Origin: an uncultured Candidatus Saccharibacteria bacterium
Lineage (GTDB): Bacteria > Patescibacteriota > Minisyncoccia > Phycocordibacterales > UBA9973
Reading direction: 5' to 3'
Assembly: GCA_964637995.1 (NCBI GenBank)
Contig: CAZWXV010000002.1
Location: forward strand, 15,122 to 67,159
DNA: 52,038 nucleotides
In this document: piece by piece, positions 1 to 52,038 of the stretch
How positions within the stretch are numbered: position 1 is the stretch's first letter
Layout: every line of letters starts with the position of its first letter
Notes under the pieces: generated by a model
What the model was told of the DNA's origin: nothing
The model's input: only the letters and a program-made list of their open reading frames with translations
Databases searched by the model: none
Position numbers and translations under genes: made by a program

Positions 1-840
1 CATACCCGCCACTTTTAAAGTATTAGCTACGGCCTCCGGCGTATCCTTGAATATTTCCGCAACTTTCCCGCTGTCCATAAAAGAATAATCGCCGTCGCCG
101 AAAGAAAACTTGTTTTCATCCTTTATGTCGGAGTTCGTTTGAATGGACAATAGGGTATCGTGTGCCTTCCTGTCTTCCGGCAGGGGATAATGGGAATCAA
201 TGGTGGCTACCAGGGGAATATTCAGTTTTTTTGAGAGCTCAATCAGCCCCTGCTTGACCTCTTTGCCGCCTTCCAGGTTGCCGTAGTCCTGTATTTCCAA
301 AAAATAATTATCCTTGCCGAAAATTTCCTGATGTTCCAGAGCGATTTTCTCCGCCTTCTCGATATTTTTGTCGGCCAGAGCCCGCGCCAGTTCGCCGCCC
401 AAACATCCTGAAAGAGCAATAATCCCGTTCGCATACTTCCGGAGTATTTCTTTATCCATGCGCGGCTTGTAATAAAATCCTTCGGTGTGGGAAATGGTTA
501 CGAGCCGCATAAGATTTTTATAACCCGTAAGATTTTTCGCAAGGAGCGTCAGGTGAAACCGTTTGTTGTCAATGCCAGGATCTTTGTCCTTGAGTCCGCG
601 GTTTGCCACGTAGGCTTCCACTCCGATGATGGGCTTGATGCCCGCGGCCTCCGCGAGTTTGTAAAACTCTATGGCGCCGTACATATTGCCATGGTCGGTG
701 AGGGCTACCGCCGGCATTTTAAATTCCTTGGCCAAATTGACCAATTTCTCAAGCTTAGAAAGCCCGTCGAGCAGGGAATAGTGCGAATGAGTATGCAAGT
801 GTACGAATTTTGCGGATTCTCCGGCCATTTTGCCTATCAT
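1..840 (-). CDS. dnaE: DNA polymerase III alpha subunit, N-terminal PHP domain (partial, continues beyond window start)
   Basis: Absent from the ORF track because it runs off the window edge. Reverse-strand translation from the ATG at 840-838 reads [78 protein letters not shown]..., a typical DnaE PHP N-terminus. The frame stays open to base 1. Confidence 0.85.
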
Positions 841-898
841 AACACAACTCTAGAATTATTTGTTATACTGTATGTATTAGAATTATACGCGAAAAAAC

Positions 899-1921
899 AT
901 GCAAAAAATAAGAGTAGGCATTAATGGTTTCGGCAGAATTGGGCGGGCATTCCTTAAGGTGGCTTGGGAGCATCCGGAAATTGAAATTGTGGCACTAAAC
1001 GACCTGGGCAGCGTGGACAACATGGCATATCTTCTGAAATACGACACGGTCTACCGGAAATGGGGGCATGAAATTAAAGCAGAAGGGGACAGTATCGTGA
1101 TAGACGGCAAACCCGTGAAAGTTTTGGCCGAGAAAGACCCCGCCGCTCTGCCGTGGAAAGATTTCAAGATTGACGTGGTGGTGGAATCCACGGGGCTTTT
1201 CACCAATTATGAAAAAGCGAAAGCACACCTCGACGCCGGAGCAAAAAAGGTGGTCATTTCCGCTCCCGCTAAAGGAGAAGGTGTGGTTAAAGGTGAAACT
1301 ATACTCTTGGGCGTAAACGAAAACAAGTTTGGAACTTGCGACATTACTTCCAACGCTTCTTGCACTACCAATGCGGCCTCACCCCTGATCGCTATTCTCC
1401 ACGAAGCTTTAGGAATCGAAAAAGCGCTCTTAAATACAGTGCATGGTTATACCGCATCCCAGGCGTTGGTAGACGGGCCGAGCAAAAAGGATTTGCGGGA
1501 AGGCCGGGCCGCCGCGCAGAACATCGTGCCTTCTTCCACCGGCGCGGCCATTGCCGTGACCAAAGCGTTTCCAGAGCTTACTGGCCTCTTTGACGGCATA
1601 GCCATCCGCGTACCCGTGCCGTCCGGCTCCATTGTGGACATAACTTTTATTTCCAAGCGCGACACTACCGCCGAAGAAGTCAACTCTATTCTAAAAAAAG
1701 CCGCCAACGAGCCGCGTTGGCAGAAACTCTTCGCCGTGACCGAAGAGCCCTTGGTCTCAAGCGACATTCTGGGTAGCCATTACGGCTCTATCGCTGACCT
1801 TGCGATGACCCGTGTGGTAGGCGGCAATCTGGTTAAAGTAATGGGCTGGTCCGACAACGAAATGGGGTATACTTATACTCTTGTGGACCATGTGCTAAAA
1901 ACAGGAGCGACGATAAAATAA
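899..1921 (+). CDS. gap: Type I glyceraldehyde-3-phosphate dehydrogenase
   Basis: 340 aa. Contains the INGFGRIGR NAD-binding motif, the SNASCTTN active-site Cys motif, and a conserved C-terminal WSDNEMGY. Confidence 0.95.
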   Translation: MQKIRVGINGFGRIGRAFLKVAWEHPEIEIVALNDLGSVDNMAYLLKYDTVYRKWGHEIKAEGDSIVIDGKPVKVLAEKDPAALPWKDFKIDVVVESTGLFTNYEKAKAHLDAGAKKVVISAPAKGEGVVKGETILLGVNENKFGTCDITSNASCTTNAASPLIAILHEALGIEKALLNTVHGYTASQALVDGPSKKDLREGRAAAQNIVPSSTGAAIAVTKAFPELTGLFDGIAIRVPVPSGSIVDITFISKRDTTAEEVNSILKKAANEPRWQKLFAVTEEPLVSSDILGSHYGSIADLAMTRVVGGNLVKVMGWSDNEMGYTYTLVDHVLKTGATIK

Positions 1922-1922
1922 T

Positions 1923-2201
1923 ATGCGTCTTTTCAAGACAACGCTTATTAGTATAGGAATATTAGTTCCTTTGGTTGTGGTTACAGGTAACACTCTTATA
2001 TTAGGAGATTTATCTTGGATAATATCACTACTTCATTATCCACCAATTTTTGTTTACTTGAGTATTTTATTTATTTTTCTCGCAGCTTATGATAGCTTTA
2101 AGAAAAAGCCTAGAGTCAAGTACACTAAAATTTTAGCAGTAATTTTTATTCTGCTGACTTTTTTATCATTACGTTTAATGTTTCTTGATATGGTAGGGTA
2201 G
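1923..2201 (+). CDS. Hypothetical small membrane protein
   Basis: 92 aa with about three hydrophobic helices. Starts 1 nt after the gap stop codon. Very AT-rich, about 28% GC in a hand-counted 60-nt line. Confidence 0.45.
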   Translation: MRLFKTTLISIGILVPLVVVTGNTLILGDLSWIISLLHYPPIFVYLSILFIFLAAYDSFKKKPRVKYTKILAVIFILLTFLSLRLMFLDMVG

Positions 2202-2215
2202 AAAATTAACCCATC

Positions 2216-2244
2216 CTTAATCTATCATATATGATATACTAAGA
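2216..2244 (+). repeat. Copy 1 of a 29-bp direct repeat (contains palindrome TATCATATATGATA and TGaTATACT)
   Basis: cttaatctatcatatatgatatactaaga matches 2671..2699 at 25 of 29 positions (hand alignment). Confidence 0.7.
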
Positions 2245-2245
2245 T

Positions 2246-2641
2246 ATGCCTCATATTTCTAAAAAACTAAAAAAGGAAGCTTTAAGTAAGTTATATAAGG
2301 AATTTAGCAAGGCCTTTGAAAAGTCTGCCCGCAAATCACAGGCAAAATTCTTTCTAGGCGATTTCCTAACCAAGACTGAAAAGGTAATGCTGGCCAAACG
2401 GTTTGCGGTTATTTACCTGCTATCCGAGGAAGTTCCAACCTCATATATAGCAGAATCTCTAGGAATGAGCTACAGTACTATTTTCAGGATGTCGTTAAAA
2501 TATGATATTGGCAGATACTCTTTACTTCTTGGAGCGATAAAACAAGAAAAGTCAGACCTTTGGAGAATTTTAGAAAAAATTCTTAGAGCCGGTTTGCCTC
2601 CTCGCACTGGAAGGGGAAGGTGGAAATTTTTATATCGATAG
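2246..2641 (+). CDS. TrpR/YerC-YecD-like helix-turn-helix protein
   Basis: 131 aa. The segment FLTKTEKVMLAKRFAVIYLLSEEVPTSYIAESLGMSYSTIFRMS resembles the Trp-repressor-like YerC/YecD family common in CPR genomes. Confidence 0.55.
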   Translation: MPHISKKLKKEALSKLYKEFSKAFEKSARKSQAKFFLGDFLTKTEKVMLAKRFAVIYLLSEEVPTSYIAESLGMSYSTIFRMSLKYDIGRYSLLLGAIKQEKSDLWRILEKILRAGLPPRTGRGRWKFLYR

Positions 2642-2670
2642 ATTGAATTCTCTTCCTAAATCTAAAATTT

Positions 2671-2699
2671 CTTAATCTACCATATATCGTATATTAAGA
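2671..2699 (+). repeat. Copy 2 of the 29-bp direct repeat
   Basis: cttaatctaccatatatcgtatattaaga lies immediately downstream of the TrpR-like gene stop codon. Confidence 0.7.
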
Positions 2700-2733
2700 A
2701 ACCTAAAATGCAAAACCGCGTGGGCAACAAAAG

Positions 2734-3720
2734 TTATTTTTTTAGTTTGTCCGGCAGTACGGCAAAATAGTCTTCGATATATGGGAACATCGTGTCGCAG
2801 GCAACGAATACCACGTTTGTGTTCTTCTTGAGTTTTTTGTCTGCTTTCATTTTTTTCAGAGTTTGTAAAATTCCCGCAAGCTGCATGCCCGTCGAGGGCC
2901 CGACGAAGATTCCCTCGCGGATAAGCCGGAGACTCATCGCGAAGGCCGGTATATCCCTGATCGGCAGTTCCAGATCCGCGACTTTTTCCCACGGCAGGCC
3001 AAGCTTTTTGACCGCGTCTTCGCCGCGGGGACCGGGAATTTCGGACCCTCTTTTTATTGAAGTTGCTATCACGAACAAATCGGGAATTTTCTTTTTCAGA
3101 TAAGAGCCGCTGCCGACAACCGTGCCGCCGGTGCCGATACTGGCGCAAAGAATATTGATTTTATTCCCGAATTGTTGCCAGAGTTCTTTTCCGATTATTT
3201 CGCTGGATGCCTTGGGGTTGCCGGGGTTTATATACTGATTTAAATTTTTCCAGCCCCGCTTTCCCCCCATTTGCTTCGCATTCCAGATGCCGCCTATTTT
3301 TCCATGAACGTCCGGCGAGGGCGGACCATGAGAAATAATCAGGTTGGTGCCCAGAAGACGTAGAAGGTTCTGCTTATTTTTCGGCACGTCCGGAGTTATG
3401 ATGGCGTGCATATTTGGGATGCCGAAATGCCTGGATAAAACAGCCAGAGACATCACCGTATTGCCGGAAGAATATTCCACCAAGTGTTTTATTCTCCGGA
3501 GCTCCTTTTTGGGAATCGCATTCAGCATATACCAAGCGGGGAGGGATTTTATGTTTGCCAAGGGTACGCTTTGTACGAGCTTTACATAAATATGGACACC
3601 GTTTTTTAAATACGGATTTAAACGGGCAGGGAGCTCTATGACCGGAGTCGGGCCGGTTGCGCCCGGCGTGAGGTATTCAAAGATGGCCTTTTCACCCCTA
3701 AAGACATTTTTATGATTCAT
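2734..3720 (-). CDS. Cysteine synthase-family (fold-type II) PLP-dependent enzyme
   Basis: 328 aa. Contains SSGNT (CysK uses TSGNT), the GTGGT phosphate-binding loop, and a candidate PLP lysine in PLANIKS. Divergent from canonical CysK. Confidence 0.7.
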   Translation of the reverse strand: MNHKNVFRGEKAIFEYLTPGATGPTPVIELPARLNPYLKNGVHIYVKLVQSVPLANIKSLPAWYMLNAIPKKELRRIKHLVEYSSGNTVMSLAVLSRHFGIPNMHAIITPDVPKNKQNLLRLLGTNLIISHGPPSPDVHGKIGGIWNAKQMGGKRGWKNLNQYINPGNPKASSEIIGKELWQQFGNKINILCASIGTGGTVVGSGSYLKKKIPDLFVIATSIKRGSEIPGPRGEDAVKKLGLPWEKVADLELPIRDIPAFAMSLRLIREGIFVGPSTGMQLAGILQTLKKMKADKKLKKNTNVVFVACDTMFPYIEDYFAVLPDKLKK

Positions 3721-3729
3721 GGCTGAATT

Positions 3730-4140
3730 TTATTTCCATAAATCACTAAGTTTGATTGAATTAAATCCGGGAATTTTATATTCATGCCGGGTTGTTTTAT
3801 GAGGGAATACTTTGGGGCTTAGAGCCATTTTTATAACCTTTTTCTTGTCCACGGGAATATGGGGCTTTCGGGCGTGCACCCGAACCGAGCGGTCGTTTAA
3901 ATAATTCACCACGTAGCAGGGCACGTTCTTTAATCCCAGTCTATGGGCGGCATAACATCGGTGATGGCCGTCGAGAATCGTTTTGGTTTCCGAGTCAATT
4001 AGGAGGGGAACCTTGAATCGGCCCGAGAAGATCATTTTAAGCACCAGATATATCGCATGGCGGATCTTAACCTTCTCGTGCGCGATCAACTCCCGGGGGC
4101 TGATAAGAACGATATTATCTTTTTTGTCTTCGGTAGTCAC
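3730..4140 (-). CDS. ParB/Srx (sulfiredoxin)-fold domain protein, GTG start
   Basis: 136 aa. Contains ILDGHHRCYAAHRLGLKNVPCYVV, a ParB-like nuclease/Srx signature. Lies 9 nt upstream of the PLP enzyme on the same strand. Confidence 0.65.
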   Translation of the reverse strand: MTTEDKKDNIVLISPRELIAHEKVKIRHAIYLVLKMIFSGRFKVPLLIDSETKTILDGHHRCYAAHRLGLKNVPCYVVNYLNDRSVRVHARKPHIPVDKKKVIKMALSPKVFPHKTTRHEYKIPGFNSIKLSDLWK

Positions 4141-4146
4141 TTATTG

Positions 4147-4152
4147 ATTATA
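4147..4152 (-). promoter_or_regulatory. -10 box TATAAT, 6 nt upstream of the GTG start of the ParB-like gene (leaderless-type)
   Basis: The reverse strand reads catagTATAATcaataaGTG. Confidence 0.45.
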
Positions 4153-4166
4153 CTATGTTTTGTAAG

Positions 4167-4955
4167 TTATAAATTTATGGTGCCTTCAAATACGAATTCC
4201 GCAGGGCCGCGAAGGATAATCTGCCCCTCGTCGTTTTGCGACAAGTGAAGATTGCCGCCGGGGAATTGGAGCGTTACTTCCCCCATATCCTTATTTTCAT
4301 TTTTCAGTATTGCATACACGGCGCAAGCTCCACTGCCGCAAGCAAGAGTAGGGAACCCACCTCTTTCCCAAACTATAACTTTAAAATAATCGTCTCCAAC
4401 TTTTTCTACAAGCTCCACATTTATTTTATTTGGGAAATGAGGATCATTTTCAACCCTAGGGCCTATCTCTAGTAGACTAATTTGATTTAGATCTTTTACT
4501 ATTCCCACAGCATGTGGATTTCCCATTGAGGCGAAATCAAATGAAATATTTTCGAGAGTGAGCGGTCCGTTAGGGAAATCATTATGAGAAAATACCGGAG
4601 TCCCCATATTTACTGAAAAACTTCCGTCGTCATTACATATTACTTTTTTTACTCCGGCTCGGGTGGCGACTAACAACTCTTCCATACTAAAGTTTTTCTG
4701 TTCTGTAAAAAATTTAGCCACACATCTTATTCCATTCCCGCACATTTCTTTTATAGACCCGTCAGAATCGTAATAATTCATAAAACAATCCGCATTTTCC
4801 CTGGACTCAACAAGTATTAACCCGTCTGCGCCGATGCCTTTATGTCTATCGCACAACAAAACAACTTGTTTTTTTGACAAAACAAGCTTTCCATTCATAT
4901 TATCTATGATTATTAAATCATTGCCGGCTCCGTGATATTTATAAAATTTAAGCAT
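4167..4955 (-). CDS. dapF: Diaminopimelate epimerase
   Basis: 262 aa. Starts MLKFYKYHGAGNDLIIID and has both catalytic Cys motifs (CGNGIRC and ACGSGACA). Confidence 0.9.
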   Translation of the reverse strand: MLKFYKYHGAGNDLIIIDNMNGKLVLSKKQVVLLCDRHKGIGADGLILVESRENADCFMNYYDSDGSIKEMCGNGIRCVAKFFTEQKNFSMEELLVATRAGVKKVICNDDGSFSVNMGTPVFSHNDFPNGPLTLENISFDFASMGNPHAVGIVKDLNQISLLEIGPRVENDPHFPNKINVELVEKVGDDYFKVIVWERGGFPTLACGSGACAVYAILKNENKDMGEVTLQFPGGNLHLSQNDEGQIILRGPAEFVFEGTINL

Positions 4956-5034
4956 AGTTGTATTGTTGCATAAAAAAATGCACTAAGCATTTCCCAATGG
5001 ATAGTGCACTCTCAAGATGGTGCATTTGCTATCC

Positions 5035-5069
5035 GGGGTCTCCACGCCGCACTACTGCGCGGAGACCCC
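5035..5069 (-). terminator. GC-rich hairpin downstream of the aspartokinase gene
   Basis: ggggtctcc(5035-5043) pairs with ggagacccc(5061-5069), and the stem can extend to about 13 bp with one G-U pair. There is no U-tract directly after it. Two further hairpins follow at 4999-5034 and 4976-4992, the last followed by a U-run. Confidence 0.4.
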
Positions 5070-5082
5070 TTCGAGAACATCA

Positions 5083-5958
5083 TCAGTTGCCGTTGGCAAT
5101 CCGGGTTCCCGGATGCTCGGGTTTGTTGATGTTCCGGATGACGAGAGGAATGCCTGAAACCAGAAGCGGCTGGATAGTTCTCGGATGAAGCATACCAGCA
5201 GTTCTAGCGAACTCGTCGGCGTCCTGAAACGTCAGCCTGCTTCTAGTGCGGGCGGTTTTGTCATGACGTGGATCGCCTGTCATTATGCCGTCGACGTCGG
5301 TCAGTTTATGGACCTCTCGCGCGCCGAGGCAGGCGCCCAGAAGGGTAGCGGTGAGGTCCGAGCCCTCGCGCCCGATGGTTGTTGTTACACCATCCCCAGT
5401 GGACCCGATGAACCCGCCGATCACGGGCACGATACCACGCTTGACCACCGGCAGAATGATTGCCCGTGCTCGCTCCTGCGTAGCATCCCAGTCGGGATTT
5501 GCCTCAGTATGTTTGTCGTCGGTGATAATCACTTCCCGCGCGTCAATCCACTGCGACTGCAGTCCGACACGGCAGAGGACTTCCGTGAGTAGTTGGCTAC
5601 TCGCCAACTCGCCAGCGGCAAGAACCTCGTCCATGAAGCGGGGAAAATTACCGTTGAGGACCACAGACTTTAGTCGCTCGAACTCGTTCCTGAGCCGGTT
5701 GCCCATATGGAGCCACAGCGACAGAGCCATGTAGTCGTGCCTCCGGGCGATGGAGTTCAAAAGATGATGCGCTGCCGCCAGCTTGCCATCGCGGATGAGC
5801 TCAGACACCTCGGTCAGATGGTTTGTCACCAGCGCTAGTGCTGAGACCACCACTACTGGCATGCTCCCTTTCGCCACTTCGCCTTTCACCCAGTCGATGA
5901 CTTTTTGCATCGCGGGTGCGTCCTTGACCGCCGAACCGCCGAACTTGATCACAATCAT
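5083..5958 (-). CDS. Aspartate kinase, catalytic (amino-acid kinase) domain only; no ACT domains
   Basis: 291 aa. Starts MIVIKFGGSAV, contains GREGSDLTA, and ends ...IRNINKPEHPGTRI, where ACT domains normally begin. GC is about 60-65% in hand-counted lines, against about 40% for the adjacent dapF. It has a GAGGGG Shine-Dalgarno-like element. Confidence 0.8.
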   Translation of the reverse strand: MIVIKFGGSAVKDAPAMQKVIDWVKGEVAKGSMPVVVVSALALVTNHLTEVSELIRDGKLAAAHHLLNSIARRHDYMALSLWLHMGNRLRNEFERLKSVVLNGNFPRFMDEVLAAGELASSQLLTEVLCRVGLQSQWIDAREVIITDDKHTEANPDWDATQERARAIILPVVKRGIVPVIGGFIGSTGDGVTTTIGREGSDLTATLLGACLGAREVHKLTDVDGIMTGDPRHDKTARTRSRLTFQDADEFARTAGMLHPRTIQPLLVSGIPLVIRNINKPEHPGTRIANGN

Positions 5959-6124
5959 TGTCGTTCACCCCTCATTGGTTTGGTTGTGTGGAACTGCAAA
6001 CTCTCTTCTACTACCCATACTGATTTTCTATATCTATCTTATTGTTTTTTGCGCAAAACGTTAAATTTTTAAGCATTTGTTTGTTTATTGGCACTTTTTG
6101 TAAAATCTGTTAAAATAATGAAAT

Positions 6125-6781
6125 ATGATCAAAATACAGCCGATTGTGGAGGAAATAGTGCGGGGAGAGTTTGAAGCCTATATGGCCTTGACCAATAACT
6201 ACATGAATATGTCGAGTTATGCACACCGTATTCGCCCCGAAGTAGAAGCCCGGACCAAGAAAGAAGCGACCATAACAAGTATAGTTGTTTCGTTGTCACG
6301 GCTGCGTAAAGGATTCAAAAAAGAAAAGCCCCTTGTCTTCAATGTGCCGATAAAGAACATAACCACCAAGCTGCCGTTGTCGGAAATAATATTTGAGAGC
6401 AGGGATGCGTTCGTCAGGGATTTGGAAACGCTTCACAAAGACATTGCCGTTTCCCAGGAAGATTTTTTCACGTCAACAATAGGCACCACCGAAGTGGATA
6501 TTATCTGCTCTTCCAATCTGGAAGATAAGATAGTCAGGCATTTTAAAGTAAAACCAAAAAGCGTGAATCGAAACCTAGCGGCCGTCGGGATTTCTTTTAG
6601 CTGGGAAGTGTTTGGCATGCCCAATGTGTTTTTTTCGCTTTTGTCTGTTACGGCCCGCGCTCGGATAAACATCGAAGAGCTGGTTTCCACGCCGACCGAG
6701 CTCATATTCATAATTGCCGAGCGGGATTTTGGCAGAACGGTAGCTTTGTTTTCAGAATTGCATAGACAAACCAATCAGTGA
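6125..6781 (+). CDS. Hypothetical protein with ACT-like C-terminal region
   Basis: 218 aa. The C-terminus NLAAVGISFSWEVFGMPNVFFSLLSVTARARINIEELVSTPTELIFIIAERDFGRTVALFSELH resembles the ACT domain of aspartokinases. This rests on pattern recognition only. Confidence 0.35.
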   Translation: MIKIQPIVEEIVRGEFEAYMALTNNYMNMSSYAHRIRPEVEARTKKEATITSIVVSLSRLRKGFKKEKPLVFNVPIKNITTKLPLSEIIFESRDAFVRDLETLHKDIAVSQEDFFTSTIGTTEVDIICSSNLEDKIVRHFKVKPKSVNRNLAAVGISFSWEVFGMPNVFFSLLSVTARARINIEELVSTPTELIFIIAERDFGRTVALFSELHRQTNQ

Positions 6782-6787
6782 TATACT
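6779..6787 (+). promoter_or_regulatory. Extended -10 (TGaTATACT), 6 nt upstream of the rpiB ATG
   Basis: Sequence is tgaTATACTtccaatATG. A possible -35 TTGCAT lies at 6758-6763. Confidence 0.45.
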
Positions 6788-6793
6788 TCCAAT

Positions 6794-7285
6794 ATGAAGA
6801 TTTACATCGGTGCCGACCACACCGGTTTTGAGTTGAAGAAAGAGTTAAAAACATACTTGGCGGGGCTGGGCTTGGGATATGAAGTTTTAGACAAAGGGCC
6901 CTTTGCCTATGATGCGGACGATGATTATCCGGATTTTATCCGTGGAGTGGCGGAAGCGGTGGCCAAAGACGACACCAGTTTCGGCGTAATCTTGGGTGGC
7001 AGCGGGCAAGGGGAGGCCATGTGCGCGAACCGAGTTGCCGGCGCCAGGGCCGCCGTCTTTTATTCCGAAGCATTACCCCAAGCCCCAATAGACATCAAAG
7101 GAGAGAAAAGCGAAGATCCGTATGAGATCATCAAACTCGCCCGTGTCCACAACAATGCCAACATATTGTCCCTGAGCATCCGGTTTTTATCGTTTGACCA
7201 GATAAAATTTGCCATTGAGCTTTTCATAAAGACTCCGTTTACGGGCGAAGAACGGCACGCCCGCAGGATAAAAAAACTCGGTTAA
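6794..7285 (+). CDS. rpiB: Ribose-5-phosphate isomerase B
   Basis: 163 aa. Contains MKIYIGADHTGFELK and GGSGQGEAMCANR, the RpiB/LacAB signature. Confidence 0.9.
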   Translation: MKIYIGADHTGFELKKELKTYLAGLGLGYEVLDKGPFAYDADDDYPDFIRGVAEAVAKDDTSFGVILGGSGQGEAMCANRVAGARAAVFYSEALPQAPIDIKGEKSEDPYEIIKLARVHNNANILSLSIRFLSFDQIKFAIELFIKTPFTGEERHARRIKKLG

Positions 7286-7290
7286 AAAAT

Positions 7291-8094
7291 ATGGAAAATA
7301 AATCCAAAGAACTTGAAATAGCTATCAAGGCGGCGCTCGAGGCGGGCAAAATTCTCGAAAAATACTTCGAGACGGAGATACTGAAAGAGTTCAAGGAGGA
7401 CAATACACCGGTAACGCTCGCGGACAATGAGTGCGAGGCGATAATCAAGAAAATAATTCTGGAAGCGTTCCCGACCCATTCAATTTTAGGCGAGGAAACG
7501 GGGATGACGGACAACGGTACCGAATATGTCTGGTACATAGACCCGCTCGACGGTACGAGGAACTTCATGAACGGCATACCTATTTTCGCGACATCCTTGG
7601 CGCTCGTGCGGGACAATGAGATAATCGTTGGCGTCATACATAACCCCATAACTCAATCCCTATTTTACGCGGAGAAAGGCAAGGGCGCATATTTCAATGA
7701 TAAGCAGATATTCGTTTCCAAGGACGGGCGGGAGCATGCGATGATAAGCATTGCGCCCGGCAAAAAAACCGACCCCTCCAAACTGCTTTTCCGGGAACTA
7801 TACTATAATTTTAAGCAGGGAGTGGTCAGTTCGGTGCGTAATTTTGGCTGTACGGCGATGGAACTCGCATACGTGGCGCGCGGCGGCCTCGAGGCCAATG
7901 TCCAGCTTGGTTTATCCACTTATGATTTTGCGGCCGGAGTACTCTTGGTGCTGGAGGCTGGCGGCACGATTACCAAGCACGACGGTAGCCCATGGCAGTT
8001 TCCCGATGGCGAATTTATTGTCTCCAATGGCCTTTTTCACGAGGTTTTGGTGGATGAAGTAAAAAAACAAAAAGCTAAATTAAACCTGCAGTAA
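7291..8094 (+). CDS. Inositol monophosphatase / fructose-1,6-bisphosphatase family protein
   Basis: 267 aa with WYIDPLDGTRNF and the other IMPase motifs. Confidence 0.85.
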   Translation: MENKSKELEIAIKAALEAGKILEKYFETEILKEFKEDNTPVTLADNECEAIIKKIILEAFPTHSILGEETGMTDNGTEYVWYIDPLDGTRNFMNGIPIFATSLALVRDNEIIVGVIHNPITQSLFYAEKGKGAYFNDKQIFVSKDGREHAMISIAPGKKTDPSKLLFRELYYNFKQGVVSSVRNFGCTAMELAYVARGGLEANVQLGLSTYDFAAGVLLVLEAGGTITKHDGSPWQFPDGEFIVSNGLFHEVLVDEVKKQKAKLNLQ

Positions 8095-8107
8095 AAATAC
8101 AAATAAC

Positions 8108-8809
8108 ATGAGAGCGATAGTCCCCGCGATTTTAGAAAAAGATTTCCAAGAAATAAAAAACAAGCTTGCGTTTCTCCACGGCCGGGCCAAAACGGTCCAG
8201 ATAGATTTCTGTGATGGCGTATTTGTTCCGAATCAGACCTGGCCTTTTGCCTCGGGGGGAATGGAAGACGCGGATTTCAAAAAAATTGTTAATGAAGAGG
8301 AAGGCATGCCATACTGGCAGGATTTTGATTTTGAATTCGACATGATGGTCACGGATGCGGTGGAGAAATTCGATATTTACATGAAGCTAGGGCCCAAGCG
8401 CATTATTTTCCATCTCCAGGCGCAAGAAAATCTGGAGGAGTTTGAGGAATTTTTGGAAGGTATCGACCCGTACGTGCGCGACAATACGGAGATAGGCATC
8501 GCGATACTACCCAATACGGATCTCGAGGCAGTGTCGAGCTTGCTTCATAAGGTGGATTTTATACAGTGCATGGGCATAGACCAGGTCGGCTTTCAGGGGC
8601 AATCCTTCAACCCTGTGGTTTTGGAAAAGATAAAATTTTTAAAGACAACTATGCCGGGCATGGAAGTGGCCGTGGATGGCAGTGTCAATATGGAAACCGC
8701 CGGCCCCCTGATTAAAGCGGGTGCAGACCGCCTAGGCATCGGTTCCGCGCTTTGGAAAGCCCCGGACCCTATCGGCGCTTTGGAAAAATTCCAAAGTCTG
8801 ATACAATGA
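8108..8809 (+). CDS. Ribulose-phosphate 3-epimerase-like TIM-barrel protein
   Basis: 233 aa. Contains VQIDFCDGVFVP, a histidine-containing segment IIFHLQA, and VDGSVN...AGADRLGIGSALW. Sits between rpiB and tkt. Confidence 0.7.
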   Translation: MRAIVPAILEKDFQEIKNKLAFLHGRAKTVQIDFCDGVFVPNQTWPFASGGMEDADFKKIVNEEEGMPYWQDFDFEFDMMVTDAVEKFDIYMKLGPKRIIFHLQAQENLEEFEEFLEGIDPYVRDNTEIGIAILPNTDLEAVSSLLHKVDFIQCMGIDQVGFQGQSFNPVVLEKIKFLKTTMPGMEVAVDGSVNMETAGPLIKAGADRLGIGSALWKAPDPIGALEKFQSLIQ

Positions 8810-8816
8810 TAGGCGC

Positions 8817-9662
8817 ATGGCATTTTTATCCGATGAAAAAGTAAAAGAACTCTCTCAAAAGGCAAACGACATACGTATGTCAATCATAAAAATGCTCGTG
8901 GAGGCGAAAAGTGGGCATACTGCGGGACCTTTGGGCATGGCGGACATATTCACTCTTTTTTATTTCCATATTTTGAAACACGACCCCAAGAATCCGACCT
9001 GGCCCGAGCGCGACCGGTTGATACTCTCGAACGGCCACATCTGTCCCGTGCTTTATGCTTCCATGGCGCACGCCGGATATTTTCCGGTAGAAGAACTCCA
9101 AACACTAAGGAAACTTGGTACCCGCCTTCAGGGGCATCCGCACCGGGAATATCTGCCGTTCCTCGAAAATTCATCCGGACCTTTGGGTTCGGGACTTTCG
9201 CAAGCGGTCGGCATGGCACTGGCGGACCGGATGGATAAAAAAGACAAAAGCCGGTTCATATACTGCCTGATGTCCGACGGCGAGCTACAGGAAGGCAACA
9301 CCTGGGAAGCGATAATGCTTGGCGGCAAATACCGCCTGCGAAACGTCATCGCTATCATCGACCGCAACAACATACAGATAGAAGGTGATACCGAAGAGGT
9401 TATGCCGCTAGAACCGCTCCAGAGCAAATGGCGCGCTTTCAACTGGCATGTGATCGAAGTAGGCGGGCATGATTTTAGCGCGCTAAATGAAGCAATCGAA
9501 GAAGCGCAGGCGGTAGCCGAGAAGCCTACGGTGATCATCGCGCACACGATTCCGGGCAAGGGCGTTTCCTTCATGGAGAGGGATTATAGGTGGCACGGCA
9601 AGCCGCCGACCAAAGAAGAAGGCGCAAAGGCGCTCGCGGAGCTCATGAATAACAGATTTTAA
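8817..9662 (+). CDS. tkt: Transketolase, N-terminal (TPP-binding) subunit
   Basis: 281 aa with GHTAGPLGMADI, SNGH and GPLGSGLSQAVG motifs. Split-gene form. Confidence 0.9.
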   Translation: MAFLSDEKVKELSQKANDIRMSIIKMLVEAKSGHTAGPLGMADIFTLFYFHILKHDPKNPTWPERDRLILSNGHICPVLYASMAHAGYFPVEELQTLRKLGTRLQGHPHREYLPFLENSSGPLGSGLSQAVGMALADRMDKKDKSRFIYCLMSDGELQEGNTWEAIMLGGKYRLRNVIAIIDRNNIQIEGDTEEVMPLEPLQSKWRAFNWHVIEVGGHDFSALNEAIEEAQAVAEKPTVIIAHTIPGKGVSFMERDYRWHGKPPTKEEGAKALAELMNNRF

Positions 9663-9668
9663 TATTTT

Positions 9669-10667
9669 ATGCTGAACCCCCAATTAAAATTAAACCCAAA
9701 GATTTGGAACGTTGACGTGGAACAAGCGCCTACCCGCAAAGGTTTCGGACAGGGCTTTTTACAGGCAGGCGAGGCGGACCCAAATGTAGTGGGTCTGTGC
9801 GCGGACCTGACCGAGTCGACCCAGATGCATCTTTTCGCGGAAAAGTTTCCGGAGCGGTTCATCCAGGTTGGAGTCGCGGAACAAAATCTGCCGACGATTG
9901 CCTCGGGCCTCGCGGCCATGGGCAAGATTCCGTTCTGCTCTTCATACGCTATGTTTTCTCCGGGCAGGAACTGGGAACAAATCCGTACTACCGTCGCCTA
10001 CAACGACCGCAAGGTTGTCATAGTCGGCTCGCATTCCGGAATTTCAGTGGGGCCGGACGGCGGCACGCACCAGGCGCTGGAGGACATCGCGCTCATGCGG
10101 GTCCTGCCCAACATGGATGTTTTAAATCCCTGTGATGCCATCGAAGCGAAGAAAGTGACGCTTTCCCTTGCCAAGACCAAAGCCCCGGCATATTTGCGGC
10201 TGGTCCGTGAAAAAACTCCGATAATTACCACCGAGGAAACCCCGTTTACGCTCGGCAAGGCGGAAATTTACTGGTTGCCGGATGCCGGACTTGCGCAAGT
10301 GGGCATAATAGTTACCGGCGGACTTATGCATAAAGCGCTCTTTGCCGCAAAAGAGCTGGAAGCCGAAGGAGTAAAAGTAAAAGTTATGAACTTGGCGACC
10401 GTAAAACCCCTGGATACGCAAGCGGTACTCGAACTCGCGAAAGAATGCAAAAAACTCGTTACCGTGGAAGAGCACCAAATCGCCGGGGGCATGGGCTCAG
10501 CCGTCGCGGAGTTTTTGGCGCAGAATTTTCCGATACCGATAGAATTTGTCGGCGTGCGCGACCAATTCGGCCAGTCCGGCACCCCGAACGAACTCATCGA
10601 ACACTACGGCATGGGCAAAGAAGCCATCAAAGTGGCAGTGAAAAAGATACTAGCAAGGAAAATTTAA
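9669..10667 (+). CDS. tkt: Transketolase, C-terminal (pyrimidine-binding) subunit
   Basis: 332 aa with FIQVGVAEQN and GPDGGTHQALEDIALMR motifs. Confidence 0.9.
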   Translation: MLNPQLKLNPKIWNVDVEQAPTRKGFGQGFLQAGEADPNVVGLCADLTESTQMHLFAEKFPERFIQVGVAEQNLPTIASGLAAMGKIPFCSSYAMFSPGRNWEQIRTTVAYNDRKVVIVGSHSGISVGPDGGTHQALEDIALMRVLPNMDVLNPCDAIEAKKVTLSLAKTKAPAYLRLVREKTPIITTEETPFTLGKAEIYWLPDAGLAQVGIIVTGGLMHKALFAAKELEAEGVKVKVMNLATVKPLDTQAVLELAKECKKLVTVEEHQIAGGMGSAVAEFLAQNFPIPIEFVGVRDQFGQSGTPNELIEHYGMGKEAIKVAVKKILARKI

Positions 10668-11704
10668 ATTTTTGTAGCTTTGTAATTTTCCGGAGCGTTT
10701 TTTAGATACTCTGCGATTTTTTCTTGGGAGAGGAGGCCGACATTGGCGCCGACTTTTTGGACTACGGCCATGGAATTTATTCCCGCCCAGGCGAGAGCTT
10801 CCGGCAGGCCTTTACCCAACGCGGTGGCCGCGACGGTCGTGGACGAAAATGCATCTCCCGCGCCGGTGCGGGAATATGGCGGTTTGGGGTCGGGATATAT
10901 CGGCAAGAACAAGAAGTCTTTGCCGTCGTAGGCGTAAGCGCCGTTAGGTCCGTCGGTGATAACTACAGTTTTGGGTCCCAAGTCATGTATTCTTTGGAGC
11001 AGGCCCTTTATCAGGTCTTTGGGATTTCGGTGCCGTTCCCCGATGCTTTCCATATCGAGTATCTTTTCAGCCTCTTCCACGTTGCAGAAGAACATTTGCG
11101 CGCGTTTGTAGAACCTCTCCATTTTTTCATAACCTAGTTTAATTTCGAACTTGCCTGGCTGAAAAGCGAAATTTATTTCCGGATGCGCCTCGAGGTAATC
11201 GGCAATCTTATAATGAAAAGGGAAGGCTTTTTCGTTCACCGAACTGAAATATATCCATTTCGGGCTTCCTACATCAGGCAAAGAGTACTCATAATTCTCG
11301 TGTTTGATAAGTATCGTCCGTTCTGCTCCATACCAGAGTACGTAGTGGTAATTGGTCTTATGTCCCGGATTTATTTTCACGAAATCGGTTTTAACACTAT
11401 TTTTTTTGAATTCTGCCATGCAATCTTCTCCGTCGCGGTCTTCTCCCAAGTTGGTAACGATGGCGGTGTTGAGACCTAGGCGCGCGGCGGAAATCGCCGC
11501 ATTGGCGGCGTTGCCCACGGCCGGTATAACGAATACGTCCTCGTATTCCACCTTTTCCGCGAAGGGGATGGCAATCTCATAGCCGGGCGTATCCGGCTCG
11601 CCTATGATTTCCGCCTTTGAAAGCTTTATAAATGCGTCTATCACCGTATCCCCAATTGCCAGGAAATCTATTTTATTCTTATCTTCACTTCTGGTTTCGC
11701 TCAT
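10664..11704 (-). CDS. PfkB-family carbohydrate kinase
   Basis: Contains DFLAIGDTVIDAF and the TGAGDAF motif. I place the start at MSETR (ATG at 11704-11702) rather than the ORF-track start at 11758, which would overlap the divergent gene. Confidence 0.8.
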   Translation of the reverse strand: MSETRSEDKNKIDFLAIGDTVIDAFIKLSKAEIIGEPDTPGYEIAIPFAEKVEYEDVFVIPAVGNAANAAISAARLGLNTAIVTNLGEDRDGEDCMAEFKKNSVKTDFVKINPGHKTNYHYVLWYGAERTILIKHENYEYSLPDVGSPKWIYFSSVNEKAFPFHYKIADYLEAHPEINFAFQPGKFEIKLGYEKMERFYKRAQMFFCNVEEAEKILDMESIGERHRNPKDLIKGLLQRIHDLGPKTVVITDGPNGAYAYDGKDFLFLPIYPDPKPPYSRTGAGDAFSSTTVAATALGKGLPEALAWAGINSMAVVQKVGANVGLLSQEKIAEYLKNAPENYKATKI

Positions 11705-11710
11705 GATAAT

Positions 11711-11719
11711 ATAATAGCA
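11711..11719 (-). promoter_or_regulatory. Extended -10 (TGcTATTAT), 6 nt upstream of the PfkB kinase ATG
   Basis: The reverse strand reads tgcTATTATattatcATG. Confidence 0.45.
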
Positions 11720-11742
11720 CATTATAAAGTATTTTAAATAAC

Positions 11743-13149
11743 ATGTTCCCAAAATCAATTTTAATTTTAGTGTTGGTTTTTTTCTTTTCTGGGTTTAATT
11801 TAGCCCGTGCGGAGTTGGTAATAAATGAATTTGTGTCGGATCCGGAGTCAGGTTCCGAGTGGATCGAGTTGCGTAATCCATCTTCTTCGGAAATCAATCT
11901 CGATGGCTGGAATTGGACCGAACTCGCGAGTCCGGGCGGAGAAAGCGAGCATGAAAGTTCGCCAAGAAATTTAACCGGAATTATTCCCGCCAGTGGATTT
12001 TTTGTAATCAGTATAACCAATGTAAATGGAGTGCTAAATAATGGAGGAGATTCGATAGGTTTATATGATGGCACAACTCCAAAAGATCGCGTAACCTTTG
12101 GGGCTGTGAGTGGTTACCAAGTAGATTTGGAAAAGCCTGCAAAAGGCAAGTCAGGCGCTTTGATTTCCGGAAGCTGGCAAACCAATCAAGAGCCAACCAA
12201 GGGCACGGCGAACCCTTCTTTCGGCTCTTCGGACAACGATGACAATAACGATAATGCTGACGATAACAACAACAATAATGATGATAACGATGAGCCCTCT
12301 TCCGTCAGTACCGCTACTCCTGCCAAAATAAAAACCGAAGTTTCCGTGCGCAATATCGCTTATGTAGGTATCCCGCTCGCATTTCAGGGCAAAGTGACCC
12401 AAGGCGGGGAACAGGTCCATGGCGGCAAATATTTCTGGAATTTTGGGGATGGGGATTTTCGGGAGGTGAAAGTGATAAATGTCGACAAGTTCACCCACAC
12501 TTATTTTTATCCAGGCGAGTATACGGTAATATTTGAACATTATCCCAACTATTTTACCGAAGAGCCGGACGCGTCGGAGAATTTGAATATCAAGGTCATA
12601 GAACCTCAGGTCGCAATTTCCCGCGTGGGAGATGCCGATGATTTTTTCGTGGAACTTTCGAACAATACCGATTATGACGTGGATATGTCGGGATGGTTTC
12701 TCTTAGGTAACATTAAAAGTTTTACCATTCCTAAAAATACTTTCCTTACAAAAAATAAAAAAATAGTTATCCCGGGCAGGACAAGCGGGCTCATGCTCTC
12801 CGACTTGCCGGCGCTCAAGCTTGCCACTCCCAGTAGGGAAATAGTATTCGAATATTTTCCAAATGTTCCTACTTCTACGCCCCAAAAACCGGTATCTTCA
12901 AAAAATGCGAAGAACTTGGAGGCAGAACCTCCAAGTGAAGATAATATTTCCAACTTGGAAAATCTGGGCGCAAATGTAGCAAATGCCGGTGTGCTCGGGG
13001 AAGAGAATACGAGAACTTCACCTCCTTCATTTACTTGGCCTATTATTTTTCTTGGATTCGTCGGTGTTTCGGCTTATGCGGTCTACGCTATCCGGCACAA
13101 GAAACTTGCGCCGGGAGCGGGGAACGATTTCGAACTTTTGGACGAATAA
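11743..13149 (+). CDS. Secreted/anchored lamin-tail-domain (LTD) + PKD-like surface protein
   Basis: 468 aa with a signal peptide. Has an LTD signature LVINEFVSDPESGSEWIELRNPS...INLDGWNW, a PKD-like FGDGDF...HTYFYPGEYTV, a second LTD-like FFVELSNNTDYDVDMSGWFL, and a C-terminal transmembrane helix. Confidence 0.7.
   Translation: MFPKSILILVLVFFFSGFNLARAELVINEFVSDPESGSEWIELRNPSSSEINLDGWNWTELASPGGESEHESSPRNLTGIIPASGFFVISITNVNGVLNNGGDSIGLYDGTTPKDRVTFGAVSGYQVDLEKPAKGKSGALISGSWQTNQEPTKGTANPSFGSSDNDDNNDNADDNNNNNDDNDEPSSVSTATPAKIKTEVSVRNIAYVGIPLAFQGKVTQGGEQVHGGKYFWNFGDGDFREVKVINVDKFTHTYFYPGEYTVIFEHYPNYFTEEPDASENLNIKVIEPQVAISRVGDADDFFVELSNNTDYDVDMSGWFLLGNIKSFTIPKNTFLTKNKKIVIPGRTSGLMLSDLPALKLATPSREIVFEYFPNVPTSTPQKPVSSKNAKNLEAEPPSEDNISNLENLGANVANAGVLGEENTRTSPPSFTWPIIFLGFVGVSAYAVYAIRHKKLAPGAGNDFELLDE
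12229..12293 (+). repeat. Low-complexity Asn/Asp-rich linker coding region
   Basis: Encodes SDNDDNNDNADDNNNNNDDNDE. Confidence 0.8.
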
Positions 13150-13199
13150 CGAAAATACTCCAAAATAACCTTAGAAAAGTAGCTTAAACGCTTAAATTC

Positions 13200-13208
13200 T
13201 GCTATTAT
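13200..13208 (+). promoter_or_regulatory. Extended -10 (TGcTATTAT), 6 nt upstream of the glmS ATG
   Basis: Sequence is tgcTATTATtcccgcATG. Confidence 0.4.
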
Positions 13209-13214
13209 TCCCGC

Positions 13215-15035
13215 ATGTGCGGCATAGTCGGATATGTAGGAAAAAAAGAAGCTTTGCCGATACTCATACAGGGGTTGCGCGATTTGGAGTACCGCGGCTA
13301 CGATTCGGCCGGGGTTGCGGTCCTGGACGGCAACCATATAAATCGCGAGCGGGAAGTCGGCAAGGTCGACTTTCTGGTGAAGAAAATCAATACCAAGGCG
13401 TTGCCGGGGAGTACGGGCATAGCCCATACCCGCTGGGCCACCCATGGCGGAGTAACGGAGGCAAATGCGCATCCACACCTAGTGGGTAAGGGCAAGCTCG
13501 CGCTGGTGCATAACGGCATCATAGAAAATTACCGGGAACTAAAAAAGGAACTTAAAGATCAGAATCTGGAATCGGAAACCGATTCCGAAATATTGGGTAG
13601 ATTAATATATGAAAATTACGAGGGTGACCTTCTGGCTGCGGTGCAAAAAGTCTTGCCGAAAGTCCGGGGCACTTACGGGCTTCTGGTCATGCATGCCGAC
13701 CACCCGGGAGAGCTCGTCGCCGCGCGCCTAGGTAGCCCGCTTGTGGTAGGTGTAGGCCTAGGCGAATATTATATCGCAAGTGACGTTACGCCGATGCTGC
13801 CTTTTACCAAGCAGGTTACCTTTTTAGACGATGGGGAAGTGGCGGAAATAAATCTGTCCGGCCTCCGGATTTTTAATCTCAAAGACGAGCTTATACAAAA
13901 AGGAATCACGGAGATAGATTGGGACGTGGAGAAAGCGCAGAAGGGCGGGTTCGAAAATTTCATGCTTAAAGAAATTTTCGATCAGCCGACGGTATTCGAA
14001 GATGCGATACGCGGGCGTATTGACATAAAAGAAGGCACTGCCAAGCTGGGTGGCCTCAATATGACCCTCGAAGAAATGCAAAAAATAAACCGGATAGTTT
14101 TGATTGCCTGCGGTACGGCATACTATGCCTGCCTCGCGGGCAAATACGCTTTTGAGCGGCTGGCGGGTATACCCACCGAGGTGGATGTCTCCAGCGAATT
14201 CCGCTATCGCGACCCCATTATCGACAAGCACACTTTGGTTTTCGGAGTATCCCAGTCCGGGGAAACCGCGGACACAATCATGGCGCTTCGGGAGGCCAAG
14301 AGGAAGGGCGGCTGGACGAGGGGCATAGTAAACGTCATCGGCTCTACCATCGCACGGGAAACCGGCGCAGGTACGTATATCCATGCGGGCCCCGAGCTTG
14401 CGGTGGCGAGCACCAAGGCTTACACGAACATGATAGCCATACTTCTGCTTTATGCGTTAGAGTTCGGGCGGTTCCGGCACACTACGTTTTCCACCGGCGA
14501 GCGCTTGCTCCAAAGCTTGCTGCAGATTCCGGAAAAAATGAACCAGATACTGAAACAATCCGACCACATCAAGGCTCTAGCCGAAAAATACAAAAATTAT
14601 TCGGATTTCCTGTATCTGGGCCGGGGGATAAATTTTCCGGTGGCTCTGGAAGGCTCGCACAAACTGAAAGAAATAAGTTACATACACAGTGAGGCTTATC
14701 CTGCAGGGGAAATGAAGCACGGGGTAAACGCCCTGCTCTCGCCCGAGCTTCCGGTAATGGCCATCTTGACCAAGAATCAGTTGTACGAAAAAATGAAATC
14801 CAGCGTGGAAGAGGTTCGCGTCCGCAAAAGTAGGATTATATTGCTTGCAAACGAAGGGGACAAAGAAGCGGAAGAGTTGGCGGACGATATCATCTATGTT
14901 CCCAAAACCATGGAGCTTCTGGAGCCCCTGCTCAACACCATTCCTTTGCAATTATTCGCGTACCATACGGCCGTGGCGCTAGGGCGCGATGTGGACCGGC
15001 CGCGCAATCTGGCCAAAAGCGTGACAGTAGAATAA
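13215..15035 (+). CDS. glmS: Glutamine--fructose-6-phosphate aminotransferase
   Basis: 606 aa. Has the MCGIVGYVG N-terminal nucleophile, two SIS domains, and a C-terminal ...AKSVTVE. Confidence 0.95.
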   Translation: MCGIVGYVGKKEALPILIQGLRDLEYRGYDSAGVAVLDGNHINREREVGKVDFLVKKINTKALPGSTGIAHTRWATHGGVTEANAHPHLVGKGKLALVHNGIIENYRELKKELKDQNLESETDSEILGRLIYENYEGDLLAAVQKVLPKVRGTYGLLVMHADHPGELVAARLGSPLVVGVGLGEYYIASDVTPMLPFTKQVTFLDDGEVAEINLSGLRIFNLKDELIQKGITEIDWDVEKAQKGGFENFMLKEIFDQPTVFEDAIRGRIDIKEGTAKLGGLNMTLEEMQKINRIVLIACGTAYYACLAGKYAFERLAGIPTEVDVSSEFRYRDPIIDKHTLVFGVSQSGETADTIMALREAKRKGGWTRGIVNVIGSTIARETGAGTYIHAGPELAVASTKAYTNMIAILLLYALEFGRFRHTTFSTGERLLQSLLQIPEKMNQILKQSDHIKALAEKYKNYSDFLYLGRGINFPVALEGSHKLKEISYIHSEAYPAGEMKHGVNALLSPELPVMAILTKNQLYEKMKSSVEEVRVRKSRIILLANEGDKEAEELADDIIYVPKTMELLEPLLNTIPLQLFAYHTAVALGRDVDRPRNLAKSVTVE

Positions 15036-15057
15036 AAACATAACCGCTATCAGGACT

Positions 15058-15687
15058 ATGAAGATTATACCCAGAGAAAATAGAGAAGAATACTCACTAC
15101 CTTTGCCTATTTACCAATCGGTCCATATTGCCGACGGCATTTGTCGGGAAGGCAAGGAATTTGACCTCCTGGTGGGTCTGGATAAAAAATACACAGAGCA
15201 ACTGCGCGAACTTTCGGCGAACGAGAGCGACACTGATCTCCAGAATTTTACCAGCGACTGGAAACGCTTCGTGGAAGGCTCATACGAATTTTGGTATCAA
15301 AAAAACCGCTCCCTTTTCGCTTTGGTCGACAAGCAAAGCGACGACCTGGCGGCCCTCGTCTGGTTTGGGCCCAAGCCCTTGGGAAAAAAATCCCCGAAAT
15401 TTGGCGGTAATGCTGAAGAAAAGACCCGAGCCGGGCGGCAGATTCCGGGGGAATGGCACACCATATCCTTCCGGTGCTACCCGAAATACCGTGGCAAAGG
15501 CATGATGAGAGTTTTCACGGCGTTCGCGATAGAAGAATATAAAAAGCAGTTTCCCCATGTAAAATTTTGGGGAGGGTTGGATGACCGAAATACCGCAAGC
15601 ACGCGGCTTTTCCAGAATCTTGGTTTTCATATCAACGCGGAATATTCCGATTTGCCCGAACATTGGCTCATCATGGTCAAGATGTGA
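15058..15687 (+). CDS. Hypothetical protein, possible GNAT-fold acetyltransferase
   Basis: 209 aa. YPKYRGKGMM resembles the R/Q-x-x-G-x-G/A acetyl-CoA loop, followed by TASTRLFQNLGF. Weak call. Confidence 0.35.
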   Translation: MKIIPRENREEYSLPLPIYQSVHIADGICREGKEFDLLVGLDKKYTEQLRELSANESDTDLQNFTSDWKRFVEGSYEFWYQKNRSLFALVDKQSDDLAALVWFGPKPLGKKSPKFGGNAEEKTRAGRQIPGEWHTISFRCYPKYRGKGMMRVFTAFAIEEYKKQFPHVKFWGGLDDRNTASTRLFQNLGFHINAEYSDLPEHWLIMVKM

Positions 15688-15693
15688 TAGAAT
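15685..15693 (+). promoter_or_regulatory. Extended -10 (TGaTAGAAT), 6 nt upstream of the pta ATG
   Basis: Sequence is tgaTAGAATattttcATG. Confidence 0.45.
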
Positions 15694-15699
15694 ATTTTC

Positions 15700-16758
15700 A
15701 TGCAAGCATTGGGAAAGAAAAATACGAATACCTTTCTTCACAATCTTCGCATCCGTGCTACCGATGGATATATCCGGAAAATAATTCTTACGGAAACGGA
15801 AGATGAGCGCGTACTTCTAGCCGCGAAAATTCTCGCAGGAAAGACGGGCAGCGAAAAAATCGCCGAGCCGATTTTTGTTTGTAGTGCCCCAGACACTGCC
15901 AAGATGAAAGCGCTTGGATTTGCCTATATTGAAATAGAAGAGGAGCGAGCAGAAACTCTCCAAAATTTACTCCTCGAGCTACGGTCGTCAAAGAAAGGTA
16001 GCAAGGATGAATTGACTCCCGAGATGGCGCACCGCCTTGCACGCGACCCCTTGATGTACGGCATGTACCTGTTGCGCCTGGGGGAGGGCGATGGATTGGT
16101 GGCGGGTGCGGAACGTACGAGTGCGGATGTTCTACGGGCAGGACTTTGGCTCGTCGGTAAAGCCCCCGGTATACGGACGGTCTCGAGCTCATTTTATATG
16201 ATTGTCCCGCCTTTTCGGGGCACGGATGGCGAAAAGGTTTCGGAGGTCCTGACTTTTTCCGATTGCGCCGTTGTGCCCGAACCAACTTCGGAGCAACTCG
16301 CGGACATTGCCATTGCGGCCTCGGATGCACGTTCTCGTATTGTCGGAGATGAGCCCAAGGTCGCGCTTCTTTCTTACAGCACCAAAGGTTCCGGCGGCAA
16401 CGGTCAGTCAATAGCCATTATTAGAGAAGCACTCGAATTGGTACGCGGGAGGAGGCCGGGGCTCGTTATTGACGGCGAAATTCAAGCAGATGCGGCGCTT
16501 GTCAAATCTATTTCCGAGCGCAAGGCACCGGGAAATTTACTCGATGGCAGGGCTAACGTATTAATTTTCCCATCCCTCGACGCGGCAAATATCGCCTATA
16601 AGCTCGTAGCGTGTCTCTTGCCGGGAACAGCGGCGCTCGGCCCGGTCTTGCAGGGTATGAAAAAACCGATCAGCGACCTATCCCGCGGAGTACGGGTCGA
16701 AGATATCGTCAATATAGTAAGCATTGTTGCATCCCAGGCCCATGAACCTCATGAATAA
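15700..16758 (+). CDS. pta: Phosphate acetyltransferase
   Basis: 352 aa with [37 protein letters not shown], and [18 protein letters not shown]. Confidence 0.85.
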
Positions 16759-19123
16759 AAAGAATTATTTACCCGAAGACGTTATCGCAAAAATCGATGC
16801 TTACTGGCGCGCAGCCAACTATCTCTCGATCGGGCAAATTTATCTCTATGAAAACCCGCTTCTCAAGCGCCCGCTTTCGGCAGACGATATCAAGCCGCTA
16901 CTCATGGGTCATTGGGGCACGTCACCGGGGCAGAATTTCATCTATGTGCATCTAAATAGGATAATAAAAAAGTACGACCTCGATATGCTTTACATCTCCG
17001 GCCCCGGCCACGGCGGCCCGTCCTTGCTTGCCAATACTTACCTTGAGGGCACCTATAGTGAAGTGTATCCGGAGATCAGCCAGGACGAGGAGGGGATGAA
17101 GAAATTGTTCAAGCAATTTTCCTTTCCCGGCGGCGTACCCAGTCACGTCTCCCCGGAATGTCCCGGGTCTATTCACGAGGGCGGTGAGCTAGGTTACTCA
17201 CTTTCCCACGCGTTCGGGGCGGTATTTGATAACCCGGATTTAATTACCGCATGCGTTGTAGGGGACGGGGAAGCGGAGACGGGACCCTTGGCGGCCTCCT
17301 GGCATTCGAACAAATTTCTCAATCCTAAGACCGATGGCGCGGTGTTGCCCATTCTCCACTTAAATGGATATAAAATTTCAAACCCGACTATTTTTGCGCG
17401 TATTTCAAAAGAAGAATTAGACCAGTTGTTCCGCGGGTATGGCTGGATACCGCACATCATCGAAGGCGAAGATCCACAGACGATGCATCAAGCGATGGCA
17501 GAAAAACTAGATGAGGTCGTTCTCGAAATACAGCGCATACAAACAGATGCTCGGCAGCGGAATGTAACCACCCGGCCACGCTGGCCAATGATAATTCTCA
17601 TAACGCCGAAAGGTTGGACTGGGCCGAAAGTTATCGACGGCAAACCGAATGAAGGCACTTTTCGTTCGCATCAAGTCATATTTGCCGATCTCAAAACAAA
17701 CAAAGAACATTTAACAGAGTTCACCAAGTGGCTCAAGAGCTATAAACCGGAAGAACTATTTGACGCCGCAGGCAGATTAAAACCGGAACTCGCGGAACTG
17801 GCGCCGACCGGCTCGCGACGCATGGGATCGAATCCGCATGCGAACGGCGGTTTATTACTGCGTGAACTTCACATGCCGGATTGGAAGAATTATGGAGTAG
17901 TTATCAAAAAACGCGGGGAAGAAGGAGAGGGGGCGACTAGGGTATTCGCGCGGTTTCTGCGGGATATAATCAAGGCGAACGAAAAAGAGCGGAATTTTCG
18001 CTTATTCGGTCCGGACGAGACCATATCTAACGGCCTCGGTGCGGTATTTGAGGTTACCGATCGGCAAATGATGACGGCAGAGATAAGCGATGACGAGTTT
18101 ACATCACCGTCCGGGCGCGTGATGGAGATTTTGAGTGAGCACTTGTGCCAAGGGTGGCTTGAGGGATACCTCTTGACAGGCCGGCACGGGTTGTTCAACA
18201 GCTACGAAGCTTTTATTCATATTATTAGCTCCATGTTCAATCAGCATGCCAAGTGGTTGAATGTTACCGCGCGTATTCCCTGGAGAAAAAAAATCGCGTC
18301 TTTAAATTATCTTATTTCCTCTCACGTATGGAGACAGGGACATAACGGCTTTACTCATCAGGATCCCGGGTTCATCGATCATGTGTATCAAAAGAAAGCC
18401 GATATTATCCAGGTCTATCTGCCGCCCGATGCGAATTGTTTGCTGACTGTTATGGACAAGTGCCTGCGGAGCATGCATAAAATTAACGTCGTCGTAGCCG
18501 GCAAGCACCCAATGCCGCAATGGTTCTCCGTAGAGGAGGCGGTTACCCACTCCGAGAAAGGCATAGGAGTTCTCCGTTGGGCAAGCAACGACAAAGACGC
18601 AGAACCGGACGCCGTTATGGCCTGCGCCGGAGATGTGCCGACGCTCGAAGTGCTAGCGGCGGTATCCATAATTCGGGAACATCTTCCAGAACTTAAGCTT
18701 CGGGTTATTAACGTGCTGGACCTCATGACTCTTCGGCCACGCAAAAATCACCCTCACGGCACTACAGATGAGGAATTCGAGGCGCTCTTTACGAAAGACA
18801 AACCGATAACTTTCATTTTTCACGGATATTCGTCGCTCATTCATCGCCTCACCTATAGCCGTCCTAACCACGAAAACATGCATGTGTATGGATACAGGGA
18901 GGAGGGCACGACTACCACTCCTTTCGATATGACAGTCCTAAACTCGATAGACCGCTATCACATTGTAAAATACGTCATTGAGTCACTCCAGAATAAGGGT
19001 GATAAGGAAACGCGTCTGTTCAAACTAATGGAAGAAAAACTTGACGAACATCGCCGGTACGTCGTCGTGCACGGTGAGGATGTGCCCGAAGTGCGAAACT
19101 GGAGATGGCCTAGAGAAGGATAA
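16724..19123 (+). CDS. xfp: Xylulose-5-phosphate/fructose-6-phosphate phosphoketolase
   Basis: 799 aa with [18 protein letters not shown] and [11 protein letters not shown]. Alternative in-frame starts at 16742 or 16751 would shorten the overlap with pta. Confidence 0.9.
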
Positions 19124-19187
19124 AAACGCGGACAGCCGTTGCCAAAAATTACGACGAAAGATTTTTTTTGAGTTTTCCACAGCTGAT

Positions 19188-19216
19188 TTGACAATACCCC
19201 CAGGGGGGTATATACT
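19188..19216 (+). promoter_or_regulatory. Near-consensus promoter (TTGACA-17-TATACT) with a CsoR-type palindromic operator in the spacer
   Basis: TTGACA at 19188-19193. ATACCCCCAGGGGGGTAT at 19194-19211, in which ATACCCCC and GGGGGTAT are reverse complements. TATACT at 19211-19216. The ATG lies 6 nt downstream. Confidence 0.7.
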
Positions 19217-19222
19217 GGGAAC

Positions 19223-19486
19223 ATGCAGACAAACAAGCAAAAACTTATTAGAAGGTTAAAAATCCTGGAAGGGCAGGTGCGGGGACTCCAGAACATGATA
19301 GAAAAGGACGTGTATTGCATCGACGTCATTACCCAGACCTCCGCAGTCAAGCAGGGATTATCAAATATTGAGGACATGCTTATGGAGAGCCACCTGGGCC
19401 ACTGCGTGGTGAATCAGATAAAAGCCGGTCAGACAGAAAAAGCCCGCGGCGAAATTTTGAAAGTTTATAAGCTCAAGAGAAAATAA
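19223..19486 (+). CDS. csoR: CsoR-family copper-sensing transcriptional repressor
   Basis: 87 aa. Contains [32 protein letters not shown]...HLGHCV, with the C-H-C ligand set in place. Confidence 0.85.
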
Positions 19487-19506
19487 GCGAAAATAATTTT
19501 AAACAT

Positions 19507-21837
19507 ATGAGCCATCACGAAACATATAAAGTAAAAGGCATGCACTGTGCGTCGTGCTCCAGCATTATCGAAAGAACGGTCAAAAAAATTGACGGGGTGG
19601 AAGCAATTTCAGTTAATGCCGGCACCGAAAATGCTAAAATTTCTTTTGACGATAGCAAGACTAATCCCGAGCAGTTTAACGAAAAGCTGGAACCCTTAGG
19701 GTATTCTCTGGTGGTAAATAAAAAAGAAGACCACAGTATGCACGGCGCAGGAATGACTGCGAGTGAAATGGGGATGAGCAAGGATGAGCATGCCGCGCAT
19801 CTCGGACTTAATCAGTCAAAACAAGAAAAACTCGCGGAACTGAAAGACATGCGGAACAAGATCATTTCCGCCATACCGCTTGCAATCATAAGCATTTTTG
19901 TCATGGGTTCCGAAATTCTTGCGCCATACGGAGTGGTGCCCGAAATGCCGTACGTATGGGAAGAATTTTTTCATCATTTAATGCCCATTCTCGCCACTTA
20001 CATTTTGTTTGTGGTAGGCAGGCCTTACCTCCTGGGTGTTTACCGTTTTTTGCGCTACGGCAAGGCGAATATGGATACGCTCATAGGCATAGGCACGTCG
20101 GTCGCGTTTTTATACAGTTTTGCCGTTACGGCTTTTGAAGAAACCCTGGCGCCGTTCATCGACACAGCGAGCACGTATTATGATGTGACCATCATTGTCA
20201 TTGCCTTTATCGCGCTCGGAAAATATCTGGAGACACGTTCCAAGATGAAAACCGGCGACGCGATTGAAAAGCTTTTAGGTCTCCAAGCCAAGACCGCGCT
20301 GGTGGTCCGCGGGGGCAAAGAAGCCGAAATTCCAATCGAACAGGTAGTTCACGGAGATGTGATTGTGGTAAAACCCGGAGCAAAAATTCCCGTGGACGGC
20401 ATTATCGTTTCCGGTTCCTCGTATGTGGACGAATCCATGGTCACCGGTGAGCCCATGCCGGTGCAAAAAAAAGAAGGGGACAGCGTGGTGTCCGGAACCA
20501 TTAACACTACCGGGAGCTTTACTTTTAAAGCTACAAAAGTGGGCAGTGAAACCCTGCTTGCCAACATCATCAGAATGGTGGAGGAAGCGCAGGGGTCCAA
20601 AGCGCCTATCCAAGCACTTGCGGACAAAATTTCAAGTATATTCGTGCCGGTGGTGCTGGTAATAGCGGGGCTAACTTTGGCACTTTGGCTTATTGTTGGC
20701 ACAGAGTATTTGGGCTTCTCTCAAGCACTTTCATTTGGGCTAGTTTCTTTTGTGGGCATTCTCGTTATCGCCTGTCCCTGCGCGCTGGGACTCGCCACAC
20801 CTACGGCGATAATTGTGGGAGTGGGCAAAGGCGCCAAAGAAGGCATACTTATCAAAGATGCGGGCACTCTCGAGAAACTGCATAAAGTAACTGCGGTAGT
20901 CGTAGATAAAACAGGCACGCTTACTTTTGGCAAACCGGAGCTTGTCTCCGTTAATAATTTTTCCGGCAAATCCGACGGGGAACTCGTTGCTGTTCTCGCG
21001 GCTCTGGAAAATAAGTCCGAGCATCCGATAGCCCACGCGGTGTTAAATTATGCCAAGAGGAAAAACATAAAGTTTGAGGATGTTGTGAATTTTGAAATCG
21101 TTAAAGGCAAGGGACTAAAGGGCGTGGTTGGCGGCACGGAGTATTTTGCCGGCAACACGAAACTGATTGAAGACCTGGGGTTGAATTTTGATAAGGCTAA
21201 AATAGAAAAAGAAACTCTTGAGGGGAAAACTCCTATAATCCTTGCCACAACAGAGAAACTCTTGGGCATTGTTATGGTGGCCGATGCGATAAAAGAAGAA
21301 GCCATTCTCGCGGTAAAAAATCTCCATAGGCTTGGCATAAAAGTCGTGATGCTTACCGGCGACAATAAAAATACCGCCAAGTACATTGCGGAGCTCTTGG
21401 GCATCGACGAGGTTGTGGCGGAAGCGATGCCGGAAGACAAATTAAAAAAGATTAAAGAGCTTCAGGCCGAGGGGCACATTGTAGCCATGACAGGCGATGG
21501 CGTAAACGACGCACCGGCCTTGGCGCAGGCGGACGTGGGTATCGCGATGGCGACCGGTACGGATGTAGCGATAGAATCCGCGGGCATCACGCTTCTTCAC
21601 GGCGATATTTCCAAACTGGTAAAAGCAATCAGGCTGTCCAAGATAACCATGCGCGGCATAAAGCAAAATCTTTTCTGGGCCTTCGCCTACAACATTATCG
21701 GCATTCCGCTTGCGGCCGGCGCGTTCTATCCGTTCTTCGGGTGGCTTCTGTCGCCGGTCTTCGCGGGGTTCGCGATGGCCATGTCGTCCGTCTCGGTGGT
21801 CGGAAATTCGTTGCGCATTAAAAGTAAAAAATTGTAA
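19507..21837 (+). CDS. copA: Copper-translocating P1B-type ATPase
   Basis: 776 aa. Has an N-terminal HMA domain (GMHCASCSS), then [17 protein letters not shown] and GDGVNDAP. Confidence 0.95.
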
Positions 21838-21873
21838 ACCTGTCGCGATTATTAATTAATTATAAATAATTTT

Positions 21874-22515
21874 ATGAACAACAGAGAAATTTGGTTTGGT
21901 ATCGGGGGCGTAGTGGTCGGGGTAATGATTGCATTATTATTTCGTCCTCAAGTGGGGTCCTGGGGCAGGATGCAGGGAGTGAATAGACCGGGCAACTTAA
22001 ACAGCGGCCAAATTGGCAGAACCATGGGCCTCAATCTCGACCAGCATTTCATTGAACAGATGATTCCGCACCACGATGGCGCTATTGCTATGGCAAAATT
22101 GGCTTTGGTAAAAGCCGCTCATCCGGAAATCAAAACCCTAGCTCAAACAATAATAGAAGCGCAGGAAAAAGAAATAAAAGACATGCAGGGCTGGTATAAA
22201 AATTGGTTTGGCAGAGATGTTAAGAAACAAAATGCATATTCATACGGAATGATGGGCGGCGGCGGCATGATGTCTTCCGGCGGGATGCACATGGGCGGAC
22301 AGGATGAAATAAAAGCGCTTGAAAATGCTCCTGACTTTGACAAAGCGTTTATTGAGTCAATGATCCCACACCATCAGTTGGCAATTATGATGGCGCAGAT
22401 GCTGAAAGCTGGCACTGATATACCGGAAATGTTGTCCCTTGCCGAGAATATAATAGAATCGCAGACGGCAGAAATAGAGCAGATGCAGGGATGGTACCAG
22501 AGCTGGTATAAATAA
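21874..22515 (+). CDS. DUF305-family protein (two repeats) with a Met/Gly-rich linker
   Basis: 213 aa. Contains MIPHHDGAIAMA and MIPHHQLAIMMA, separated by YGMMGGGGMMSSGGMHMGG. Confidence 0.8.
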   Translation: MNNREIWFGIGGVVVGVMIALLFRPQVGSWGRMQGVNRPGNLNSGQIGRTMGLNLDQHFIEQMIPHHDGAIAMAKLALVKAAHPEIKTLAQTIIEAQEKEIKDMQGWYKNWFGRDVKKQNAYSYGMMGGGGMMSSGGMHMGGQDEIKALENAPDFDKAFIESMIPHHQLAIMMAQMLKAGTDIPEMLSLAENIIESQTAEIEQMQGWYQSWYK

Positions 22516-22526
22516 TTGCAAAAATT

Positions 22527-22796
22527 ATGAACAATAAATTAAATACTATTGCCCTTGGGAATACTTTTGCTCTTATTGACCTAATACTGCACCCACTTTT
22601 TCATTTGTGGGTTTTCCTTAGTCCCGGTTCGTATGAATGGGTAATGCATTTGTTCGTAGCAGGATTGCAGCTAAATATCACGAACTTAGACACAAGCATA
22701 CCGCATATTTTACTGGGAACCCTCGCAGAAGCGGCCGCCTTCTGGTTATTAGGTTATGTTGGGGGGTCTTTGTACAATAAACTTTCAAAGATATGA
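22527..22796 (+). CDS. Hypothetical small membrane protein
   Basis: 89 aa and hydrophobic. Its stop overlaps the next start by 4 bp. Confidence 0.4.
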   Translation: MNNKLNTIALGNTFALIDLILHPLFHLWVFLSPGSYEWVMHLFVAGLQLNITNLDTSIPHILLGTLAEAAAFWLLGYVGGSLYNKLSKI

Positions 22797-23191
22797 TTTC
22801 CCATAAATTAAAAAACATCTTTATATTTTCCATTCCGGTATTTATTGCGCATGGCTTAGAAGAATATTTTACCGGACTCTATAATAATGACTGGAGCATT
22901 CAATTTATTTCTGGATTTTTGGAGTCAATGTCTACGCCGCAAGCGATCTTTCTGGTTTTTCAAATCATGCTCTGGCTGGCGCTCGTCGTATTTGCACTCC
23001 TCATAATTAGTGAAAAATGGCGTTTGCGGTTAATGGTAATTCCCGGGCTGGTTTACATTTTTGAGCTTTATCATATTTTGAAATCAGTATCAGTTGCCGG
23101 ATACTATCCGGGTTTGATTACGTCTTTACTGTTTCCTGTTATAGCAGTATTTTTTTGGGTAGAATTAATAAGAAATTATAAAAATGCTTAA
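22793..23191 (+). CDS. HXXEE-motif membrane protein
   Basis: 132 aa with AHGLEEYFTG near the N-terminus and several transmembrane helices. Confidence 0.5.
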   Translation: MISHKLKNIFIFSIPVFIAHGLEEYFTGLYNNDWSIQFISGFLESMSTPQAIFLVFQIMLWLALVVFALLIISEKWRLRLMVIPGLVYIFELYHILKSVSVAGYYPGLITSLLFPVIAVFFWVELIRNYKNA

Positions 23192-23867
23192 TGAACAATT
23201 ACCAAATATAATAATATGGGCATTACTCTGGATTTTATCTTGGAGCGTTTTCCTTTTGTTTCTACACAAAAAAGGTGTTGATTACATAAGGCGTTTTCTT
23301 TGGACTGCAACATACTTTCTTTCCGTTGCAGTCGTCACTTCTCTGGTTTTTATAGACCATATCGCTAGAATTCTCCAAAATTTTACGGTCACGCCCTTGA
23401 TTGTTCTTGGCGTTGTGGCTTTAGTACACATTATTTTATACACCTATCTTCCAAAATATCTGCAAAAGCCGGAAGATTATTTTAAAAAATATCCGAAAAG
23501 ACAATACCTTACTCTTGATCGCAAACGTTTAGTTTCAAAATCAATGGATATTTTATCCCAGCAAATATTTGTTATTCTCCTTGTGATATTTTTACAAGAT
23601 GCCGGTTTGACACTCTACCAAATAATCTTTGCTTTTGCCGTTATTTTCGGTCTTGTTCATGCGCCACTAATTTTAGTTGAGCGCGGAGCGTGGCCAGCTT
23701 GGTATTTCGCTGTATTTTCAATTTTTTCTGCAGTTATTTTTCCTGTTTTGATTCTCAAAGTTCAGTATGGTTTTATATACAGCTACATCGTTCATTGGGT
23801 ATTCTATACCTTCACGGCAGTAGGCTTTTGGATTTGGTATAATAAGTGTAGAGAAAAAATTTATTAA
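23184..23867 (+). CDS. Hypothetical polytopic membrane protein
   Basis: 227 aa, about six hydrophobic segments, no recognisable motif. Confidence 0.4.
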   Translation: MLNEQLPNIIIWALLWILSWSVFLLFLHKKGVDYIRRFLWTATYFLSVAVVTSLVFIDHIARILQNFTVTPLIVLGVVALVHIILYTYLPKYLQKPEDYFKKYPKRQYLTLDRKRLVSKSMDILSQQIFVILLVIFLQDAGLTLYQIIFAFAVIFGLVHAPLILVERGAWPAWYFAVFSIFSAVIFPVLILKVQYGFIYSYIVHWVFYTFTAVGFWIWYNKCREKIY

Positions 23868-23880
23868 ATTAATAAACCAT

Positions 23881-24264
23881 ATGGAATTTGATTACACAAT
23901 AACTACAGCAAAAACTTTTGATGAGGCGGTGCAAAGCGTACAGGGTGAGATAGCTAAAGTCGGTATGCGGGTTTTGTATGTTCATGATGTACAGCAAACC
24001 TTGAGCGAGAAGGGTTTCCAAAGGGAACCCTTTAAGATTATTGAATTTTGCAGCGCAAAATTCGCCAATGAGTTTCTTAATAAAGATATTAAGCTCGGGC
24101 TCTGCCTGCCTTGCAAAATAAATGTTTACACCAAAGACGGGCAAACTTTTATTTCCGGTATGCGTCCAATCATCTTACCTCGATTTTTTCCAGATACAGA
24201 CCTAGGCGAGAGGCCACACGAAATTGACCAAATCATTCAGGGGATTATCAATAACGCAAAATAG
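23881..24264 (+). CDS. DUF302-domain protein
   Basis: 127 aa. The pattern MEFDYTITTAKTFDEAVQSVQGEIAKVGMRVLYVHDVQ...IIEFCSAKFA...LPCKINVY fits DUF302. Confidence 0.65.
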   Translation: MEFDYTITTAKTFDEAVQSVQGEIAKVGMRVLYVHDVQQTLSEKGFQREPFKIIEFCSAKFANEFLNKDIKLGLCLPCKINVYTKDGQTFISGMRPIILPRFFPDTDLGERPHEIDQIIQGIINNAK

Positions 24265-24305
24265 CTAAGGTCGAAAATTATTAAAATTAGTTAAATAAAA
24301 AATTT

Positions 24306-24428
24306 ATGATGGGATATTATGGATACAGCGGAATGATGGGCGGCGGATGGGGCGTAATTTTGGGGTTTGTGGTATTGATAGACCTCGTTTTGCTTGGCGT
24401 TTGGCTATTTAAACAAATTAACAAATAA
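24306..24428 (+). CDS. Small Met/Gly-rich single-pass membrane peptide (40 aa; below the ORF-track length cut-off)
   Basis: My own translation is MMGYYGYSGMMGGGWGVILGFVVLIDLVLLGVWLFKQINK. Its N-terminus echoes the Met/Gly linker of the DUF305 protein. Confidence 0.4.
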   Translation: MMGYYGYSGMMGGGWGVILGFVVLIDLVLLGVWLFKQINK

Positions 24429-24459
24429 GGTCAAGATTATAAGTTAACCTTAAAATTAA

Positions 24460-24663
24460 ATGACACATCAAAATTTAGGGAAACTGGACAGGATATTTCG
24501 ATTTGCCCTAGCTTTCTGGTGGCTTGGGCCGTTGGCGCCTCACTTTGACGCCAACTGGGGAAATATTCTGATTGCGATTGTCGGATGGATTGCCTTGGCC
24601 GAAAGCTTCTGGGGTTGGTGCTGGCTTCATACCGCCTTCCGTATTGACAACAAGAATCAATAG
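24460..24663 (+). CDS. DUF2892 (YgaP-like) small membrane protein
   Basis: 67 aa. Contains LDRIFRFALAF...GWCWL, which resembles the DUF2892 G-x-C-P-x-Y region. Confidence 0.55.
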   Translation: MTHQNLGKLDRIFRFALAFWWLGPLAPHFDANWGNILIAIVGWIALAESFWGWCWLHTAFRIDNKNQ

Positions 24664-24722
24664 TAGTATAATATCAGTATGAAAGTGGCTTTTTGCGGCA
24701 TTGTGGAATAGAATAAAATAAC

Positions 24723-25133
24723 ATGAGTTTACGGAAAAACAATTTTATCATCGGTGTTTCGGTCCTCCTGGCCTTTGTAGGCGTGGGTGTGTTTGGCCTC
24801 CTGCCGTTTGGCCATGCCAATGGGATGGAGACGCCGATGGTGGATTGTCCTTACACGGAGAGCGGTTCTGCAATATGCGAAAATACTCTCGACCATATTG
24901 CCGGATGGCAGCAGTTTTCAAATATAATTTATCCGTCACTCTTCGTCCTGTTGGTCCTTGCCGGGATACTGTACTTTATCGGCAAACAAAACTTTTCAAA
25001 TCAGAGGCAGCGCTTTTTTAGGCGGAAATCCTATTTACATAATAAAAAATTATATTCCTACCAGGAAGATATAATTAAGTGGCTGGCACTTTTCGAGAAC
25101 AGCCCCTCTTTTTCATACGTAAGGCATAGCTAA
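24723..25133 (+). CDS. Hypothetical two-TM protein with an extracytoplasmic Cys pair
   Basis: 136 aa. Contains ...VDCPYTESGSAICEN... between two hydrophobic helices. Confidence 0.4.
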   Translation: MSLRKNNFIIGVSVLLAFVGVGVFGLLPFGHANGMETPMVDCPYTESGSAICENTLDHIAGWQQFSNIIYPSLFVLLVLAGILYFIGKQNFSNQRQRFFRRKSYLHNKKLYSYQEDIIKWLALFENSPSFSYVRHS

Positions 25134-25192
25134 CTGATTTGTCGTAAATTTTTTGGCTGTGTCTTTAAAATCCCAATCAGGGATTTTTTACT

Positions 25193-25741
25193 ATGCTAAT
25201 TAATTTAAAGTTTATGGACAAAAAAACAATTGTTTCATTAGTAGTTATTCTTATCGGCATTACCGGCGTAGTTTGGTGGAGCAAAGTAGCAGACAGCAGG
25301 GCGCTGAATGCATCAGTAGGCGGGTCACACCCGGCGATAACCGGAACGCCGGGCAATAAATTAACCGCCGAGGAAACGTTTTATGATTTCGGCAAGATCT
25401 CAATGAAAGACGGCAATGTCAGCAAAACATTCAAAGTCACGAATTCCGGCACCGAGGATATTAGCGTGCCGAGCTTGTACACCTCCTGCATGTGCACCAA
25501 CGCGTATATTCTTAATGCCGACGGCACCAAAAAAGGACCCTTCGGCATGCCGGGCCACGGCGGAACCGTGCCAAAAGCCAACGCGGTCATAAAAGCGGGC
25601 GAATCGCTTGAGATTGAGGCCGTGTACGACCCAAATGCGCACGGTCCGGCGGGAGTTGGTCTGATTGAGCGCTCAGTCATTCTTGAGGATGAGAACAAGA
25701 ATATAGTAGAGTTTAAGTTCCGGGCGAGCGTAACTCCGTAA
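25193..25741 (+). CDS. DUF1573-domain protein (membrane-anchored)
   Basis: 182 aa with FYDFGKISMKDGNVSKTFKVTNSGTEDISV. Confidence 0.65.
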   Translation: MLINLKFMDKKTIVSLVVILIGITGVVWWSKVADSRALNASVGGSHPAITGTPGNKLTAEETFYDFGKISMKDGNVSKTFKVTNSGTEDISVPSLYTSCMCTNAYILNADGTKKGPFGMPGHGGTVPKANAVIKAGESLEIEAVYDPNAHGPAGVGLIERSVILEDENKNIVEFKFRASVTP

Positions 25742-25747
25742 CTCCCT

Positions 25748-26527
25748 ATGAAAAAATTAATTATTATCTTTAGCATTGTGCTGGCCGCAATTATCGGTAT
25801 TGTCATCTTAAAGAACAGCCCGGCGACTTCTTCCATCATTTGGAACCTCAGCCGGGAAGGCACGTGGCTTCTGCCGCTTCTCCTCGTATCCGCGCTTTTA
25901 GACAGCGTGCACCCTTGTTCCTTCTCTATTCTCCTCATTACCATTGCGTTTCTCTTCGGGATACAGCTAAGCAGAAAGAAAATCCTGCAGTTGGGCGGAA
26001 CATATATAGCCGGGATATTCACGGCCTACTTCCTGATAGGCCTTGGAATTCTTAAAGTATTGCACCTCTTCAATACGCCGCACTTCATGGGCAAATTGGG
26101 CGCGATTCTGCTGATAATCTTCGGGGTTGTCAACCTGTTAAACCGTTTCTTTCCCGGATTACCGATAAGGCTGAAAATCCCAGGAGTGGCCCACGGTGCA
26201 ATAAGCAAACTTATGGACCGGGCATCCTTTCCGGCGGTGTTTGGCCTGGGGCTTCTGGTCGGCATCTGCCAGTTTCCATGTATGGGTGGGCCATACCTCA
26301 TGGTCATAGGCCTTCTGCGCGACCAAGTGACTTACATGAGCGGATTCGGCTACCTCTTGCTCTATAATCTGATTCTGATTGTTCCTTTGGCGGCTGTGCT
26401 GTTTATATCAGCGGACAAAACATTGGTCGATAAGGTGCAGATATGGAAGCGGGACAACATTGGCGGCGTTAAGCTCTGGGCGGGGACGGCCATGATTATT
26501 ATCGGCATCCTAATCTTCTTCATATGA
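25748..26527 (+). CDS. CcdA/DsbD-family thiol:disulfide electron-transfer membrane protein
   Basis: 259 aa with conserved transmembrane cysteines in DSVHPCSFSIL and CQFPCMGGPYL. Confidence 0.7.
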   Translation: MKKLIIIFSIVLAAIIGIVILKNSPATSSIIWNLSREGTWLLPLLLVSALLDSVHPCSFSILLITIAFLFGIQLSRKKILQLGGTYIAGIFTAYFLIGLGILKVLHLFNTPHFMGKLGAILLIIFGVVNLLNRFFPGLPIRLKIPGVAHGAISKLMDRASFPAVFGLGLLVGICQFPCMGGPYLMVIGLLRDQVTYMSGFGYLLLYNLILIVPLAAVLFISADKTLVDKVQIWKRDNIGGVKLWAGTAMIIIGILIFFI

Positions 26528-26826
26528 CAATAGCAATATCATCTATTCTTGCGCTGACGCTTCTGGTTTGGCTGCTCGATAAAAAATTGCCGGTAAAAAT
26601 TTGTTCGATATGCGCCGGAGTAACCCTTACCTGGGCATGGATGCTCTTTGGCATGTGGTTTGGACTTCTGTCTGTGCCCCGCTACGAATTTATTACCGCA
26701 ATTTTGATGGGCGCGTCGATAGGCGGTATTGTGACCGAGCTTAAGAAATTGTTCCTGAAGTTCAAAAACAGTAAAGAAAGCACAGCAGCCGAAATAATAG
26801 AAAAACAATTGGATAACTGCTGTTAA
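26524..26826 (+). CDS. Small membrane protein with an intramembrane CxxC and a C-terminal CC
   Basis: 100 aa. Has KICSICAGV in a transmembrane helix and ends ...LDNCC. Overlaps the CcdA-like gene by 4 bp. Confidence 0.45.
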   Translation: MTIAISSILALTLLVWLLDKKLPVKICSICAGVTLTWAWMLFGMWFGLLSVPRYEFITAILMGASIGGIVTELKKLFLKFKNSKESTAAEIIEKQLDNCC

Positions 26827-26848
26827 ATTATCAGCTAATTAAAACAAA

Positions 26849-27601
26849 ATGAAAAAAGCAAAAGAAGTTCTATCTGCATTGCTGGTTATCATCGTGATTG
26901 TGTTTTTAGGTCTTACTCCGGTTACGCCGACCGGCACGTTTTCTATCCGGTGGGGAGATTTGGGAGTCAGACTGGCGGAAGCCGGCGTCATTGATGCGAA
27001 TAAATTTCCAGATTTCTACGATGAAGAATTTATGACAATCAGCCCGGAAAACTCCAGAGTTGCCTTAAACACGTTGTGGGCCCTCGGTCTCTCGAATAAA
27101 AATCCAATTCTTACGGAAGGTCCGATGATGGACCCGAGATATGGCGGCGCGGAAAATTTCGCGTCCACCGGCGGATGGACACTAGCCAAAGGCGATACGA
27201 TGAGCCACTATGGCATGCACTCATTCATAACTCTTACACCCGAACAGCAGGATTTGGTGGAACGGATGTCTAAAAATATCTATCGGCCGTGTTGCGGGAA
27301 TTCCACCTATTTCCCTGATTGCAACCATGGCATGGCCATGCTCGGATTATTGGAACTGATGGCTTCGCAGGGCGCTATGGAAGCTCAGATGTATAAAACC
27401 GCACTAGAGGTAAACACTCTCTGGTTCCCGGATACTTATGCGGCAATTAAAACTCTTTTTGCTTCCCGGGGCGTTGACTGGAGCACAGTTGACCCGAAAG
27501 AAATTTTAGGAGCGGAATATTCCAGCGCGTCCGGGTATCAAAGGGTTTTGTCGCAAATAGAACCGCAGCAGCAAAAGGGCGGGCCGAGCTGCGGCGTTTA
27601 A
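26849..27601 (+). CDS. Hypothetical secreted Cys-rich protein
   Basis: 250 aa with an N-terminal signal/anchor sequence and YRPCCGNSTYFPDCNHGMAM. Confidence 0.45.
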   Translation: MKKAKEVLSALLVIIVIVFLGLTPVTPTGTFSIRWGDLGVRLAEAGVIDANKFPDFYDEEFMTISPENSRVALNTLWALGLSNKNPILTEGPMMDPRYGGAENFASTGGWTLAKGDTMSHYGMHSFITLTPEQQDLVERMSKNIYRPCCGNSTYFPDCNHGMAMLGLLELMASQGAMEAQMYKTALEVNTLWFPDTYAAIKTLFASRGVDWSTVDPKEILGAEYSSASGYQRVLSQIEPQQQKGGPSCGV

Positions 27602-27623
27602 CAGATTCAACATTAAAAAATAT

Positions 27624-28148
27624 ATGCAATACAAAACAACACTCTTACTTGTACTTCTCATGCTCGGAATCACAGGCGGCATCAGCTGGCTGTATATCGC
27701 TCAGGGAGAAAAGAACGAGGAAAAATTAAGTAAGACAATGATTGGCGAAAAAATACCGGAGATGGGCCGCGGCCATGTCAAACCAGGGCAGTCGCACGCA
27801 GAGTATAATTCCAATCCTCCTACTTCAGGACCCCACTGGGTAGGCGTGGCGGGTCCCGGAATAAAAGCCGAACCGGTTGCCGACGAGCTGGTGCTTCATA
27901 GCATGGAGCATGGCGCGGCAGTAGTTTGGTATCGGGAAGGGTTGGATCAAAGCGAGATAGAAAAAATAAAAGAGGCGTTCAACAATTCTTCCGGAAAGAA
28001 AATTATGTTGTCGCGCAAAGACTTAGATGTGCCGGTCGCGCTGACTTCATGGGGTTATCTTCTAAAGCTTGAGACGATTGATGAGGCAGCAATCAAGGAA
28101 TTCATTGAAACCAATAATGACCGAGCGCCAGAAAAAGCTCCGGTTTAA
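27624..28148 (+). CDS. DUF3105-domain protein
   Basis: 174 aa with NSNPPTSGPHW, HSMEHGAAVVWY and ALTSWG. Confidence 0.65.
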   Translation: MQYKTTLLLVLLMLGITGGISWLYIAQGEKNEEKLSKTMIGEKIPEMGRGHVKPGQSHAEYNSNPPTSGPHWVGVAGPGIKAEPVADELVLHSMEHGAAVVWYREGLDQSEIEKIKEAFNNSSGKKIMLSRKDLDVPVALTSWGYLLKLETIDEAAIKEFIETNNDRAPEKAPV

Positions 28149-28177
28149 GCGAATTATTAATATCCATCAAAAACAAT

Positions 28178-28315
28178 ATGAACTACCTATTACTTATTTT
28201 TCTTGGTGTTTGTGTAGCCCTCCACATTTGGATGATGTTTAGGGGGCACAAAGGACACAAAAAACAGACTAGTGATGAACATAAAGGGAATAATCATGGT
28301 GGATGTTGCCATTAA
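28178..28315 (+). CDS. Small membrane peptide with a His-rich tail ending GGCCH (45 aa; below the ORF-track length cut-off)
   Basis: My own translation is MNYLLLIFLGVCVALHIWMMFRGHKGHKKQTSDEHKGNNHGGCCH. Confidence 0.4.
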   Translation: MNYLLLIFLGVCVALHIWMMFRGHKGHKKQTSDEHKGNNHGGCCH

Positions 28316-28379
28316 AAAATACACAATAAAATAGATTTTGGTTGCGGAACATAATTTTTCGTGATAAATTGTACGTTCA

Positions 28380-29390
28380 ATGGCAAAGAACTACACATTT
28401 CACGTTTCCGGCACGCATTGCGCGTCCTGCAAAATCTTGATTGAAGATATTCTGAAAGAGCAGGACTTTGTGAAAAGTTCTAGAGTGGATTTGAAAAAAC
28501 AAACTTTAGAAATTGAGACTGAAAGCGAAGAGAACGCTGAAGAAATTGCCGCCATCCTGACCGAAAAGATAAAGCCACACGGCTATGAGCTGTCAGTCGA
28601 AAAAAAGCTTCCTGTGCAAAAAGGAGACGACGTTATCTGGAAAGCCGTACCTGTAGGGCTTGGCGTGCTCGCGCTTTTTTTCCTCCTGCAAAGGTCGGGG
28701 ATTCTCAATTTTGGCTTGGGCGGCCAAGCCACTCCGGCGACCAGTTTTATCATCGGTCTGGTTGCCTCGGTTTCCAGCTGTCTGGCGATTGTGGGAGGTT
28801 TGGTGCTGTCGCTCTCGGCGAAAATATCACAGGATGATGTAAGCGACACTAAAACTTTCCTGCTTTTTCACATAGGAAGATTGTTCAGTTTTGCAATTTT
28901 GGGCGGAGTTCTTGGAGCGGTTGGCAACGCGATAGGTATTAATTTTACATTTACCGCAATTCTTGGAATTATTGCATCTCTGGTTATGCTATTGCTTGGA
29001 TTGAATTTAGTCGGAGTATTTGCAAAAAGTCACATTACTTTACCGTCAGGAATTTTTAATTTCTTCCGGAAGATAGAACACAAAACTTTCACGCCTCTTC
29101 TTATTGGCTTTGGAACATTTTTCTTACCTTGCGGGTTTACGCAGTCAATGCAAGTTGTCGCGCTCGGCAGCGGTTCCTTTGTTTCCGGGCTCATGATAAT
29201 GTTTGCGTTCGCGCTTGGCACGCTACCAATGCTCGCATTGCTTTCTTTCGGCTCGGCATCTTTCGCGCACGGGAAGCACGCGCCGCTTTTCTTCAAATCC
29301 GCGGGTGTGGTCGTGGTGGGCCTCGGATTGTTTGCGTTGCTCTCAGGTCTGGCAGCCTTGGGTATTATCAGCCCGTTATTTAGTATATAA
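28380..29390 (+). CDS. HMA-domain fused to a TauE/SafE-like (DsbD_2-type) membrane protein
   Basis: 336 aa. Has an N-terminal FHVSGTHCASCKILIE, then about six transmembrane helices with FFLPCGFTQSM. Confidence 0.75.
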   Translation: MAKNYTFHVSGTHCASCKILIEDILKEQDFVKSSRVDLKKQTLEIETESEENAEEIAAILTEKIKPHGYELSVEKKLPVQKGDDVIWKAVPVGLGVLALFFLLQRSGILNFGLGGQATPATSFIIGLVASVSSCLAIVGGLVLSLSAKISQDDVSDTKTFLLFHIGRLFSFAILGGVLGAVGNAIGINFTFTAILGIIASLVMLLLGLNLVGVFAKSHITLPSGIFNFFRKIEHKTFTPLLIGFGTFFLPCGFTQSMQVVALGSGSFVSGLMIMFAFALGTLPMLALLSFGSASFAHGKHAPLFFKSAGVVVVGLGLFALLSGLAALGIISPLFSI

Positions 29391-29401
29391 TTGCTTCAAT
29401 C

Positions 29402-29797
29402 ATGAATAAATCAGTTTTAGTTATAATCACATTGGGAATTGTTGCAGCTTTCGGCATTATTTTTTATGGCGGTGAGCAAAAATCCGCTTCGGTTGATAAC
29501 GTAGAGGTTCGGGACGGGGTACAATATATAACCATCGATGCCAAAGGGGGTTATTCACCCGCAATTTCTGCCGCGCAAGCGGGTATGCCCACCAAACTAA
29601 TAGTCAAAACGAACGGCACTTACGACTGCTCGGCGGCGCTCCTGGTGCGTGATGCGAATTTCCAACAGATGCTGCCCGGAACCGGCGAAACGGAGATTGA
29701 CCTTGGTATGAAGAATGCCGGAGAGAAAGTAGAAGGGGTGTGCGGCATGGGCATGTATAACTTTGAAATTAATTTCGAGCCCCCGAATTCCGAATAA
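29402..29797 (+). CDS. Cupredoxin-like small anchored protein
   Basis: 131 aa. Has a transmembrane anchor and then QYITIDAKGGYSP...YDCSAAL...GVCGMGMYNFEINF, the Cupredoxin_1-type pattern often found next to HMA-TauE genes. Confidence 0.55.
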   Translation: MNKSVLVIITLGIVAAFGIIFYGGEQKSASVDNVEVRDGVQYITIDAKGGYSPAISAAQAGMPTKLIVKTNGTYDCSAALLVRDANFQQMLPGTGETEIDLGMKNAGEKVEGVCGMGMYNFEINFEPPNSE

Positions 29798-29849
29798 AAG
29801 GCTCTAAAACCCCGATTAAACCAGCCTTACTAAGGCCTTTGCCGGCCTA

Positions 29850-29878
29850 TTGCCTGTATTTCCAATAAACCTTATAAT
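29850..29878 (+). promoter_or_regulatory. Promoter TTGCCT-17-TATAAT upstream of the giant surface protein gene
   Basis: TTGCCT at 29850-29855 and TATAAT at 29873-29878, giving a leader of about 50 nt before the TTG/GTG start. Confidence 0.5.
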
Positions 29879-29934
29879 ATTGTTGAGCGCAAGCGTTTAA
29901 TTTGGCATTTGATTTTGCTTAGCGCCGAGAACAT

Positions 29935-32900
29935 TTGGTGAACAAAATAAAAAAAATTGGCCTGACAAAGAGCATCAAAACGACACTGCCCGCAGTTTTG
30001 CTGTTTTTCTTTGTTTTTTACAACATTCTCTTTGCGGCGCCGGGTACGCCGCTTATGCTCCACCATCAGGGCCGGCTGCTTGATTCTTCGGGCAATCTTT
30101 TAGGTGGCTCTTCCGGCACTAATTATTGTTTCCGCTTTTCTTTCTATGATAATGCCACGGTAGGTAGCGGTTCCAAACTTTGGCCTGCCGGTACGCCGTC
30201 AAAAATGACGGTCAACGTCAAAGACGGAGTACTCAATGCCGACATCGGCGACACGACCGCCGGCGGAGACTCTCTGGATTTTAATTTCCAAACTACAGAT
30301 GAAATTTATCTCAACATTGAGGTGGCCAATTCTTCGGGAGGGTCCTGCGCGAGCGTAACTACCTTCGAAACCTTGAGTCCGCGCCAGCGCGTAGTTTCCG
30401 CAGGTTACGCTATCAATTCTAAGACAGTCGGCGGCTTCACTCCTTCGCAGACTCCTACGGGCAATCAGATCCCCGTGCTTACTTCCGGCGTACTGGCTTT
30501 GGGCGCGAATGACATCACCATGACCGGTTCTATTGGCACGACGCTCGCGAGAATTCTCAAGGGCTGGTTCACGGATTTGGAAGTGACCAATTCGATAGTC
30601 GGTAGCATCACGGGGAATGCGGGAACGGTAACGACCAATGCGAACTTAACGGGGGCAGTTACCTCTGTCGGCAATGCTACATCTTTAGGTTCGTTTACAT
30701 CAGCCAACTTACTGACTGCTTTAACTGATGAAACGGGAACGGGAGTCGCGGTGTTCGGCACAGCGCCGACATTTACTACTAGCATAACTGCGCCTCTTGT
30801 AATAGGGGGAACGGGAACAACTGATGATTTGATTTTAAGAACTACTTCTGGTGTGGGAGCGACAGGCGCGGATATGATTTTCCAAGTCGGCAATAATGGC
30901 GCCACGGAAGCCATGCGGATACTGAATTCCGGTTTTGTGGGAATAGGTACGACAGCGCCATCAACCCTCCTTCACCTTCGGAGCGCGGACCCAGTGATGA
31001 CCTTTACCGACACAACGGCTAGTAGTGATGAGTTCCATATTCGGAACGGCGCTGCGGGGACAGCTATGTTTGATATTTATAATGCTACTGAAACCCAGAG
31101 TATGCTTACGATAGTGGGAGATAGCGAGGTGAGAATCGGCTCAAGTACAAATCCGGGAGGTATAGGCAATGCTAGTCGCTTACTTGTTTATGGCGGAACA
31201 AACGGTGCAAATATTGACGCTTTGGGAGATGGAACCATTGTCGGCGGCGACCAGGCGACTATTGAACTGGAAGGTTCTGACTACGCAACAGAGTTCAAAA
31301 GCACTCGCCTTCAGTACCATGGGGTAAATGCTATCGGCACAACGATGGGTTTCAGCCTGGTTAACCTCGGACAATTGACATTTCAGAGCGCTAGTACGGC
31401 TATAATAAGGACGACCAATGCCATACCAATAATCTTTGGAACAGACGACACAGAAAGAATGCGTCTAGATAGCACCGGAAAACTCGGTATCGGTTCAATC
31501 TCACCCGAAGCCCTCCTCGAAGTACAGGGAATAGAAGCCACCGATGCGATCATCGCGCTCGATGCGGACGACGGAGACGATGCTACTGATACTTGGTTTA
31601 TAAAATCTCTGGCTTCCGACAATTCTCTTTCAATATTAAATGATGTTACTGAAGTTTTTAATCTTTCCTCAGGAGGGAATCTTGCGGTTGACGGCACTAT
31701 TGCCGCTTCCAACTTCTCAGGTTCTTCTTCCGGTGCAAATACCGGCGATGTCACCTTGGCTGGAACTCCCGACTACATAACTATCGCCAGTCAAGTCATA
31801 ACCAGAAACAAACTTGACCCGGCGGATGATTTAAATACTTTTGCGTCAGGCGTTCTTGCTGGTCTAGTAACCGACGAAATCGGAACGGGAGCTTTAGTAT
31901 TTGCAACTTCCCCAACTTTGACTACCCCGGTTTTAGGCGTAGCCACTGGAACAAGCCTTGCCACATCAGCCCAAAATATTTTCACGGCTACCGGAGGGAC
32001 TGCCCCGCTCGTTGTTCGTTCGGCTACGGCTACGGATGACGATTTAAGACTCTTGCCTTTTACAACCGGTGCTGCGCGCTTTGCCGGCATTATAACCTCC
32101 GCTGACCTTACCGCTGATAGAACTTATACTTTTCCAGATACTACCGGAACGGTTGCCCTGACCACTAACAATCTCTCGGTCTTTGCCGCTACCACTTCGG
32201 CTCAACTGGCCGGAGTAATCAGCGATGAAACCGGCAGCGGAGTTCTAGTCTTCGCCACAAGTCCTACCCTTGTAACGCCTGCTCTCGGAACACCGTCAGC
32301 ATTAGTTGGCACAAACATTACAGGCACAGCTTCCGGTTTGACTGCCGGTAATGTGACGACCAATGCGAATTTGACGGGAGCTATCACTTCTGTCGGCAAT
32401 GCCACATCTTTAGGCTCGTTTTCATCAGCTAATTTATTGACTGCCTTAACGGATGAAACGGGAACAGGAGTGGCGGTCTTTGGAACAGCTCCGACATTTA
32501 CAACCCAAATAACCACACCCCTTGTTTTAGGCGGAACTTCGACTACTCAAGATTTATCTTTCCAAACCACATCTGGCGTAGGCGCCACGGGAGCCGATAT
32601 GCATTTCTTGGTAGGCAACAATGGAACTACGGAAGCCATGACTATTTTGAATAGTGGTTTTGTTGGAATTGGAACAGTAGCCCCGCTAACTGCATTTCAC
32701 GTGGTAGATACTTCGGGAACTGTTCTCTACCTTGATGAGTATGTGGGGTCGGCTTCAGGAGCAACCATCCGTGGACGAAAAGCGCGGGGAACGGCAGCAG
32801 CACCTCGAAGGGCTAACACCGGGGATACACTTGCAGGATTTAATGCATTCGGAGCAACAGCTGTCGATGATGCGACTGACGCGGTATTTCCTTCTAACGC

Positions 32901-35900
32901 AAACGGGCAGTTCAGATATTTCGCCGCGGAGAATTTCACTTCCACGTCCACAGGAACATATTTGACTTTAACCACTACACCTACAGGGTCTACAACCTCT
33001 GCAGAAAGGTTTAGAATTGACCCTTCCGGAGATGTCGGGATTGGCGCCACGGACCCGGCTCTTGTTTCAGGATCCTCCGATAGGATTTTAGCAATTGAAG
33101 GAGCCACTAATCCGTTAATCGCTCTTAAGAACACAACAGCCAATCAGCAGTGGGCTTGGTATGTCGGTAGTGCCGGCACACTTACTGCGTTCGACGCGAC
33201 AAGCACAAGTAATAGAATGGGTATTACTACGTCCGGCAATGTCGGCATAAATACCATTTCACCTCTTGTCAGACTCGACGTCGCAGGCTCAGGCAGATTT
33301 ACCGGCACAGCGACTTCTGTTTTGACCGGTACTATTGATCCCGCGGCTTCCACTACGGTTACTGGTGTAGGAACTTTATTTACTACTGAACTAGTAGTCG
33401 GCGACAGAATCACCGTCACGGGCGAGACAAGAACGGTTACAGCCATCGCTACGAATACTAGTTTGACCGTAGATACAGCTTTCACGGATAACTTAAACGA
33501 CACCTCTCCCGACAAACTGGCGGCTATATTGCTGGCGAGGGATTCCAGCAATGTAGTGAAGGTTGCGGTGAATGATTCCGGGTTTGTTGGAATAGGAACC
33601 AGCAGTCCTTCCACGTTACTTTCTGTGGTTGGAGTAGGCACCGCAGAATCGGCACGAATAGACAATCCACAATCAACTACCGCTTTTGCTTCCACATTTG
33701 GAGCTTTGAATTTGGTAAATTCTGACGCTACGGCAAATAACTTTGCGAGACTGAATTTCACAGGTTCTTCAAGTACCGCAGCTTCAGCCACAGTCGCAGG
33801 TAGATTGCTTGACCACACTAATAATTATGCCGACCTTACTTTTTGGACTAGAAGCGCCGCAGGATTCACGGAAAAAATGACAATTCTTTCCACAGGTGCC
33901 GTCGGCATCGGGACAAACGCGCCGGACTACACCTTAGACGTAGCTGTCAGCGATTCCGCCACTGCCACCGTTGCACAACTCTTGAGGCTGTCTCACAGGA
34001 GCACCGGCCTTGTTGCCAGCGGTTTTGGAGCCGGAATCCGGTTTGATCTGGAGACTGCAGCTGACACACTTCAGGAGGCGGGAAGCATAGAAACTTCATG
34101 GAGAAACGGCCCAGATGCGGATGCGCATATGATTTTTAAACTTTTTACCGAAGGCGGAACATCCCAGCAGTTCTTTAAAATTGATTCCATAGGCTCCGTG
34201 GAGATTGGAGCGGCTGATAGCACCGTGGCTACAATATTGAATAATAAAATAACTTTACACGATCCATCCACAGCCCTTTCCAACGATGCTACATTTGGAA
34301 CCATTGATTTCCAACACTCTGATGCTTCAGATCCCGGTGTACCTGTTAAGATAGAAGCCAGAGCAGACGGCACGACCGGCGGCGGGGCCTTGGTTTTCTC
34401 GACCGGTTTCCCTTCCGTCGACCCGGCATTGTCCGAGAAAATGCGAATAACTAATTCCGGCAACGTTGGTATCGGTACCTCGGCGCCTCTACTAAAACTC
34501 GACGTCGCCGGTTCGGAAAGAGTCACCGGTGCTGCAACTTCTGTTTTAACAGGAAGTATTAACCCAACAGCATCAACAGCTGTTGTTGGCGTTGGCACTC
34601 TCTTCACTACGGAATTAGTAGTTGGTGACAGAATTACTGTTAGCGGAGAAACAAGAACAGTAACAGTCATAACTGATGCTCTAAACCTTACCGTTGATAC
34701 AGCTTTTACCGATACTGCTAACGACACAACGCCGGATAAATTACCCGCAATATTCTTAGCCAGAGATTCCAGTAATGCGGTGAAATTCTCGGTTAATGAT
34801 TTGGGAAATGTGGGTATCGGAACAGCAGCGCCGCTATCTACTTTCCACCTATTTAGTAGTGCAACATCTGATGTATTTGCAGGCATGGGCCTTGACCCCT
34901 CTTTCGGGGGAGCAGGTAGCGCAATGAATTTCGGTTATTCTGGCGCATCTTTTGGTAGAGGTTCAGGTTTCTTTAATGTTAGACCAGACGCTTCTGCCAC
35001 AGGCCTTAACCCATCTCTTAGATTCGCAACAAATAATATTGTGGGTCTTGTTATTGATAAAAACCAAAATGTGTCAATTGGCGCTTCTCTCGCCGTGGGA
35101 ACCAGCGCGGTCAAAGTATTTGGGATCGGCAACGGTACTGCTCCTACAACAGCCCCCGCCGACATGATTCAGTTATGGTCTGCCGATTATGCAGCGGGAG
35201 ATGCCCGTCTTTTCCTTCGTTCCGAATCGGGCAACGCGATGGCTTTGGGCAACAGCACTATCGTGGGCGGCTCGGCAACAACGGATGATTTGATTCTTCG
35301 CACCACATCCGGAGTCGGAGCCGCTGGCGCGGATATGATATTCCAAGTGGGGAACAACGGAGCCACGGAATCTATGAGAATTTTAAATAGCGGCAATGTC
35401 GGCATATCGACTACTGTGCCGCAGTCCTTGCTGGATGTGCAAGGTCCAGTGGGTACGGGAGCAACATCCGCAGGTATCCTCACTCTTGCTACAAAGGAAC
35501 TTACTATAGTTGATAACGACCAGTTGGGACGAATCAATTTTAATTCACCTCTTGAGTCGGATGGTCTAGATTCTATTTTAGCAGGCGGGGCCATATGGGC
35601 TGAAGCCGAAGCTACTTTCAGCACTACAGTTAATAGCACAGCATTGGTATTTGGCACAGCTACTACATCGGCGGCGGTGGAAAGAATGAGGATCGACAGC
35701 GCGGGCGGGATTACTTTCCCTGCCGAAGCAGGAGCATTCGCGAACGACTATTTGTGTATAGCTACGGGGACTGGAGCCATCAGTTCCAAGGCAACAGCAT
35801 GTACCGGAAGCTCTTCATTACGATACAAGAAAAATATTAAAGACCTTGAACTTGGGCTTGATGCGGTGCTGGCGATGCGCCCTGTGGAGTTTGATTGGAC

Positions 35901-36573
35901 TCTAGAATACATAAAAAATCCTAATGCCCCTCGCCAGATAGGATTCATTGCCGAAGAGATGGAAAAGATCAGTCCATTGTTCGTATCGTATGAGGATGGG
36001 CAAATAGAGGGAGTAGAGTATATGAAACTTACATCTGTATTAGCAAAGGCAATTCAGGATTTGAATCTAAATCTAGAATCAATAGCAATTCCACTTGATT
36101 TTGAAAATGAAAAATCGTTTGCGGAAAGGTTTTTCGCCAAGATGACGGAGTGGCTCGCGGATGCGGGCAATGGCATAACGGATATGTTTGCCAATACGTT
36201 CAATGCCAAAGAAAAAATTTGTGTGGACGGGGAGTGCCTGACCAAGGAAGACATCCGCGCCCTGCTCATCCTATCCGGCTCATCTTCTTCAGGTTCTTCA
36301 GGCGGCGGCGGTTCTCCTGCTCCTGAGCCCGCGCCGGAACCTGCCCCTGAACCAACTCCGGAACCAGCACCCGAACCAGTTCCGGAGCCCGCACCCGAGC
36401 CGACTCCAGAACCGGAACCTGTCCCTGAACCAATCCCGGAACCTACACCAGAGCCTACTCCCGAACCCGCACCCGTACCCGAACCTGTTGTTGAACCTAC
36501 ACCTGAACCCGAACCTGCCCCAGAACCCGTCACCGCCGATGGCGGGACCCCGCAGGATGCGGTGGCGCTTTAA
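29935..36573 (+). CDS. Giant (2212 aa) secreted phage-tail-fibre-like protein with a peptidase-S74 intramolecular chaperone domain and a PEPx-repeat tail
   Basis: TTG (29935) or GTG (29938) start, with an N-terminal signal/anchor. Ten modules end in ...MRI..SG.VGIGT..P...[15 protein letters not shown]...[13 protein letters not shown]...[17 protein letters not shown] domain matches the tail-fibre/endosialidase chaperone pattern. The C-terminus is a Gly/Ser run followed by (PEPx)n. Confidence 0.85.
30631..30960 (+). repeat. Intragenic repeat family 1, copy a (330 nt)
   Basis: Encodes [22 protein letters not shown]...[32 protein letters not shown]. Clearly similar at the DNA level to 32356..32685, offset exactly 1725 nt and in frame. 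Confidence 0.85.
32356..32685 (+). repeat. Intragenic repeat family 1, copy b
   Basis: Encodes [22 protein letters not shown]...[32 protein letters not shown]. Confidence 0.85.
33235..33609 (+). repeat. Intragenic repeat family 2, copy a (375 nt)
   Basis: Encodes [36 protein letters not shown]...[24 protein letters not shown]...FVGIGTSSP. Confidence 0.85.
34459..34833 (+). repeat. Intragenic repeat family 2, copy b (offset exactly 1224 nt)
   Basis: Encodes [36 protein letters not shown]...[24 protein letters not shown]...NVGIGTAAP. Confidence 0.85.
35266..35421 (+). repeat. Intragenic repeat family 1, partial copy c
   Basis: Encodes [52 protein letters not shown], matching the second half of copy a. 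Confidence 0.8.
36316..36528 (+). repeat. Tandem 12-nt (Pro-Glu-Pro-X) coding repeat
   Basis: Encodes [71 protein letters not shown]. Confidence 0.9.
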
Positions 36574-36582
36574 TCTGCGATT

Positions 36583-37890
36583 ATGCTTCGTAACTTAACC
36601 GGCAAAATTTTTCTCATTTTAATTCTTTTGGTTTTTGGCGCCGGAGCTTTTTCTTACGCGTTCGCGGATTTTAGCAGCACCAGTTTTACGCTGGAAAACC
36701 CAATCAATATCATCGAGGGCGGACAGTCATCCTCGACCAGTTTCCAATATTTTTCCAGCACCGGTCAGCTTACCAGCGGGCAAAGCACCAGCACAAGCTT
36801 TAGCAAAAATACCGGCTTTTTATATTATCCTACGGCGACTTCCCCGGCCCTTTCTGCCACGGCTGGTAATTCACAAGTGACGCTCGATTGGACCGCGGCA
36901 GTCGGAACCCTAGCAAACATCACGAGCTACGAAGTAGGCATCAGCGCTACATCCGGAGGCACTTACACCTATACCTCAGTCGGCAACGTGCTTTCCGACA
37001 CCAGGACGGGCCTAACCAACGGCATCACTTATTTTTTTAAAGTCCGCTCTTATGCCGGGGGTCTTCTTTTGAGCGAGTCTGCCGAAGTAAGCGCTACTCC
37101 GGTTGCGCCGGTTACTCCGCCCAGCGGAGGCGGTGGAGGCGGTGGAAGCGGCAGCTTTCCCGCCGAAATTATTCTTTCCGGACGAGCATATCCTCTGAGC
37201 AGGGTTAGCGTCCTAAAAGACGGGCAGCTTGCGGTAACGACCATAGCCGGACCGGACAGCAACTTTACCGTGTCCTTGGGCAATCTCTCGACCGGCGATT
37301 ACACCTTTTCTGTCTATGGCGAAGACAAGGCCGGCCGGCGCTCCAGCCCGTTTATTTTCCAGGTTTATATTACTCGCGGCGTGGCTACGAACGTCGGGGG
37401 CATATTCATATCTCCGACCATCGCCGTGGATAAAAAGGAGGTAAAAAGAGGCGAAAACATAGTTATCTTCGGGCAAAGCGCCTCGGTTTCCGACATCGTT
37501 ATCAGTGTCAATTCCGAACAGGAAATTTTCAAGAATGCCAAAAGCGATGCGAGCGGCGCGTATCTCTTGAATTTTGACACTTCGGTGCTGGAGCTCGGCG
37601 GGCACTCCGCAAAGTCCAAAGCTTTAAAGGGCGGTGAAATCAGCGATTTCGGAAACCCGGCGCTTTTCGCGGTCGGGTCGAAGACATTGCCGGCTCAGTC
37701 GATTCTCCTCGGCAAGTGCGACCTAAATGAGGACGGCCGGTGCAACCTGGTAGACTTTTCCATCGCCGCCTACTGGTATAAACGTCCGCTTGCGGGAGGC
37801 ATAATACCCAAGGAAGTGAAATACTTGAACGGGGACGGCAGGATAGACCTGGTGGATTTCAGCATCATGGCTTTTTACTGGACGGGGTAA
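36583..37890 (+). CDS. Secreted FN3 + Ig-like + C-terminal dockerin-repeat protein
   Basis: 435 aa with a signal peptide. Has three S(S/T)TSF motifs and an FN3-like segment (VTLDWTAAVG...ITSYEVG...GITYFFKVRSY). Ends with two EF-hand-like dockerin repeats, DLNEDGRCNLVDFSIAAYW and LNGDGRIDLVDFSIMAFYW. Confidence 0.75.
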   Translation: MLRNLTGKIFLILILLVFGAGAFSYAFADFSSTSFTLENPINIIEGGQSSSTSFQYFSSTGQLTSGQSTSTSFSKNTGFLYYPTATSPALSATAGNSQVTLDWTAAVGTLANITSYEVGISATSGGTYTYTSVGNVLSDTRTGLTNGITYFFKVRSYAGGLLLSESAEVSATPVAPVTPPSGGGGGGGSGSFPAEIILSGRAYPLSRVSVLKDGQLAVTTIAGPDSNFTVSLGNLSTGDYTFSVYGEDKAGRRSSPFIFQVYITRGVATNVGGIFISPTIAVDKKEVKRGENIVIFGQSASVSDIVISVNSEQEIFKNAKSDASGAYLLNFDTSVLELGGHSAKSKALKGGEISDFGNPALFAVGSKTLPAQSILLGKCDLNEDGRCNLVDFSIAAYWYKRPLAGGIIPKEVKYLNGDGRIDLVDFSIMAFYWTG

Positions 37891-37896
37891 AGCATT

Positions 37897-38769
37897 ATGA
37901 ATAATTACACTAAAAATTTCCTTATCTTGGTTTTGTCTCTGTTTTGGCTCGTGCCCGGGACCCTTTTTGCGGCGGAAATATTTTTTAGGTCCGATCAGAA
38001 TGTTTTTCCGGTAAAAGAAAGTTTCTTGGTAGAAGTATTTATGGACACGGAAAGCGCTCGGATAAACGCAGTGGAGGGAACTATCTTGTTTCCGGACGAG
38101 CTTTTGGAACTAAAAGAGATCAGAGAAGGAAACTCCGCTCTCAATTTCTGGGTAGACAAGCCCGAAAGTGCGGAACCCGGGAAGATATCTTTTTCCGGAA
38201 TGACCCCCGGCGGATTTTCCGGAGCTGACCGGCTTTTATTCGGAATAATATTTGAAACCAAAAAGCTGGGGGAGAGCAGCCTCCGATTCGGCGGAACCGT
38301 AGCCCTGCTTAACGACGGATTGGGGACAAAAACGGATGTAGAAGAAACAAATTTCGATTTTGCCGTTTCCGCTTCGGCCGGAGCCGCGGACAGAGACTTG
38401 GCGCTCCTGGATACCGAGCCGCCGGAGAGCTTTACTATTTTTGTTGCGAACGAGCCCTCCTTATTTGAAGGCAAATATTTTGCCGTATGGAGTACGGTGG
38501 ATAAAGGCGCGGGCATGGACCACTACGAGGTGCGTGAAGGCTTCTGGGCAGACTTCGAAACGGCAGAAAGCCCGCATATACTAGCTGACCAGTCGCTCCG
38601 GAAAAATATATACGTCAAGGCGGTGGATAAATCGCAAAACGAAAGAGTGGTAAAAATGAAAGCCCAAAACGGCGGCCTCGGGTTGGCCGCCTGGACGGTT
38701 CTTGTTATAATCATACTAGTGGTTATCTTGATGTTACGTAAAAAAATATGGCCAAAGCGTCCCGAATAA
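37897..38769 (+). CDS. Cohesin-like domain protein with a C-terminal membrane anchor
   Basis: 290 aa with a signal peptide. Contains FPVKESFLVEVFMDTESARINAVEGTILFPDELLELKEIREGNSALNFWV...GKISFSGMTPGGFSG...LLFGIIFETKKLGESSLRF (cohesin pattern) and the transmembrane helix AAWTVLVIIILVVILML near the C-terminus. Confidence 0.65.
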   Translation: MNNYTKNFLILVLSLFWLVPGTLFAAEIFFRSDQNVFPVKESFLVEVFMDTESARINAVEGTILFPDELLELKEIREGNSALNFWVDKPESAEPGKISFSGMTPGGFSGADRLLFGIIFETKKLGESSLRFGGTVALLNDGLGTKTDVEETNFDFAVSASAGAADRDLALLDTEPPESFTIFVANEPSLFEGKYFAVWSTVDKGAGMDHYEVREGFWADFETAESPHILADQSLRKNIYVKAVDKSQNERVVKMKAQNGGLGLAAWTVLVIIILVVILMLRKKIWPKRPE

Positions 38770-39881
38770 TAATATTTCTTTTCTTGTTCATCTTTCTTCC
38801 GGTTGTGGCGCACGCGGCGACTCTTTCGCTTTCTCCCGACACCGGCAGTTTTGAAGTAGGTGACCGAGTTTCGGTTCGGGTTATTGCCTCATCCTCGACT
38901 TCCCTTAACGCCGTGTCGGGCACGGTATCGTTCCCAACATCGCTTTTTACCGTGGAGTCGGTTTCCAAAGCGGGCTCCATAATTGATTTCTGGGTGACCG
39001 AACCTTCGGTTTCCAAGGCTTCCGGCACTGTCAAATTCGAAGGTGTGGCGCTCGGCGGCTTCAACGGCTCTTCGGGCACTGTGGCCACTCTCCACTTGCG
39101 CGCCGCAAAAACCGGCTCAGCTAAGCTGACGTTCCAATCCGGCCAGATACTAGCGAATGACGGCGCGGGGACGAACATTACCGGCACTCTTGCCGGAGCG
39201 ACATATACTATCAAACCGGCATCCCCAAAGCCCGTGCCCATACCGGAAGAAGAGATAGAGCCGGAGGTAACTCAACCATCCCCATCGCTCCAGGCGCCGG
39301 AGATAATGCTCGGTTCGAAGTACGGTGCTGGAGCCATCATCGGTACGTCTATTCACGGCAAGGTGCAGGTGCTGATAACTTTCGTGGCGCGGGACGGAGT
39401 GAAAATCTTCATTGCCGGTATTTCCGACAATGAGGGAGGTTTTGGCATTATCGTACCGACCTCGCTTAAACGGGGAGTTTATACCGTAAGCGCGGTGGTC
39501 ATCAAAGAAGACAAGACCAACAGTGATCCTTCGAATACCATTGTCGTATCGGTGGGCAGCATTTTCTCGGATATCGGCTGGGAAGTATCGCTCCTGATTA
39601 TCCTCCTCGTACTCTGCATACTATATCTTTTGCTTCGCATTCATACACATCTCAAAGACAAAGGGCCGAGGAGCCCTATTCCCACCAAGGAGGAAATGCG
39701 CCAGGCGGAGGAGACCATACGCAAATCATTTAAAGCCCTACAGGACGATGTGACCGACCGGTCGCGAGGAATAATAAACCCCGTGGAACGGGCCAACATA
39801 GAGGAACTTAAAAAAGATATTAACTCCACCGAGGCCTTGTTGGAGAAAGAAATAAAGAGTATAGGTGAAGAGCGAAAATAA
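38748..39881 (+). CDS. Cohesin-like domain protein with a TM helix and a cytoplasmic coiled-coil tail
   Basis: 377 aa with a signal peptide ending AHA. Contains LSLSPDTGSFEVGDRVSVRVIASSSTSLNAVSGTVSFPTSLFTVESVSKAGSIIDFWV...GTVKFEGVALGGFNGSSGTVATLHLRAAKTGSAKLTF and the transmembrane helix VSLLIILLVLCILYLLL. The tail is charged. Overlaps the previous gene by 22 nt. Confidence 0.65.
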   Translation: MAKASRIIIFLFLFIFLPVVAHAATLSLSPDTGSFEVGDRVSVRVIASSSTSLNAVSGTVSFPTSLFTVESVSKAGSIIDFWVTEPSVSKASGTVKFEGVALGGFNGSSGTVATLHLRAAKTGSAKLTFQSGQILANDGAGTNITGTLAGATYTIKPASPKPVPIPEEEIEPEVTQPSPSLQAPEIMLGSKYGAGAIIGTSIHGKVQVLITFVARDGVKIFIAGISDNEGGFGIIVPTSLKRGVYTVSAVVIKEDKTNSDPSNTIVVSVGSIFSDIGWEVSLLIILLVLCILYLLLRIHTHLKDKGPRSPIPTKEEMRQAEETIRKSFKALQDDVTDRSRGIINPVERANIEELKKDINSTEALLEKEIKSIGEERK

Positions 39882-39923
39882 AATTTTCAAAAAACAGCTT
39901 TTTGTTGTATAGTAGCTGGTGTT

Positions 39924-40913
39924 ATGTCGCTTTCCATCGGAATCGTTGGTCTGCCGAACGTGGGGAAATCCACGCTCTTTAATGCGTTGACCAAAAAAAG
40001 CGTGCCGGCGGAAAATTACCCTTTTTGCACCATTGACCCATCGGTGGGTATCGTGCCCGTGCCGGACGAGCGGGTAGGCAAGCTTTCCCTACTCTCGCAT
40101 TCCAAAAAAACTATTCCCGCGGTCATAGAATTCGTGGATATTGCCGGCCTGGTGGCCGGCGCCTCCTCGGGCGAGGGTCTCGGTAATAAATTTCTGTCCA
40201 ACATCCGCGAGGTGGATGCCATAGCGCACGTCGTGCGCGTGTTTGAGGACCCGAGCGTAATACACGTGGCGCAGAAAATAGAGCCCATGAGCGACATCGG
40301 CGTCATTAATCTAGAGCTCGTACTTTCGGATATGGAAATAGTTTCCAAACGATTAGCCAATCTTACCAAAGACGCCAAGCGGGGGGACAAAGAAGCCATT
40401 GCGGAGGAAATGGTGCTCAAGAAAGTGGAGCAGGTTCTGGAGGCGGGCCGGATGGCCGCCGAAGCCGGGCTTTCCAGAGACGAAAAACTAAAAATAAAAT
40501 CTCTCAATTTGCTGACCCTGAAACCCATGCTTTATGTACTCAATACTTCGGAGGCGAATAATAATGTGGAGGTTGAAGCGCCCGGAGCTTCGGTCAAAGT
40601 GGATTCCGTTTTTGAAAAAGGATTCGACGACCTGATCAAGGCAAGCTACCAGCTTCTGGGGCTCGAAACGTTTCTTACTACCGGAGAGGACGAGACCCGC
40701 GCCTGGACCATAAAAATCGGTTCTACCGCTCCGGAGGCAGGGCAGGCGATTCACACCGACTTCAAGGATAAATTCATCCGCGCGGAGGTCATCTCTTACG
40801 AAAAGCTTATAGAAGCGGGTTCCCGCGCCGCGGCCCGCGAAAAAGGCTGGGTTCGCACTGAAGGCAAGGAATACATAGTGCAGGATGGCGACGTAATAGA
40901 ATTTTTGATATGA
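39924..40913 (+). CDS. ychF: Obg-family ribosome-binding ATPase YchF
   Basis: 329 aa with IGIVGLPNVGKSTLFNALT and a TGS-like C-terminus ...EGKEYIVQDGDVIEF. Confidence 0.9.
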   Translation: MSLSIGIVGLPNVGKSTLFNALTKKSVPAENYPFCTIDPSVGIVPVPDERVGKLSLLSHSKKTIPAVIEFVDIAGLVAGASSGEGLGNKFLSNIREVDAIAHVVRVFEDPSVIHVAQKIEPMSDIGVINLELVLSDMEIVSKRLANLTKDAKRGDKEAIAEEMVLKKVEQVLEAGRMAAEAGLSRDEKLKIKSLNLLTLKPMLYVLNTSEANNNVEVEAPGASVKVDSVFEKGFDDLIKASYQLLGLETFLTTGEDETRAWTIKIGSTAPEAGQAIHTDFKDKFIRAEVISYEKLIEAGSRAAAREKGWVRTEGKEYIVQDGDVIEFLI

Positions 40914-41791
40914 CGGAAGAACACAAAGGAGAATCTCTGATATTTGGAGGAGCGTTACTTACCGGTTTATTCCCAATAATAACCGTTTTGTCCTTTAAAA
41001 CTATTCCCAGCATGGTCTCGCTCACTATCAGTACTTTTTTAACCAGTATTATTTTTTTTATAGTCATACTTTATAAAGGAAAACTGCACGAATTAAAAAA
41101 TACGCTGTTGTGGAGATATATATCTATTGTTGTGATTTTTATCGGAATCTTTTATTACGGTTTTTACTATTTTGGACTTACGCATACCACTCCCGGCAAC
41201 GCGGTCATCATAGCCTTGTTTGAAGTCTTTACTTCTTATGTATTTTTTCACCTCATCCGCAAAGAACATTTTTCTTTTGAGTCAAAAATTGGCGCCATTT
41301 TAATGATTATTGGCGCTCTAATTGTACTCACTCCGAATTTTTCTTCCATAAATTTAGGCGATATATTTATCCTTTTGGCCACATTTTTCTCACCGATCGG
41401 GAATTTATACCAGCAAAAAGCGAAAAGCATTTCTTCAACCGAAACTATTTTATTTCTTCGCAGCATAACTGCAACACCATTCCTGCTCCTGATTGCCTTT
41501 ATGTTTGGCCAGCATTTTCAACTCCAACCTATTAAAGAATCTTTTCTGCTTCTAGTTTTGAATGGTTTCATTATGTTGGGCCTATCTAAAGTATTCTGGC
41601 TGGAAGGCATTTCCCGCATATCCGTTACCAAAGCGAGTGCCCTCAGCAGCTTGGCGCCACTGTTTACGTTGTTTGTTGCGTGGCTCTTGCTTGGCCATAT
41701 ACCCACTATATGGCAGGTCGCATCCCTGATACCGTTCTTTTTCGGCATATTATTATTGACGAATAATTTAAAATTAAAATATGGAAATTAA
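40910..41791 (+). CDS. EamA/DMT-family transporter
   Basis: 293 aa, about ten transmembrane helices, two-repeat architecture. Confidence 0.7.
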   Translation: MTEEHKGESLIFGGALLTGLFPIITVLSFKTIPSMVSLTISTFLTSIIFFIVILYKGKLHELKNTLLWRYISIVVIFIGIFYYGFYYFGLTHTTPGNAVIIALFEVFTSYVFFHLIRKEHFSFESKIGAILMIIGALIVLTPNFSSINLGDIFILLATFFSPIGNLYQQKAKSISSTETILFLRSITATPFLLLIAFMFGQHFQLQPIKESFLLLVLNGFIMLGLSKVFWLEGISRISVTKASALSSLAPLFTLFVAWLLLGHIPTIWQVASLIPFFFGILLLTNNLKLKYGN

Positions 41792-42668
41792 GCTTTTTTA
41801 TTCCAAAGACTGGACGGATTACGAGCTTCTGGATACCGGTGAAGGGGAGAAGCTGGAACGGTTCGGCCAGTACATGTTTGTACGCCCTTTTGAAGACGCC
41901 GTCTGGCCCAAGAGCCTGCCTGTTTCAGAGTGGCAAAAAGCGGACGGAAAATTCTGGAGCTCCAAAGAAGGCGCGAAAAAAGGCTGGAAAATGGAGGGAA
42001 AAATCGAGCCCAAATGGGAAATGGTATACAAAGGCGTAAAATTTCTGGCAACGCCCACGCCGTTTCGGCATCTGGGGTTTTTCCCGGAACAAGCGAGCCA
42101 TTGGGATTTTATAGAGCGTGAACTCCGGGAGCACGAGAAAAATATGAAGCGGCCCATTAAGTTTTTAAACTTATTCGGGTATACGGGGGTCGCGAGTTTG
42201 TTCGCTCTCCGGACCGGAGCGGAGGTGACGCACGTGGATGCCTCCAGGCAAAGCCTAAATTGGGCAAAGGAAAATCAGGAGCTTTCCAATATGGGGAATC
42301 TGCCTATGCGCATTATCGAAGACGACGTCATTAAATTTCTGGAACGCGAAGAGAAAAGAGGAAATAAATACGATGCGGTGATTATGGACCCGCCGAAATT
42401 CGGCAGAGGGCCAAAAGGCGAAGTCTGGAAAATAGAAGAAATGCTGCCGAAACTGCTTCTTCGGGTGAAAAAAGTTTTAAGCGACAAACCGCTTTTTGTG
42501 ATATTGACTTCTTACGCCACGGACACCTCGCCGCTATCTTTGGGCTATGCGCTCTCTCACGCCATGAAGGATTGGGGTGGCAAAGTGGAACAAGGCGAAC
42601 TTTGCGTTATAGAAAAATCGAACCAACGCAGTATCCCTCTGGCAAATACGGCAATATGGTTTTCGTAA
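41781..42668 (+). CDS. Class I SAM-dependent methyltransferase (RlmI/YwbD-like catalytic domain)
   Basis: 295 aa with LNLFGYTGVASL, VDASRQSLNWAKEN and MDPPKFGRGPKGEVW. Confidence 0.75.
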   Translation: MEIKLFYSKDWTDYELLDTGEGEKLERFGQYMFVRPFEDAVWPKSLPVSEWQKADGKFWSSKEGAKKGWKMEGKIEPKWEMVYKGVKFLATPTPFRHLGFFPEQASHWDFIERELREHEKNMKRPIKFLNLFGYTGVASLFALRTGAEVTHVDASRQSLNWAKENQELSNMGNLPMRIIEDDVIKFLEREEKRGNKYDAVIMDPPKFGRGPKGEVWKIEEMLPKLLLRVKKVLSDKPLFVILTSYATDTSPLSLGYALSHAMKDWGGKVEQGELCVIEKSNQRSIPLANTAIWFS

Positions 42669-42679
42669 ATTAAAGGCTT

Positions 42680-43042
42680 CTATATATTTTGGGTCTGGTT
42701 TTTTTCTGCGCTTTCCGTATCGTCGTCTTCGACAATTTCTTCCTGAATGTCTTCTACGTCTTCCTGAATCTCATCGACATCTTTCTGTATCTCTTCAATG
42801 TCCTCCGAAACCTCCTCGAGTTCGGCTGCGTGCTGGTTCACAGTCATTTGTATAAAAATGGAAAGATAGATAGCCTCGAGCGATACGACGGTCGTGAGTA
42901 TCAAAAGCACATCCGAAGAGGAAACGCCGAAAATACGCAGGCCCAGCATGCCGGCGAAGAAAATAGTATGGATGATTATCGACTGAGGCGAACCTATCCA
43001 GCGAGTTATTTTCCTTGAAAAATTCTCAAATTTTTTCCTCAT
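42680..43042 (-). CDS. DUF1003-like membrane protein with an acidic repeat tail
   Basis: 120 aa. Contains IIIHTIFFAGMLGL...TTVVSLEAIYLSIFIQMTVN, followed by EEVSEDIEEIQKDVDEIQEDVEDIQEEIVEDDD. Confidence 0.55.
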   Translation of the reverse strand: MRKKFENFSRKITRWIGSPQSIIIHTIFFAGMLGLRIFGVSSSDVLLILTTVVSLEAIYLSIFIQMTVNQHAAELEEVSEDIEEIQKDVDEIQEDVEDIQEEIVEDDDTESAEKNQTQNI

Positions 43043-43048
43043 GGTTTT

Positions 43049-43054
43049 AGTATG
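43049..43054 (-). promoter_or_regulatory. -10-like CATACT, 6 nt upstream of the DUF1003 gene ATG
   Basis: The reverse strand reads CATACTaaaaccATG. Confidence 0.35.
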
Positions 43055-43105
43055 CCGAATGGCTGATGTTTATTAACAGTCCCTATTCTTGCTAAACCTG
43101 ATAAA

Positions 43106-43114
43106 TGATACAAT
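43106..43114 (+). promoter_or_regulatory. Extended -10 (TGaTACAAT), 7 nt upstream of the ATG at 43122
   Basis: Sequence is tgaTACAATaggtattATG. Confidence 0.4.
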
Positions 43115-43121
43115 AGGTATT

Positions 43122-44069
43122 ATGGAAACACAAGCAAAAAGTGGAGCTAAGGATTTCTTTATCAACCTGGGTGCGATAATGGCTCTGTACACTACGGTGG
43201 TGAGTCTAGTCAATCTTTTATTCCGGGTCATAAATACCGCCTATCCCAAGATTAACAACGGTCATTTCGGCTTTGGTTGGAACAGCGGTTCTATCAGCTG
43301 GCCGGTCGCGGCGATAATAGTCTTTTTTCCCATCTTCATCCTCTTGATGTGGCTTTTGGAACGGGATTACCGGGTGTTTCCGGACAAGCAGTATGCCGGG
43401 GTTCATAAATGGTTTTCCTACATTACCTTATTCGTTTTCGGGATAGTTTTGGCGGGTGACCTGTTGACCGTATTGTACTACTTTATCGACGGCAGGGAAT
43501 TGACCACAGGCTTTTTCCTGAAAGTTCTGGTCCTCTTAGTAATCGCAGGCGGGCTCTTCAGTTATTATCTCTATGATGTAATGGGGCGACTGACCGGCAA
43601 CGTGCGGAAAATCTACAGAGTCATAGCGCTCATCATTGTGGTGGGGTCCATAATCTGGGGTTTTAACATCATCGGTTCGCCTCGCACGCAGCAGCTCCTG
43701 AAATATGACCTAGAGAAAGCGGATGAATTACAGCAAATCAACAACGAGATAACCTATTTTTACCAGGACAAAGGCTACCTGCCGCAGAGCCTGGCGGAGT
43801 TGTCCCAAGGGAGCTACAAGGGCCCGGAGAGAGTGGATCCGCAGACCAAAAGGCCTTACGAGTACATGAAGACCAACGATGTTACCTATCTTTTGTGCGC
43901 GGAGTTCAATAAGGAGTCCGATGATAAGAACACAGAGAGTTACTACAATTATTACGGGTACAATGATACCAACTGGACCCATCCGGCCGGCAGGTATTGC
44001 TTTACGAAAAACATAGACAAGAATCTGTACCAGCCGCAAATAGTTCCGGCTCCCATATACAACTACTAA
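43122..44069 (+). CDS. DUF5671-like membrane protein with a pseudopilin-like C-terminal region
   Basis: I place the start at the ATG at 43122 rather than the ORF-track TTG at 43089. Contains AKDFFINLGAIMALYTTVVSLVNLLF and the C-terminal YLPQSLAEL...DPQTKRPYEY...YLLCAEF. Confidence 0.6.
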   Translation: METQAKSGAKDFFINLGAIMALYTTVVSLVNLLFRVINTAYPKINNGHFGFGWNSGSISWPVAAIIVFFPIFILLMWLLERDYRVFPDKQYAGVHKWFSYITLFVFGIVLAGDLLTVLYYFIDGRELTTGFFLKVLVLLVIAGGLFSYYLYDVMGRLTGNVRKIYRVIALIIVVGSIIWGFNIIGSPRTQQLLKYDLEKADELQQINNEITYFYQDKGYLPQSLAELSQGSYKGPERVDPQTKRPYEYMKTNDVTYLLCAEFNKESDDKNTESYYNYYGYNDTNWTHPAGRYCFTKNIDKNLYQPQIVPAPIYNY

Positions 44070-44112
44070 CTGACGTTTTGCAAACCCCGATATTTCAGGT
44101 ATTATTGAGCAT

Positions 44113-46434
44113 ATGAAAGAATATGAGCATTTGAAGTTGGAAAGAAAGTGGCAGGCGTACTGGGAGAAAAACAAAACCTTTCAGGCGCAAAATAAATCCA
44201 AAAAACCCAAATTTTACGGCTTAATCGAATTTCCGTACCCCTCCGGCGCAGGTATGCATGTCGGGCATATCCGTTCCAATACGGCGATGGACATCATTTC
44301 CCGGAAGCGCAGAATGGAAGGGTTTAACGTGTTATATCCTATCGGCTGGGATGCCTTCGGATTGCCCACGGAGAACTATGCAATCAAGACAGGGATTCAC
44401 CCGATAAAAGTTACCAAAGACAATACGGATACGTTCAGACGCCAGCTTAAAGCCCTGGGGTTTTCTTTTGACTGGGGGAGGGAAATAAACACCACCGACC
44501 CTAAATATTACAAGTGGACGCAATGGATATTTTTACAGTTTTTTAAAAAAGGTTTGGCTTATAAAACACGTACTTGGATAAACTGGTGTCCGAAAGATAA
44601 AATAGGTCTGGCCAACGAGGAAGTGGTGGGCGGAATGTGCGAACGTTGCGGTAGCCCCACTGAAAAGCGCGAAAAGGAACAATGGATGCTTGCCATTACC
44701 AAATACGCGGAGCGTCTGGATAAGGATCTGGATACTGTAGACTATCTTTCCAAGATTAAGATTCAGCAGAGGAATTGGATAGGGAAGTCCGAAGGTGCGG
44801 AAATCGATTTCAATATAAAAACGACTAGGCAAGACCTAGTCGAAAATGGGGTTTCTGTAAAAGTTTTCACTACCAGGCCCGACACCATTTTCGGCGCGAC
44901 GTACTTGGTGCTCGCGCCGGAGCATCCTCTTGTCAAAGAACTTGTAGAAAAATCCGAGAACAAAGACGCTGTACTACGATATATCGTAGCAGTAAAAAAG
45001 GAGACGGAAATCGAACGTACTGCAGTAGATAAAGAAAAAACCGGCGTGCAACTCACGGGCGTGAAGGCAATAAATCCCGCCACAAAAAAAGAAATTCCGG
45101 TATGGCTGGCGGATTATGTTTTGCCGCATTACGGCACTGGCGCCATCATGGCGGTTCCGGCGGACGACGCGCGCGACTATGAATTTGCCAAAAAATTCGG
45201 TTTGCCGATTGTGGAAAATTACAAAAAGGCGGGCTTTGAAGATTTTGGTAAAAAAGTTACCAGGTTTAAGCTTCGCGACTGGGTATTTTCCAGACAGAGG
45301 TATTGGGGCGAGCCGATACCGCTTATTAACTGCGGTAAATGCGGATGGGTGCCGGTGCCGGAGCATGACCTGCCGGTGGAACTGCCCAAAGTAAAAAATT
45401 ACCAGCCCACCGACAGCGGCGAATCACCCCTAGCCAATATCGCGAAGTGGGTCAATACCAAATGCCCTAAATGCAAAGGCAAAGCGAAAAGGGAGACGGA
45501 CACAATGCCCAACTGGGCGGGGAGCTCCTGGTATTTTTTGCGGTATACCGACCCGAAAAACAAAAAAGAATTCGCGTCAAAGAAAAGGTTGGGTTACTTT
45601 ATGAAAAACGGCATAGACTGGTATAACGGCGGCATGGAGCACACTACACTCCACCTGCTCTACTCGCGCTTCTGGCATAAGTTTTTGTACGACCTGAAAC
45701 TGGTGCCTACAAGTGAACCATACATGAAGCGCACCTCGCACGGAATGATACTGGCGGAGCAGGGGGAAAAAATGTCCAAGTCAAAGGGCAATGTGGTAAA
45801 TCCGGATAATTTGGTAAAAACGTACGGCGCAGATACGCTCCGGATGTACGAGATGTTTATGGGTCCGTTTGACCAGGCAGTCTCATGGAATACGGATAGT
45901 ATGATTGGCCCGCGCAGATTTTTGGAAAAAGTATGGCGAATCGGGCATAGAAAATTTATAACCGCAAGTGATGAAAAATTAAAAAAAGTATTGCACAAGA
46001 CCATAAAAAAAGTGGGGGAAGATATTGAAAGCATGAACTTTAATACGGCGATTTCCGCTCTGATGATTTTAGCAACTGAAATGGATAAGGCTCAATGGGT
46101 TTCTATAGAAGACTATAAAAAATTTCTACAGATACTTTCGCCCTTCACTCCGCACATAGCCGAAGAATTGTGGCAGGCGCTCGGAGAAAAGAAGTCTATC
46201 AATCTTTCAACCTGGCCGGAGTGGGATAAAAAATTAATAGTGGACGAAGAAGTAAGGATAGCAGTGCAGGTGAATGGAAAGGTAAGGGCGGAAATAATGA
46301 TTGGAGCGGAGGAAGGGGAAGAGAAGGTTAAAGAACTGGCTCTCGCGAGTGAGGCCGTGGCCAAATATACTGCCGGCCAGAATATTAAAAAAGTAATTTA
46401 TATCAAAGGCAGACTTATCAACATAGTCATCTAA
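44113..46434 (+). CDS. leuS: Leucine--tRNA ligase
   Basis: 773 aa with the HVGH (HIGH) and KMSKS motifs and a CP1 editing region. Confidence 0.95.
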   Translation: MKEYEHLKLERKWQAYWEKNKTFQAQNKSKKPKFYGLIEFPYPSGAGMHVGHIRSNTAMDIISRKRRMEGFNVLYPIGWDAFGLPTENYAIKTGIHPIKVTKDNTDTFRRQLKALGFSFDWGREINTTDPKYYKWTQWIFLQFFKKGLAYKTRTWINWCPKDKIGLANEEVVGGMCERCGSPTEKREKEQWMLAITKYAERLDKDLDTVDYLSKIKIQQRNWIGKSEGAEIDFNIKTTRQDLVENGVSVKVFTTRPDTIFGATYLVLAPEHPLVKELVEKSENKDAVLRYIVAVKKETEIERTAVDKEKTGVQLTGVKAINPATKKEIPVWLADYVLPHYGTGAIMAVPADDARDYEFAKKFGLPIVENYKKAGFEDFGKKVTRFKLRDWVFSRQRYWGEPIPLINCGKCGWVPVPEHDLPVELPKVKNYQPTDSGESPLANIAKWVNTKCPKCKGKAKRETDTMPNWAGSSWYFLRYTDPKNKKEFASKKRLGYFMKNGIDWYNGGMEHTTLHLLYSRFWHKFLYDLKLVPTSEPYMKRTSHGMILAEQGEKMSKSKGNVVNPDNLVKTYGADTLRMYEMFMGPFDQAVSWNTDSMIGPRRFLEKVWRIGHRKFITASDEKLKKVLHKTIKKVGEDIESMNFNTAISALMILATEMDKAQWVSIEDYKKFLQILSPFTPHIAEELWQALGEKKSINLSTWPEWDKKLIVDEEVRIAVQVNGKVRAEIMIGAEEGEEKVKELALASEAVAKYTAGQNIKKVIYIKGRLINIVI

Positions 46435-46444
46435 GGCTTATTTA

Positions 46445-46473
46445 TTGTGCGCTTTTATAACTAGTAGTATAAT
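46445..46473 (+). promoter_or_regulatory. Promoter TTGTGC-17-TATAAT, 6 nt upstream of the ATG at 46480
   Basis: TTGTGC at 46445-46450, TATAAT at 46468-46473, then attccc and the ATG. Confidence 0.5.
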
Positions 46474-46479
46474 ATTCCC

Positions 46480-48459
46480 ATGAGTTCAAACATATTTGAC
46501 CGGCTCGCATTTTTGTCATTATTCCTAATTGTGACCCTGTTGCCCGTTTTCTGCCTGCCTTTCACGGATATGCCGATAGAAATTTCCAAGGGCCTGGTTT
46601 TGGTTCTGGGGCTTGCGATTTGTGCTGTGCTGTGGGCTATCGGCAGGTTTGTGGAAGGTAAGATCCTAATACCCAAGTCCTGGCTCCTGTTGTCCGGGCT
46701 CGTCGTTATGCTGGTGTCTTTGGCTTCGGCTTTGCTTTCCGCCAATCCCCCCATATCTCTCTTTGGCGTGATGTTCGACACCGGCAGTTTCTGGTTTGTG
46801 TTCGCCGGCTTTATGCTGATGTTTCTTGTCGCGCTCAATGTCCGTTCGGAAAAACAGGCGCACATGCTTTTGTGGGGCGTTATCTTCTCGTCAATGCTCC
46901 TGCTGATCTTCCAAAGCGCATATTTATTTTTGCCTAAATGGTTGTCCTTGGGCCTTCTGGACGGCAAGACAGCCAACGTTTTCGGTTCCTGGAACAGCCT
47001 GGGGCTCTTCGCCGGTTTTTCCGCACTTATGTATATGCTTTTGGTGGAATTTTTTCCGGTCGCAAGATCAGGTAAAATTTTATTGCGAATATTCATACTC
47101 CTATCCCTGTTACTTACCGCGGCCGTGAATTTCTCGCTGGCCTGGATACTGCTTGGTGCCCTAAGCTTGATTATCTTCGTCTACAAGGCGTCAGTTTCCT
47201 TCCATAAAAAAGGAGACGAGGAAACAGGCCGGAGGCTTTTCCCGACGACTTCTTTTGCCGTGGTTATCATCTCTCTTCTGTTCCTGACCTCCGGGCCTCT
47301 TATCGGCGGCTTTCTTCCGGGTCGTTTGGGCATATCCAATACCGAAGTCAGTCCTTCCTTGTCGGCTACTTTTTCGATAGCTAAAAGCGTGATTGGCGAG
47401 AAACCTCTTTTGGGTATTGGACCAAACAGGTTCAACGAAGCATGGGCCAAATACAAACCCGCGAGCATAAACAGTACGGTTTTTTGGGATGTGGAATTCA
47501 GTTCGGGTAGCGGATTCATCCCAACCCTGATGGCTACAACTGGTATCTTGGGCGTATTGTCCTGGGGGGTTTTCCTGGTTGTGTTTTTATTGGCCGGATG
47601 GAGGTCTGTTTTCTCCGGCATGAAAAACGGCCTTAATTGGCAAATTATGGCCACATTCGTGTTGTCGCTCTATCTTCTGGCTGGCCTTCTCTTTTATTCC
47701 GCGGGCGCAGTGATATTCCTGCTGTTCCTTGCCTTTACCGGAGTGTTTATCGGTCTGGCGGCATCTAACCAGAACAAGGAAATGACCCTGACGTTCTTAA
47801 ACGATCACCGGAAAAGTTTTCTTTCCATTCTGGCACTCATAATACTCGCTATATTCTCGATAGCGGTGGCTTTCAGGTATATGGAACGTTTTGCCTCCGT
47901 GTCGCATCTGCGCCAGGCCCTGGGAGCCAGCGATGTTGTCGAGGCGGAAACTTCCATAAATAAGGCCATCGCCATGAATTATAACGATCTGTACCTACGG
48001 ACTTATTCTCAGGTATATTTGGTAAAACTGAACTCACTCGTTTCCGCATCCACCGCTCTTTCCGAAGAAGAAAAAACTGAACTTCAGAGGGTTTTTGACC
48101 AAGCGGTCCGGAGCGCGGAGCTTGCGGTGGAATACAACCCTTCCAATTATCAAAACTTCCGCCTGCTTGGTCTGGTGTATGAAACCGCTGGTACCCTAAA
48201 CGTCAAAGATGCTTATGCCAAAGCCGCTTTGGCTTACGAGAGCGCAGCGCGGCTGAATCCGCTTAATCCGGGCTTTCAGATAAGTCTGGCGCGGGTGGCA
48301 GCAGGGCAGGGCAAATTTCAGGAAGCGCTTGCATATGCCGAGGCAGCGTTGGTCCTGGCTCCGAATGACCAAAGCATAGTGGAATACATCAACTCCCTAA
48401 AAAACAAAACATCCGCACCGCCGGCCGCAACCGTGTCCGACGAAGAGCCGGCAAACTAA
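46480..48459 (+). CDS. O-antigen ligase/polymerase-like polytopic membrane protein with C-terminal TPR repeats
   Basis: 659 aa with at least ten transmembrane helices. Has PLLGIGPNRF (Wzy_C-like) and a TPR-like C-terminus (AYAKAALAYESAARLNPLNPG...). Confidence 0.65.
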   Translation: MSSNIFDRLAFLSLFLIVTLLPVFCLPFTDMPIEISKGLVLVLGLAICAVLWAIGRFVEGKILIPKSWLLLSGLVVMLVSLASALLSANPPISLFGVMFDTGSFWFVFAGFMLMFLVALNVRSEKQAHMLLWGVIFSSMLLLIFQSAYLFLPKWLSLGLLDGKTANVFGSWNSLGLFAGFSALMYMLLVEFFPVARSGKILLRIFILLSLLLTAAVNFSLAWILLGALSLIIFVYKASVSFHKKGDEETGRRLFPTTSFAVVIISLLFLTSGPLIGGFLPGRLGISNTEVSPSLSATFSIAKSVIGEKPLLGIGPNRFNEAWAKYKPASINSTVFWDVEFSSGSGFIPTLMATTGILGVLSWGVFLVVFLLAGWRSVFSGMKNGLNWQIMATFVLSLYLLAGLLFYSAGAVIFLLFLAFTGVFIGLAASNQNKEMTLTFLNDHRKSFLSILALIILAIFSIAVAFRYMERFASVSHLRQALGASDVVEAETSINKAIAMNYNDLYLRTYSQVYLVKLNSLVSASTALSEEEKTELQRVFDQAVRSAELAVEYNPSNYQNFRLLGLVYETAGTLNVKDAYAKAALAYESAARLNPLNPGFQISLARVAAGQGKFQEALAYAEAALVLAPNDQSIVEYINSLKNKTSAPPAATVSDEEPAN

Positions 48460-48466
48460 TTTAGGA

Positions 48467-50146
48467 ATGGAGAAGATACTGCGAATTTTTACCAAGGAAT
48501 CCGGAACTGTAAACCAGGCCGCGCTCCTTCTGGGCTCATTCACTCTTCTTTCACAGATTTTAGCCCTTTTCCGCGACCGGGCGCTGGCGCACTTCATAGG
48601 ACCTTCCTCCACTCTCGACGCGTATTATGCCGCGTTCCGGGTGCCGGACCTGATATTCATCGGCATTGCGTCGCTCGCATCCATCACCGTGCTCATTCCT
48701 TTTCTTGTTGCCAAGATGAGCGGGGAGAAGATTACGCCGGAATCCAGAAAGTTCCTGAATGACGTTTTTACCGTTTTTATCTGCATGATGGTTCTAGTTT
48801 CATTTTTTGCGTATCTCCTGATGCCCTATCTGGTGTTTTTCATTGCCCCGGGTTTCGAGCCGGACCTGCAATGGAAGGTTATCGCACTCTCACGCATAAT
48901 GCTTCTGTCACCCATACTCTTGGGCCTTTCCAATCTTCTGGGTACTATTACCCAGCTTTTCCGAAAATTCTTCATTTATTCCTTAAGTCCGGTTTTTTAC
49001 AACATAGGAATAATCTTCGGGGTACTGTTCTTTTATCCCATATGGGGTATTTACGGCATGGGTATGGGTGTGGCCTTAGGCGCCCTTCTTCATTTCTCGG
49101 TGCAATTTTTCGCGTCCGGCCATTGTGGATTTGCACCCAGGCTTTCTTTCTCCATTAATTTCGAGGACATCAAAAAAACAGCGCTTATTTCCTTGCCCCG
49201 AACCCTGGGGCTTGCTTTTAACAATATCGCCCTTATCGTAATTATCGCCCTTGCTTCCTTTTTGGAGAGCGGCTCTATCTCCATATTTAATTTTTCTTAT
49301 AACCTGCAATCGGTTCCGCTCAACATCATCGGCATATCTTATGCCGTAGCTGCTTTTCCGACATTGGCCAAGTCGTTTGGAGCGGGCAAGCAGGAGGAAT
49401 TCAAACAGCACCTAAAAGATGCCTCGCGGGCTATCGTTTTTTGGTCTTTGCCCACAATTTTCCTTTTCATCGTCCTGCGGGCGCAGATAGTCCGGGTCAT
49501 CTTGGGCTCCGGTTCTTTTTCTTGGGACAATACCCGTCTGGTAGCGGCATGCCTCGCGGTGTTTTCCGTATCGATTCTGGCACAGGGTATGATCACGCTC
49601 CTGTCCCGCTCGTACTATGCCACGGGCAATACACGCCGTCCCCTTATCATGAATCTTTCATGCTCCCTCCTGATCATCGTCCTAGCCTATGCGTTGATAC
49701 ATTTGTTCCAAAATGTACCCATGTTCCGCTATTTCATCGAATCACTTCTTAAGGTCAGCGATATTCCGGGTACGGAAGTACTCATGCTACCCTTGGCGTA
49801 CTCTCTAGGCACAATTCTCAACTTCATACTTCATGCCGTTTCCATCAAGAAAGAATTCATGCCCAAGGAGCCTTTTGTGAGCAAAACTTTTTTCCAAAGC
49901 TTGGGCGCTTCATTTTTTCTCGCGCTCGTGACTTATTTGAGCCTGAACGCTCTTTCGCCGGTCTTCGGCACTACTACTTTCTGGGGTATTTTCCTGCAGG
50001 GGTTCATCTCGGGGCTTATGGGTATTTTGGCGGGCGGTGTCATCCTCCATCTCTTGGGCAGCGAGGAACTGAAGAGTCTCCTCCAAACCCTTACCTCCAA
50101 GTTCTGGCGGGCCAAGGTCATCGCCCCGCCTACGGAGGAACTTTAA
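48467..50146 (+). CDS. murJ: Lipid II flippase MurJ (MviN)
   Basis: 559 aa with SQILALFRDRALAHFIGPSSTLDAYYAAFRVPDLIF and 14-TM-like hydrophobicity. Confidence 0.85.
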   Translation: MEKILRIFTKESGTVNQAALLLGSFTLLSQILALFRDRALAHFIGPSSTLDAYYAAFRVPDLIFIGIASLASITVLIPFLVAKMSGEKITPESRKFLNDVFTVFICMMVLVSFFAYLLMPYLVFFIAPGFEPDLQWKVIALSRIMLLSPILLGLSNLLGTITQLFRKFFIYSLSPVFYNIGIIFGVLFFYPIWGIYGMGMGVALGALLHFSVQFFASGHCGFAPRLSFSINFEDIKKTALISLPRTLGLAFNNIALIVIIALASFLESGSISIFNFSYNLQSVPLNIIGISYAVAAFPTLAKSFGAGKQEEFKQHLKDASRAIVFWSLPTIFLFIVLRAQIVRVILGSGSFSWDNTRLVAACLAVFSVSILAQGMITLLSRSYYATGNTRRPLIMNLSCSLLIIVLAYALIHLFQNVPMFRYFIESLLKVSDIPGTEVLMLPLAYSLGTILNFILHAVSIKKEFMPKEPFVSKTFFQSLGASFFLALVTYLSLNALSPVFGTTTFWGIFLQGFISGLMGILAGGVILHLLGSEELKSLLQTLTSKFWRAKVIAPPTEEL

Positions 50147-50149
50147 ACC

Positions 50150-50180
50150 GGCTTTATAATCTTTATAATTAAGCCTTTTT
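50150..50180 (+). terminator. Weak hairpin + T-run after murJ
   Basis: ggctt(50150-50154) pairs with aagcc(50171-50175), followed by ttttt. The loop holds a tandem ctttataat x2. Confidence 0.3.
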
Positions 50181-50181
50181 C

Positions 50182-50190
50182 TGCTAGAAT
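50182..50190 (+). promoter_or_regulatory. Extended -10 (TGcTAGAAT), 6 nt upstream of the ABC exporter ATG
   Basis: Sequence is tgcTAGAATcaaagaATG. Confidence 0.45.
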
Positions 50191-50196
50191 CAAAGA

Positions 50197-51960
50197 ATGG
50201 CAGATAAAAAGCCGGGAACCCTAAGACGCATTGCTTTTTTTCTTAAAGATCGCAAAAAAACGATTCTGCTTTTGTTGGTGTTTGTTACCTTATCTCAAGC
50301 AGCGAGTATTACCGTACCCTTCATCTCAAAAATAATTATCGATACTCTGACCAGATTTATAAAGAATGGCGGAGCGTTGCCTCTGTCTCTTTTGATATAC
50401 TGCGCCTTGGGAATTTTGGTTGTGACGCTTATAAGCAATATGCTGCATTCCAAATACAATTACCACCTTTTTAAAATAGCGACCGAGACCGAAGACAAAA
50501 TCAAAAATCAGGCCTTTGAGAAATATATGCAGCTGCATGCCTTATTCCATCACGGGGCGTCCAGTGGGCAAATTATCGGGCGCATTGACCGCGGCGCGAC
50601 CTCCTTGTTCACTATCCTATACGACATAATAGGGCAAAATTTTACCCCGCCCATTATTATTTTCCTTGGCGCATTTGCCGCACTCCTCTACTCCAACGTA
50701 TGGATCGCGTTAGCCATCCTTATTCCGTTTCCGATTTACATACTGGCTACCCGGAGCATTGCCAATAAAATATATTTGATTGAGCAGGAGGCCAACGACG
50801 CCTTTGAAGGTGTTTCCAAGGAAATGTACGACGTGGCGGGGAACATTCTCACAGTCAAGAAGTTTTCCCAGGAAGAAACGGAAACCAGAAGCAACTACAG
50901 CATGCTGGGCGACGCGCGCGCGGTCCAGTACGAGGCCGAGCGGCTGTGGGAATGGGTTGAAAACATACAGTCGGTAATATCCACCACCGGCAGGGTCGCG
51001 GTCTTAGGGCTTTCGGCATGGTTTGTTTTACAGGGCACAGCGACCATCGGCCAGTTCGTTTTATACGTTACCCTCCAAAATATGGCCTATCAGCCCCTGT
51101 CGAATATTGGCTCGCTCTTTACCCGCCTGCGCAGGAATATGACCCGCGTAGACCGTTTATTTGCGGTATTGGATGAACACCTGCATGTGACCGACATGCT
51201 CAATGCCACTACCTTGCCGCCTTTCGGAGAGAAGATAGAGTTCAAAAACGTATCCTTTTCCTATCATCAAGACGACCAGTATGCGTTAAAAGACATAAAT
51301 GTGGTCATACCGCACGGCACGACCTGCGCGCTGGTCGGGAGGTCCGGCAGCGGCAAAACCACTTTTATCAATCTCCTGCTCCGTTCCTACGACCCCGACC
51401 GGGGCAAGATACTGATTGACGATATAGACATCAAGACCGTGACTCAAGCTAGCCTCCGCGCCCAGATTGCCGTGGTGCCGCAGGAAGTCGATTTGTTTTC
51501 CCGTACTGTCAGCCAAAATATTGCCTACGGGCAGGAAAATACCTCCAAAGCAAAAGTAGAGAACGCGGCGAAAACCGCGCTGGCCCATGATTTTATTTTA
51601 AAACTGGAGGACGGATACGACACCGTCGTCGGGGAAAGAGGCATAAAACTTTCCGGGGGAGAACGCCAGAGAATCGGCATCGCCCGCGCCGTGTTGCGCG
51701 ACCCGAAAATCCTGATTTTAGATGAAGCGACCAGCCACCTGGACACGGAAAGCGAACAGATTATCACCCGCGCCACGGATGCCTTGGTCAAAAACCGCAC
51801 GTCGCTCATCATCGCCCACCGTCTTTCGACGGTCATTCACGCGGATAAAATCCTGGTTTTCAATGAAGGACGGATAGAGGCGGAGGGCACCCACACGGAG
51901 CTGTTGCGTTCCAGTAAGACATACAAACGCCTGCATTCGCTCCAATTCGAAGAAGATTAA
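50197..51960 (+). CDS. ABC exporter, fused permease/ATPase (MsbA/type 1 exporter-like)
   Basis: 587 aa with six N-terminal transmembrane helices. Has Walker A GRSGSGKTT, the signature LSGGERQR and Walker B ILILDEATS. Confidence 0.85.
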   Translation: MADKKPGTLRRIAFFLKDRKKTILLLLVFVTLSQAASITVPFISKIIIDTLTRFIKNGGALPLSLLIYCALGILVVTLISNMLHSKYNYHLFKIATETEDKIKNQAFEKYMQLHALFHHGASSGQIIGRIDRGATSLFTILYDIIGQNFTPPIIIFLGAFAALLYSNVWIALAILIPFPIYILATRSIANKIYLIEQEANDAFEGVSKEMYDVAGNILTVKKFSQEETETRSNYSMLGDARAVQYEAERLWEWVENIQSVISTTGRVAVLGLSAWFVLQGTATIGQFVLYVTLQNMAYQPLSNIGSLFTRLRRNMTRVDRLFAVLDEHLHVTDMLNATTLPPFGEKIEFKNVSFSYHQDDQYALKDINVVIPHGTTCALVGRSGSGKTTFINLLLRSYDPDRGKILIDDIDIKTVTQASLRAQIAVVPQEVDLFSRTVSQNIAYGQENTSKAKVENAAKTALAHDFILKLEDGYDTVVGERGIKLSGGERQRIGIARAVLRDPKILILDEATSHLDTESEQIITRATDALVKNRTSLIIAHRLSTVIHADKILVFNEGRIEAEGTHTELLRSSKTYKRLHSLQFEED

Positions 51961-51963
51961 TTT

Positions 51964-52038
51964 ATGGATTTAAAACACATCAGAAATTTCAGCATCATAG
52001 CCCACATTGACCACGGCAAATCCACTCTGGCGGACCGG
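51964..52038 (+). CDS. lepA: Translation elongation factor 4 (LepA), N-terminus only (partial)
   Basis: My own translation is MDLKHIRNFSIIAHIDHGKSTLADR, the canonical LepA G1 region. It runs off the window end. Confidence 0.85.
   Translation, partial: MDLKHIRNFSIIAHIDHGKSTLADR

What the first reader, a model, noticed from the sequence alone, without database searches (positions are those of the whole stretch)
2734..4152. Two-gene operon: ParB/Srx-fold protein + divergent cysteine-synthase-like PLP enzyme (possible serine-kinase / O-phosphoserine route)
Seen: a 136-aa protein with ILDGHHRCYAAHRLG (ParB/sulfiredoxin fold signature) is followed 9 nt later by a 328-aa fold-type II PLP enzyme (SSGNT, GTGGT). 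A TATAAT sits 6 nt upstream of the first gene's GTG start.

Established: the free serine kinase SerK of Thermococcus kodakarensis has a ParB/Srx-like fold and supplies O-phosphoserine to cysteine synthase. Some CysK homologues are O-phosphoserine sulfhydrylases.

Inference: the pair could be a compact serine kinase plus OPS-sulfhydrylase cysteine (or related beta-replacement) pathway in an organism otherwise poor in amino-acid synthesis. Alternatives are a sulfiredoxin-like repair enzyme or a DNA-binding ParB-like protein that is adjacent only by chance. At 136 aa the protein is much shorter than SerK as I recall it, which weakens the idea.
Basis: partly seen in the sequence, partly recalled or inferred. 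Interest (0 to 1): 0.65.

Follow-up and report, generated by a model that had tools for sequence, protein, structure and literature searches.

The report
Miniature serine kinase plus phosphoserine-using PLP enzyme
A candidate-phyla-radiation bacterium carries a stripped-down 136-residue relative of the archaeal free serine kinase next to a cysteine-synthase-like enzyme whose nearest solved relative uses O-phosphoserine; the two probably form a two-gene route from serine to cysteine or a related amino acid.

Summary
On the minus strand, a 136-aa ORF (3730-4140) lies 9 nt upstream of a 328-aa fold-type II PLP enzyme (2734-3720). dapF and an aspartate kinase lie just upstream on the same strand.

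The 136-aa protein is a SerK/SbnI-type free serine kinase without the central domain. It keeps the catalytic Glu (E22 = Tk-SerK E30), DGHHR and the C-terminal FPxKTTRH motif. Its AF2 model matches only free serine kinases at high TM-score (0.82).

The PLP enzyme's closest solved relative is aspergillomarasmine A synthase, which uses O-phosphoserine (OPS). It also has the Arg that aligns with R220 of the M. tuberculosis OPS-dependent CysM.

Relatives of the mini-kinase sit next to, overlap, or are fused to five different PLP-enzyme subfamilies:
- the window type;
- a rhodanese-fused type;
- SbnA-like enzymes;
- TrpB2 (OPS-dependent);
- genuine CysK/M.

Gene order varies among these loci.

The product (cysteine, or a C-N or thioether product) is unresolved. 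The TATAAT is no more than chance. I class this as a new variant of a known kind.

The parts
3730..4140 (-). Mini-SerK: a 136-aa SerK/SbnI-like putative free serine kinase. It has the ParB/Srx-fold core plus the C-terminal KTTRH segment and lacks the central domain.
   Evidence: ORF. NCBIfam SerK model E=1.7e-9, below its cutoff. PDB phmmer hits 1vk1 at 4e-8 and 5x0b at 3e-6. AF2 pLDDT 87. Foldseek top 9 hits are all SerK/SbnI, TMq up to 0.82.
4075..4077 (-). Codon of E22, the putative catalytic base. It is part of the invariant H21-E22 pair.
   Evidence: E22 aligns with the Tk-SerK position that is Q in 5x0j (E30Q) and A in 5x0e (E30A). It is invariant in A1 and A3. Coordinates checked.
3958..3972 (-). 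DGHHR motif (residues 57-61). It is the start of a GxxRxxA nucleotide-phosphate-binding motif typical of the ParB/Srx fold.
   Evidence: D57, G58, H60 and R61 are invariant across mini and full-length SerK-like proteins; H59 is nearly invariant (Asn in the Proteus L033 protein).
3784..3798 (-). KTTRH motif (residues 115-119). It is shared with the C-terminal end of SerK.
   Evidence: Second HMMER stretch aligns query 98-134 with SerK 204-241. K115, T116, T117 and H119 are invariant in A3. Coordinates checked.
3721..3729 (-). 9-nt spacer between the two genes (AATTCAGCC).
2734..3720 (-). 328-aa fold-type II PLP beta-replacement enzyme of the AMA-synthase-like clade, without a rhodanese domain. 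Putative OPS-dependent synthase.
   Evidence: Pfam PALP 9e-39. All NCBIfam CysK/CysM/SbnA models score far below their cutoffs. Best PDB hit is 8h4q/8h4h at E=3e-52, against 1e-24 for CysM. These entries are aspergillomarasmine A synthase, one in complex with OPS; TMq 0.91-0.92.
3547..3549 (-). Codon of K58, the PLP-binding lysine.
   Evidence: Aligns with the PLP lysine column of E. coli CysK/CysM and M. tuberculosis CysM (K51) and is invariant.
3457..3471 (-). SSGNT substrate-carboxylate ('asparagine') loop, residues 84-88.
   Evidence: Aligns with TSGNTG of CysK/CysM.
3121..3135 (-). GTGGT loop that binds the PLP phosphate, residues 196-200.
3025..3027 (-). Codon of R232 in the short CysM-type loop IPGPRGE. 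Candidate binder of the phosphate leaving group or another anion.
   Evidence: Invariant in the family. Aligns with M. tuberculosis CysM R220 and E. coli CysM R210. CysK has a longer loop with no Arg at this position.
4167..4955 (-). dapF (diaminopimelate epimerase), 26 nt upstream on the same strand. Probably co-transcribed with the pair.
   Evidence: TIGR00652 scores 249 bits against a cutoff of 115. dapF lies directly upstream of the window-type PLP enzyme in L013/L014, L052 and L054 as well.
5083..5958 (-). Aspartate kinase catalytic domain (291 aa, no ACT domains), 127 nt upstream of dapF. Possibly the first gene of the same transcription unit.
4147..4152 (-). TATAAT hexamer 6 nt before the GTG start. 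Present, but not evidence of a promoter.
   Evidence: 36 copies in the window against 31 +/- 6 expected. No matching -35 was found.

Best explanation
The pair is a two-enzyme module.

Step 1. The 136-aa protein is a minimal free L-serine kinase of the SerK/SbnI type. It uses the ParB/Srx-fold nucleotide site (D57-G-H-H-R61-x-x-A), E22 as catalytic base, and the C-terminal FPxKTTRH segment to phosphorylate L-serine to O-phospho-L-serine (OPS). Whether the phosphate donor is ATP or ADP is unknown.

Step 2. The 328-aa PLP enzyme binds OPS on its K58-PLP. The SSGNT loop holds the carboxylate and R232 holds the phosphate. Phosphate is eliminated to give the aminoacrylate intermediate, and a nucleophile then adds to it. 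The most likely nucleophile is sulfide or a persulfide, giving L-cysteine.

In a reduced Patescibacteria (Paceibacterota) genome this would be a cheap salvage route from imported serine to cysteine.

What is shown: fold and motif conservation, and gene linkage and fusion with OPS-dependent PLP enzymes. What is inferred: kinase activity, serine as the substrate, and sulfide as the nucleophile.
For: Kinase identity:
- NCBIfam SerK is the only meaningful family hit. PDB phmmer finds PF0380 and Tk-SerK over both the N-terminal core and the C-terminal KTTRH segment.
- The AF2 model (pLDDT 87) gives free serine kinases as the top 9 Foldseek hits: SerK TMq 0.81-0.82, SbnI 0.66-0.73. ParB, Noc and Srx reach only E~1e-3 and TMq<0.5.
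- E22 falls in the column mutated in the E30Q and E30A SerK crystal structures.
- E22, D57, G58, H60, R61, F112, P113, K115, T116, T117 and H119 are invariant across mini and full-length archaeal SerK-like proteins. The mini form differs by absence of an insert that is itself variable in length, about 60-110 aa.

PLP enzyme:
- The closest solved relative is AMA synthase (E=3e-52, TMq 0.92), crystallised with OPS. It is reported to condense OPS with L-Asp (PMC12751119; bioRxiv 10.1101/2025.10.30.685158).
- R232 aligns with R220 of the OPS-dependent M. tuberculosis CysM.

Linkage:
- Mini-kinase genes are adjacent to or overlap PLP enzymes of five subfamilies, in varying order. These are: window type in the orders kinase->PLP, PLP->kinase and divergent (window, L052, L054, L058); PLP-rhodanese (L004-6); SbnA-like (L007, L015, L016); TrpB2 plus TrpRS (L020-22); CysM-like in an archaeon (L025).
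- TrpB2 and SbnA are known OPS users (PMC11917138; PMC12751119).
- Natural fusions exist: mini::CysK/M, which scores above the TIGR01136 cutoff, and mini::PLP enzyme.
- Seven further close pairs share contig lengths.

Sulfur as nucleophile:
- The CPR paralogue 40% identical to the window enzyme carries a rhodanese domain with an intact CRSGRRS active-site loop.
- There is no SbnB-type or FAD-oxidase partner near window-type loci.
Against: - There is no biochemical test, so the kinase substrate and phosphate donor are inferred only from homology.
- The mini protein scores far below the curated SerK cutoff (37 against 380 bits). It lacks about 90 residues of SerK whose role I could not check, because the SerK and SbnI structure papers are not in the held library.
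- The closest characterised relatives of the PLP enzyme (AMA synthase, and Fda4, which shares its PLP-rhodanese architecture) form C-N bonds, not C-S bonds. AMA synthase also keeps a Cys in its rhodanese loop, so the rhodanese argument for sulfur is weak.
- E. coli CysM has the same Arg but uses O-acetylserine, so R232 does not prove OPS use.
- About half of the mini-kinase loci have no adjacent PLP enzyme (L001, L056, L017-19, L023-27). Many window-type PLP genes have no adjacent kinase (L010-13).
- Some family members sit in kinase/nucleotidyltransferase/LicD contexts, where the substrate need not be serine.
Confidence: 0.5

Rival explanations
1. The kinase makes OPS as above, but the PLP enzyme forms a C-N bond like its closest solved relative. 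It would condense OPS with the alpha-amine of an amino acid, as AMA synthase, SbnA, Fda4 and Tln5 do. The product would be an N-(2-amino-2-carboxyethyl)-amino acid, which is a 2,3-diaminopropionate precursor or a metal-binding compound.
For: - The best sequence and structure match is AMA synthase, well ahead of any cysteine synthase (E=3e-52 against 1e-24; TMq 0.92 against about 0.75-0.8).
- The N-terminal and C-terminal family-specific segments are shared with AMA synthase.
- The closest mini-kinase orthologues (73-77% identity, L015 and L016) are paired with an SbnA-like enzyme.
- Proteus and Arsenophonus clusters combine an SbnA-like enzyme, octopine dehydrogenase, a transporter and a mini-kinase.
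Against: - Identity to AMA synthase is only 31-32%.
- No SbnB/OCD-type or FAD oxidase, ligase or exporter accompanies window-type loci. Their neighbours are dapF, prfA or a TrpR-like gene.
- The gene is widespread as a housekeeping-looking single gene in Paceibacterota. That fits primary metabolism better than a specialised metabolite.
Confidence: 0.17
2. The PLP enzyme makes a thioether diamino acid for the cell wall, such as L,L-lanthionine from OPS plus cysteine, or cystathionine. The adjacent DapF would then epimerise it to the meso form for peptidoglycan. This would parallel meso-lanthionine in Fusobacterium; that precedent is from my own knowledge and was not checked here.
For: dapF lies directly upstream of the window-type PLP enzyme in four different contexts whose other neighbours differ: the window, L013/L014, L052 and L054. 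dapA or dapD lie nearby in L058 and L013.
Against: - Aspartate kinase, dapA and dapD near these loci argue that the ordinary diaminopimelate pathway exists. DapF is then explained without lanthionine.
- This DapF is a normal equivalog-level DapF.
- The syntenic L007 locus has the kinase and a PLP enzyme but no dapF.
- There is no direct evidence on the peptidoglycan chemistry of these organisms.
Confidence: 0.08
3. The 136-aa protein is not a serine kinase. It could be a ParB-like nuclease or DNA-binding protein, a sulfiredoxin-like repair enzyme, a kinase for another small hydroxyl compound, or a non-catalytic partner or regulator of the PLP enzyme. In the nuclease, DNA-binding and repair cases its adjacency to the PLP enzyme would be incidental; a regulatory partner or a kinase for another substrate would still be functionally linked.
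For: - The protein lacks the SerK central domain and is far below the SerK model cutoff.
- PF0380, the best hit, was once reported as a nuclease (PMC5120207).
- Some family members occur with nucleotidyltransferase and LicD genes, or alone.
Against: - There is no HTH or dimerisation domain.
- The sulfiredoxin catalytic Cys position is His (DGHHR).
- Structural matches to ParB, Noc and Srx are partial, with TMq<0.5.
- The catalytic Glu and the KTTRH motif, specific to SerK-type kinases, are invariant.
- Adjacency, overlap and fusion with five PLP-enzyme subfamilies cannot be chance.
Confidence: 0.15

Closest known systems
SerK (TK0378), the ADP-dependent free L-serine kinase of Thermococcus kodakarensis, working with an OPS-using CysK
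   Same: - ParB/Srx-fold core.
- Catalytic Glu (E30 = E22), DGHHR, and the C-terminal FPxKTTRH segment.
- Best sequence and structure match.
- Same proposed logic: serine -> OPS -> cysteine (PMC5120207).
   Different: - 136 aa against about 240 aa. The central 60-110-residue insert is absent.
- Bacterial (Patescibacteria) rather than hyperthermophilic archaeal.
- Scores 37 bits against the curated cutoff of 380.
- In Thermococcus serK and cysK are separate genes (TK0378, TK1687). Here the kinase and the PLP enzyme are 9 nt apart.
- The phosphate donor is unknown.
SbnI + SbnA of Staphylococcus aureus (serine kinase supplying OPS to a CysK-like PLP enzyme in staphyloferrin B synthesis)
   Same: - A bacterial ParB-fold serine kinase encoded with a fold-type II PLP enzyme that uses OPS.
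- SbnI is among the top structural matches, TMq 0.66-0.73.
- The nearest orthologues of the window kinase are paired with an SbnA-like enzyme.
   Different: - SbnI is 254 aa and also a transcriptional regulator (NCBIfam name).
- The window PLP enzyme scores only 100 bits against the SbnA cutoff of 350.
- There is no SbnB or siderophore synthetase context in the window.
Aspergillomarasmine A synthase (PDB 8H4H/8H4Q) and the fungal Fda4
   Same: - AMA synthase is the closest solved relative of the 328-aa enzyme (E=3e-52, 31-32% identity, TMq 0.92).
- Both fungal enzymes are OPS-dependent.
- The short loop with the conserved Arg is shared with AMA synthase.
- The CPR paralogue in L004 shares the whole PLP-rhodanese architecture.
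   Different: - The window enzyme has no rhodanese domain.
- The fungal enzymes make C-N bonds in secondary metabolism.
- The nucleophile of the window enzyme is unknown.
M. tuberculosis CysM (Rv1336), an OPS-dependent cysteine synthase
   Same: - CysM-type short loop, with window R232 aligned to R220.
- Same PLP Lys, Asn loop and glycine-rich loop.
   Different: - Only about 25% identity.
- M. tuberculosis CysM takes sulfur from the CysO thiocarboxylate carrier (3dwg title). No such carrier was seen in the window.
TrpB2 (OPS-dependent tryptophan synthase beta-like enzymes)
   Same: TrpB2 genes overlap mini-kinase genes in L020, L021 and L022 and are followed by TrpRS. This shows the same 'mini-kinase feeds an OPS-dependent PLP enzyme' logic (PMC11917138).
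   Different: It is a different PLP subfamily and gives a different product (tryptophan). It is not present in the window.
DUF1015 'SerBK' proteins proposed as serine kinases (GapMind 2026 preprint)
   Same: They are also remote SbnI-like proteins proposed to interconvert serine and OPS. JGI labels two mini-kinase homologues as DUF1015.
   Different: None of the 27 aligned family members, including the window protein, matches DUF1015 in Pfam even at E<=1. SerBK is linked to serA/serC rather than to CysK-like enzymes.

Membership tests
SerK/SbnI-type free serine kinases | ParB/Srx-like fold of the catalytic core | tested here: met
   AF2 model pLDDT 87. Foldseek top 9 hits are SerK, PF0380 and SbnI, with TMq up to 0.82.
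SerK/SbnI-type free serine kinases | Catalytic glutamate (Tk-SerK E30) | tested here: met
   E22 aligns with the column that is Q or A in the E30Q and E30A structures. It is invariant in 27 and in 20 aligned sequences.
SerK/SbnI-type free serine kinases | DGHHR / GxxRxxA nucleotide-binding motif and the C-terminal FPxKTTRH motif | tested here: met
   D57, G58, H60, R61, F112, P113, K115, T116, T117 and H119 are invariant across mini and full-length proteins.
SerK/SbnI-type free serine kinases | Full two-domain architecture (about 240-255 aa) and a score above the curated NCBIfam cutoff | tested here: not met
   The protein is 136 aa and the central insert is absent. NF053625 scores 37 bits against a cutoff of 380.
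SerK/SbnI-type free serine kinases | ATP- or ADP-dependent phosphorylation of free L-serine | not testable with these tools
   Needs an enzyme assay. It is supported only indirectly, by linkage and fusion with OPS-dependent enzymes.
Sulfiredoxin | Catalytic cysteine in the FGGCHR motif (recalled from knowledge of Srx) | tested here: not met
   The motif is LDGHHR, with His at the Cys position. Srx structures match only partially, at E>=3.6e-3 and TMq 0.35-0.44.
ParB/Noc/KorB CTP-dependent DNA clamps | HTH DNA-binding domain and C-terminal dimerisation domain after the N-terminal nucleotide-binding domain | tested here: not met
   The protein is 136 aa and is entirely accounted for by the SerK-like core. 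There is no meaningful HTH hit. ParB and Noc align over about 105 columns only, TMq<0.5.
Cysteine synthase CysK/CysM (O-acetylserine or O-phosphoserine sulfhydrylase) | Fold-type II PLP core: PLP lysine, Asn loop, Gln, glycine-rich loop, and Ser at the pyridine N | tested here: met
   K58, S84-T88, Q162, G196-T200 and S276 align with CysK/CysM.
Cysteine synthase CysK/CysM (O-acetylserine or O-phosphoserine sulfhydrylase) | Score above the curated family cutoffs (TIGR01136/01138/01139) | tested here: not met
   130, 114 and 109 bits against cutoffs of 344, 394 and 351.
Cysteine synthase CysK/CysM (O-acetylserine or O-phosphoserine sulfhydrylase) | Sulfide-dependent formation of cysteine | not testable with these tools
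   Needs an assay. The rhodanese-fused paralogue has an intact active-site Cys, but so does the C-N-forming AMA synthase.
AMA-synthase-like PLP-rhodanese enzymes | PLP domain with the family-specific N- and C-terminal segments | tested here: met
   The alignment covers residues 3-324 at E=3e-52. TMq is 0.91-0.92.
AMA-synthase-like PLP-rhodanese enzymes | C-terminal rhodanese domain | tested here: not met
   The window protein ends at residue 328 and Pfam finds PALP only. The domain is present in the L004 paralogue.
AMA-synthase-like PLP-rhodanese enzymes | Use of O-phospho-L-serine as the electrophilic substrate | not testable with these tools
   Inferred from homology, from R232 and from the adjacent kinase.

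The most novel reading that the evidence does not exclude
The 130-aa 'mini-SerK' is the minimal catalytic unit of a large, so far unrecognised family of small-molecule kinases. The family has more than 1000 clusters at 50% identity and is invisible to Pfam. Its members act as a portable 'serine activation' module that plugs into whichever OPS-dependent PLP enzyme a lineage needs: cysteine, tryptophan (TrpB2 + TrpRS), diaminopropionate-type products, or phospho-serine decorations via nucleotidyltransferase and LicD. In Patescibacteria it may form a physical complex with its PLP partner, so that the partner replaces the missing SerK domain and OPS is channelled. With the conserved dapF linkage, the window enzyme's product could even be a cell-wall diamino acid rather than cysteine.
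Probability: 0.2. Interest if true: 0.8.

Novelty: new variant of a known kind. Interest (0 to 1): 0.6.

Why it matters
Free serine kinases have so far been described in only two settings: a few hyperthermophilic archaea (SerK) and staphylococcal siderophore clusters (SbnI). The 2016 SerK paper states that clear-cut homologues are not found in bacteria (PMC5120207).

This work points to three changes to that picture:
- A half-size version that keeps all conserved catalytic motifs is widespread (3034 clusters).
- It is repeatedly wired to O-phosphoserine-dependent PLP enzymes.
- It gives Patescibacteria, usually thought unable to make amino acids, a plausible two-gene route from serine to cysteine, and in other lineages from serine plus indole to tryptophan.

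It also offers the smallest natural scaffold of this kinase type for enzymology. For biocatalysis, it suggests one-pot OPS supply to AMA-synthase, SbnA or TrpB2-type enzymes. Both proteins are small and should be soluble, so the prediction can be tested directly.

Tried and rejected
- Promoter claim. TATAAT is at chance frequency and no minus-strand sigma-70-like site lies near the pair. I rejected it as evidence.
- Pfam on the 136-aa protein and on 27 family members finds essentially nothing. The JGI 'DUF1015' label could not be reproduced.
- Literature. The PDB codes 8H4H and 8H4Q are not in the held papers. Their identity came from the Foldseek entry titles instead. The SbnI paper (PMC5912478) is not held and the SerK structure paper is not open. 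Residue roles beyond E30 could therefore not be checked. No held paper links SerK to Patescibacteria.
- Rhodanese argument for sulfur chemistry. The CPR fusion has an intact active-site Cys, but AMA synthase also has a Cys in that loop. The argument does not discriminate.
- R232 as proof of OPS use. E. coli CysM, which uses O-acetylserine, has the same Arg, so this is only permissive.
- Window context. There is no serA, serC, cysE, separate rhodanese or sulfur-carrier gene among the 25 window ORFs scanned against Pfam. About 14 kb (22.5-36.6 kb) and the ends of the window were not scanned. The source of sulfur and any alternative OPS supply therefore remain unknown.
- Homoserine kinase plus threonine-synthase-like reading, prompted by the nearby aspartate kinase. 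I rejected it because the PLP enzyme matches threonine synthases only at E~1e-5 over part of its length, against 1e-38 for cysteine synthases.
- dN/dS. dS is saturated in most pairs, so only the qualitative conclusion of strong purifying selection is usable.
Full report
**1. What is in the sequence**

Both genes lie on the minus strand. The 136-aa ORF is 3730..4140. It has a GTG start and contains ILDGHHRCYAAHRLG. Nine nucleotides later comes a 328-aa ORF, 2734..3720, with an ATG start and the motifs SSGNT and GTGGT.

Upstream on the same strand are two more genes. dapF (4167..4955) ends 26 nt before the GTG. An aspartate kinase catalytic domain (5083..5958) lies 127 nt before dapF. The four genes may therefore form one transcription unit.

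The TATAAT 6 nt before the GTG is real (4147-4152). The hexamer occurs 36 times in the window against 31 +/- 6 in shuffles, and no -35 partner was found. It is not evidence for a promoter.

The rest of the window looks like a Patescibacteria genome. It carries GAPDH, pentose-phosphate genes, phosphoketolase, Pta, GlmS, LeuRS and MurJ. Named homologues come from Candidatus Paceibacterota and Nomurabacteria.

**2. The 136-aa protein is a SerK/SbnI-type kinase core without the central domain**

Pfam sees nothing in this protein. The only meaningful NCBIfam hit is the archaeal ADP-dependent L-serine kinase SerK. It scores E=1.7e-9 over model positions 12-113 of 244, far below the model's cutoff.

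Against PDB sequences, the hits are P. furiosus PF0380 (1vk1, 4e-8) and T. kodakarensis free serine kinase (5x0b, 3e-6). There are two aligned stretches:
- residues 6-105 with SerK 14-116;
- residues 98-134 with SerK 204-241, sharing 'vf.pKTTRH'.

The query residue E22 falls in the column that is Glu in wild-type SerK. That column is Gln in 5x0j and Ala in 5x0e, which Foldseek lists as the E30Q and E30A mutants.

An AF2 model built from 27 homologues is confident (pLDDT 87, pTM 0.80). Its nine best PDB matches are all free serine kinases:
- SerK and PF0380 at TMq 0.81-0.82, with alignments spanning the whole target;
- SbnI at TMq 0.66-0.73.

ParB, Noc, KorB and sulfiredoxin follow only at E>=1.5e-3 and TMq<0.5.

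I aligned mini proteins from several phyla with 200-250-aa archaeal SerK-like proteins. The mini form is the same protein minus an internal insert, which itself varies from about 60 to 110 residues among the archaeal proteins. E22, D57, G58, H60, R61, P74, Y80, F112, P113, K115, T116, T117 and H119 are invariant across both forms.

The sulfiredoxin catalytic Cys position is His here. No HTH or dimerisation domain is present. The gene is under strong purifying selection, with dN 0.14-0.39 and saturated dS.

The family is large. A profile search of 1.84 billion representatives gives 3034 clusters at E<=1e-3 and 1095 at E<=1e-10. Most of the best 150 are 110-170 aa.

**3. The 328-aa protein is a divergent CysK/CysM-superfamily enzyme closest to an OPS-dependent enzyme**

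It is a PALP-fold enzyme (9e-39). It scores far below the curated cutoffs for CysK, CysM, SbnA, CBS and cysteate synthase.

Its best solved relative by a wide margin is 8h4q/8h4h, at E=3e-52 against 1e-24 for CysM. Foldseek identifies these entries as aspergillomarasmine A synthase, apo and in complex with OPS (TMq 0.91-0.92, 31-32% identity). AMA synthase is reported to condense OPS with L-aspartate. The fungal PLP-rhodanese enzyme Fda4 is reported to condense OPS with L-alanine (PMC12751119; bioRxiv 10.1101/2025.10.30.685158).

The catalytic apparatus is intact: K58 (PLP lysine), S84-T88, Q162, G196-T200 and S276.

The loop after the fourth strand of the C-terminal domain is short, as in CysM. 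It carries a family-invariant Arg in IPGPR232GE. This Arg aligns with R220 of M. tuberculosis CysM and R210 of E. coli CysM. I wrote the M. tuberculosis sequence from memory and confirmed that it matches 3dwi/3dwg/3dki over all 323 native residues. 3dki is titled 'an O-phosphoserine dependent cysteine synthase'.

That R220 binds the OPS phosphate is my recollection of the CysM literature, not something I could check. E. coli CysM has the same Arg and uses O-acetylserine. R232 is therefore permissive for OPS use, not proof of it.

**4. Gene linkage is conserved, in many forms**

*Close relatives with the window-type PLP enzyme.* The order varies:
- kinase then PLP enzyme (the window);
- dapF, PLP enzyme, kinase, prfA (L052/L053, L054);
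- divergent orientation (L058).

One of these pairs was confirmed in L052.

*A syntenic locus with a different partner.* In L007-9, L016 and L015 the kinase is 73-77% identical to the window protein. Its partner there is a different PLP subfamily, only 31% identical to the window enzyme and best matched by SbnA. This is an in-place swap of partner.

*Other PLP partners.*
- In L004-6 the kinase (54% identity) overlaps by 10 nt a PLP-rhodanese fusion whose PLP domain is 40% identical to the window enzyme.
- In a Patescibacteria genome (L021), a gammaproteobacterial MAG (L022) and a Doudnabacteria contig (L020), the kinase is adjacent to or overlaps (by 4 nt in L021 and L022) a TrpB2-type enzyme. 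That enzyme scores 692-696 bits against a cutoff of 366 (368 bits for the contig-truncated L020 copy). In L021 and L022 a TrpRS gene follows. TrpB2 enzymes are OPS-dependent tryptophan synthases (Busch et al. 2014, as cited in PMC11917138).
- An Ignisphaera archaeon has a CysM-like enzyme next to a 177-aa version of the kinase (L025).
- Proteus and Arsenophonus have an SbnA-like enzyme, an octopine dehydrogenase, a transporter and a binding protein in the same cluster as the mini-kinase.

*Natural fusions.*
- P0287 is mini-kinase (15-130) fused to a genuine cysteine synthase (TIGR01136, 396 bits against a cutoff of 344).
- P0194 is mini-kinase fused to a CysM-like PLP enzyme.
- P0293 is a SufS-like cysteine desulfurase fused to a mini-kinase.

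*Exceptions.* Some mini-kinases have no PLP-enzyme neighbour:
- between rpe and tkt in L001;
- alone in L056;
- with tryptophanase in L018;
- within an arginine operon in L019;
- in Photorhabdus and Providencia polysaccharide clusters, with a nucleotidyltransferase::aminotransferase fusion and, in Providencia vermicola (L027), a LicD gene (L023, L026, L027).

Many window-type PLP genes also lack an adjacent kinase (L010-13).

Roughly 11 of about 25 distinct contexts have a fold-type II PLP enzyme as the immediate neighbour. These involve five subfamilies and several gene orders. That is far beyond what inherited synteny or chance can explain.

**5. How it most likely works**

Shown: fold, motif conservation, and linkage and fusion with OPS-dependent enzymes. 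Inferred: everything below.

- The mini-kinase binds a nucleotide through D57 and G58-x-x-R61-x-x-A64.
- It uses E22 as base, and the KTTRH segment for substrate or phosphate contacts.
- It converts L-serine to OPS.
- The PLP enzyme binds OPS, with R232 on the phosphate, and eliminates phosphate to give the aminoacrylate.
- A nucleophile then adds to the aminoacrylate.

I favour sulfide or persulfide as the nucleophile, giving cysteine. There are three reasons. The gene is a widespread housekeeping-looking gene in Paceibacterota. No SbnB-type or oxidase partner accompanies it. A CPR paralogue carries a rhodanese domain with an intact CRSGRRS loop.

The argument is weak, however. AMA synthase forms C-N bonds and also keeps a Cys in its rhodanese loop. 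A C-N product remains a serious rival. So, at lower probability, does a thioether linked to the recurrent dapF neighbour.

**6. Comparison with what is known**

Functionally this is the SerK-CysK or SbnI-SbnA logic. The kinase fails membership of the curated SerK and SbnI families on length and score, though it meets every motif and fold criterion I could test. The PLP enzyme fails the curated CysK, CysM and SbnA cutoffs. It belongs with AMA-synthase-like enzymes but lacks their rhodanese domain.

The SerK discovery paper states that clear-cut homologues are not found in bacteria (PMC5120207). The 2025 ParB-fold survey mentions only SerK, SbnI and Srx as enzymatic members (PMC12704722). The GapMind 2026 preprint proposes the unrelated-looking DUF1015 family as serine kinases. 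I found no held paper describing the mini form or its link to PLP enzymes in Patescibacteria. The library is incomplete, though, and JGI's automatic annotation already calls one distant member 'L-serine kinase (ADP)'.

**7. Verdict**

- Its worry about the short length is answered by the domain-deletion alignment.
- Its promoter note is not supported.
- The product is unresolved.
- I rate this a new variant of a known kind, interest about 0.6.

Noticed in passing
window 4167-4955 (dapF); L013 3212-5011; L052 63-1886; L054 146-1967: dapF lies directly upstream of the window-type PLP enzyme in four contexts whose other neighbours differ. dapA (L058) and dapD (L013) lie nearby. The reason for this recurrent link to diaminopimelate genes is unexplained.
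   Followed up: partly
window 5083-5958: The aspartate kinase is only 291 aa, a catalytic domain with no ACT regulatory domains. It sits in a stretch of 57.5% GC, against about 40-47% around it. It may have been acquired horizontally or be deregulated.
   Followed up: no
L007/L016 6001-7461 compared with window 2734-4140: In a syntenic locus (same TrpR-like, GAPDH, DnaE and pentose-phosphate neighbours) the mini-kinase is 73% identical to the window protein. Its partner PLP enzyme belongs to a different, SbnA-like subfamily (31% identity), and dapF and aspartate kinase are absent. The partner has been swapped in place.
   Followed up: partly
L021 4712-7439; L022 3471-6702; L020 838-2035: TrpB2 overlaps the mini-kinase by 4 nt in a Patescibacteria genome (L021) and a gammaproteobacterial MAG (L022), and a TrpRS gene follows. 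In L022 the TrpRS carries an N-terminal tRNA_edit domain. In Doudnabacteria (L020) the mini-kinase comes first and TrpB2 follows after a 7-nt gap, cut off by the contig end. This suggests a serine + indole -> tryptophan -> Trp-tRNA salvage cluster.
   Followed up: partly
L023 3133-8451; L026 3141-7556; L027 3062-8298: Photorhabdus and Providencia polysaccharide (O-antigen-like) clusters contain an OCD/mu-crystallin or octopine dehydrogenase, a nucleotidyltransferase::aminotransferase fusion, a mini-kinase and a flippase. Providencia vermicola (L027) also has a LicD gene. The logic resembles LicA/LicC/LicD, with the mini-kinase as the kinase.
   Followed up: partly
L033 1468-6438 (Proteus mirabilis ATCC 29906); L029 (Arsenophonus): In Proteus (L033) an SbnA-like PLP enzyme, an octopine dehydrogenase, an MFS transporter, a periplasmic binding protein and a mini-kinase form one cluster. 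It resembles an opine-type metallophore pathway with an SbnI/SbnA-like front end. In Arsenophonus (L029) an SbnA-like enzyme lies about 3.5 kb upstream of the mini-kinase region; its other genes were not scanned.
   Followed up: no
proteins P0174-P0178, P0195, P0199, P0219, P0259, P0281, P0290, P0293: Other fusions of the mini-kinase domain exist:
- tandem duplications;
- a GalU-like nucleotidyltransferase;
- a SufS-like cysteine desulfurase;
- a SET domain;
- an NAD-binding oxidoreductase domain.

The family is broader than serine-to-cysteine metabolism.
   Followed up: partly
L018 1851-5306 (Roizmanbacteria): A tryptophanase-like beta-eliminating lyase, a mini-kinase and a class I/II aminotransferase lie in a row. 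This is another PLP-enzyme association, but with fold-type I enzymes.
   Followed up: no
window 6125-6781 (+): A 218-aa ORF with no Pfam match sits between the aspartate kinase and rpiB. An unannotated 222-aa gene occupies the equivalent position in the syntenic L007; their similarity was not tested.
   Followed up: no
window 15700-19123 and 29935-36573: Phosphate acetyltransferase lies next to a phosphoketolase, a heterofermentative carbon route. There is also a single 2212-aa ORF that I did not characterise.
   Followed up: no

Follow-up and report, generated by a model that had tools for sequence, protein, structure and literature searches.

How a giant protein built like a phage tail fibre comes to lie beside a dockerin protein and two cohesin-bearing membrane proteins, and what the four might do together, is the question raised by this locus, a chromosomal operon of an ultra-small groundwater bacterium of the Patescibacteria/CPR (Paceibacteria/Parcubacteria-type) from the Rifle aquifer. 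No published description of this gene combination was found, in keeping with the earlier remark that it had no described function. Within the window, the whole stretch of 52,038 nt that was analysed, four plus-strand ORFs (g1 to g4) occupy positions 29935-39881, tightly packed and co-oriented as first read. The spacers are 9 nt between g1 and g2 and 6 nt between g2 and g3, while g3 and g4 overlap by 22 nt; the last two values suggest co-translation. The g1 start codon is TTG, and one public gene call of 2211 aa is consistent with a GTG start at 29938, one codon later. All four proteins begin with a hydrophobic segment that has an A-x-A-type site; the signal peptides predicted for each of them are retained as putative. 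The features are as follows.

29850..29878, plus strand: promoter-like site TTGCCT-17-TATAAT in the 137-nt gap upstream of g1
29935..36573, plus strand: g1, secreted giant fibre protein of 2212 aa, MAT-like, of phage tail-fibre ancestry
30040..30450, plus strand: g1 N-terminal beta-rich 'handle' domain, aa 36-172, directly after the signal peptide
30814..35439, plus strand: g1 fibre body, ten repeat modules ending ...G-x-VGIG-T-x-x-P-x-x-x-L (capping-loop motif), from regular expression and module HMM
35788..36225, plus strand: g1 Peptidase_S74 intramolecular chaperone/autoprotease, aa 1952-2097, motif S-S-L-R-Y-K-K-N-I, Pfam PF13884
36292..36570, plus strand: g1 C-terminal low-complexity tail, Gly/Ser-rich then Pro-Glu-Thr-rich, from the translation
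36583..37890, plus strand: g2, putative secreted adaptor of 435 aa with signal peptide, conserved N-terminal peptide, FnIII domain, two Ig-like domains and dockerin
36658..36846, plus strand: g2 conserved N-terminal peptide, aa 26-88, three S-T-S-F-type motifs
37711..37887, plus strand: g2 C-terminal dockerin, aa 377-435, two Ca-loop/helix repeats
37897..38769, plus strand: g3, type-I membrane protein of 290 aa, from AlphaFold model and Foldseek
38748..39881, plus strand: g4, type-I membrane protein of 377 aa, from homology to the g3 cohesin

The sequence-only reading had placed all four genes behind one good promoter. The site in question is the top consensus match (10/12) within 29300-40200 and lies in the sole real intergenic gap of the region, but promoter-like sites are no more frequent there (16) than in shuffled controls (11 +/- 3.2), so that a promoter serving g1 to g4 at this position is plausible and unproven.

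The tail-fibre-like build ascribed to g1 was borne out by its modules and by database matches. The motif G-x-[VIL]-G-[IV]-G occurs in ten copies from aa 294 to 1835 (regular expression and module HMM), aligns with 'GNVGIGATAPTAKLEV' of Bd2133 and resembles the capping loop described for MAT fibres (PMC10769870). Tail-fibre families were matched in PHROG (phrog_9942 at 1.9e-41), and sequence matches in the PDB were to the Bdellovibrio MAT fibres 8ond/Bd2133 (1e-7) and 8oml (3e-7), the fibre modules further matching the MAT structures 8on4, 8ol4 and 8ojn. These MAT fibre adhesins, which had not been named at first, are a close described cellular counterpart of g1, and the cell-surface partner of their N-domain is stated to be unknown (PMC10769870). 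The C-proximal S74 domain also withstood an HMM check, in which PF13884 matched aa 1960-2015 with 42.2 bits (E 1e-10; cutoff 22), and the Ser and Lys of its S-x-x-x-x-K motif are conserved in ten aligned S74 segments, from g1 and nine g1-like ORFs. We infer that the g1 fibre is trimeric and self-cleaving and has a role in attachment. At its other end, the handle domain was matched at E <= 1e-3 by 993 representative clusters. The 150 listed matches (identity 47-93%, mostly 55-79%) all place it inside the N-terminal ~230 residues, for the most part at aa ~30-185; the proteins range from 194 to 5948 aa, and the domain is predicted to be a constant handle on otherwise varied protein bodies.

The S74 domain is a usual feature of phage fibres. 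Its presence in g1, the PHROG matches of g1 and the patchy identity of g1 to phage tail fibres (27-79%, the upper value across a 100-aa patch that the podovirus MW202697.1 tail fibre shares) would fit the remains of a prophage tail module, a tailocin, or a fibre belonging to an extracellular contractile injection system. This origin for the locus as it stands is extremely improbable. No capsid, terminase, portal, sheath, tube, baseplate or integrase gene was found among the annotated ORFs of the window, the flanking genes are housekeeping genes (a metal-handling cluster, YchF, an EamA transporter, a methyltransferase and LeuRS), and a related MAG has the same gene order, these neighbours included. 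The g2 family has no relative among 2.9 million IMG/VR viral contigs, nor was the g2-g3-g4 triad found there; the g1 handle likewise has no match in IMG/VR and is covered by none of the listed phage matches. Where a virion-attachment domain would be expected, g1 has an N-domain specific to cells, preceded by a signal peptide of the Sec type. The original view of a domesticated fibre rather than a prophage accords with these results.

Neither a dockerin nor a cohesin was found in g1; these modules belong to the three genes that follow. Both Ca-loops read at the end of g2, DLNEDGRCNLVD and (Y)LNGDGRIDLVD, are present, and 39 of 42 g2 orthologues match Pfam Dockerin_1 at E <= 0.01 (best 6.9e-9), the window g2 alone scoring 21.5 bits, slightly below the cutoff of 22.9. 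The family profile aligns along the entire length of solved dockerins (2y3n_B at 1.3e-4; also 5nrm_B, 4fl4_A and 1daq). Ligand positions 1, 3, 5, 9 and 12 of loop 1 are conserved in 40-42 of the 42 sequences. In loop 2, four of the five Ca-ligand positions are kept, and position 1 in the window is Tyr and not Asp. The remainder of g2, a family of at least 1896 homologues, matches Pfam Big_6 and fn3, and its AlphaFold monomer model (pLDDT 80.4) resembles tandem FnIII arrays in Foldseek searches.

For g3 (signal peptide, cohesin at aa 24-159, FnIII/Ig-like domain at 170-256, TM helix at 257-286 and a short basic tail), the 36 best PDB matches of the AlphaFold model (pLDDT 89.9) in Foldseek are all cohesins, among them 2vo8 (TM 0.83, rmsd 2.3 A) and, as the best, the cohesin+FnIII module 2w1n (E 1.5e-9). 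The g4 protein has a similar layout, with a signal peptide, a cohesin at aa 22-157, an Ig-like domain at 180-272, a TM helix at 271-302 and a 77-aa cytoplasmic tail, and its N-domain is homologous to that of g3 (BLASTP 1e-16; hhalign 99.8%, 3.6e-28). The Pfam Cohesin model was matched by 4 of the 37 relatives of g3, by 6 of the 39 of g4 (best 2.1e-6) and by neither g3 nor g4 itself; the cohesin domains and membrane anchors first assigned to both proteins are upheld by structure, homology and TM helices, but not by the Pfam search of the two proteins. Conservation was not concentrated on the strands of the 8-3-6-5 sheet, the canonical dockerin-binding face (entropy 1.55 vs 1.72, p = 0.48). The g2 dockerin probably binds the cohesins of g3 and g4, a pairing for which there is good reason.

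Cohesin and dockerin modules are a hallmark of cellulosomes, and both are present in g2 to g4. The FnIII domain of g2, moreover, has its best sequence matches in glycoside hydrolases (9vsf beta-1,3-glucanase FnIII, 1e-9), as might be seen in a cellulosome-like complex of small size that gathers enzymes for polysaccharide degradation at the cell surface. We consider such a complex very unlikely, given that searches of g1 to g4 and of the other annotated ORFs of the window turned up no glycoside hydrolase or other catalytic domain. The only dockerin-bearing protein across the window and 80 related loci is the non-catalytic g2 with its orthologues, each followed immediately by two or three cohesin genes, and g3 and g4 each have a single cohesin and a TM anchor, unlike the tandem-cohesin scaffoldin of cellulosomes.

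A survey of related loci showed that the conserved unit across Patescibacteria is the g2-g3-g4 triad. Its order is kept in 61 of 79 loci, 16 of these having a third cohesin gene after g4, and g3 directly follows g2 in 68 of the 79. The four-gene order, whose conservation the sequence-only reading had put forward for checking, is not that unit, and g1 proved to be one of many unrelated giants upstream of the triad. Of the 57 loci with enough sequence ahead of g2, 45 have a same-strand ORF of 800 aa or more no further than 3.5 kb upstream of it, and 28 have an ORF with g1-type features. Roughly one third of the upstream giants are recognisably g1-like; the remainder are unrelated adhesin-like proteins, with G8, Gly_rich_2, DUF2341 or SdiA-regulated domains in some. 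Most end in P/E/T-rich tails resembling that of g1 (34 of 50 in one BLAST cluster). Several, in loci L065, L084, L044 and L070, lack the g1-type N-domain, so one handle-socket pair cannot explain every locus. In most other loci the giant and g2 are separated by a gene for a small TM protein (~130-150 aa) that is absent from the window, so that the locus there does not show the typical arrangement. The domain identities, the pattern of membrane topology, the conservation of the triad and the variability of the upstream giants can all be stated with high confidence.

A tail-fibre-like protein also lies beside the pam operons of CPR bacteria (preprint 10.64898/2026.03.03.709456), which invites comparison with a Pam-like pilus assembled by chaperone-assisted donor-strand exchange, with g3 and g4 as membrane-anchored PamC/PamD-type chaperones and g2 as a PamT-like tip subunit. 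PamC and PamD share with g3 and g4 a layout of two beta domains and a C-terminal TM helix (same preprint), and aa 8-143 of g2 weakly match the NCBIfam model CPR_pilus_PamT (E 1.9e-6, 27 bits). That score is far under the 240-bit cutoff, however, and only 4 of 42 g2 relatives match the model; g3 and g4 match none of the NCBIfam Pam models, and the N-domain of g3 matches cohesins in structure, not PapD/FimC chaperones. With no PamA/PamB-type pilin gene in the locus or window, and a canonical dockerin in g2 where the preprint makes no mention of dockerins, a pilus of this kind is very improbable.

Our best reading of the whole, to which we give about an even chance, is a membrane cohesin-dockerin platform beside interchangeable giant adhesins, so that the g2-g3-g4 set may be a membrane socket that holds giant attachment proteins of Patescibacteria. 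The plug-in surface scaffold first proposed keeps its fibre, dockerin and cohesin identities, with the triad now as its unit and the fibre interchangeable with unrelated giants. In the proposed arrangement, g1 would belong with the MAT fibres of Bdellovibrio as a fibre adhesin that is secreted and forms trimers. It would consist of a signal peptide, the ~137-aa handle, a long beta-helical body of phage-tail-fibre modules and the S74 chaperone, which would drive trimerisation and then cut itself and the Pro/Glu-rich tail off at the Ser of the SSLRYK motif. The two membrane proteins would each hold a cohesin outside the cell upon an Ig-like stalk, and the Ca-binding dockerin of secreted g2 would plug into one or both. 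Docking would give a membrane-tethered stalk of three FnIII/Ig domains tipped by the g2 N-terminal peptide, which is predicted to capture cargo at the surface; the likeliest cargo is the N-terminal handle of the giants encoded just upstream. The constant platform would in this way display interchangeable host- or substrate-binding giants.

That g2 holds g1 is the key step of this scheme and a tentative one: g1 has neither docking module, and only the proximity of their genes links it with the platform. It is also possible, if doubtful, that g2-g3-g4 is an independent envelope module, such as a strut spanning the wall or S-layer, an envelope organiser or a glycan-binding stalk. The giants would then adjoin the triad through shared regulation or export alone and attach otherwise, for example by the N-domain to the wall or by the Pro/Glu-rich C-terminal tail. 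The triad is indeed far more conserved than any upstream gene, the giants are heterogeneous to the point that some lack the g1-type N-domain, and the FnIII and Ig domains of g2 resemble carbohydrate-associated modules, as in the glucanase match. The P/E/T-rich tail common to most giants could be a wall-spanning or anchoring segment, except that in S74 fibres it is removed along with the chaperone and so cannot anchor the mature fibre. Against an independent module stand the strong positional association of giants with the triad in very divergent genomes and the N-terminal peptide of g2, which is the most conserved part of the protein (invariant S32, P40, S51, F54, G66, G78 and P83), is confined to g2 orthologues in the window and 80 related loci, and has no confident fold in the monomer model (pLDDT < 50 at aa 26-81), a pattern characteristic of regions that take up a fold on binding a partner. 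The platform reading would also extend inwards: the g4 tail, 44% charged with two probable helices and plausibly a coiled coil, might link it with the cell interior, and this module is conserved in most g4 orthologues.

Four co-oriented ORFs (g1–g4) lie on the + strand, at the coordinates that the sequence-only reading had assigned to them:

Genes of the locus and their main parts
29935–36573, + strand: g1, giant S74 fibre-like protein, 2212 aa
36583–37890, + strand: g2, FnIII/Ig stalk ending in a dockerin, 435 aa
37897–38769, + strand: g3, cohesin-like protein with a predicted membrane anchor, 290 aa
38748–39881, + strand: g4, cohesin-like protein with a predicted membrane anchor, 377 aa
g1 aa 1952–2097, + strand: Peptidase S74 chaperone domain (PF13884 match plus Ser/Lys motif)
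g2 model, N to C: signal helix; low-confidence segment (aa 26–81); FnIII domain (aa 90–171); Gly linker; two Ig-like domains (aa 194–365); three helices (aa 389–434)

The genes are separated by spacers of 9 nt (g1–g2) and 6 nt (g2–g3), g3 and g4 overlap by 22 nt, and the sole real intergenic gap of the locus lies upstream of g1. This gap contains TTGCCT-17-TATAAT (29850–29878), which is the best sigma-70-like match of the region (10/12). The good promoter proposed here stands as the best consensus match, but promoter-like sites as a class are no more frequent than in shuffled controls (16 versus 11 ± 3.2). In all four proteins, a hydrophobic N-terminal segment precedes an A-x-A-type site, consistent with predicted signal peptides, while g3 and g4 each feature a second, C-proximal hydrophobic helix that is predicted to span the membrane. 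Groundwater contigs from the Rifle aquifer (PRJNA268031; GCA_001003625.1) encode an identical g2 protein, flanked by the genes that also neighbour it in the window, so the window most likely stems from this population. A related Minisyncoccia MAG retains both the four-gene order and the same downstream housekeeping genes.

The dockerin proposed for the C-terminus of g2 is clear from sequence at the family level. The window protein itself scores 21.5 bits against Dockerin_1 (PF00404), below the cutoff of 22.9 bits, but 39 of 42 g2 orthologues match this model at E ≤ 0.01 (best 6.9e-9) and the family profile aligns full length to the solved dockerins 2y3n_B (1.3e-4), 5nrm_B, 4fl4_A and 1daq. The C-terminus has the architecture of a type I dockerin, with two repeats of ~22 residues that each combine an F-hand Ca loop (positions 1, 3, 5, 9 and 12) with a helix. 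Loop 1 (D-x-N-x-D-x-x-x-N-x-x-D) keeps its five Ca-ligand positions in 40–42 of 42 sequences; in loop 2, four positions (3, 5, 9 and 12) are retained, and position 1 is occupied by Tyr in the window and by Asp in 14 of 42 sequences. One copy of the helix FSI[AM]A[FY] comes after each of the two loops. Pfam additionally detects Big_6 and fn3 in g2. Foldseek searches with the AlphaFold model (pLDDT 80.4) returned only generic tandem FnIII arrays and are thus uninformative on the dockerin.

Cohesin-like domains had also been proposed for g3 and g4, and here fold and homology support the proposal while the curated sequence model does not. The AlphaFold model of g3 (pLDDT 89.9) features the nine-stranded jelly-roll β-sandwich that superposes on solved cohesins, and its 36 best Foldseek matches in the PDB are cohesins only. 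The top match is the cohesin–FnIII double module of Clostridium perfringens GH84C (2w1n, E 1.5e-9), and the model superposes on 2vo8 with a TM score of 0.83 (rmsd 2.3 Å) and on 2xdh with 0.79. The N-domain of g4 is homologous to that of g3 over 151 columns (hhalign 99.8%, E 3.6e-28). Neither protein as a query matched Pfam Cohesin (PF00963) at E ≤ 0.1, nor did sequence-only PDB searches with either return anything significant. Among relatives, Pfam Cohesin was matched by 4 of 37 g3 proteins (best 1.2e-5) and 6 of 39 g4 proteins (best 2.1e-6), and the g3 family profile meets Ruminococcus flavefaciens cohesins only at E 0.28–0.84. Based on the structural model of g3 and on the homology of g4 to g3, both N-domains are predicted to be divergent cohesins, by fold rather than by a curated sequence threshold. 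In both proteins, an Ig/FnIII-like domain lies between the cohesin and the TM helix. Where a cytoplasmic coiled coil was suggested for g4, the protein has a conserved, charged tail of 77 aa that is predicted to be helical and may form a coiled coil. With strands mapped by order only, the 8-3-6-5 sheet of g3, to which dockerins canonically bind, has a conservation entropy of 1.55 versus 1.72 (p = 0.48).

At least 1896 g2 homologues were identified, and at least 500 stretches in a one-genome-per-species collection carry g2 relatives. All homologues with informative names are from Patescibacteria (Paceibacteria/Minisyncoccia, Nomura-, Uhr-, Magasanik-, Taylor-, Vogel- and Buchananbacteria). Eighty of the loci from this collection were then analysed with HMMs built from our own alignments. 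The gene next after g2 is g3 in 68/79 loci, and the full g2-g3-g4 order (the triad) is found in 61/79. A third cohesin protein of ~420–455 aa follows g4 in 16/79 loci, and one precedes g3 in 3 loci; the window locus has none, as YchF directly follows g4. Large proteins are also common upstream: among the 57 loci with enough upstream sequence, 45 have an ORF of 800 aa or more (a giant) that lies on the same strand and no further than 3.5 kb from g2. Only 16 of these 45 giants have g1-type features, some ORF with such features is present in 28/57 loci, and other giants bear G8, Gly_rich_2, DUF2341 or SdiA-regulated/phytase-like domains. The sequence-only reading had named conservation of the four-gene order in relatives as a check of its scaffold proposal; in this survey the conserved unit is the cohesin–dockerin triad, and the giant is its variable partner. 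Examples of the third cohesin protein occur in loci L013 (13312–14616), L015 (2996–4351) and L003 (11967–13322), and the L003 copy passes Pfam Cohesin.

In the best-supported mechanism, membrane-held g3 and g4 would display their cohesins, the dockerin of g2 would dock onto these, and the docked stalk would present a conserved N-terminal peptide. Docking is predicted from the strict adjacency of these genes, from g2 being the sole dockerin protein in these neighbourhoods and from established cohesin–dockerin biology. A similar logic is seen in the anchoring of cellulosomes (the type-I cohesins of Clostridium thermocellum OlpA and OlpC, 3ul4 and 4dh2, and type-II anchoring scaffoldins), which also pairs a cell-bound cohesin with a secreted protein ending in a two-repeat Ca dockerin, and the g3 model superposes on OlpA/OlpC-type cohesins with TM scores of 0.72–0.74. 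In contrast to cellulosome anchors, the triad uses a C-terminal TM helix rather than SLH repeats or a sortase linkage, has no tandem scaffoldin, places its dockerin on a non-enzymatic FnIII/Ig stalk and is encoded in a locus that lacks carbohydrate-active enzymes; no glycoside hydrolase domains were found in g1–g4 or in the other annotated ORFs of the window. An actual cellulosome was rejected because each protein has a single cohesin and the sole dockerin carrier across the window and the 80 loci is the non-catalytic g2. C. perfringens GH84C has the same cohesin–FnIII arrangement as g3, and the GH33 cohesin 2vo8 and Archaeoglobus fulgidus 2xdh are also among the best structural matches. As is proposed for the triad, the C. 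perfringens and A. fulgidus modules represent cohesin–dockerin use outside cellulose degradation. However, modules of this type join secreted enzymes or toxins, whereas the triad cohesins are on dedicated membrane anchors and are conserved phylum-wide beside giant adhesin genes.

The S74-type chaperone domain attributed to g1 was recovered by a PF13884 search (aa 1960–2015, E 1e-10, model positions 1–55 of 58) with 42.2 bits, above the gathering score of 22. Its catalytic motif is S-S-L-R-Y-K, in which the Asp at +1 of the reference dyad (S-D-x-x-x-K) is replaced by Ser; the Ser and Lys are kept in 10 aligned segments (nine g1-like ORFs of related loci and g1). The fibre modules were also confirmed, as the loop motif G-x-VGIG-T-x-x-P-x-x-x-L ends ten modules, and PHROGs places g1 in tail-fibre families (phrog_9942, 1.9e-41). 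A phmmer search of the PDB aligned these modules directly to structures of the mosaic adhesive trimer (MAT) fibres of Bdellovibrio bacteriovorus: Bd2133 (8ond, 1e-7), 8oml (3e-7), 8on4, 8ol4 and 8ojn. According to the MAT study (Caulton et al. 2024, PMC10769870), family members combine a signal peptide, a conserved β-rich N-domain of ~130 aa, a trimeric β-helix with the capping loop V-G-G/N-pi-x-x-P-x-x-x-L, and an S74 terminus or other tip domain, and the cell-surface element bound by the N-domain is stated there to be unknown. Set beside that description, g1 has a predicted signal peptide followed directly by a candidate for the conserved β-rich N-domain (~130 aa in MAT, ~137 aa in g1), and it shares with the S74 subgroup a long body of phage-fibre modules with a V-G-x-G-x-x-x-P-x-x-x-L capping loop, a C-terminal S74 chaperone/protease and an origin in a bacterium that lives on other cells. 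In comparison with the MAT fibres described, g1 has roughly double the length (2212 aa versus ~1000 aa), has a Pro/Glu-rich tail beyond the S74 domain and is encoded by a Patescibacteria bacterium rather than by Bdellovibrio. Overall, the sequence of g1 fits the MAT family description, and g1 is probably a MAT-type fibre. Patescibacteria as a group are not known to possess an outer membrane. The g1 C-terminus (window 36292–36570) is a Pro/Glu/Thr-rich low-complexity tail, which S74 cleavage would take off.

The N-domain of g1 (aa 36–172, 137 aa) recurs in 993 representative clusters. All 150 matches listed place it in the first ~230 residues of the carrier, for the most part at aa ~30–185, on proteins of 194–5948 aa and with 47–93% identity (mostly 55–79%). 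This domain behaves as a constant handle on varied proteins, and one named carrier is a Nomurabacteria 'Peptidase S74 domain-containing protein'. Comparison with S74 phage fibres (K1F endosialidase and the T5 L-shaped fibre pb1) showed that g1 shares the S74 domain with its Ser-Lys motif and a number of fibre modules, but that a Sec signal peptide and cell-specific N-handle replace the virion-attachment domain, and g1 is chromosomal with no phage genes nearby. None of the phage-fibre matches listed, which are patchy (27–79% identity), covers the N-domain, and no relatives of this domain or of g2 and the triad were found in IMG/VR. A prophage, tailocin or eCIS was rejected, in agreement with the earlier view that the locus is not a prophage: the ORFs annotated in the 52 kb of the window have housekeeping, metabolic or metal-handling roles, and there is no capsid, terminase, portal, sheath, tube, baseplate or integrase gene among them.

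One g1 module has a close phage counterpart. Residues 741–840 (window 32155–32454, paired in this observation with positions 6001–6300 of locus L085) match part of the tail fibre (1025 aa) of MW202697.1, an uncultured podovirus with a 45-kb circular genome from Manatee Spring (Florida), at 79% identity (tblastn 2e-30). A second phage from this spring, MW202701.1, is 63.5% identical across g1 aa 739–849, while the remainder of g1 has only 27–49% identity to phage fibres. The 79%-identical module of 100 aa points to recent module exchange, possibly with a phage linked to Patescibacteria or their hosts. In loci L012, L022, L059 and L063, a g1-type N-domain is encoded by its own ORF of ~385–1050 aa, which lies in a different frame and directly adjoins or overlaps the ORF of the giant, as could result from assembly-error frameshifts or from genuinely split genes.

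Despite its low-confidence fold, the peptide that the docked stalk would present, g2 aa 26–88 (the N-peptide), ranks with the best-conserved segments of g2, with invariant S32, P40, S51, F54, G66, G78 and P83. Across the window and the 80 loci, both the dockerin and this N-peptide occur in g2 orthologues only. We infer from the gene neighbourhood, and from the parallel between a handle and a peptide that are both conserved, that the N-peptide would capture the N-handle of g1-type giants. Some giants have unrelated N-termini. In the main rival reading, which we consider somewhat unlikely, the triad would instead be an independent envelope module, with the giants attached by other means. Capture of the handle by the N-peptide can also be extended to a general surface socket of Patescibacteria, in which the triad would hold the handles of MAT-like and other giants, these episymbionts could swap host-recognition fibres on a constant anchor, and the g4 tail, on its cytoplasmic side, would signal or stabilise the attachment; taken as a whole, this tentative proposal seems to us rather unlikely. 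The N-peptide region (window 36658–36846) contains three S-[ST]-S-F-type motifs: FSSTSFTLENP, SSSTSFQYFSSTGQ and STSTSFSKNTGFLYYP.

A relationship to the Pam pilus system of CPR (Patescibacteria) was also considered. Both systems are CPR-specific surface assemblies with Sec-exported Ig-like proteins and membrane-anchored two-domain helpers that have a C-terminal TM helix, and g2 has a weak match to the NCBIfam model of the tip protein PamT (E 1.9e-6), which may reflect a distant sequence relationship between the N-peptide and donor-strand pilus subunits. However, the triad has cohesins instead of PapD-like chaperones and lacks PamA/B pilins, and its assembly would proceed by docking rather than by donor-strand exchange. 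A Pam-like pilus was rejected, as the PamT match scores 27 bits, where the cutoff is 240, and only 4 of 42 relatives have it, the g3 fold is that of a cohesin, and the locus encodes no pilin-like protein.

In keeping with the earlier suggestion that this gene combination has no described function, we found no description of the system in the literature searched on cohesins and dockerins in CPR, Patescibacteria, Parcubacteria, Paceibacteria or Nomurabacteria. Related remarks are limited to SEML1_0315, an essential dockerin protein of Southlakia epibionticum (PMC10633639), and to an unexplained tail-fibre-like protein that adjoins pam operons (Troman et al. 2026 preprint, 10.64898/2026.03.03.709456). 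SEML1_0315 (927 aa) has a different gene context and no cohesin neighbours, and was rejected as a counterpart of g2 other than as a loose precedent. The parts of the system are of known kinds (cohesin, dockerin and S74 MAT-like fibre), whereas the pair of TM-anchored cohesins with a dedicated dockerin stalk, its phylum-wide conservation and its tie to giant adhesins appear to be undescribed. A central open question in CPR/Patescibacteria biology is how these ultra-small cells recognise their hosts and keep hold of them; to our knowledge, the only systems with molecular support so far are type IV pili and the Pam pili described recently. The locus points to a third, very widespread candidate attachment system, and it connects CPR biology to the MAT adhesins of predatory Bdellovibrio. 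If the general socket reading were true, it would name the kind of surface partner that the MAT paper left open, and would provide a cohesin–dockerin system that serves primarily in cell–cell attachment rather than enzyme assembly. Cohesin–dockerin docking is Ca-dependent and of high affinity, and S74 fibres are self-cleaving trimers; since the biophysics of these parts is well understood, the hypothesis is directly testable without culturing the organism. The triad also offers a natural membrane-anchored candidate cohesin–dockerin pair from a new lineage for protein-display engineering.

Most giants carry a Pro/Glu/Thr-rich tail like that of g1 at the C-terminus, regardless of the domains in their bodies. 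These low-complexity tails place 34 of 50 giants in one cluster, which we take as compositional similarity rather than as proven homology of a shared C-terminal handle. The giant of L007, otherwise different from g1, carries ITADGGTPLEAVAP near its C-terminus (the tails were observed on giants in L005–L084). Most Patescibacteria loci also encode a small protein between the giant and g2. This family (54 members, ~125–160 aa; loci L007–L084) has an N-terminal TM helix and the motif ...VAKVSKLVVLP-GE-PTVATVSDPEALKDQ-FF-A-KGDKVLIY..., with examples in L007 (3824–4240) and L012 (9555–9947), and it may be a further component of the triad system. In some lineages, a class A β-lactamase-like protein of ~330 aa, labelled by eye from its SxxK and SDN motifs, is likewise encoded between the giant and g2. 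Both proteins are absent from the window locus and its close relatives, and the 131-aa (cupredoxin-like) and 336-aa (DsbD_2+HMA) genes upstream of g1 in the window do not match these ~130-aa and ~330-aa intervening genes.

Elsewhere in the window, another probable surface protein, which combines a PKD domain with two matches to the Lamin Tail Domain (468 aa; 11743–13149), is encoded among sugar-metabolism genes (GlmS, a pfkB kinase, transketolase, phosphoketolase and phosphotransacetylase). Directly upstream of the locus, a run of metal-handling genes, probably for copper (19507–29797), encodes a P-type ATPase with an HMA domain, DUF305, HXXEE, DUF302, DUF1573 and DUF3105 proteins, a DsbD_2-HMA fusion and a small cupredoxin-like protein. 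This run includes a low-GC stretch (38.5% at 22001–24000 versus ~48% elsewhere).

Follow-up and report, generated by a model that had tools for sequence, protein, structure and literature searches.

A conserved cohesin-dockerin cassette of Patescibacteria and its possible role as an envelope socket for giant tail-fibre-like proteins

Organization of the locus

The window, i.e., the whole 52-kb stretch of DNA that was analysed (52,038 nucleotides), harbours a series of three adjacent genes, all located, like every feature described below, on the + strand, where they were found as open reading frames in an ORF check. The first gene, P1 (36583..37890), encodes a dockerin-tipped connector of 435 aa, and the next two, P2 (37897..38769) and P3 (38748..39881), encode membrane-anchored cohesin proteins of 290 aa and 377 aa, respectively. 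The trio is preceded by a gene with a TTG start (29935..36573), whose product is a secreted, tail-fibre-like giant of 2212 aa. Along the giant-P1-P2-P3 series, the intergenic gaps amount to 9 nt, 6 nt and -22 nt, the last value corresponding to the 22-nt overlap of the P2 and P3 genes (38748-38769) already noticed in a first, sequence-only reading of this DNA. A sigma-70-like promoter match (TTGCCT-17-TATAAT, 29850..29878), which is a consensus match only (10/12 positions), occurs 57 nt 5' of the giant gene and represents a candidate start for a four-gene operon comprising the giant and P1-P2-P3. No further cohesin or dockerin occurs in the 52-kb window beyond these three proteins. The sequence-only reading had described a non-cellulosomal cohesin-dockerin set, consisting of one dockerin protein devoid of any catalytic domain and two divergent membrane cohesins, and this description is supported by the data presented below. 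It had also viewed the set as isolated, which has to be revised: the trio is instead a phylum-wide cassette, usually located beside a giant tail-fibre-like gene.

The dockerin-tipped connector P1

From its N-terminus onwards, the P1 chain comprises a signal peptide, a conserved head, an FN3 domain, two Ig-like domains and a two-repeat dockerin. The head, named p1n (residues 29-85, 36667..36837), contains three S-x-[SN]-F beta-strand motifs immediately past the signal peptide. It was recognized in 161 representative proteins, always near residues 23-100, and 96 out of 150 head-bearing proteins end in a dockerin. The spacer (36838..37680) comprises the FN3 domain (residues 86-172), a Gly-rich linker and the Ig-like domains at residues ~193-265 and ~270-366. 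The Pfam search returned fn3 (93-170) and Big_6 (197-260) and no catalytic family, in agreement with the FN3 and Ig-like domains and the lack of a catalytic domain previously read from the sequence; the P1 family profile also matches FN3 structures.

The C-terminal dockerin (residues 378-435, 37714..37887), CDLNEDGRCNLVDFSIAAYWYKR...KYLNGDGRIDLVDFSIMAFYWTG, exhibits the two tandem repeats of ~22 residues, each made of an EF-hand-like Ca loop followed by a helix, which characterize type I dockerins, and the two repeats share 12 out of 23 residues. The score of P1 against Dockerin_1 (PF00404), 21.5 bits, is 1.4 below the Pfam cut-off of 22.9, and the same model matches 36/39 P1 orthologues at E<=0.01 (best E 6.9e-9). 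Over their full length, the solved dockerins 2y3n_B (E 1.6e-4) and 5nrm_B (E 1.2e-3) are also matched by the P1 family profile. Among the 39 orthologues, residues D380, N382, D391, D425, F426, S427, I428 and W433 are invariant, and the residues of the Ca loops (D-x-N-x-D-G...D pattern) are invariant or at least 90% conserved. Relatives of P1 keep both the head and the dockerin for a total length of 160-512 aa, with a spacer that is variable or missing. As judged from its sequence, P1 is a connector with two conserved ends.

The membrane-anchored cohesin proteins P2 and P3

The cohesin-fold domains of P2 (residues 24-160, 37966-38376) and P3 (residues 22-157, 38811-39218) follow a signal peptide in both proteins. 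In P2, the cohesin domain is followed by a small second beta domain (170-256) and a C-terminal TM helix (260-284), past which six residues remain. In P3, an Ig-like domain (182-272) precedes the TM helix (residues 278-302, 39579-39653), which is extended by a tail of 75 residues (303-377, 39654..39878). No LPXTG motif was found, and anchoring takes place through the C-terminal TM helix.

The AF2 models have a pLDDT of 89.7 for P2 and 80.8 for P3, with values of about 90 within the cohesin domains, and both display the nine-stranded flattened beta-sandwich (jelly-roll), superposable on solved cohesins, that defines the family (PF00963). The cohesin jelly-roll, on whose presence the sequence-only reading had made itself depend beforehand, is thus predicted for P2 and P3 alike. 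When the models were compared with the PDB using Foldseek, the top 50 matches of P2 were all cohesins and those of P3 nearly all, with single-module TM scores of 0.72-0.82 and best values of 0.82 and 0.79, respectively. The structure 2w1n ranks first for both proteins (E 1e-11 and 6e-10), and other structural matches include 2vo8 (TM 0.82), 6kgf (TM 0.78) and 2xdh (TM 0.77). Sequence profiles are less eloquent, since P2 and P3 of the window give no Pfam Cohesin match at E<=0.1. The Cohesin model nevertheless matches 5/36 orthologues of the P2 family (best E 1.2e-5) and 6/36 orthologues of the P3 family (best E 2.1e-6), and is the top specific Pfam family among them, whereas a profile search of PDB sequences remained marginal (5aoz, E 0.36). 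The two proteins are 32% identical over 126 aa (E 1e-16) and contain the motifs listed in the sequence-only reading, as anticipated for two cohesins built on a common motif pattern and yet clearly divergent.

Owing to the predominance of cellulosomal modules among the Foldseek and PDB matches, a miniature cellulosome or another carbohydrate-degrading assembly could be envisaged. However, neither the cassette nor the window contains any glycoside hydrolase, CBM or multi-cohesin scaffoldin, and two to three cohesins accompany each dockerin in these loci, which is the opposite of a cellulosome, so that such an assembly appears extremely improbable. Classification as a cellulosome was rejected: each protein bears one cohesin, and the sole dockerin protein is non-catalytic.

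The P3 tail, which had been described as a charged, heptad-like extension of about 75 residues, turns out to count exactly 75 aa, 44% of which are D/E/K/R. It is modelled by AF2 as two amphipathic helices (314-340 and 345-374), with hydrophobic positions spaced 3-4 residues apart in a heptad-like manner that is conserved family-wide. Its location is presumably cytoplasmic, taking into account the signal peptide, the single TM helix and the K/R/H residues past this helix. An HMM of the tail matches P3-type proteins only, across 79 loci, and no homologue of the tail was detected outside P3 in the loci examined.

The giant tail-fibre-like protein

A signal peptide or anchor opens the giant and is followed by a conserved N-terminal domain (residues ~16-311, 29980..30867), repeated fibre segments holding seven (V/L)GIG(T/S)xxPxxx(L/F) motifs and, at the C-terminus, a tail rich in Pro and Glu. 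The giant possesses an N-terminal hydrophobic segment of its own, which could anchor it unaided. A Peptidase_S74 (PF13884) intramolecular chaperone/autoprotease domain was identified by Pfam (E 1e-10) at residues 1960-2015 (35812..35979). The protein also matches PHROG tail fibre families (E 2e-41, 2e-24 and 1.5e-11) and, among PDB sequences, the fibre tips of the Bdellovibrio MATs (mosaic adhesive trimers) 8ond (Bd2133, E 1e-7), 8oml (E 3e-7), 8on4 and 8ol4, with E values ranging from 1e-7 to 1e-3. The association of a C-terminal Peptidase_S74 with MAT-related fibre segments classifies the giant, on sequence grounds, as a MAT/tail-fibre-like protein. A SSLRYK motif starts at residue 1960, to be compared with the SDxxxK motif (PMC10769870), and the giant may undergo cleavage at this domain.

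In 40/52 loci, an ORF of 700 aa or more lies upstream of the cassette on the same strand, and 23 of these upstream giants cluster with that of the window; the remaining 12 loci are devoid of an upstream giant, and five loci possess a giant located downstream instead. The upstream giants are heterogeneous: S74 is found in just 5 related loci, and just 9/52 loci contain a giant rich in the fibre motif. In several loci, the N-terminal domain is the sole part common to the window giant and the other cassette-linked giants; at the loci L030, L032, L041 and L051, for example, the similarity does not extend outside query residues 16-311 (E 1e-25 to 1e-29). The type of P1 head varies with the class of giant, a co-variation which is confounded by phylogeny: the p1n head accompanies 22/23 class-1 giants and none of the seven class-2 giants, where a Cys-rich head takes its place.

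Distribution of the cassette among Patescibacteria

The cassette is widespread: relatives of P1 number more than 1,800 and genome loci 78, and the records concerned bear the labels Minisyncoccia, Paceibacterota, Parcubacteria or Nomurabacteria. The three genes are colinear and adjacent in 64/65 Patescibacteria genome loci, and all the dockerin ORFs found across 79 related loci are of the P1 type. Most relatives possess a third cohesin gene, which is absent from the window.

It could be argued that the modules are not mutual partners, P1 being a Ca-binding adhesin directed towards host glycans or the wall, and P2 and P3 independent surface proteins grouped in an operon for the sake of co-expression. 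Many non-cellulosomal cohesin and dockerin modules are devoid of a demonstrated partner, which speaks for such a reading. The mirror-tree analysis points in the same direction, with no dockerin-cohesin co-evolution signal beyond shared phylogeny (partial r 0.05-0.08), and so does an essential dockerin-domain protein of a Saccharibacterium encoded without any adjacent cohesin (PMC10633639). However, the strict adjacency of a single dockerin gene to the cohesin genes in 64 of the 65 loci, the invariance of Ca-loop residues and the rank of the dockerin as the most conserved module of the set (mean pairwise distance 0.35) all argue against independent modules, and we regard this reading as unlikely.

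A possible socket for a surface fibre

The attachment of ultrasmall episymbiotic bacteria to their hosts raises a central question that is still open and, to our knowledge, molecular detail on it has so far been available only for type IV pili and, more recently, the Pam pilus. In this respect, the conservation of the trio throughout the phylum, usually beside a giant fibre gene, suggests for it a probable role as membrane socket to a host-binding fibre. We thus propose, with about equal chances of being right or wrong, that P1-P2-P3 form a dedicated envelope socket which probably anchors the upstream fibre on the cell surface. The synteny, the folds, the order of the domains, their conservation throughout the families and the co-variation of head and giant are observed, whereas the binding steps, the stoichiometry, the tail topology and the link with the fibre are inferred. 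Several observations weigh against the proposal: the Pfam results for the window proteins, with a dockerin just below the cut-off and cohesins that the Cohesin model misses; a mirror-tree analysis that designates neither P2 nor P3 as partner of the dockerin; the heterogeneity of the upstream giants; the loci with a giant downstream or none upstream; the phylogenetic confounding of the head-giant co-variation; and the hydrophobic segment of the giant itself.

In a monoderm Patescibacteria host, P2 and P3 would be exported and then kept in the cytoplasmic membrane by their C-terminal helix and, because this helix holds them, each would display a single cohesin outside the cell. The Ca-dependent C-terminal dockerin of the secreted P1 would plug into one or both of the P2 and P3 cohesins, and the head of P1 would hold a cargo, most likely the conserved N-terminal domain of the giant trimeric fibre adhesin. 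The FN3 and Ig domains would serve as a spacer taking the base of the fibre across the wall, and the two-helix tail of P3 would most likely oligomerise the anchor or fix it to a cytoplasmic partner.

Depending on how the two cohesins are considered, P2 and P3 could also act as alternative anchors, providing a free adaptor with a switchable or bivalent attachment, and the P3 tail would then relay outside-in signals. Two cohesins that have diverged to 32% identity face one dockerin, whose near-symmetric repeats (12/23, with the same DFSI helix) recall those of dual-binding-mode dockerins, and the conserved tail occurs in P3 only. However, most relatives contain three cohesin genes instead of two, and the set has a fixed order with translationally coupled genes, an arrangement that suits a stoichiometric complex. 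As for signalling, no signalling domain, kinase or regulator adjoins the cassette, and the restriction of the tail to P3 in the loci examined also pleads against it. Alternative anchoring associated with outside-in signalling is therefore given a low probability. The conservation of the cassette, the giant neighbour, the third cohesin and a P1 head type that follows the class of the giant are more in line with a fixed structural socket holding a surface fibre than with paired alternative anchors for a free adaptor.

In this widespread cassette, two interaction modules that have been studied in depth are associated with giant phage-like fibres. Should the socket model hold true, the anchor of such fibres, a point left open by the Bdellovibrio MAT study, would be identified, and the uses of the cohesin-dockerin pair would be widened to envelope architecture in monoderm CPR bacteria. 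Since the partners are small soluble domains, the model is directly testable in vitro.

Comparison with known systems

Among cellulosomes, a close parallel is offered by the cell-surface anchoring scaffoldins with type I/III cohesin-dockerin pairs, such as OlpA, OlpC and SdbA from C. thermocellum and ScaE from R. flavefaciens, in which one surface-fixed cohesin likewise receives a dockerin partner. The models of P2 and P3 superpose on the cohesins of OlpC, OlpA and ScaB/ScaC (4dh2, 3ul4, 4uyp, 5n5p), and the P1 dockerin possesses two Ca-loop repeats, like cellulosomal dockerins. In contrast to cellulosomal scaffoldins, which use SLH domains or sortase, P2 and P3 are anchored by a C-terminal TM helix. 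Unlike cellulosomes, the trio is devoid of enzymes or CBMs, its sole dockerin protein is a connector with a conserved head of its own, and its host belongs to a wall-poor lineage of ultrasmall episymbionts. The best structural matches are non-cellulosomal modules from the Clostridium perfringens toxin glycosidases GH84C (cohesin-FN3, 2w1n) and GH33 (cohesin, 2vo8), and from Archaeoglobus fulgidus (cohesin, 2xdh). They share with P2 and P3 a cohesin followed by an FN3/Ig-like domain and a use outside cellulose degradation, but belong to secreted enzymes or soluble proteins, whereas P2 and P3 are membrane proteins. Other differences from these systems are the presumed cytoplasmic tail of P3 and the grouping of the genes in a cassette found phylum-wide next to a giant fibre gene.

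The Pam pilus of Candidatus Mycosynbacter amalyticus is a CPR-specific assembly of signal-peptide proteins, reported mainly in Saccharimonadia and Microgenomatia. Its PamC and PamD proteins are described as having two beta domains between a signal peptide and a C-terminal TM helix, and pam operons are accompanied by a conserved tail-fibre-like gene (Troman et al. 2026, bioRxiv 10.64898/2026.03.03.709456). The trio resembles this pilus by its signal peptides, its membrane-anchored beta-domain proteins with a C-terminal TM helix and its tail-fibre-like neighbour. Moreover, the P1 head shows a weak resemblance to the N-terminal part of the CPR pilus tip protein PamT: P1 and nine of ten short head-bearing relatives match NF058579 (CPR_pilus_PamT) around profile positions 6-78 (E 1e-7 to 1e-3), P1 with 27.4 bits over positions 6-136 and the relatives over 6-78 only. 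The trio could accordingly be a reduced relative of this pilus, with P1 as a PamT-like tip and P2/P3 as the PamC/PamD "chaperones" (or the tether PamR), assembled into a short fibre by donor-strand exchange and not by cohesin-dockerin binding. However, the PamT scores (18-32 bits) cover the signal peptide and head only and, like that of P1, lie below the whole-protein equivalog cut-off of 240 bits, and three head-only proteins give no PamT match. P2 and P3 match no Pam model of NCBIfam, their Foldseek matches are cohesins with neither PapD nor FimC among the top 50, and NCBIfam and Pfam revealed no PamA/PamB/PamE pilin or PapD-like PamC/PamD in the cassette or among the neighbouring genes. The cohesin folds of P2/P3 thus differ from PapD-like PamC/PamD, as far as the Pam proteins are known here by description, and a reduced pilus seems quite improbable.

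We know of no cohesin-dockerin cassette beside the MAT genes of Bdellovibrio. According to a proposal made for these MATs (Caulton et al. 2024, PMC10769870), their conserved N-terminal domain attaches to an element of the cell surface that has yet to be identified. With respect to the fixed socket favoured above, the cassette might represent the missing surface receptor for the MAT-type tail-fibre-like adhesins of Patescibacteria, a tentative proposal that we hold as conceivable rather than probable. A host-capture fibre would then have as its membrane socket a cohesin-dockerin joint of the kind known from cellulosomes. The N-domain of the fibre would be gripped by the PamT-like head, possibly through complementation of beta-strands as seen in Pam pili, and the coiled-coil tail of P3 would either trimerise the socket to fit the three-fold symmetry of the fibre or link the socket with the cytoplasm. 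The cassette-linked giants are two to three times longer than the MATs of Bdellovibrio, a diderm organism as opposed to the monoderm host of the cassette. The giant and the Bdellovibrio bacteriovorus MATs nevertheless share fibre segments (Bd2133 and related tips), a C-terminal S74 chaperone and a common layout, with a conserved N-terminal domain past the signal peptide followed by a mosaic, variable remainder.

Organization of the gene block and its surroundings

Four genes of the plus strand are tightly packed in a head-to-tail order, beginning with a giant ORF (29935-36573) that encodes a tail-fibre-like protein of 2212 aa. The gene of the dockerin-tipped connector P1 (36583-37890, 435 aa) starts 9 nt downstream of the giant gene, and is followed after 6 nt by the gene of P2 (37897-38769, 290 aa) and then by that of P3 (38748-39881, 377 aa), which encode two membrane-anchored cohesin proteins and overlap by 22 nt, exactly as announced by the sequence-only reading. 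A sigma-70-like match (10/12, from the match to the consensus alone) occurs 57 nt 5' of the giant gene, and consensus matching revealed no convincing terminator within the four-gene block. The next gene, 42 nt 3' of P3, encodes the housekeeping ATPase YchF.

The rest of the window corresponds to an ordinary chromosome, with pentose-phosphate enzymes, a phosphoketolase, a copper-resistance cluster, LeuRS and MurJ. The copper-resistance cluster (19507-22515 and 28380-29390) is located just 5' of the cassette and encodes a CopA-type P-type ATPase whose N-terminal domain is CopZ-like, a metallochaperone of the CopM family and a protein of 336 aa whose N-terminus is HMA/CopZ-like. The transketolase is split into two adjoining ORFs (8817-10667), one of 281 aa for the N-terminal, TPP-binding part and one of 332 aa for the pyrimidine-binding and C-terminal parts. 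The full-length phosphoketolase (16724-19123; NCBIfam E=0, 1372 bits), for which a TTG start was called, is preceded by a phosphate acetyltransferase gene (15700-16758) with an overlap of 35 nt at its end, and this pair fits the fermentative metabolism of Patescibacteria. A 468-aa protein with two Lamin Tail Domain matches (11743-13149; Pfam LTD, E 1.5e-21) is likely a further surface protein.

The dockerin protein P1

P1 contains a fn3 domain (residues 93-170) and a Big_6 domain (residues 197-260) and no catalytic family according to Pfam, in agreement with the earlier description of a dockerin protein with FN3 and Ig-like domains devoid of any catalytic domain. Its last 58 residues contain two repeats of a loop and a helix, DLNEDGRCNLVDFSIAAYWY and YLNGDGRIDLVDFSIMAFYW, identical to each other at 12 of 23 positions. 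The Pfam Dockerin_1 model scores 21.5 bits on the P1 of the window, below the cut-off of 22.9, and matches 36 of the 39 P1 orthologues (best E 6.9e-9). The family profile aligns end-to-end with the solved dockerins 2y3n_B (E 1.6e-4), 5nrm_B (E 1.2e-3), 4fl4_A and 1daq. Across the family, the calcium-ligand positions D380, N382, D391 and D425 are invariant, and D384, N388 and D418 are conserved to at least 90%. These sequence features identify P1 as a dockerin protein without enzyme. SEML1_0315, an essential dockerin protein of Southlakia, was rejected by context as a P1 orthologue because its gene, coding for 927 aa, stands alone and has no cohesin neighbours.

Immediately past the signal peptide, residues 29-85 form a conserved segment, the head, in which three strand motifs of the form S-x-[SN]-F occur and several residues are invariant. 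In a search of 1.84 billion representatives the head was found in 161 proteins, every time at residues ~23-100; among the matches listed, 96 of 150 head-bearing proteins possess a dockerin at their C-terminus, and the total length varies from 160 to 512 aa. The retention of both head and dockerin, with a dispensable FN3/Ig middle, is the pattern expected for a connector with a variable spacer. At three related Patescibacteria loci the head occurs on a separate small protein of ~270-300 aa, whose gene lies between that of the giant and that of a P1 devoid of the head (L015, 4988-5815; L018, 5040-5846; L020, 5047-5946), an arrangement which represents a natural split of the connector.

With respect to giants of class 1 and class 2, the head is present at 22 of the 23 loci with class-1 giants, fused to P1 in 21 of them, and absent from all seven loci with class-2 giants. 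Four P1 proteins beside class-2 giants open with a Cys-rich module instead. These orthologues (L040, 8060-9136; L062, 8036-9082; L065, 8649-9692; L072, 8834-9907), all located downstream of this other giant class, display the pattern GCG..GEQCDG...GG.SC..LG..GG.L.C.S.C.F..S.C. The head type follows the giant class, with phylogeny as a confounding factor, and this suggests that the head is the end of the connector that holds the cargo.

The cohesin proteins P2 and P3

Neither P2 nor P3 gives a direct match to the Pfam Cohesin model, and since their family profiles yielded only marginal or irrelevant matches to PDB sequences, a comparison of folds was necessary. Among their orthologues, cohesin nevertheless ranks first of the specific Pfam families (5/36 for P2, 6/36 for P3), and some members already bear the NCBI name "cohesin domain-containing protein". 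AlphaFold2 models reached a pLDDT of 89.7 for P2 and 80.8 for P3, with values of ~90 for the N-terminal β domains, and nearly all their Foldseek matches in the PDB are cohesins, so that the cohesin jelly-roll anticipated from the sequence is recovered by structure prediction. The top match of both models is 2w1n, the cohesin-FN3 pair of GH84C from C. perfringens (E 1e-11 and 6e-10, respectively), and single modules, namely 2vo8, 6kgf, 4dh2, 1aoh and the non-cellulosomal A. fulgidus cohesin 2xdh, match with TM values of 0.72-0.82. No PapD or FimC chaperone occurs among the top 50 matches.

The cohesin domains of P2 and P3 share 32% identity (E 1e-16) and are paralogues, as foreseen in the proposal of two related though divergent membrane cohesins. 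Each protein is built up from a signal peptide, a cohesin, a second β domain and one C-terminal transmembrane helix; no sortase motif was detected in either of them. P2 ends 6 residues beyond the transmembrane helix. In P3, a tail of 75 residues, 44% of which are charged, extends beyond the helix and forms two helices in the AlphaFold2 model, with hydrophobic positions spaced by 3-4 residues and conserved among 36 orthologues. The length, charge and heptad-like spacing claimed for this tail were thus confirmed, and its cytoplasmic location is assigned from topology rules only.

Relation to the Pam pilus

The NCBIfam model CPR_pilus_PamT matches P1 with 27.4 bits for a cut-off of 240, and weakly matches 9 of 10 short relatives made up of head and dockerin, in every case at profile positions ~6-78, which correspond to the signal peptide and head. 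PamT has been proposed as the tip subunit of the recently solved M. amalyticus pilus and as its donor-strand acceptor; the operon of this pilus also encodes β-domain helpers anchored in the membrane, and its neighbour, a tail-fibre-like gene, is conserved (bioRxiv 10.64898/2026.03.03.709456). Equating P1 with PamT was rejected because the head-only proteins of L015, L018 and L020 are not matched by the model and the matches of the short head-plus-dockerin proteins are weak. In addition, no NCBIfam Pam model matches P2 or P3, whose folds are those of cohesins, and no Pam pilins occur near the cassette. P1 is not a PamT orthologue; at most, the two proteins may have a N-terminal module in common.

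Distribution of the cassette in Patescibacteria

The P1, P2 and P3 families comprise at least 1896, 521 and 149 matches, respectively, all confined to records labelled as Patescibacteria (Minisyncoccia, Paceibacterota, Nomurabacteria, Parcubacteria and similar). Scanning a single genome for each species yielded 78 loci, and P1, P2 and P3 are colinear, adjoining and on the same strand in 64 of the 65 with strong matches to all three proteins. Most related loci harbour an extra cohesin paralogue of 420-470 aa with a P2-type second domain, 3' of P3, as the fourth and sometimes also the fifth gene of the cassette (L001, 11143-13882; similarly in most of L007-L063). The window lacks this gene, and so do L003 and the closest relatives of the window, L005 and L006. 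Since every dockerin ORF in the window and all fetched loci is of the P1 type, there are 2-3 cohesins per dockerin, the reverse of the ratio found in the cellulosome. In L001, three small genes separate the giant gene from P1; they encode unrelated transmembrane proteins and were discarded.

Among the modules, the dockerin shows the strongest conservation (mean distance 0.35), and of the two cohesins that of P3 (0.46) is better conserved than that of P2 (0.63). A mirror-tree comparison of the dockerin with each cohesin over 52 loci gave partial r values of 0.05-0.08, near zero and favouring neither cohesin.

The giant tail-fibre-like gene

The giant contains a Peptidase_S74 (S74) intramolecular-chaperone domain (residues 1960-2015, Pfam) and shows similarity to tail-fibre families of PHROG (E as low as 2e-41) as well as to the solved tips of the Bdellovibrio mosaic adhesive trimer (MAT) fibres, 8ond (Bd2133, E 1e-7) and 8oml (E 3e-7). 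MAT fibres are described as having a signal peptide and an N-terminal domain that does not vary, together with bodies of mosaic composition and ends with or without S74; their N-domain presumably binds a cell-surface element not yet identified (PMC10769870). The cassette-linked giants behave likewise, with a conserved N-terminal part and a variable remainder: at L030, L032, L041 and L051 the similarity to the window giant is limited to its first ~300 residues, and the giant of L005, the closest relative, has both ends in common with it but neither its middle nor its S74 domain.

Of the 52 loci in which 3 kb or more of sequence precede P1, 40 have in this region an ORF on the same strand that codes for at least 700 aa and is in most cases truncated by the edge of the locus; 23 of these 40 cluster with the window giant. 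At five loci the giant is located downstream of the cassette. The association is not absolute. An iterated S74 HMM detected the domain in only 5 related giants across the loci, so that S74 does not define the neighbour gene, and only 9 of the 52 loci have upstream ORFs rich in fibre motifs by motif count, which makes the giants a heterogeneous group.

Past the S74 domain, ~200 residues (~2016-2212; window 35980-36573) include a run of Ser and Gly and an extended (P-E-P-x)n repeat, which has a low-complexity PDB match to the N-terminus of an AcfD-like lipoprotein (23px, E 7.5e-8); this piece would be released if S74 self-cleaves. The giant of L005 retains a tail of this type although its S74 is missing. 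Several long minus-strand ORFs of 138-271 aa inside the giant gene (32727-36533), with repetitive Ser/Thr/Val/Pro-rich translations, in all likelihood arise as artefacts from the repeats of the coding sequence and are not genes.

Proposed mechanism and comparison with known systems

Folds, gene order, conservation, synteny and co-variation were observed, and a mechanism may be proposed whose binding steps are all inferred. P2 and P3 would reside in the membrane and display their cohesins, the dockerin of P1 would dock into the cohesin of P2, of P3 or of both, the FN3/Ig spacer would cross the wall, and the head would grip the conserved base of the fibre; the P3 tail might oligomerise the socket or fix it. 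A tentative reading, less likely than not, takes the cassette to be the receptor by which CPR bacteria hold MAT-type fibres at the cell surface.

At the domain level the cassette is already known, because public annotation labels its relatives as cohesin or dockerin proteins; among the papers searched for cohesin or dockerin in Patescibacteria, none was found on the cassette or its distinguishing features. Compared to anchoring scaffoldins and to the non-cellulosomal pairs from C. perfringens and archaea, the cassette differs by its fixed phylum-wide gene set, its anchoring through transmembrane helices, a cohesin protein with a conserved two-helix tail predicted to be cytoplasmic, a sole dockerin connector that is dedicated to it and carries a PamT-like head, and its linkage to giant tail-fibre-like genes.
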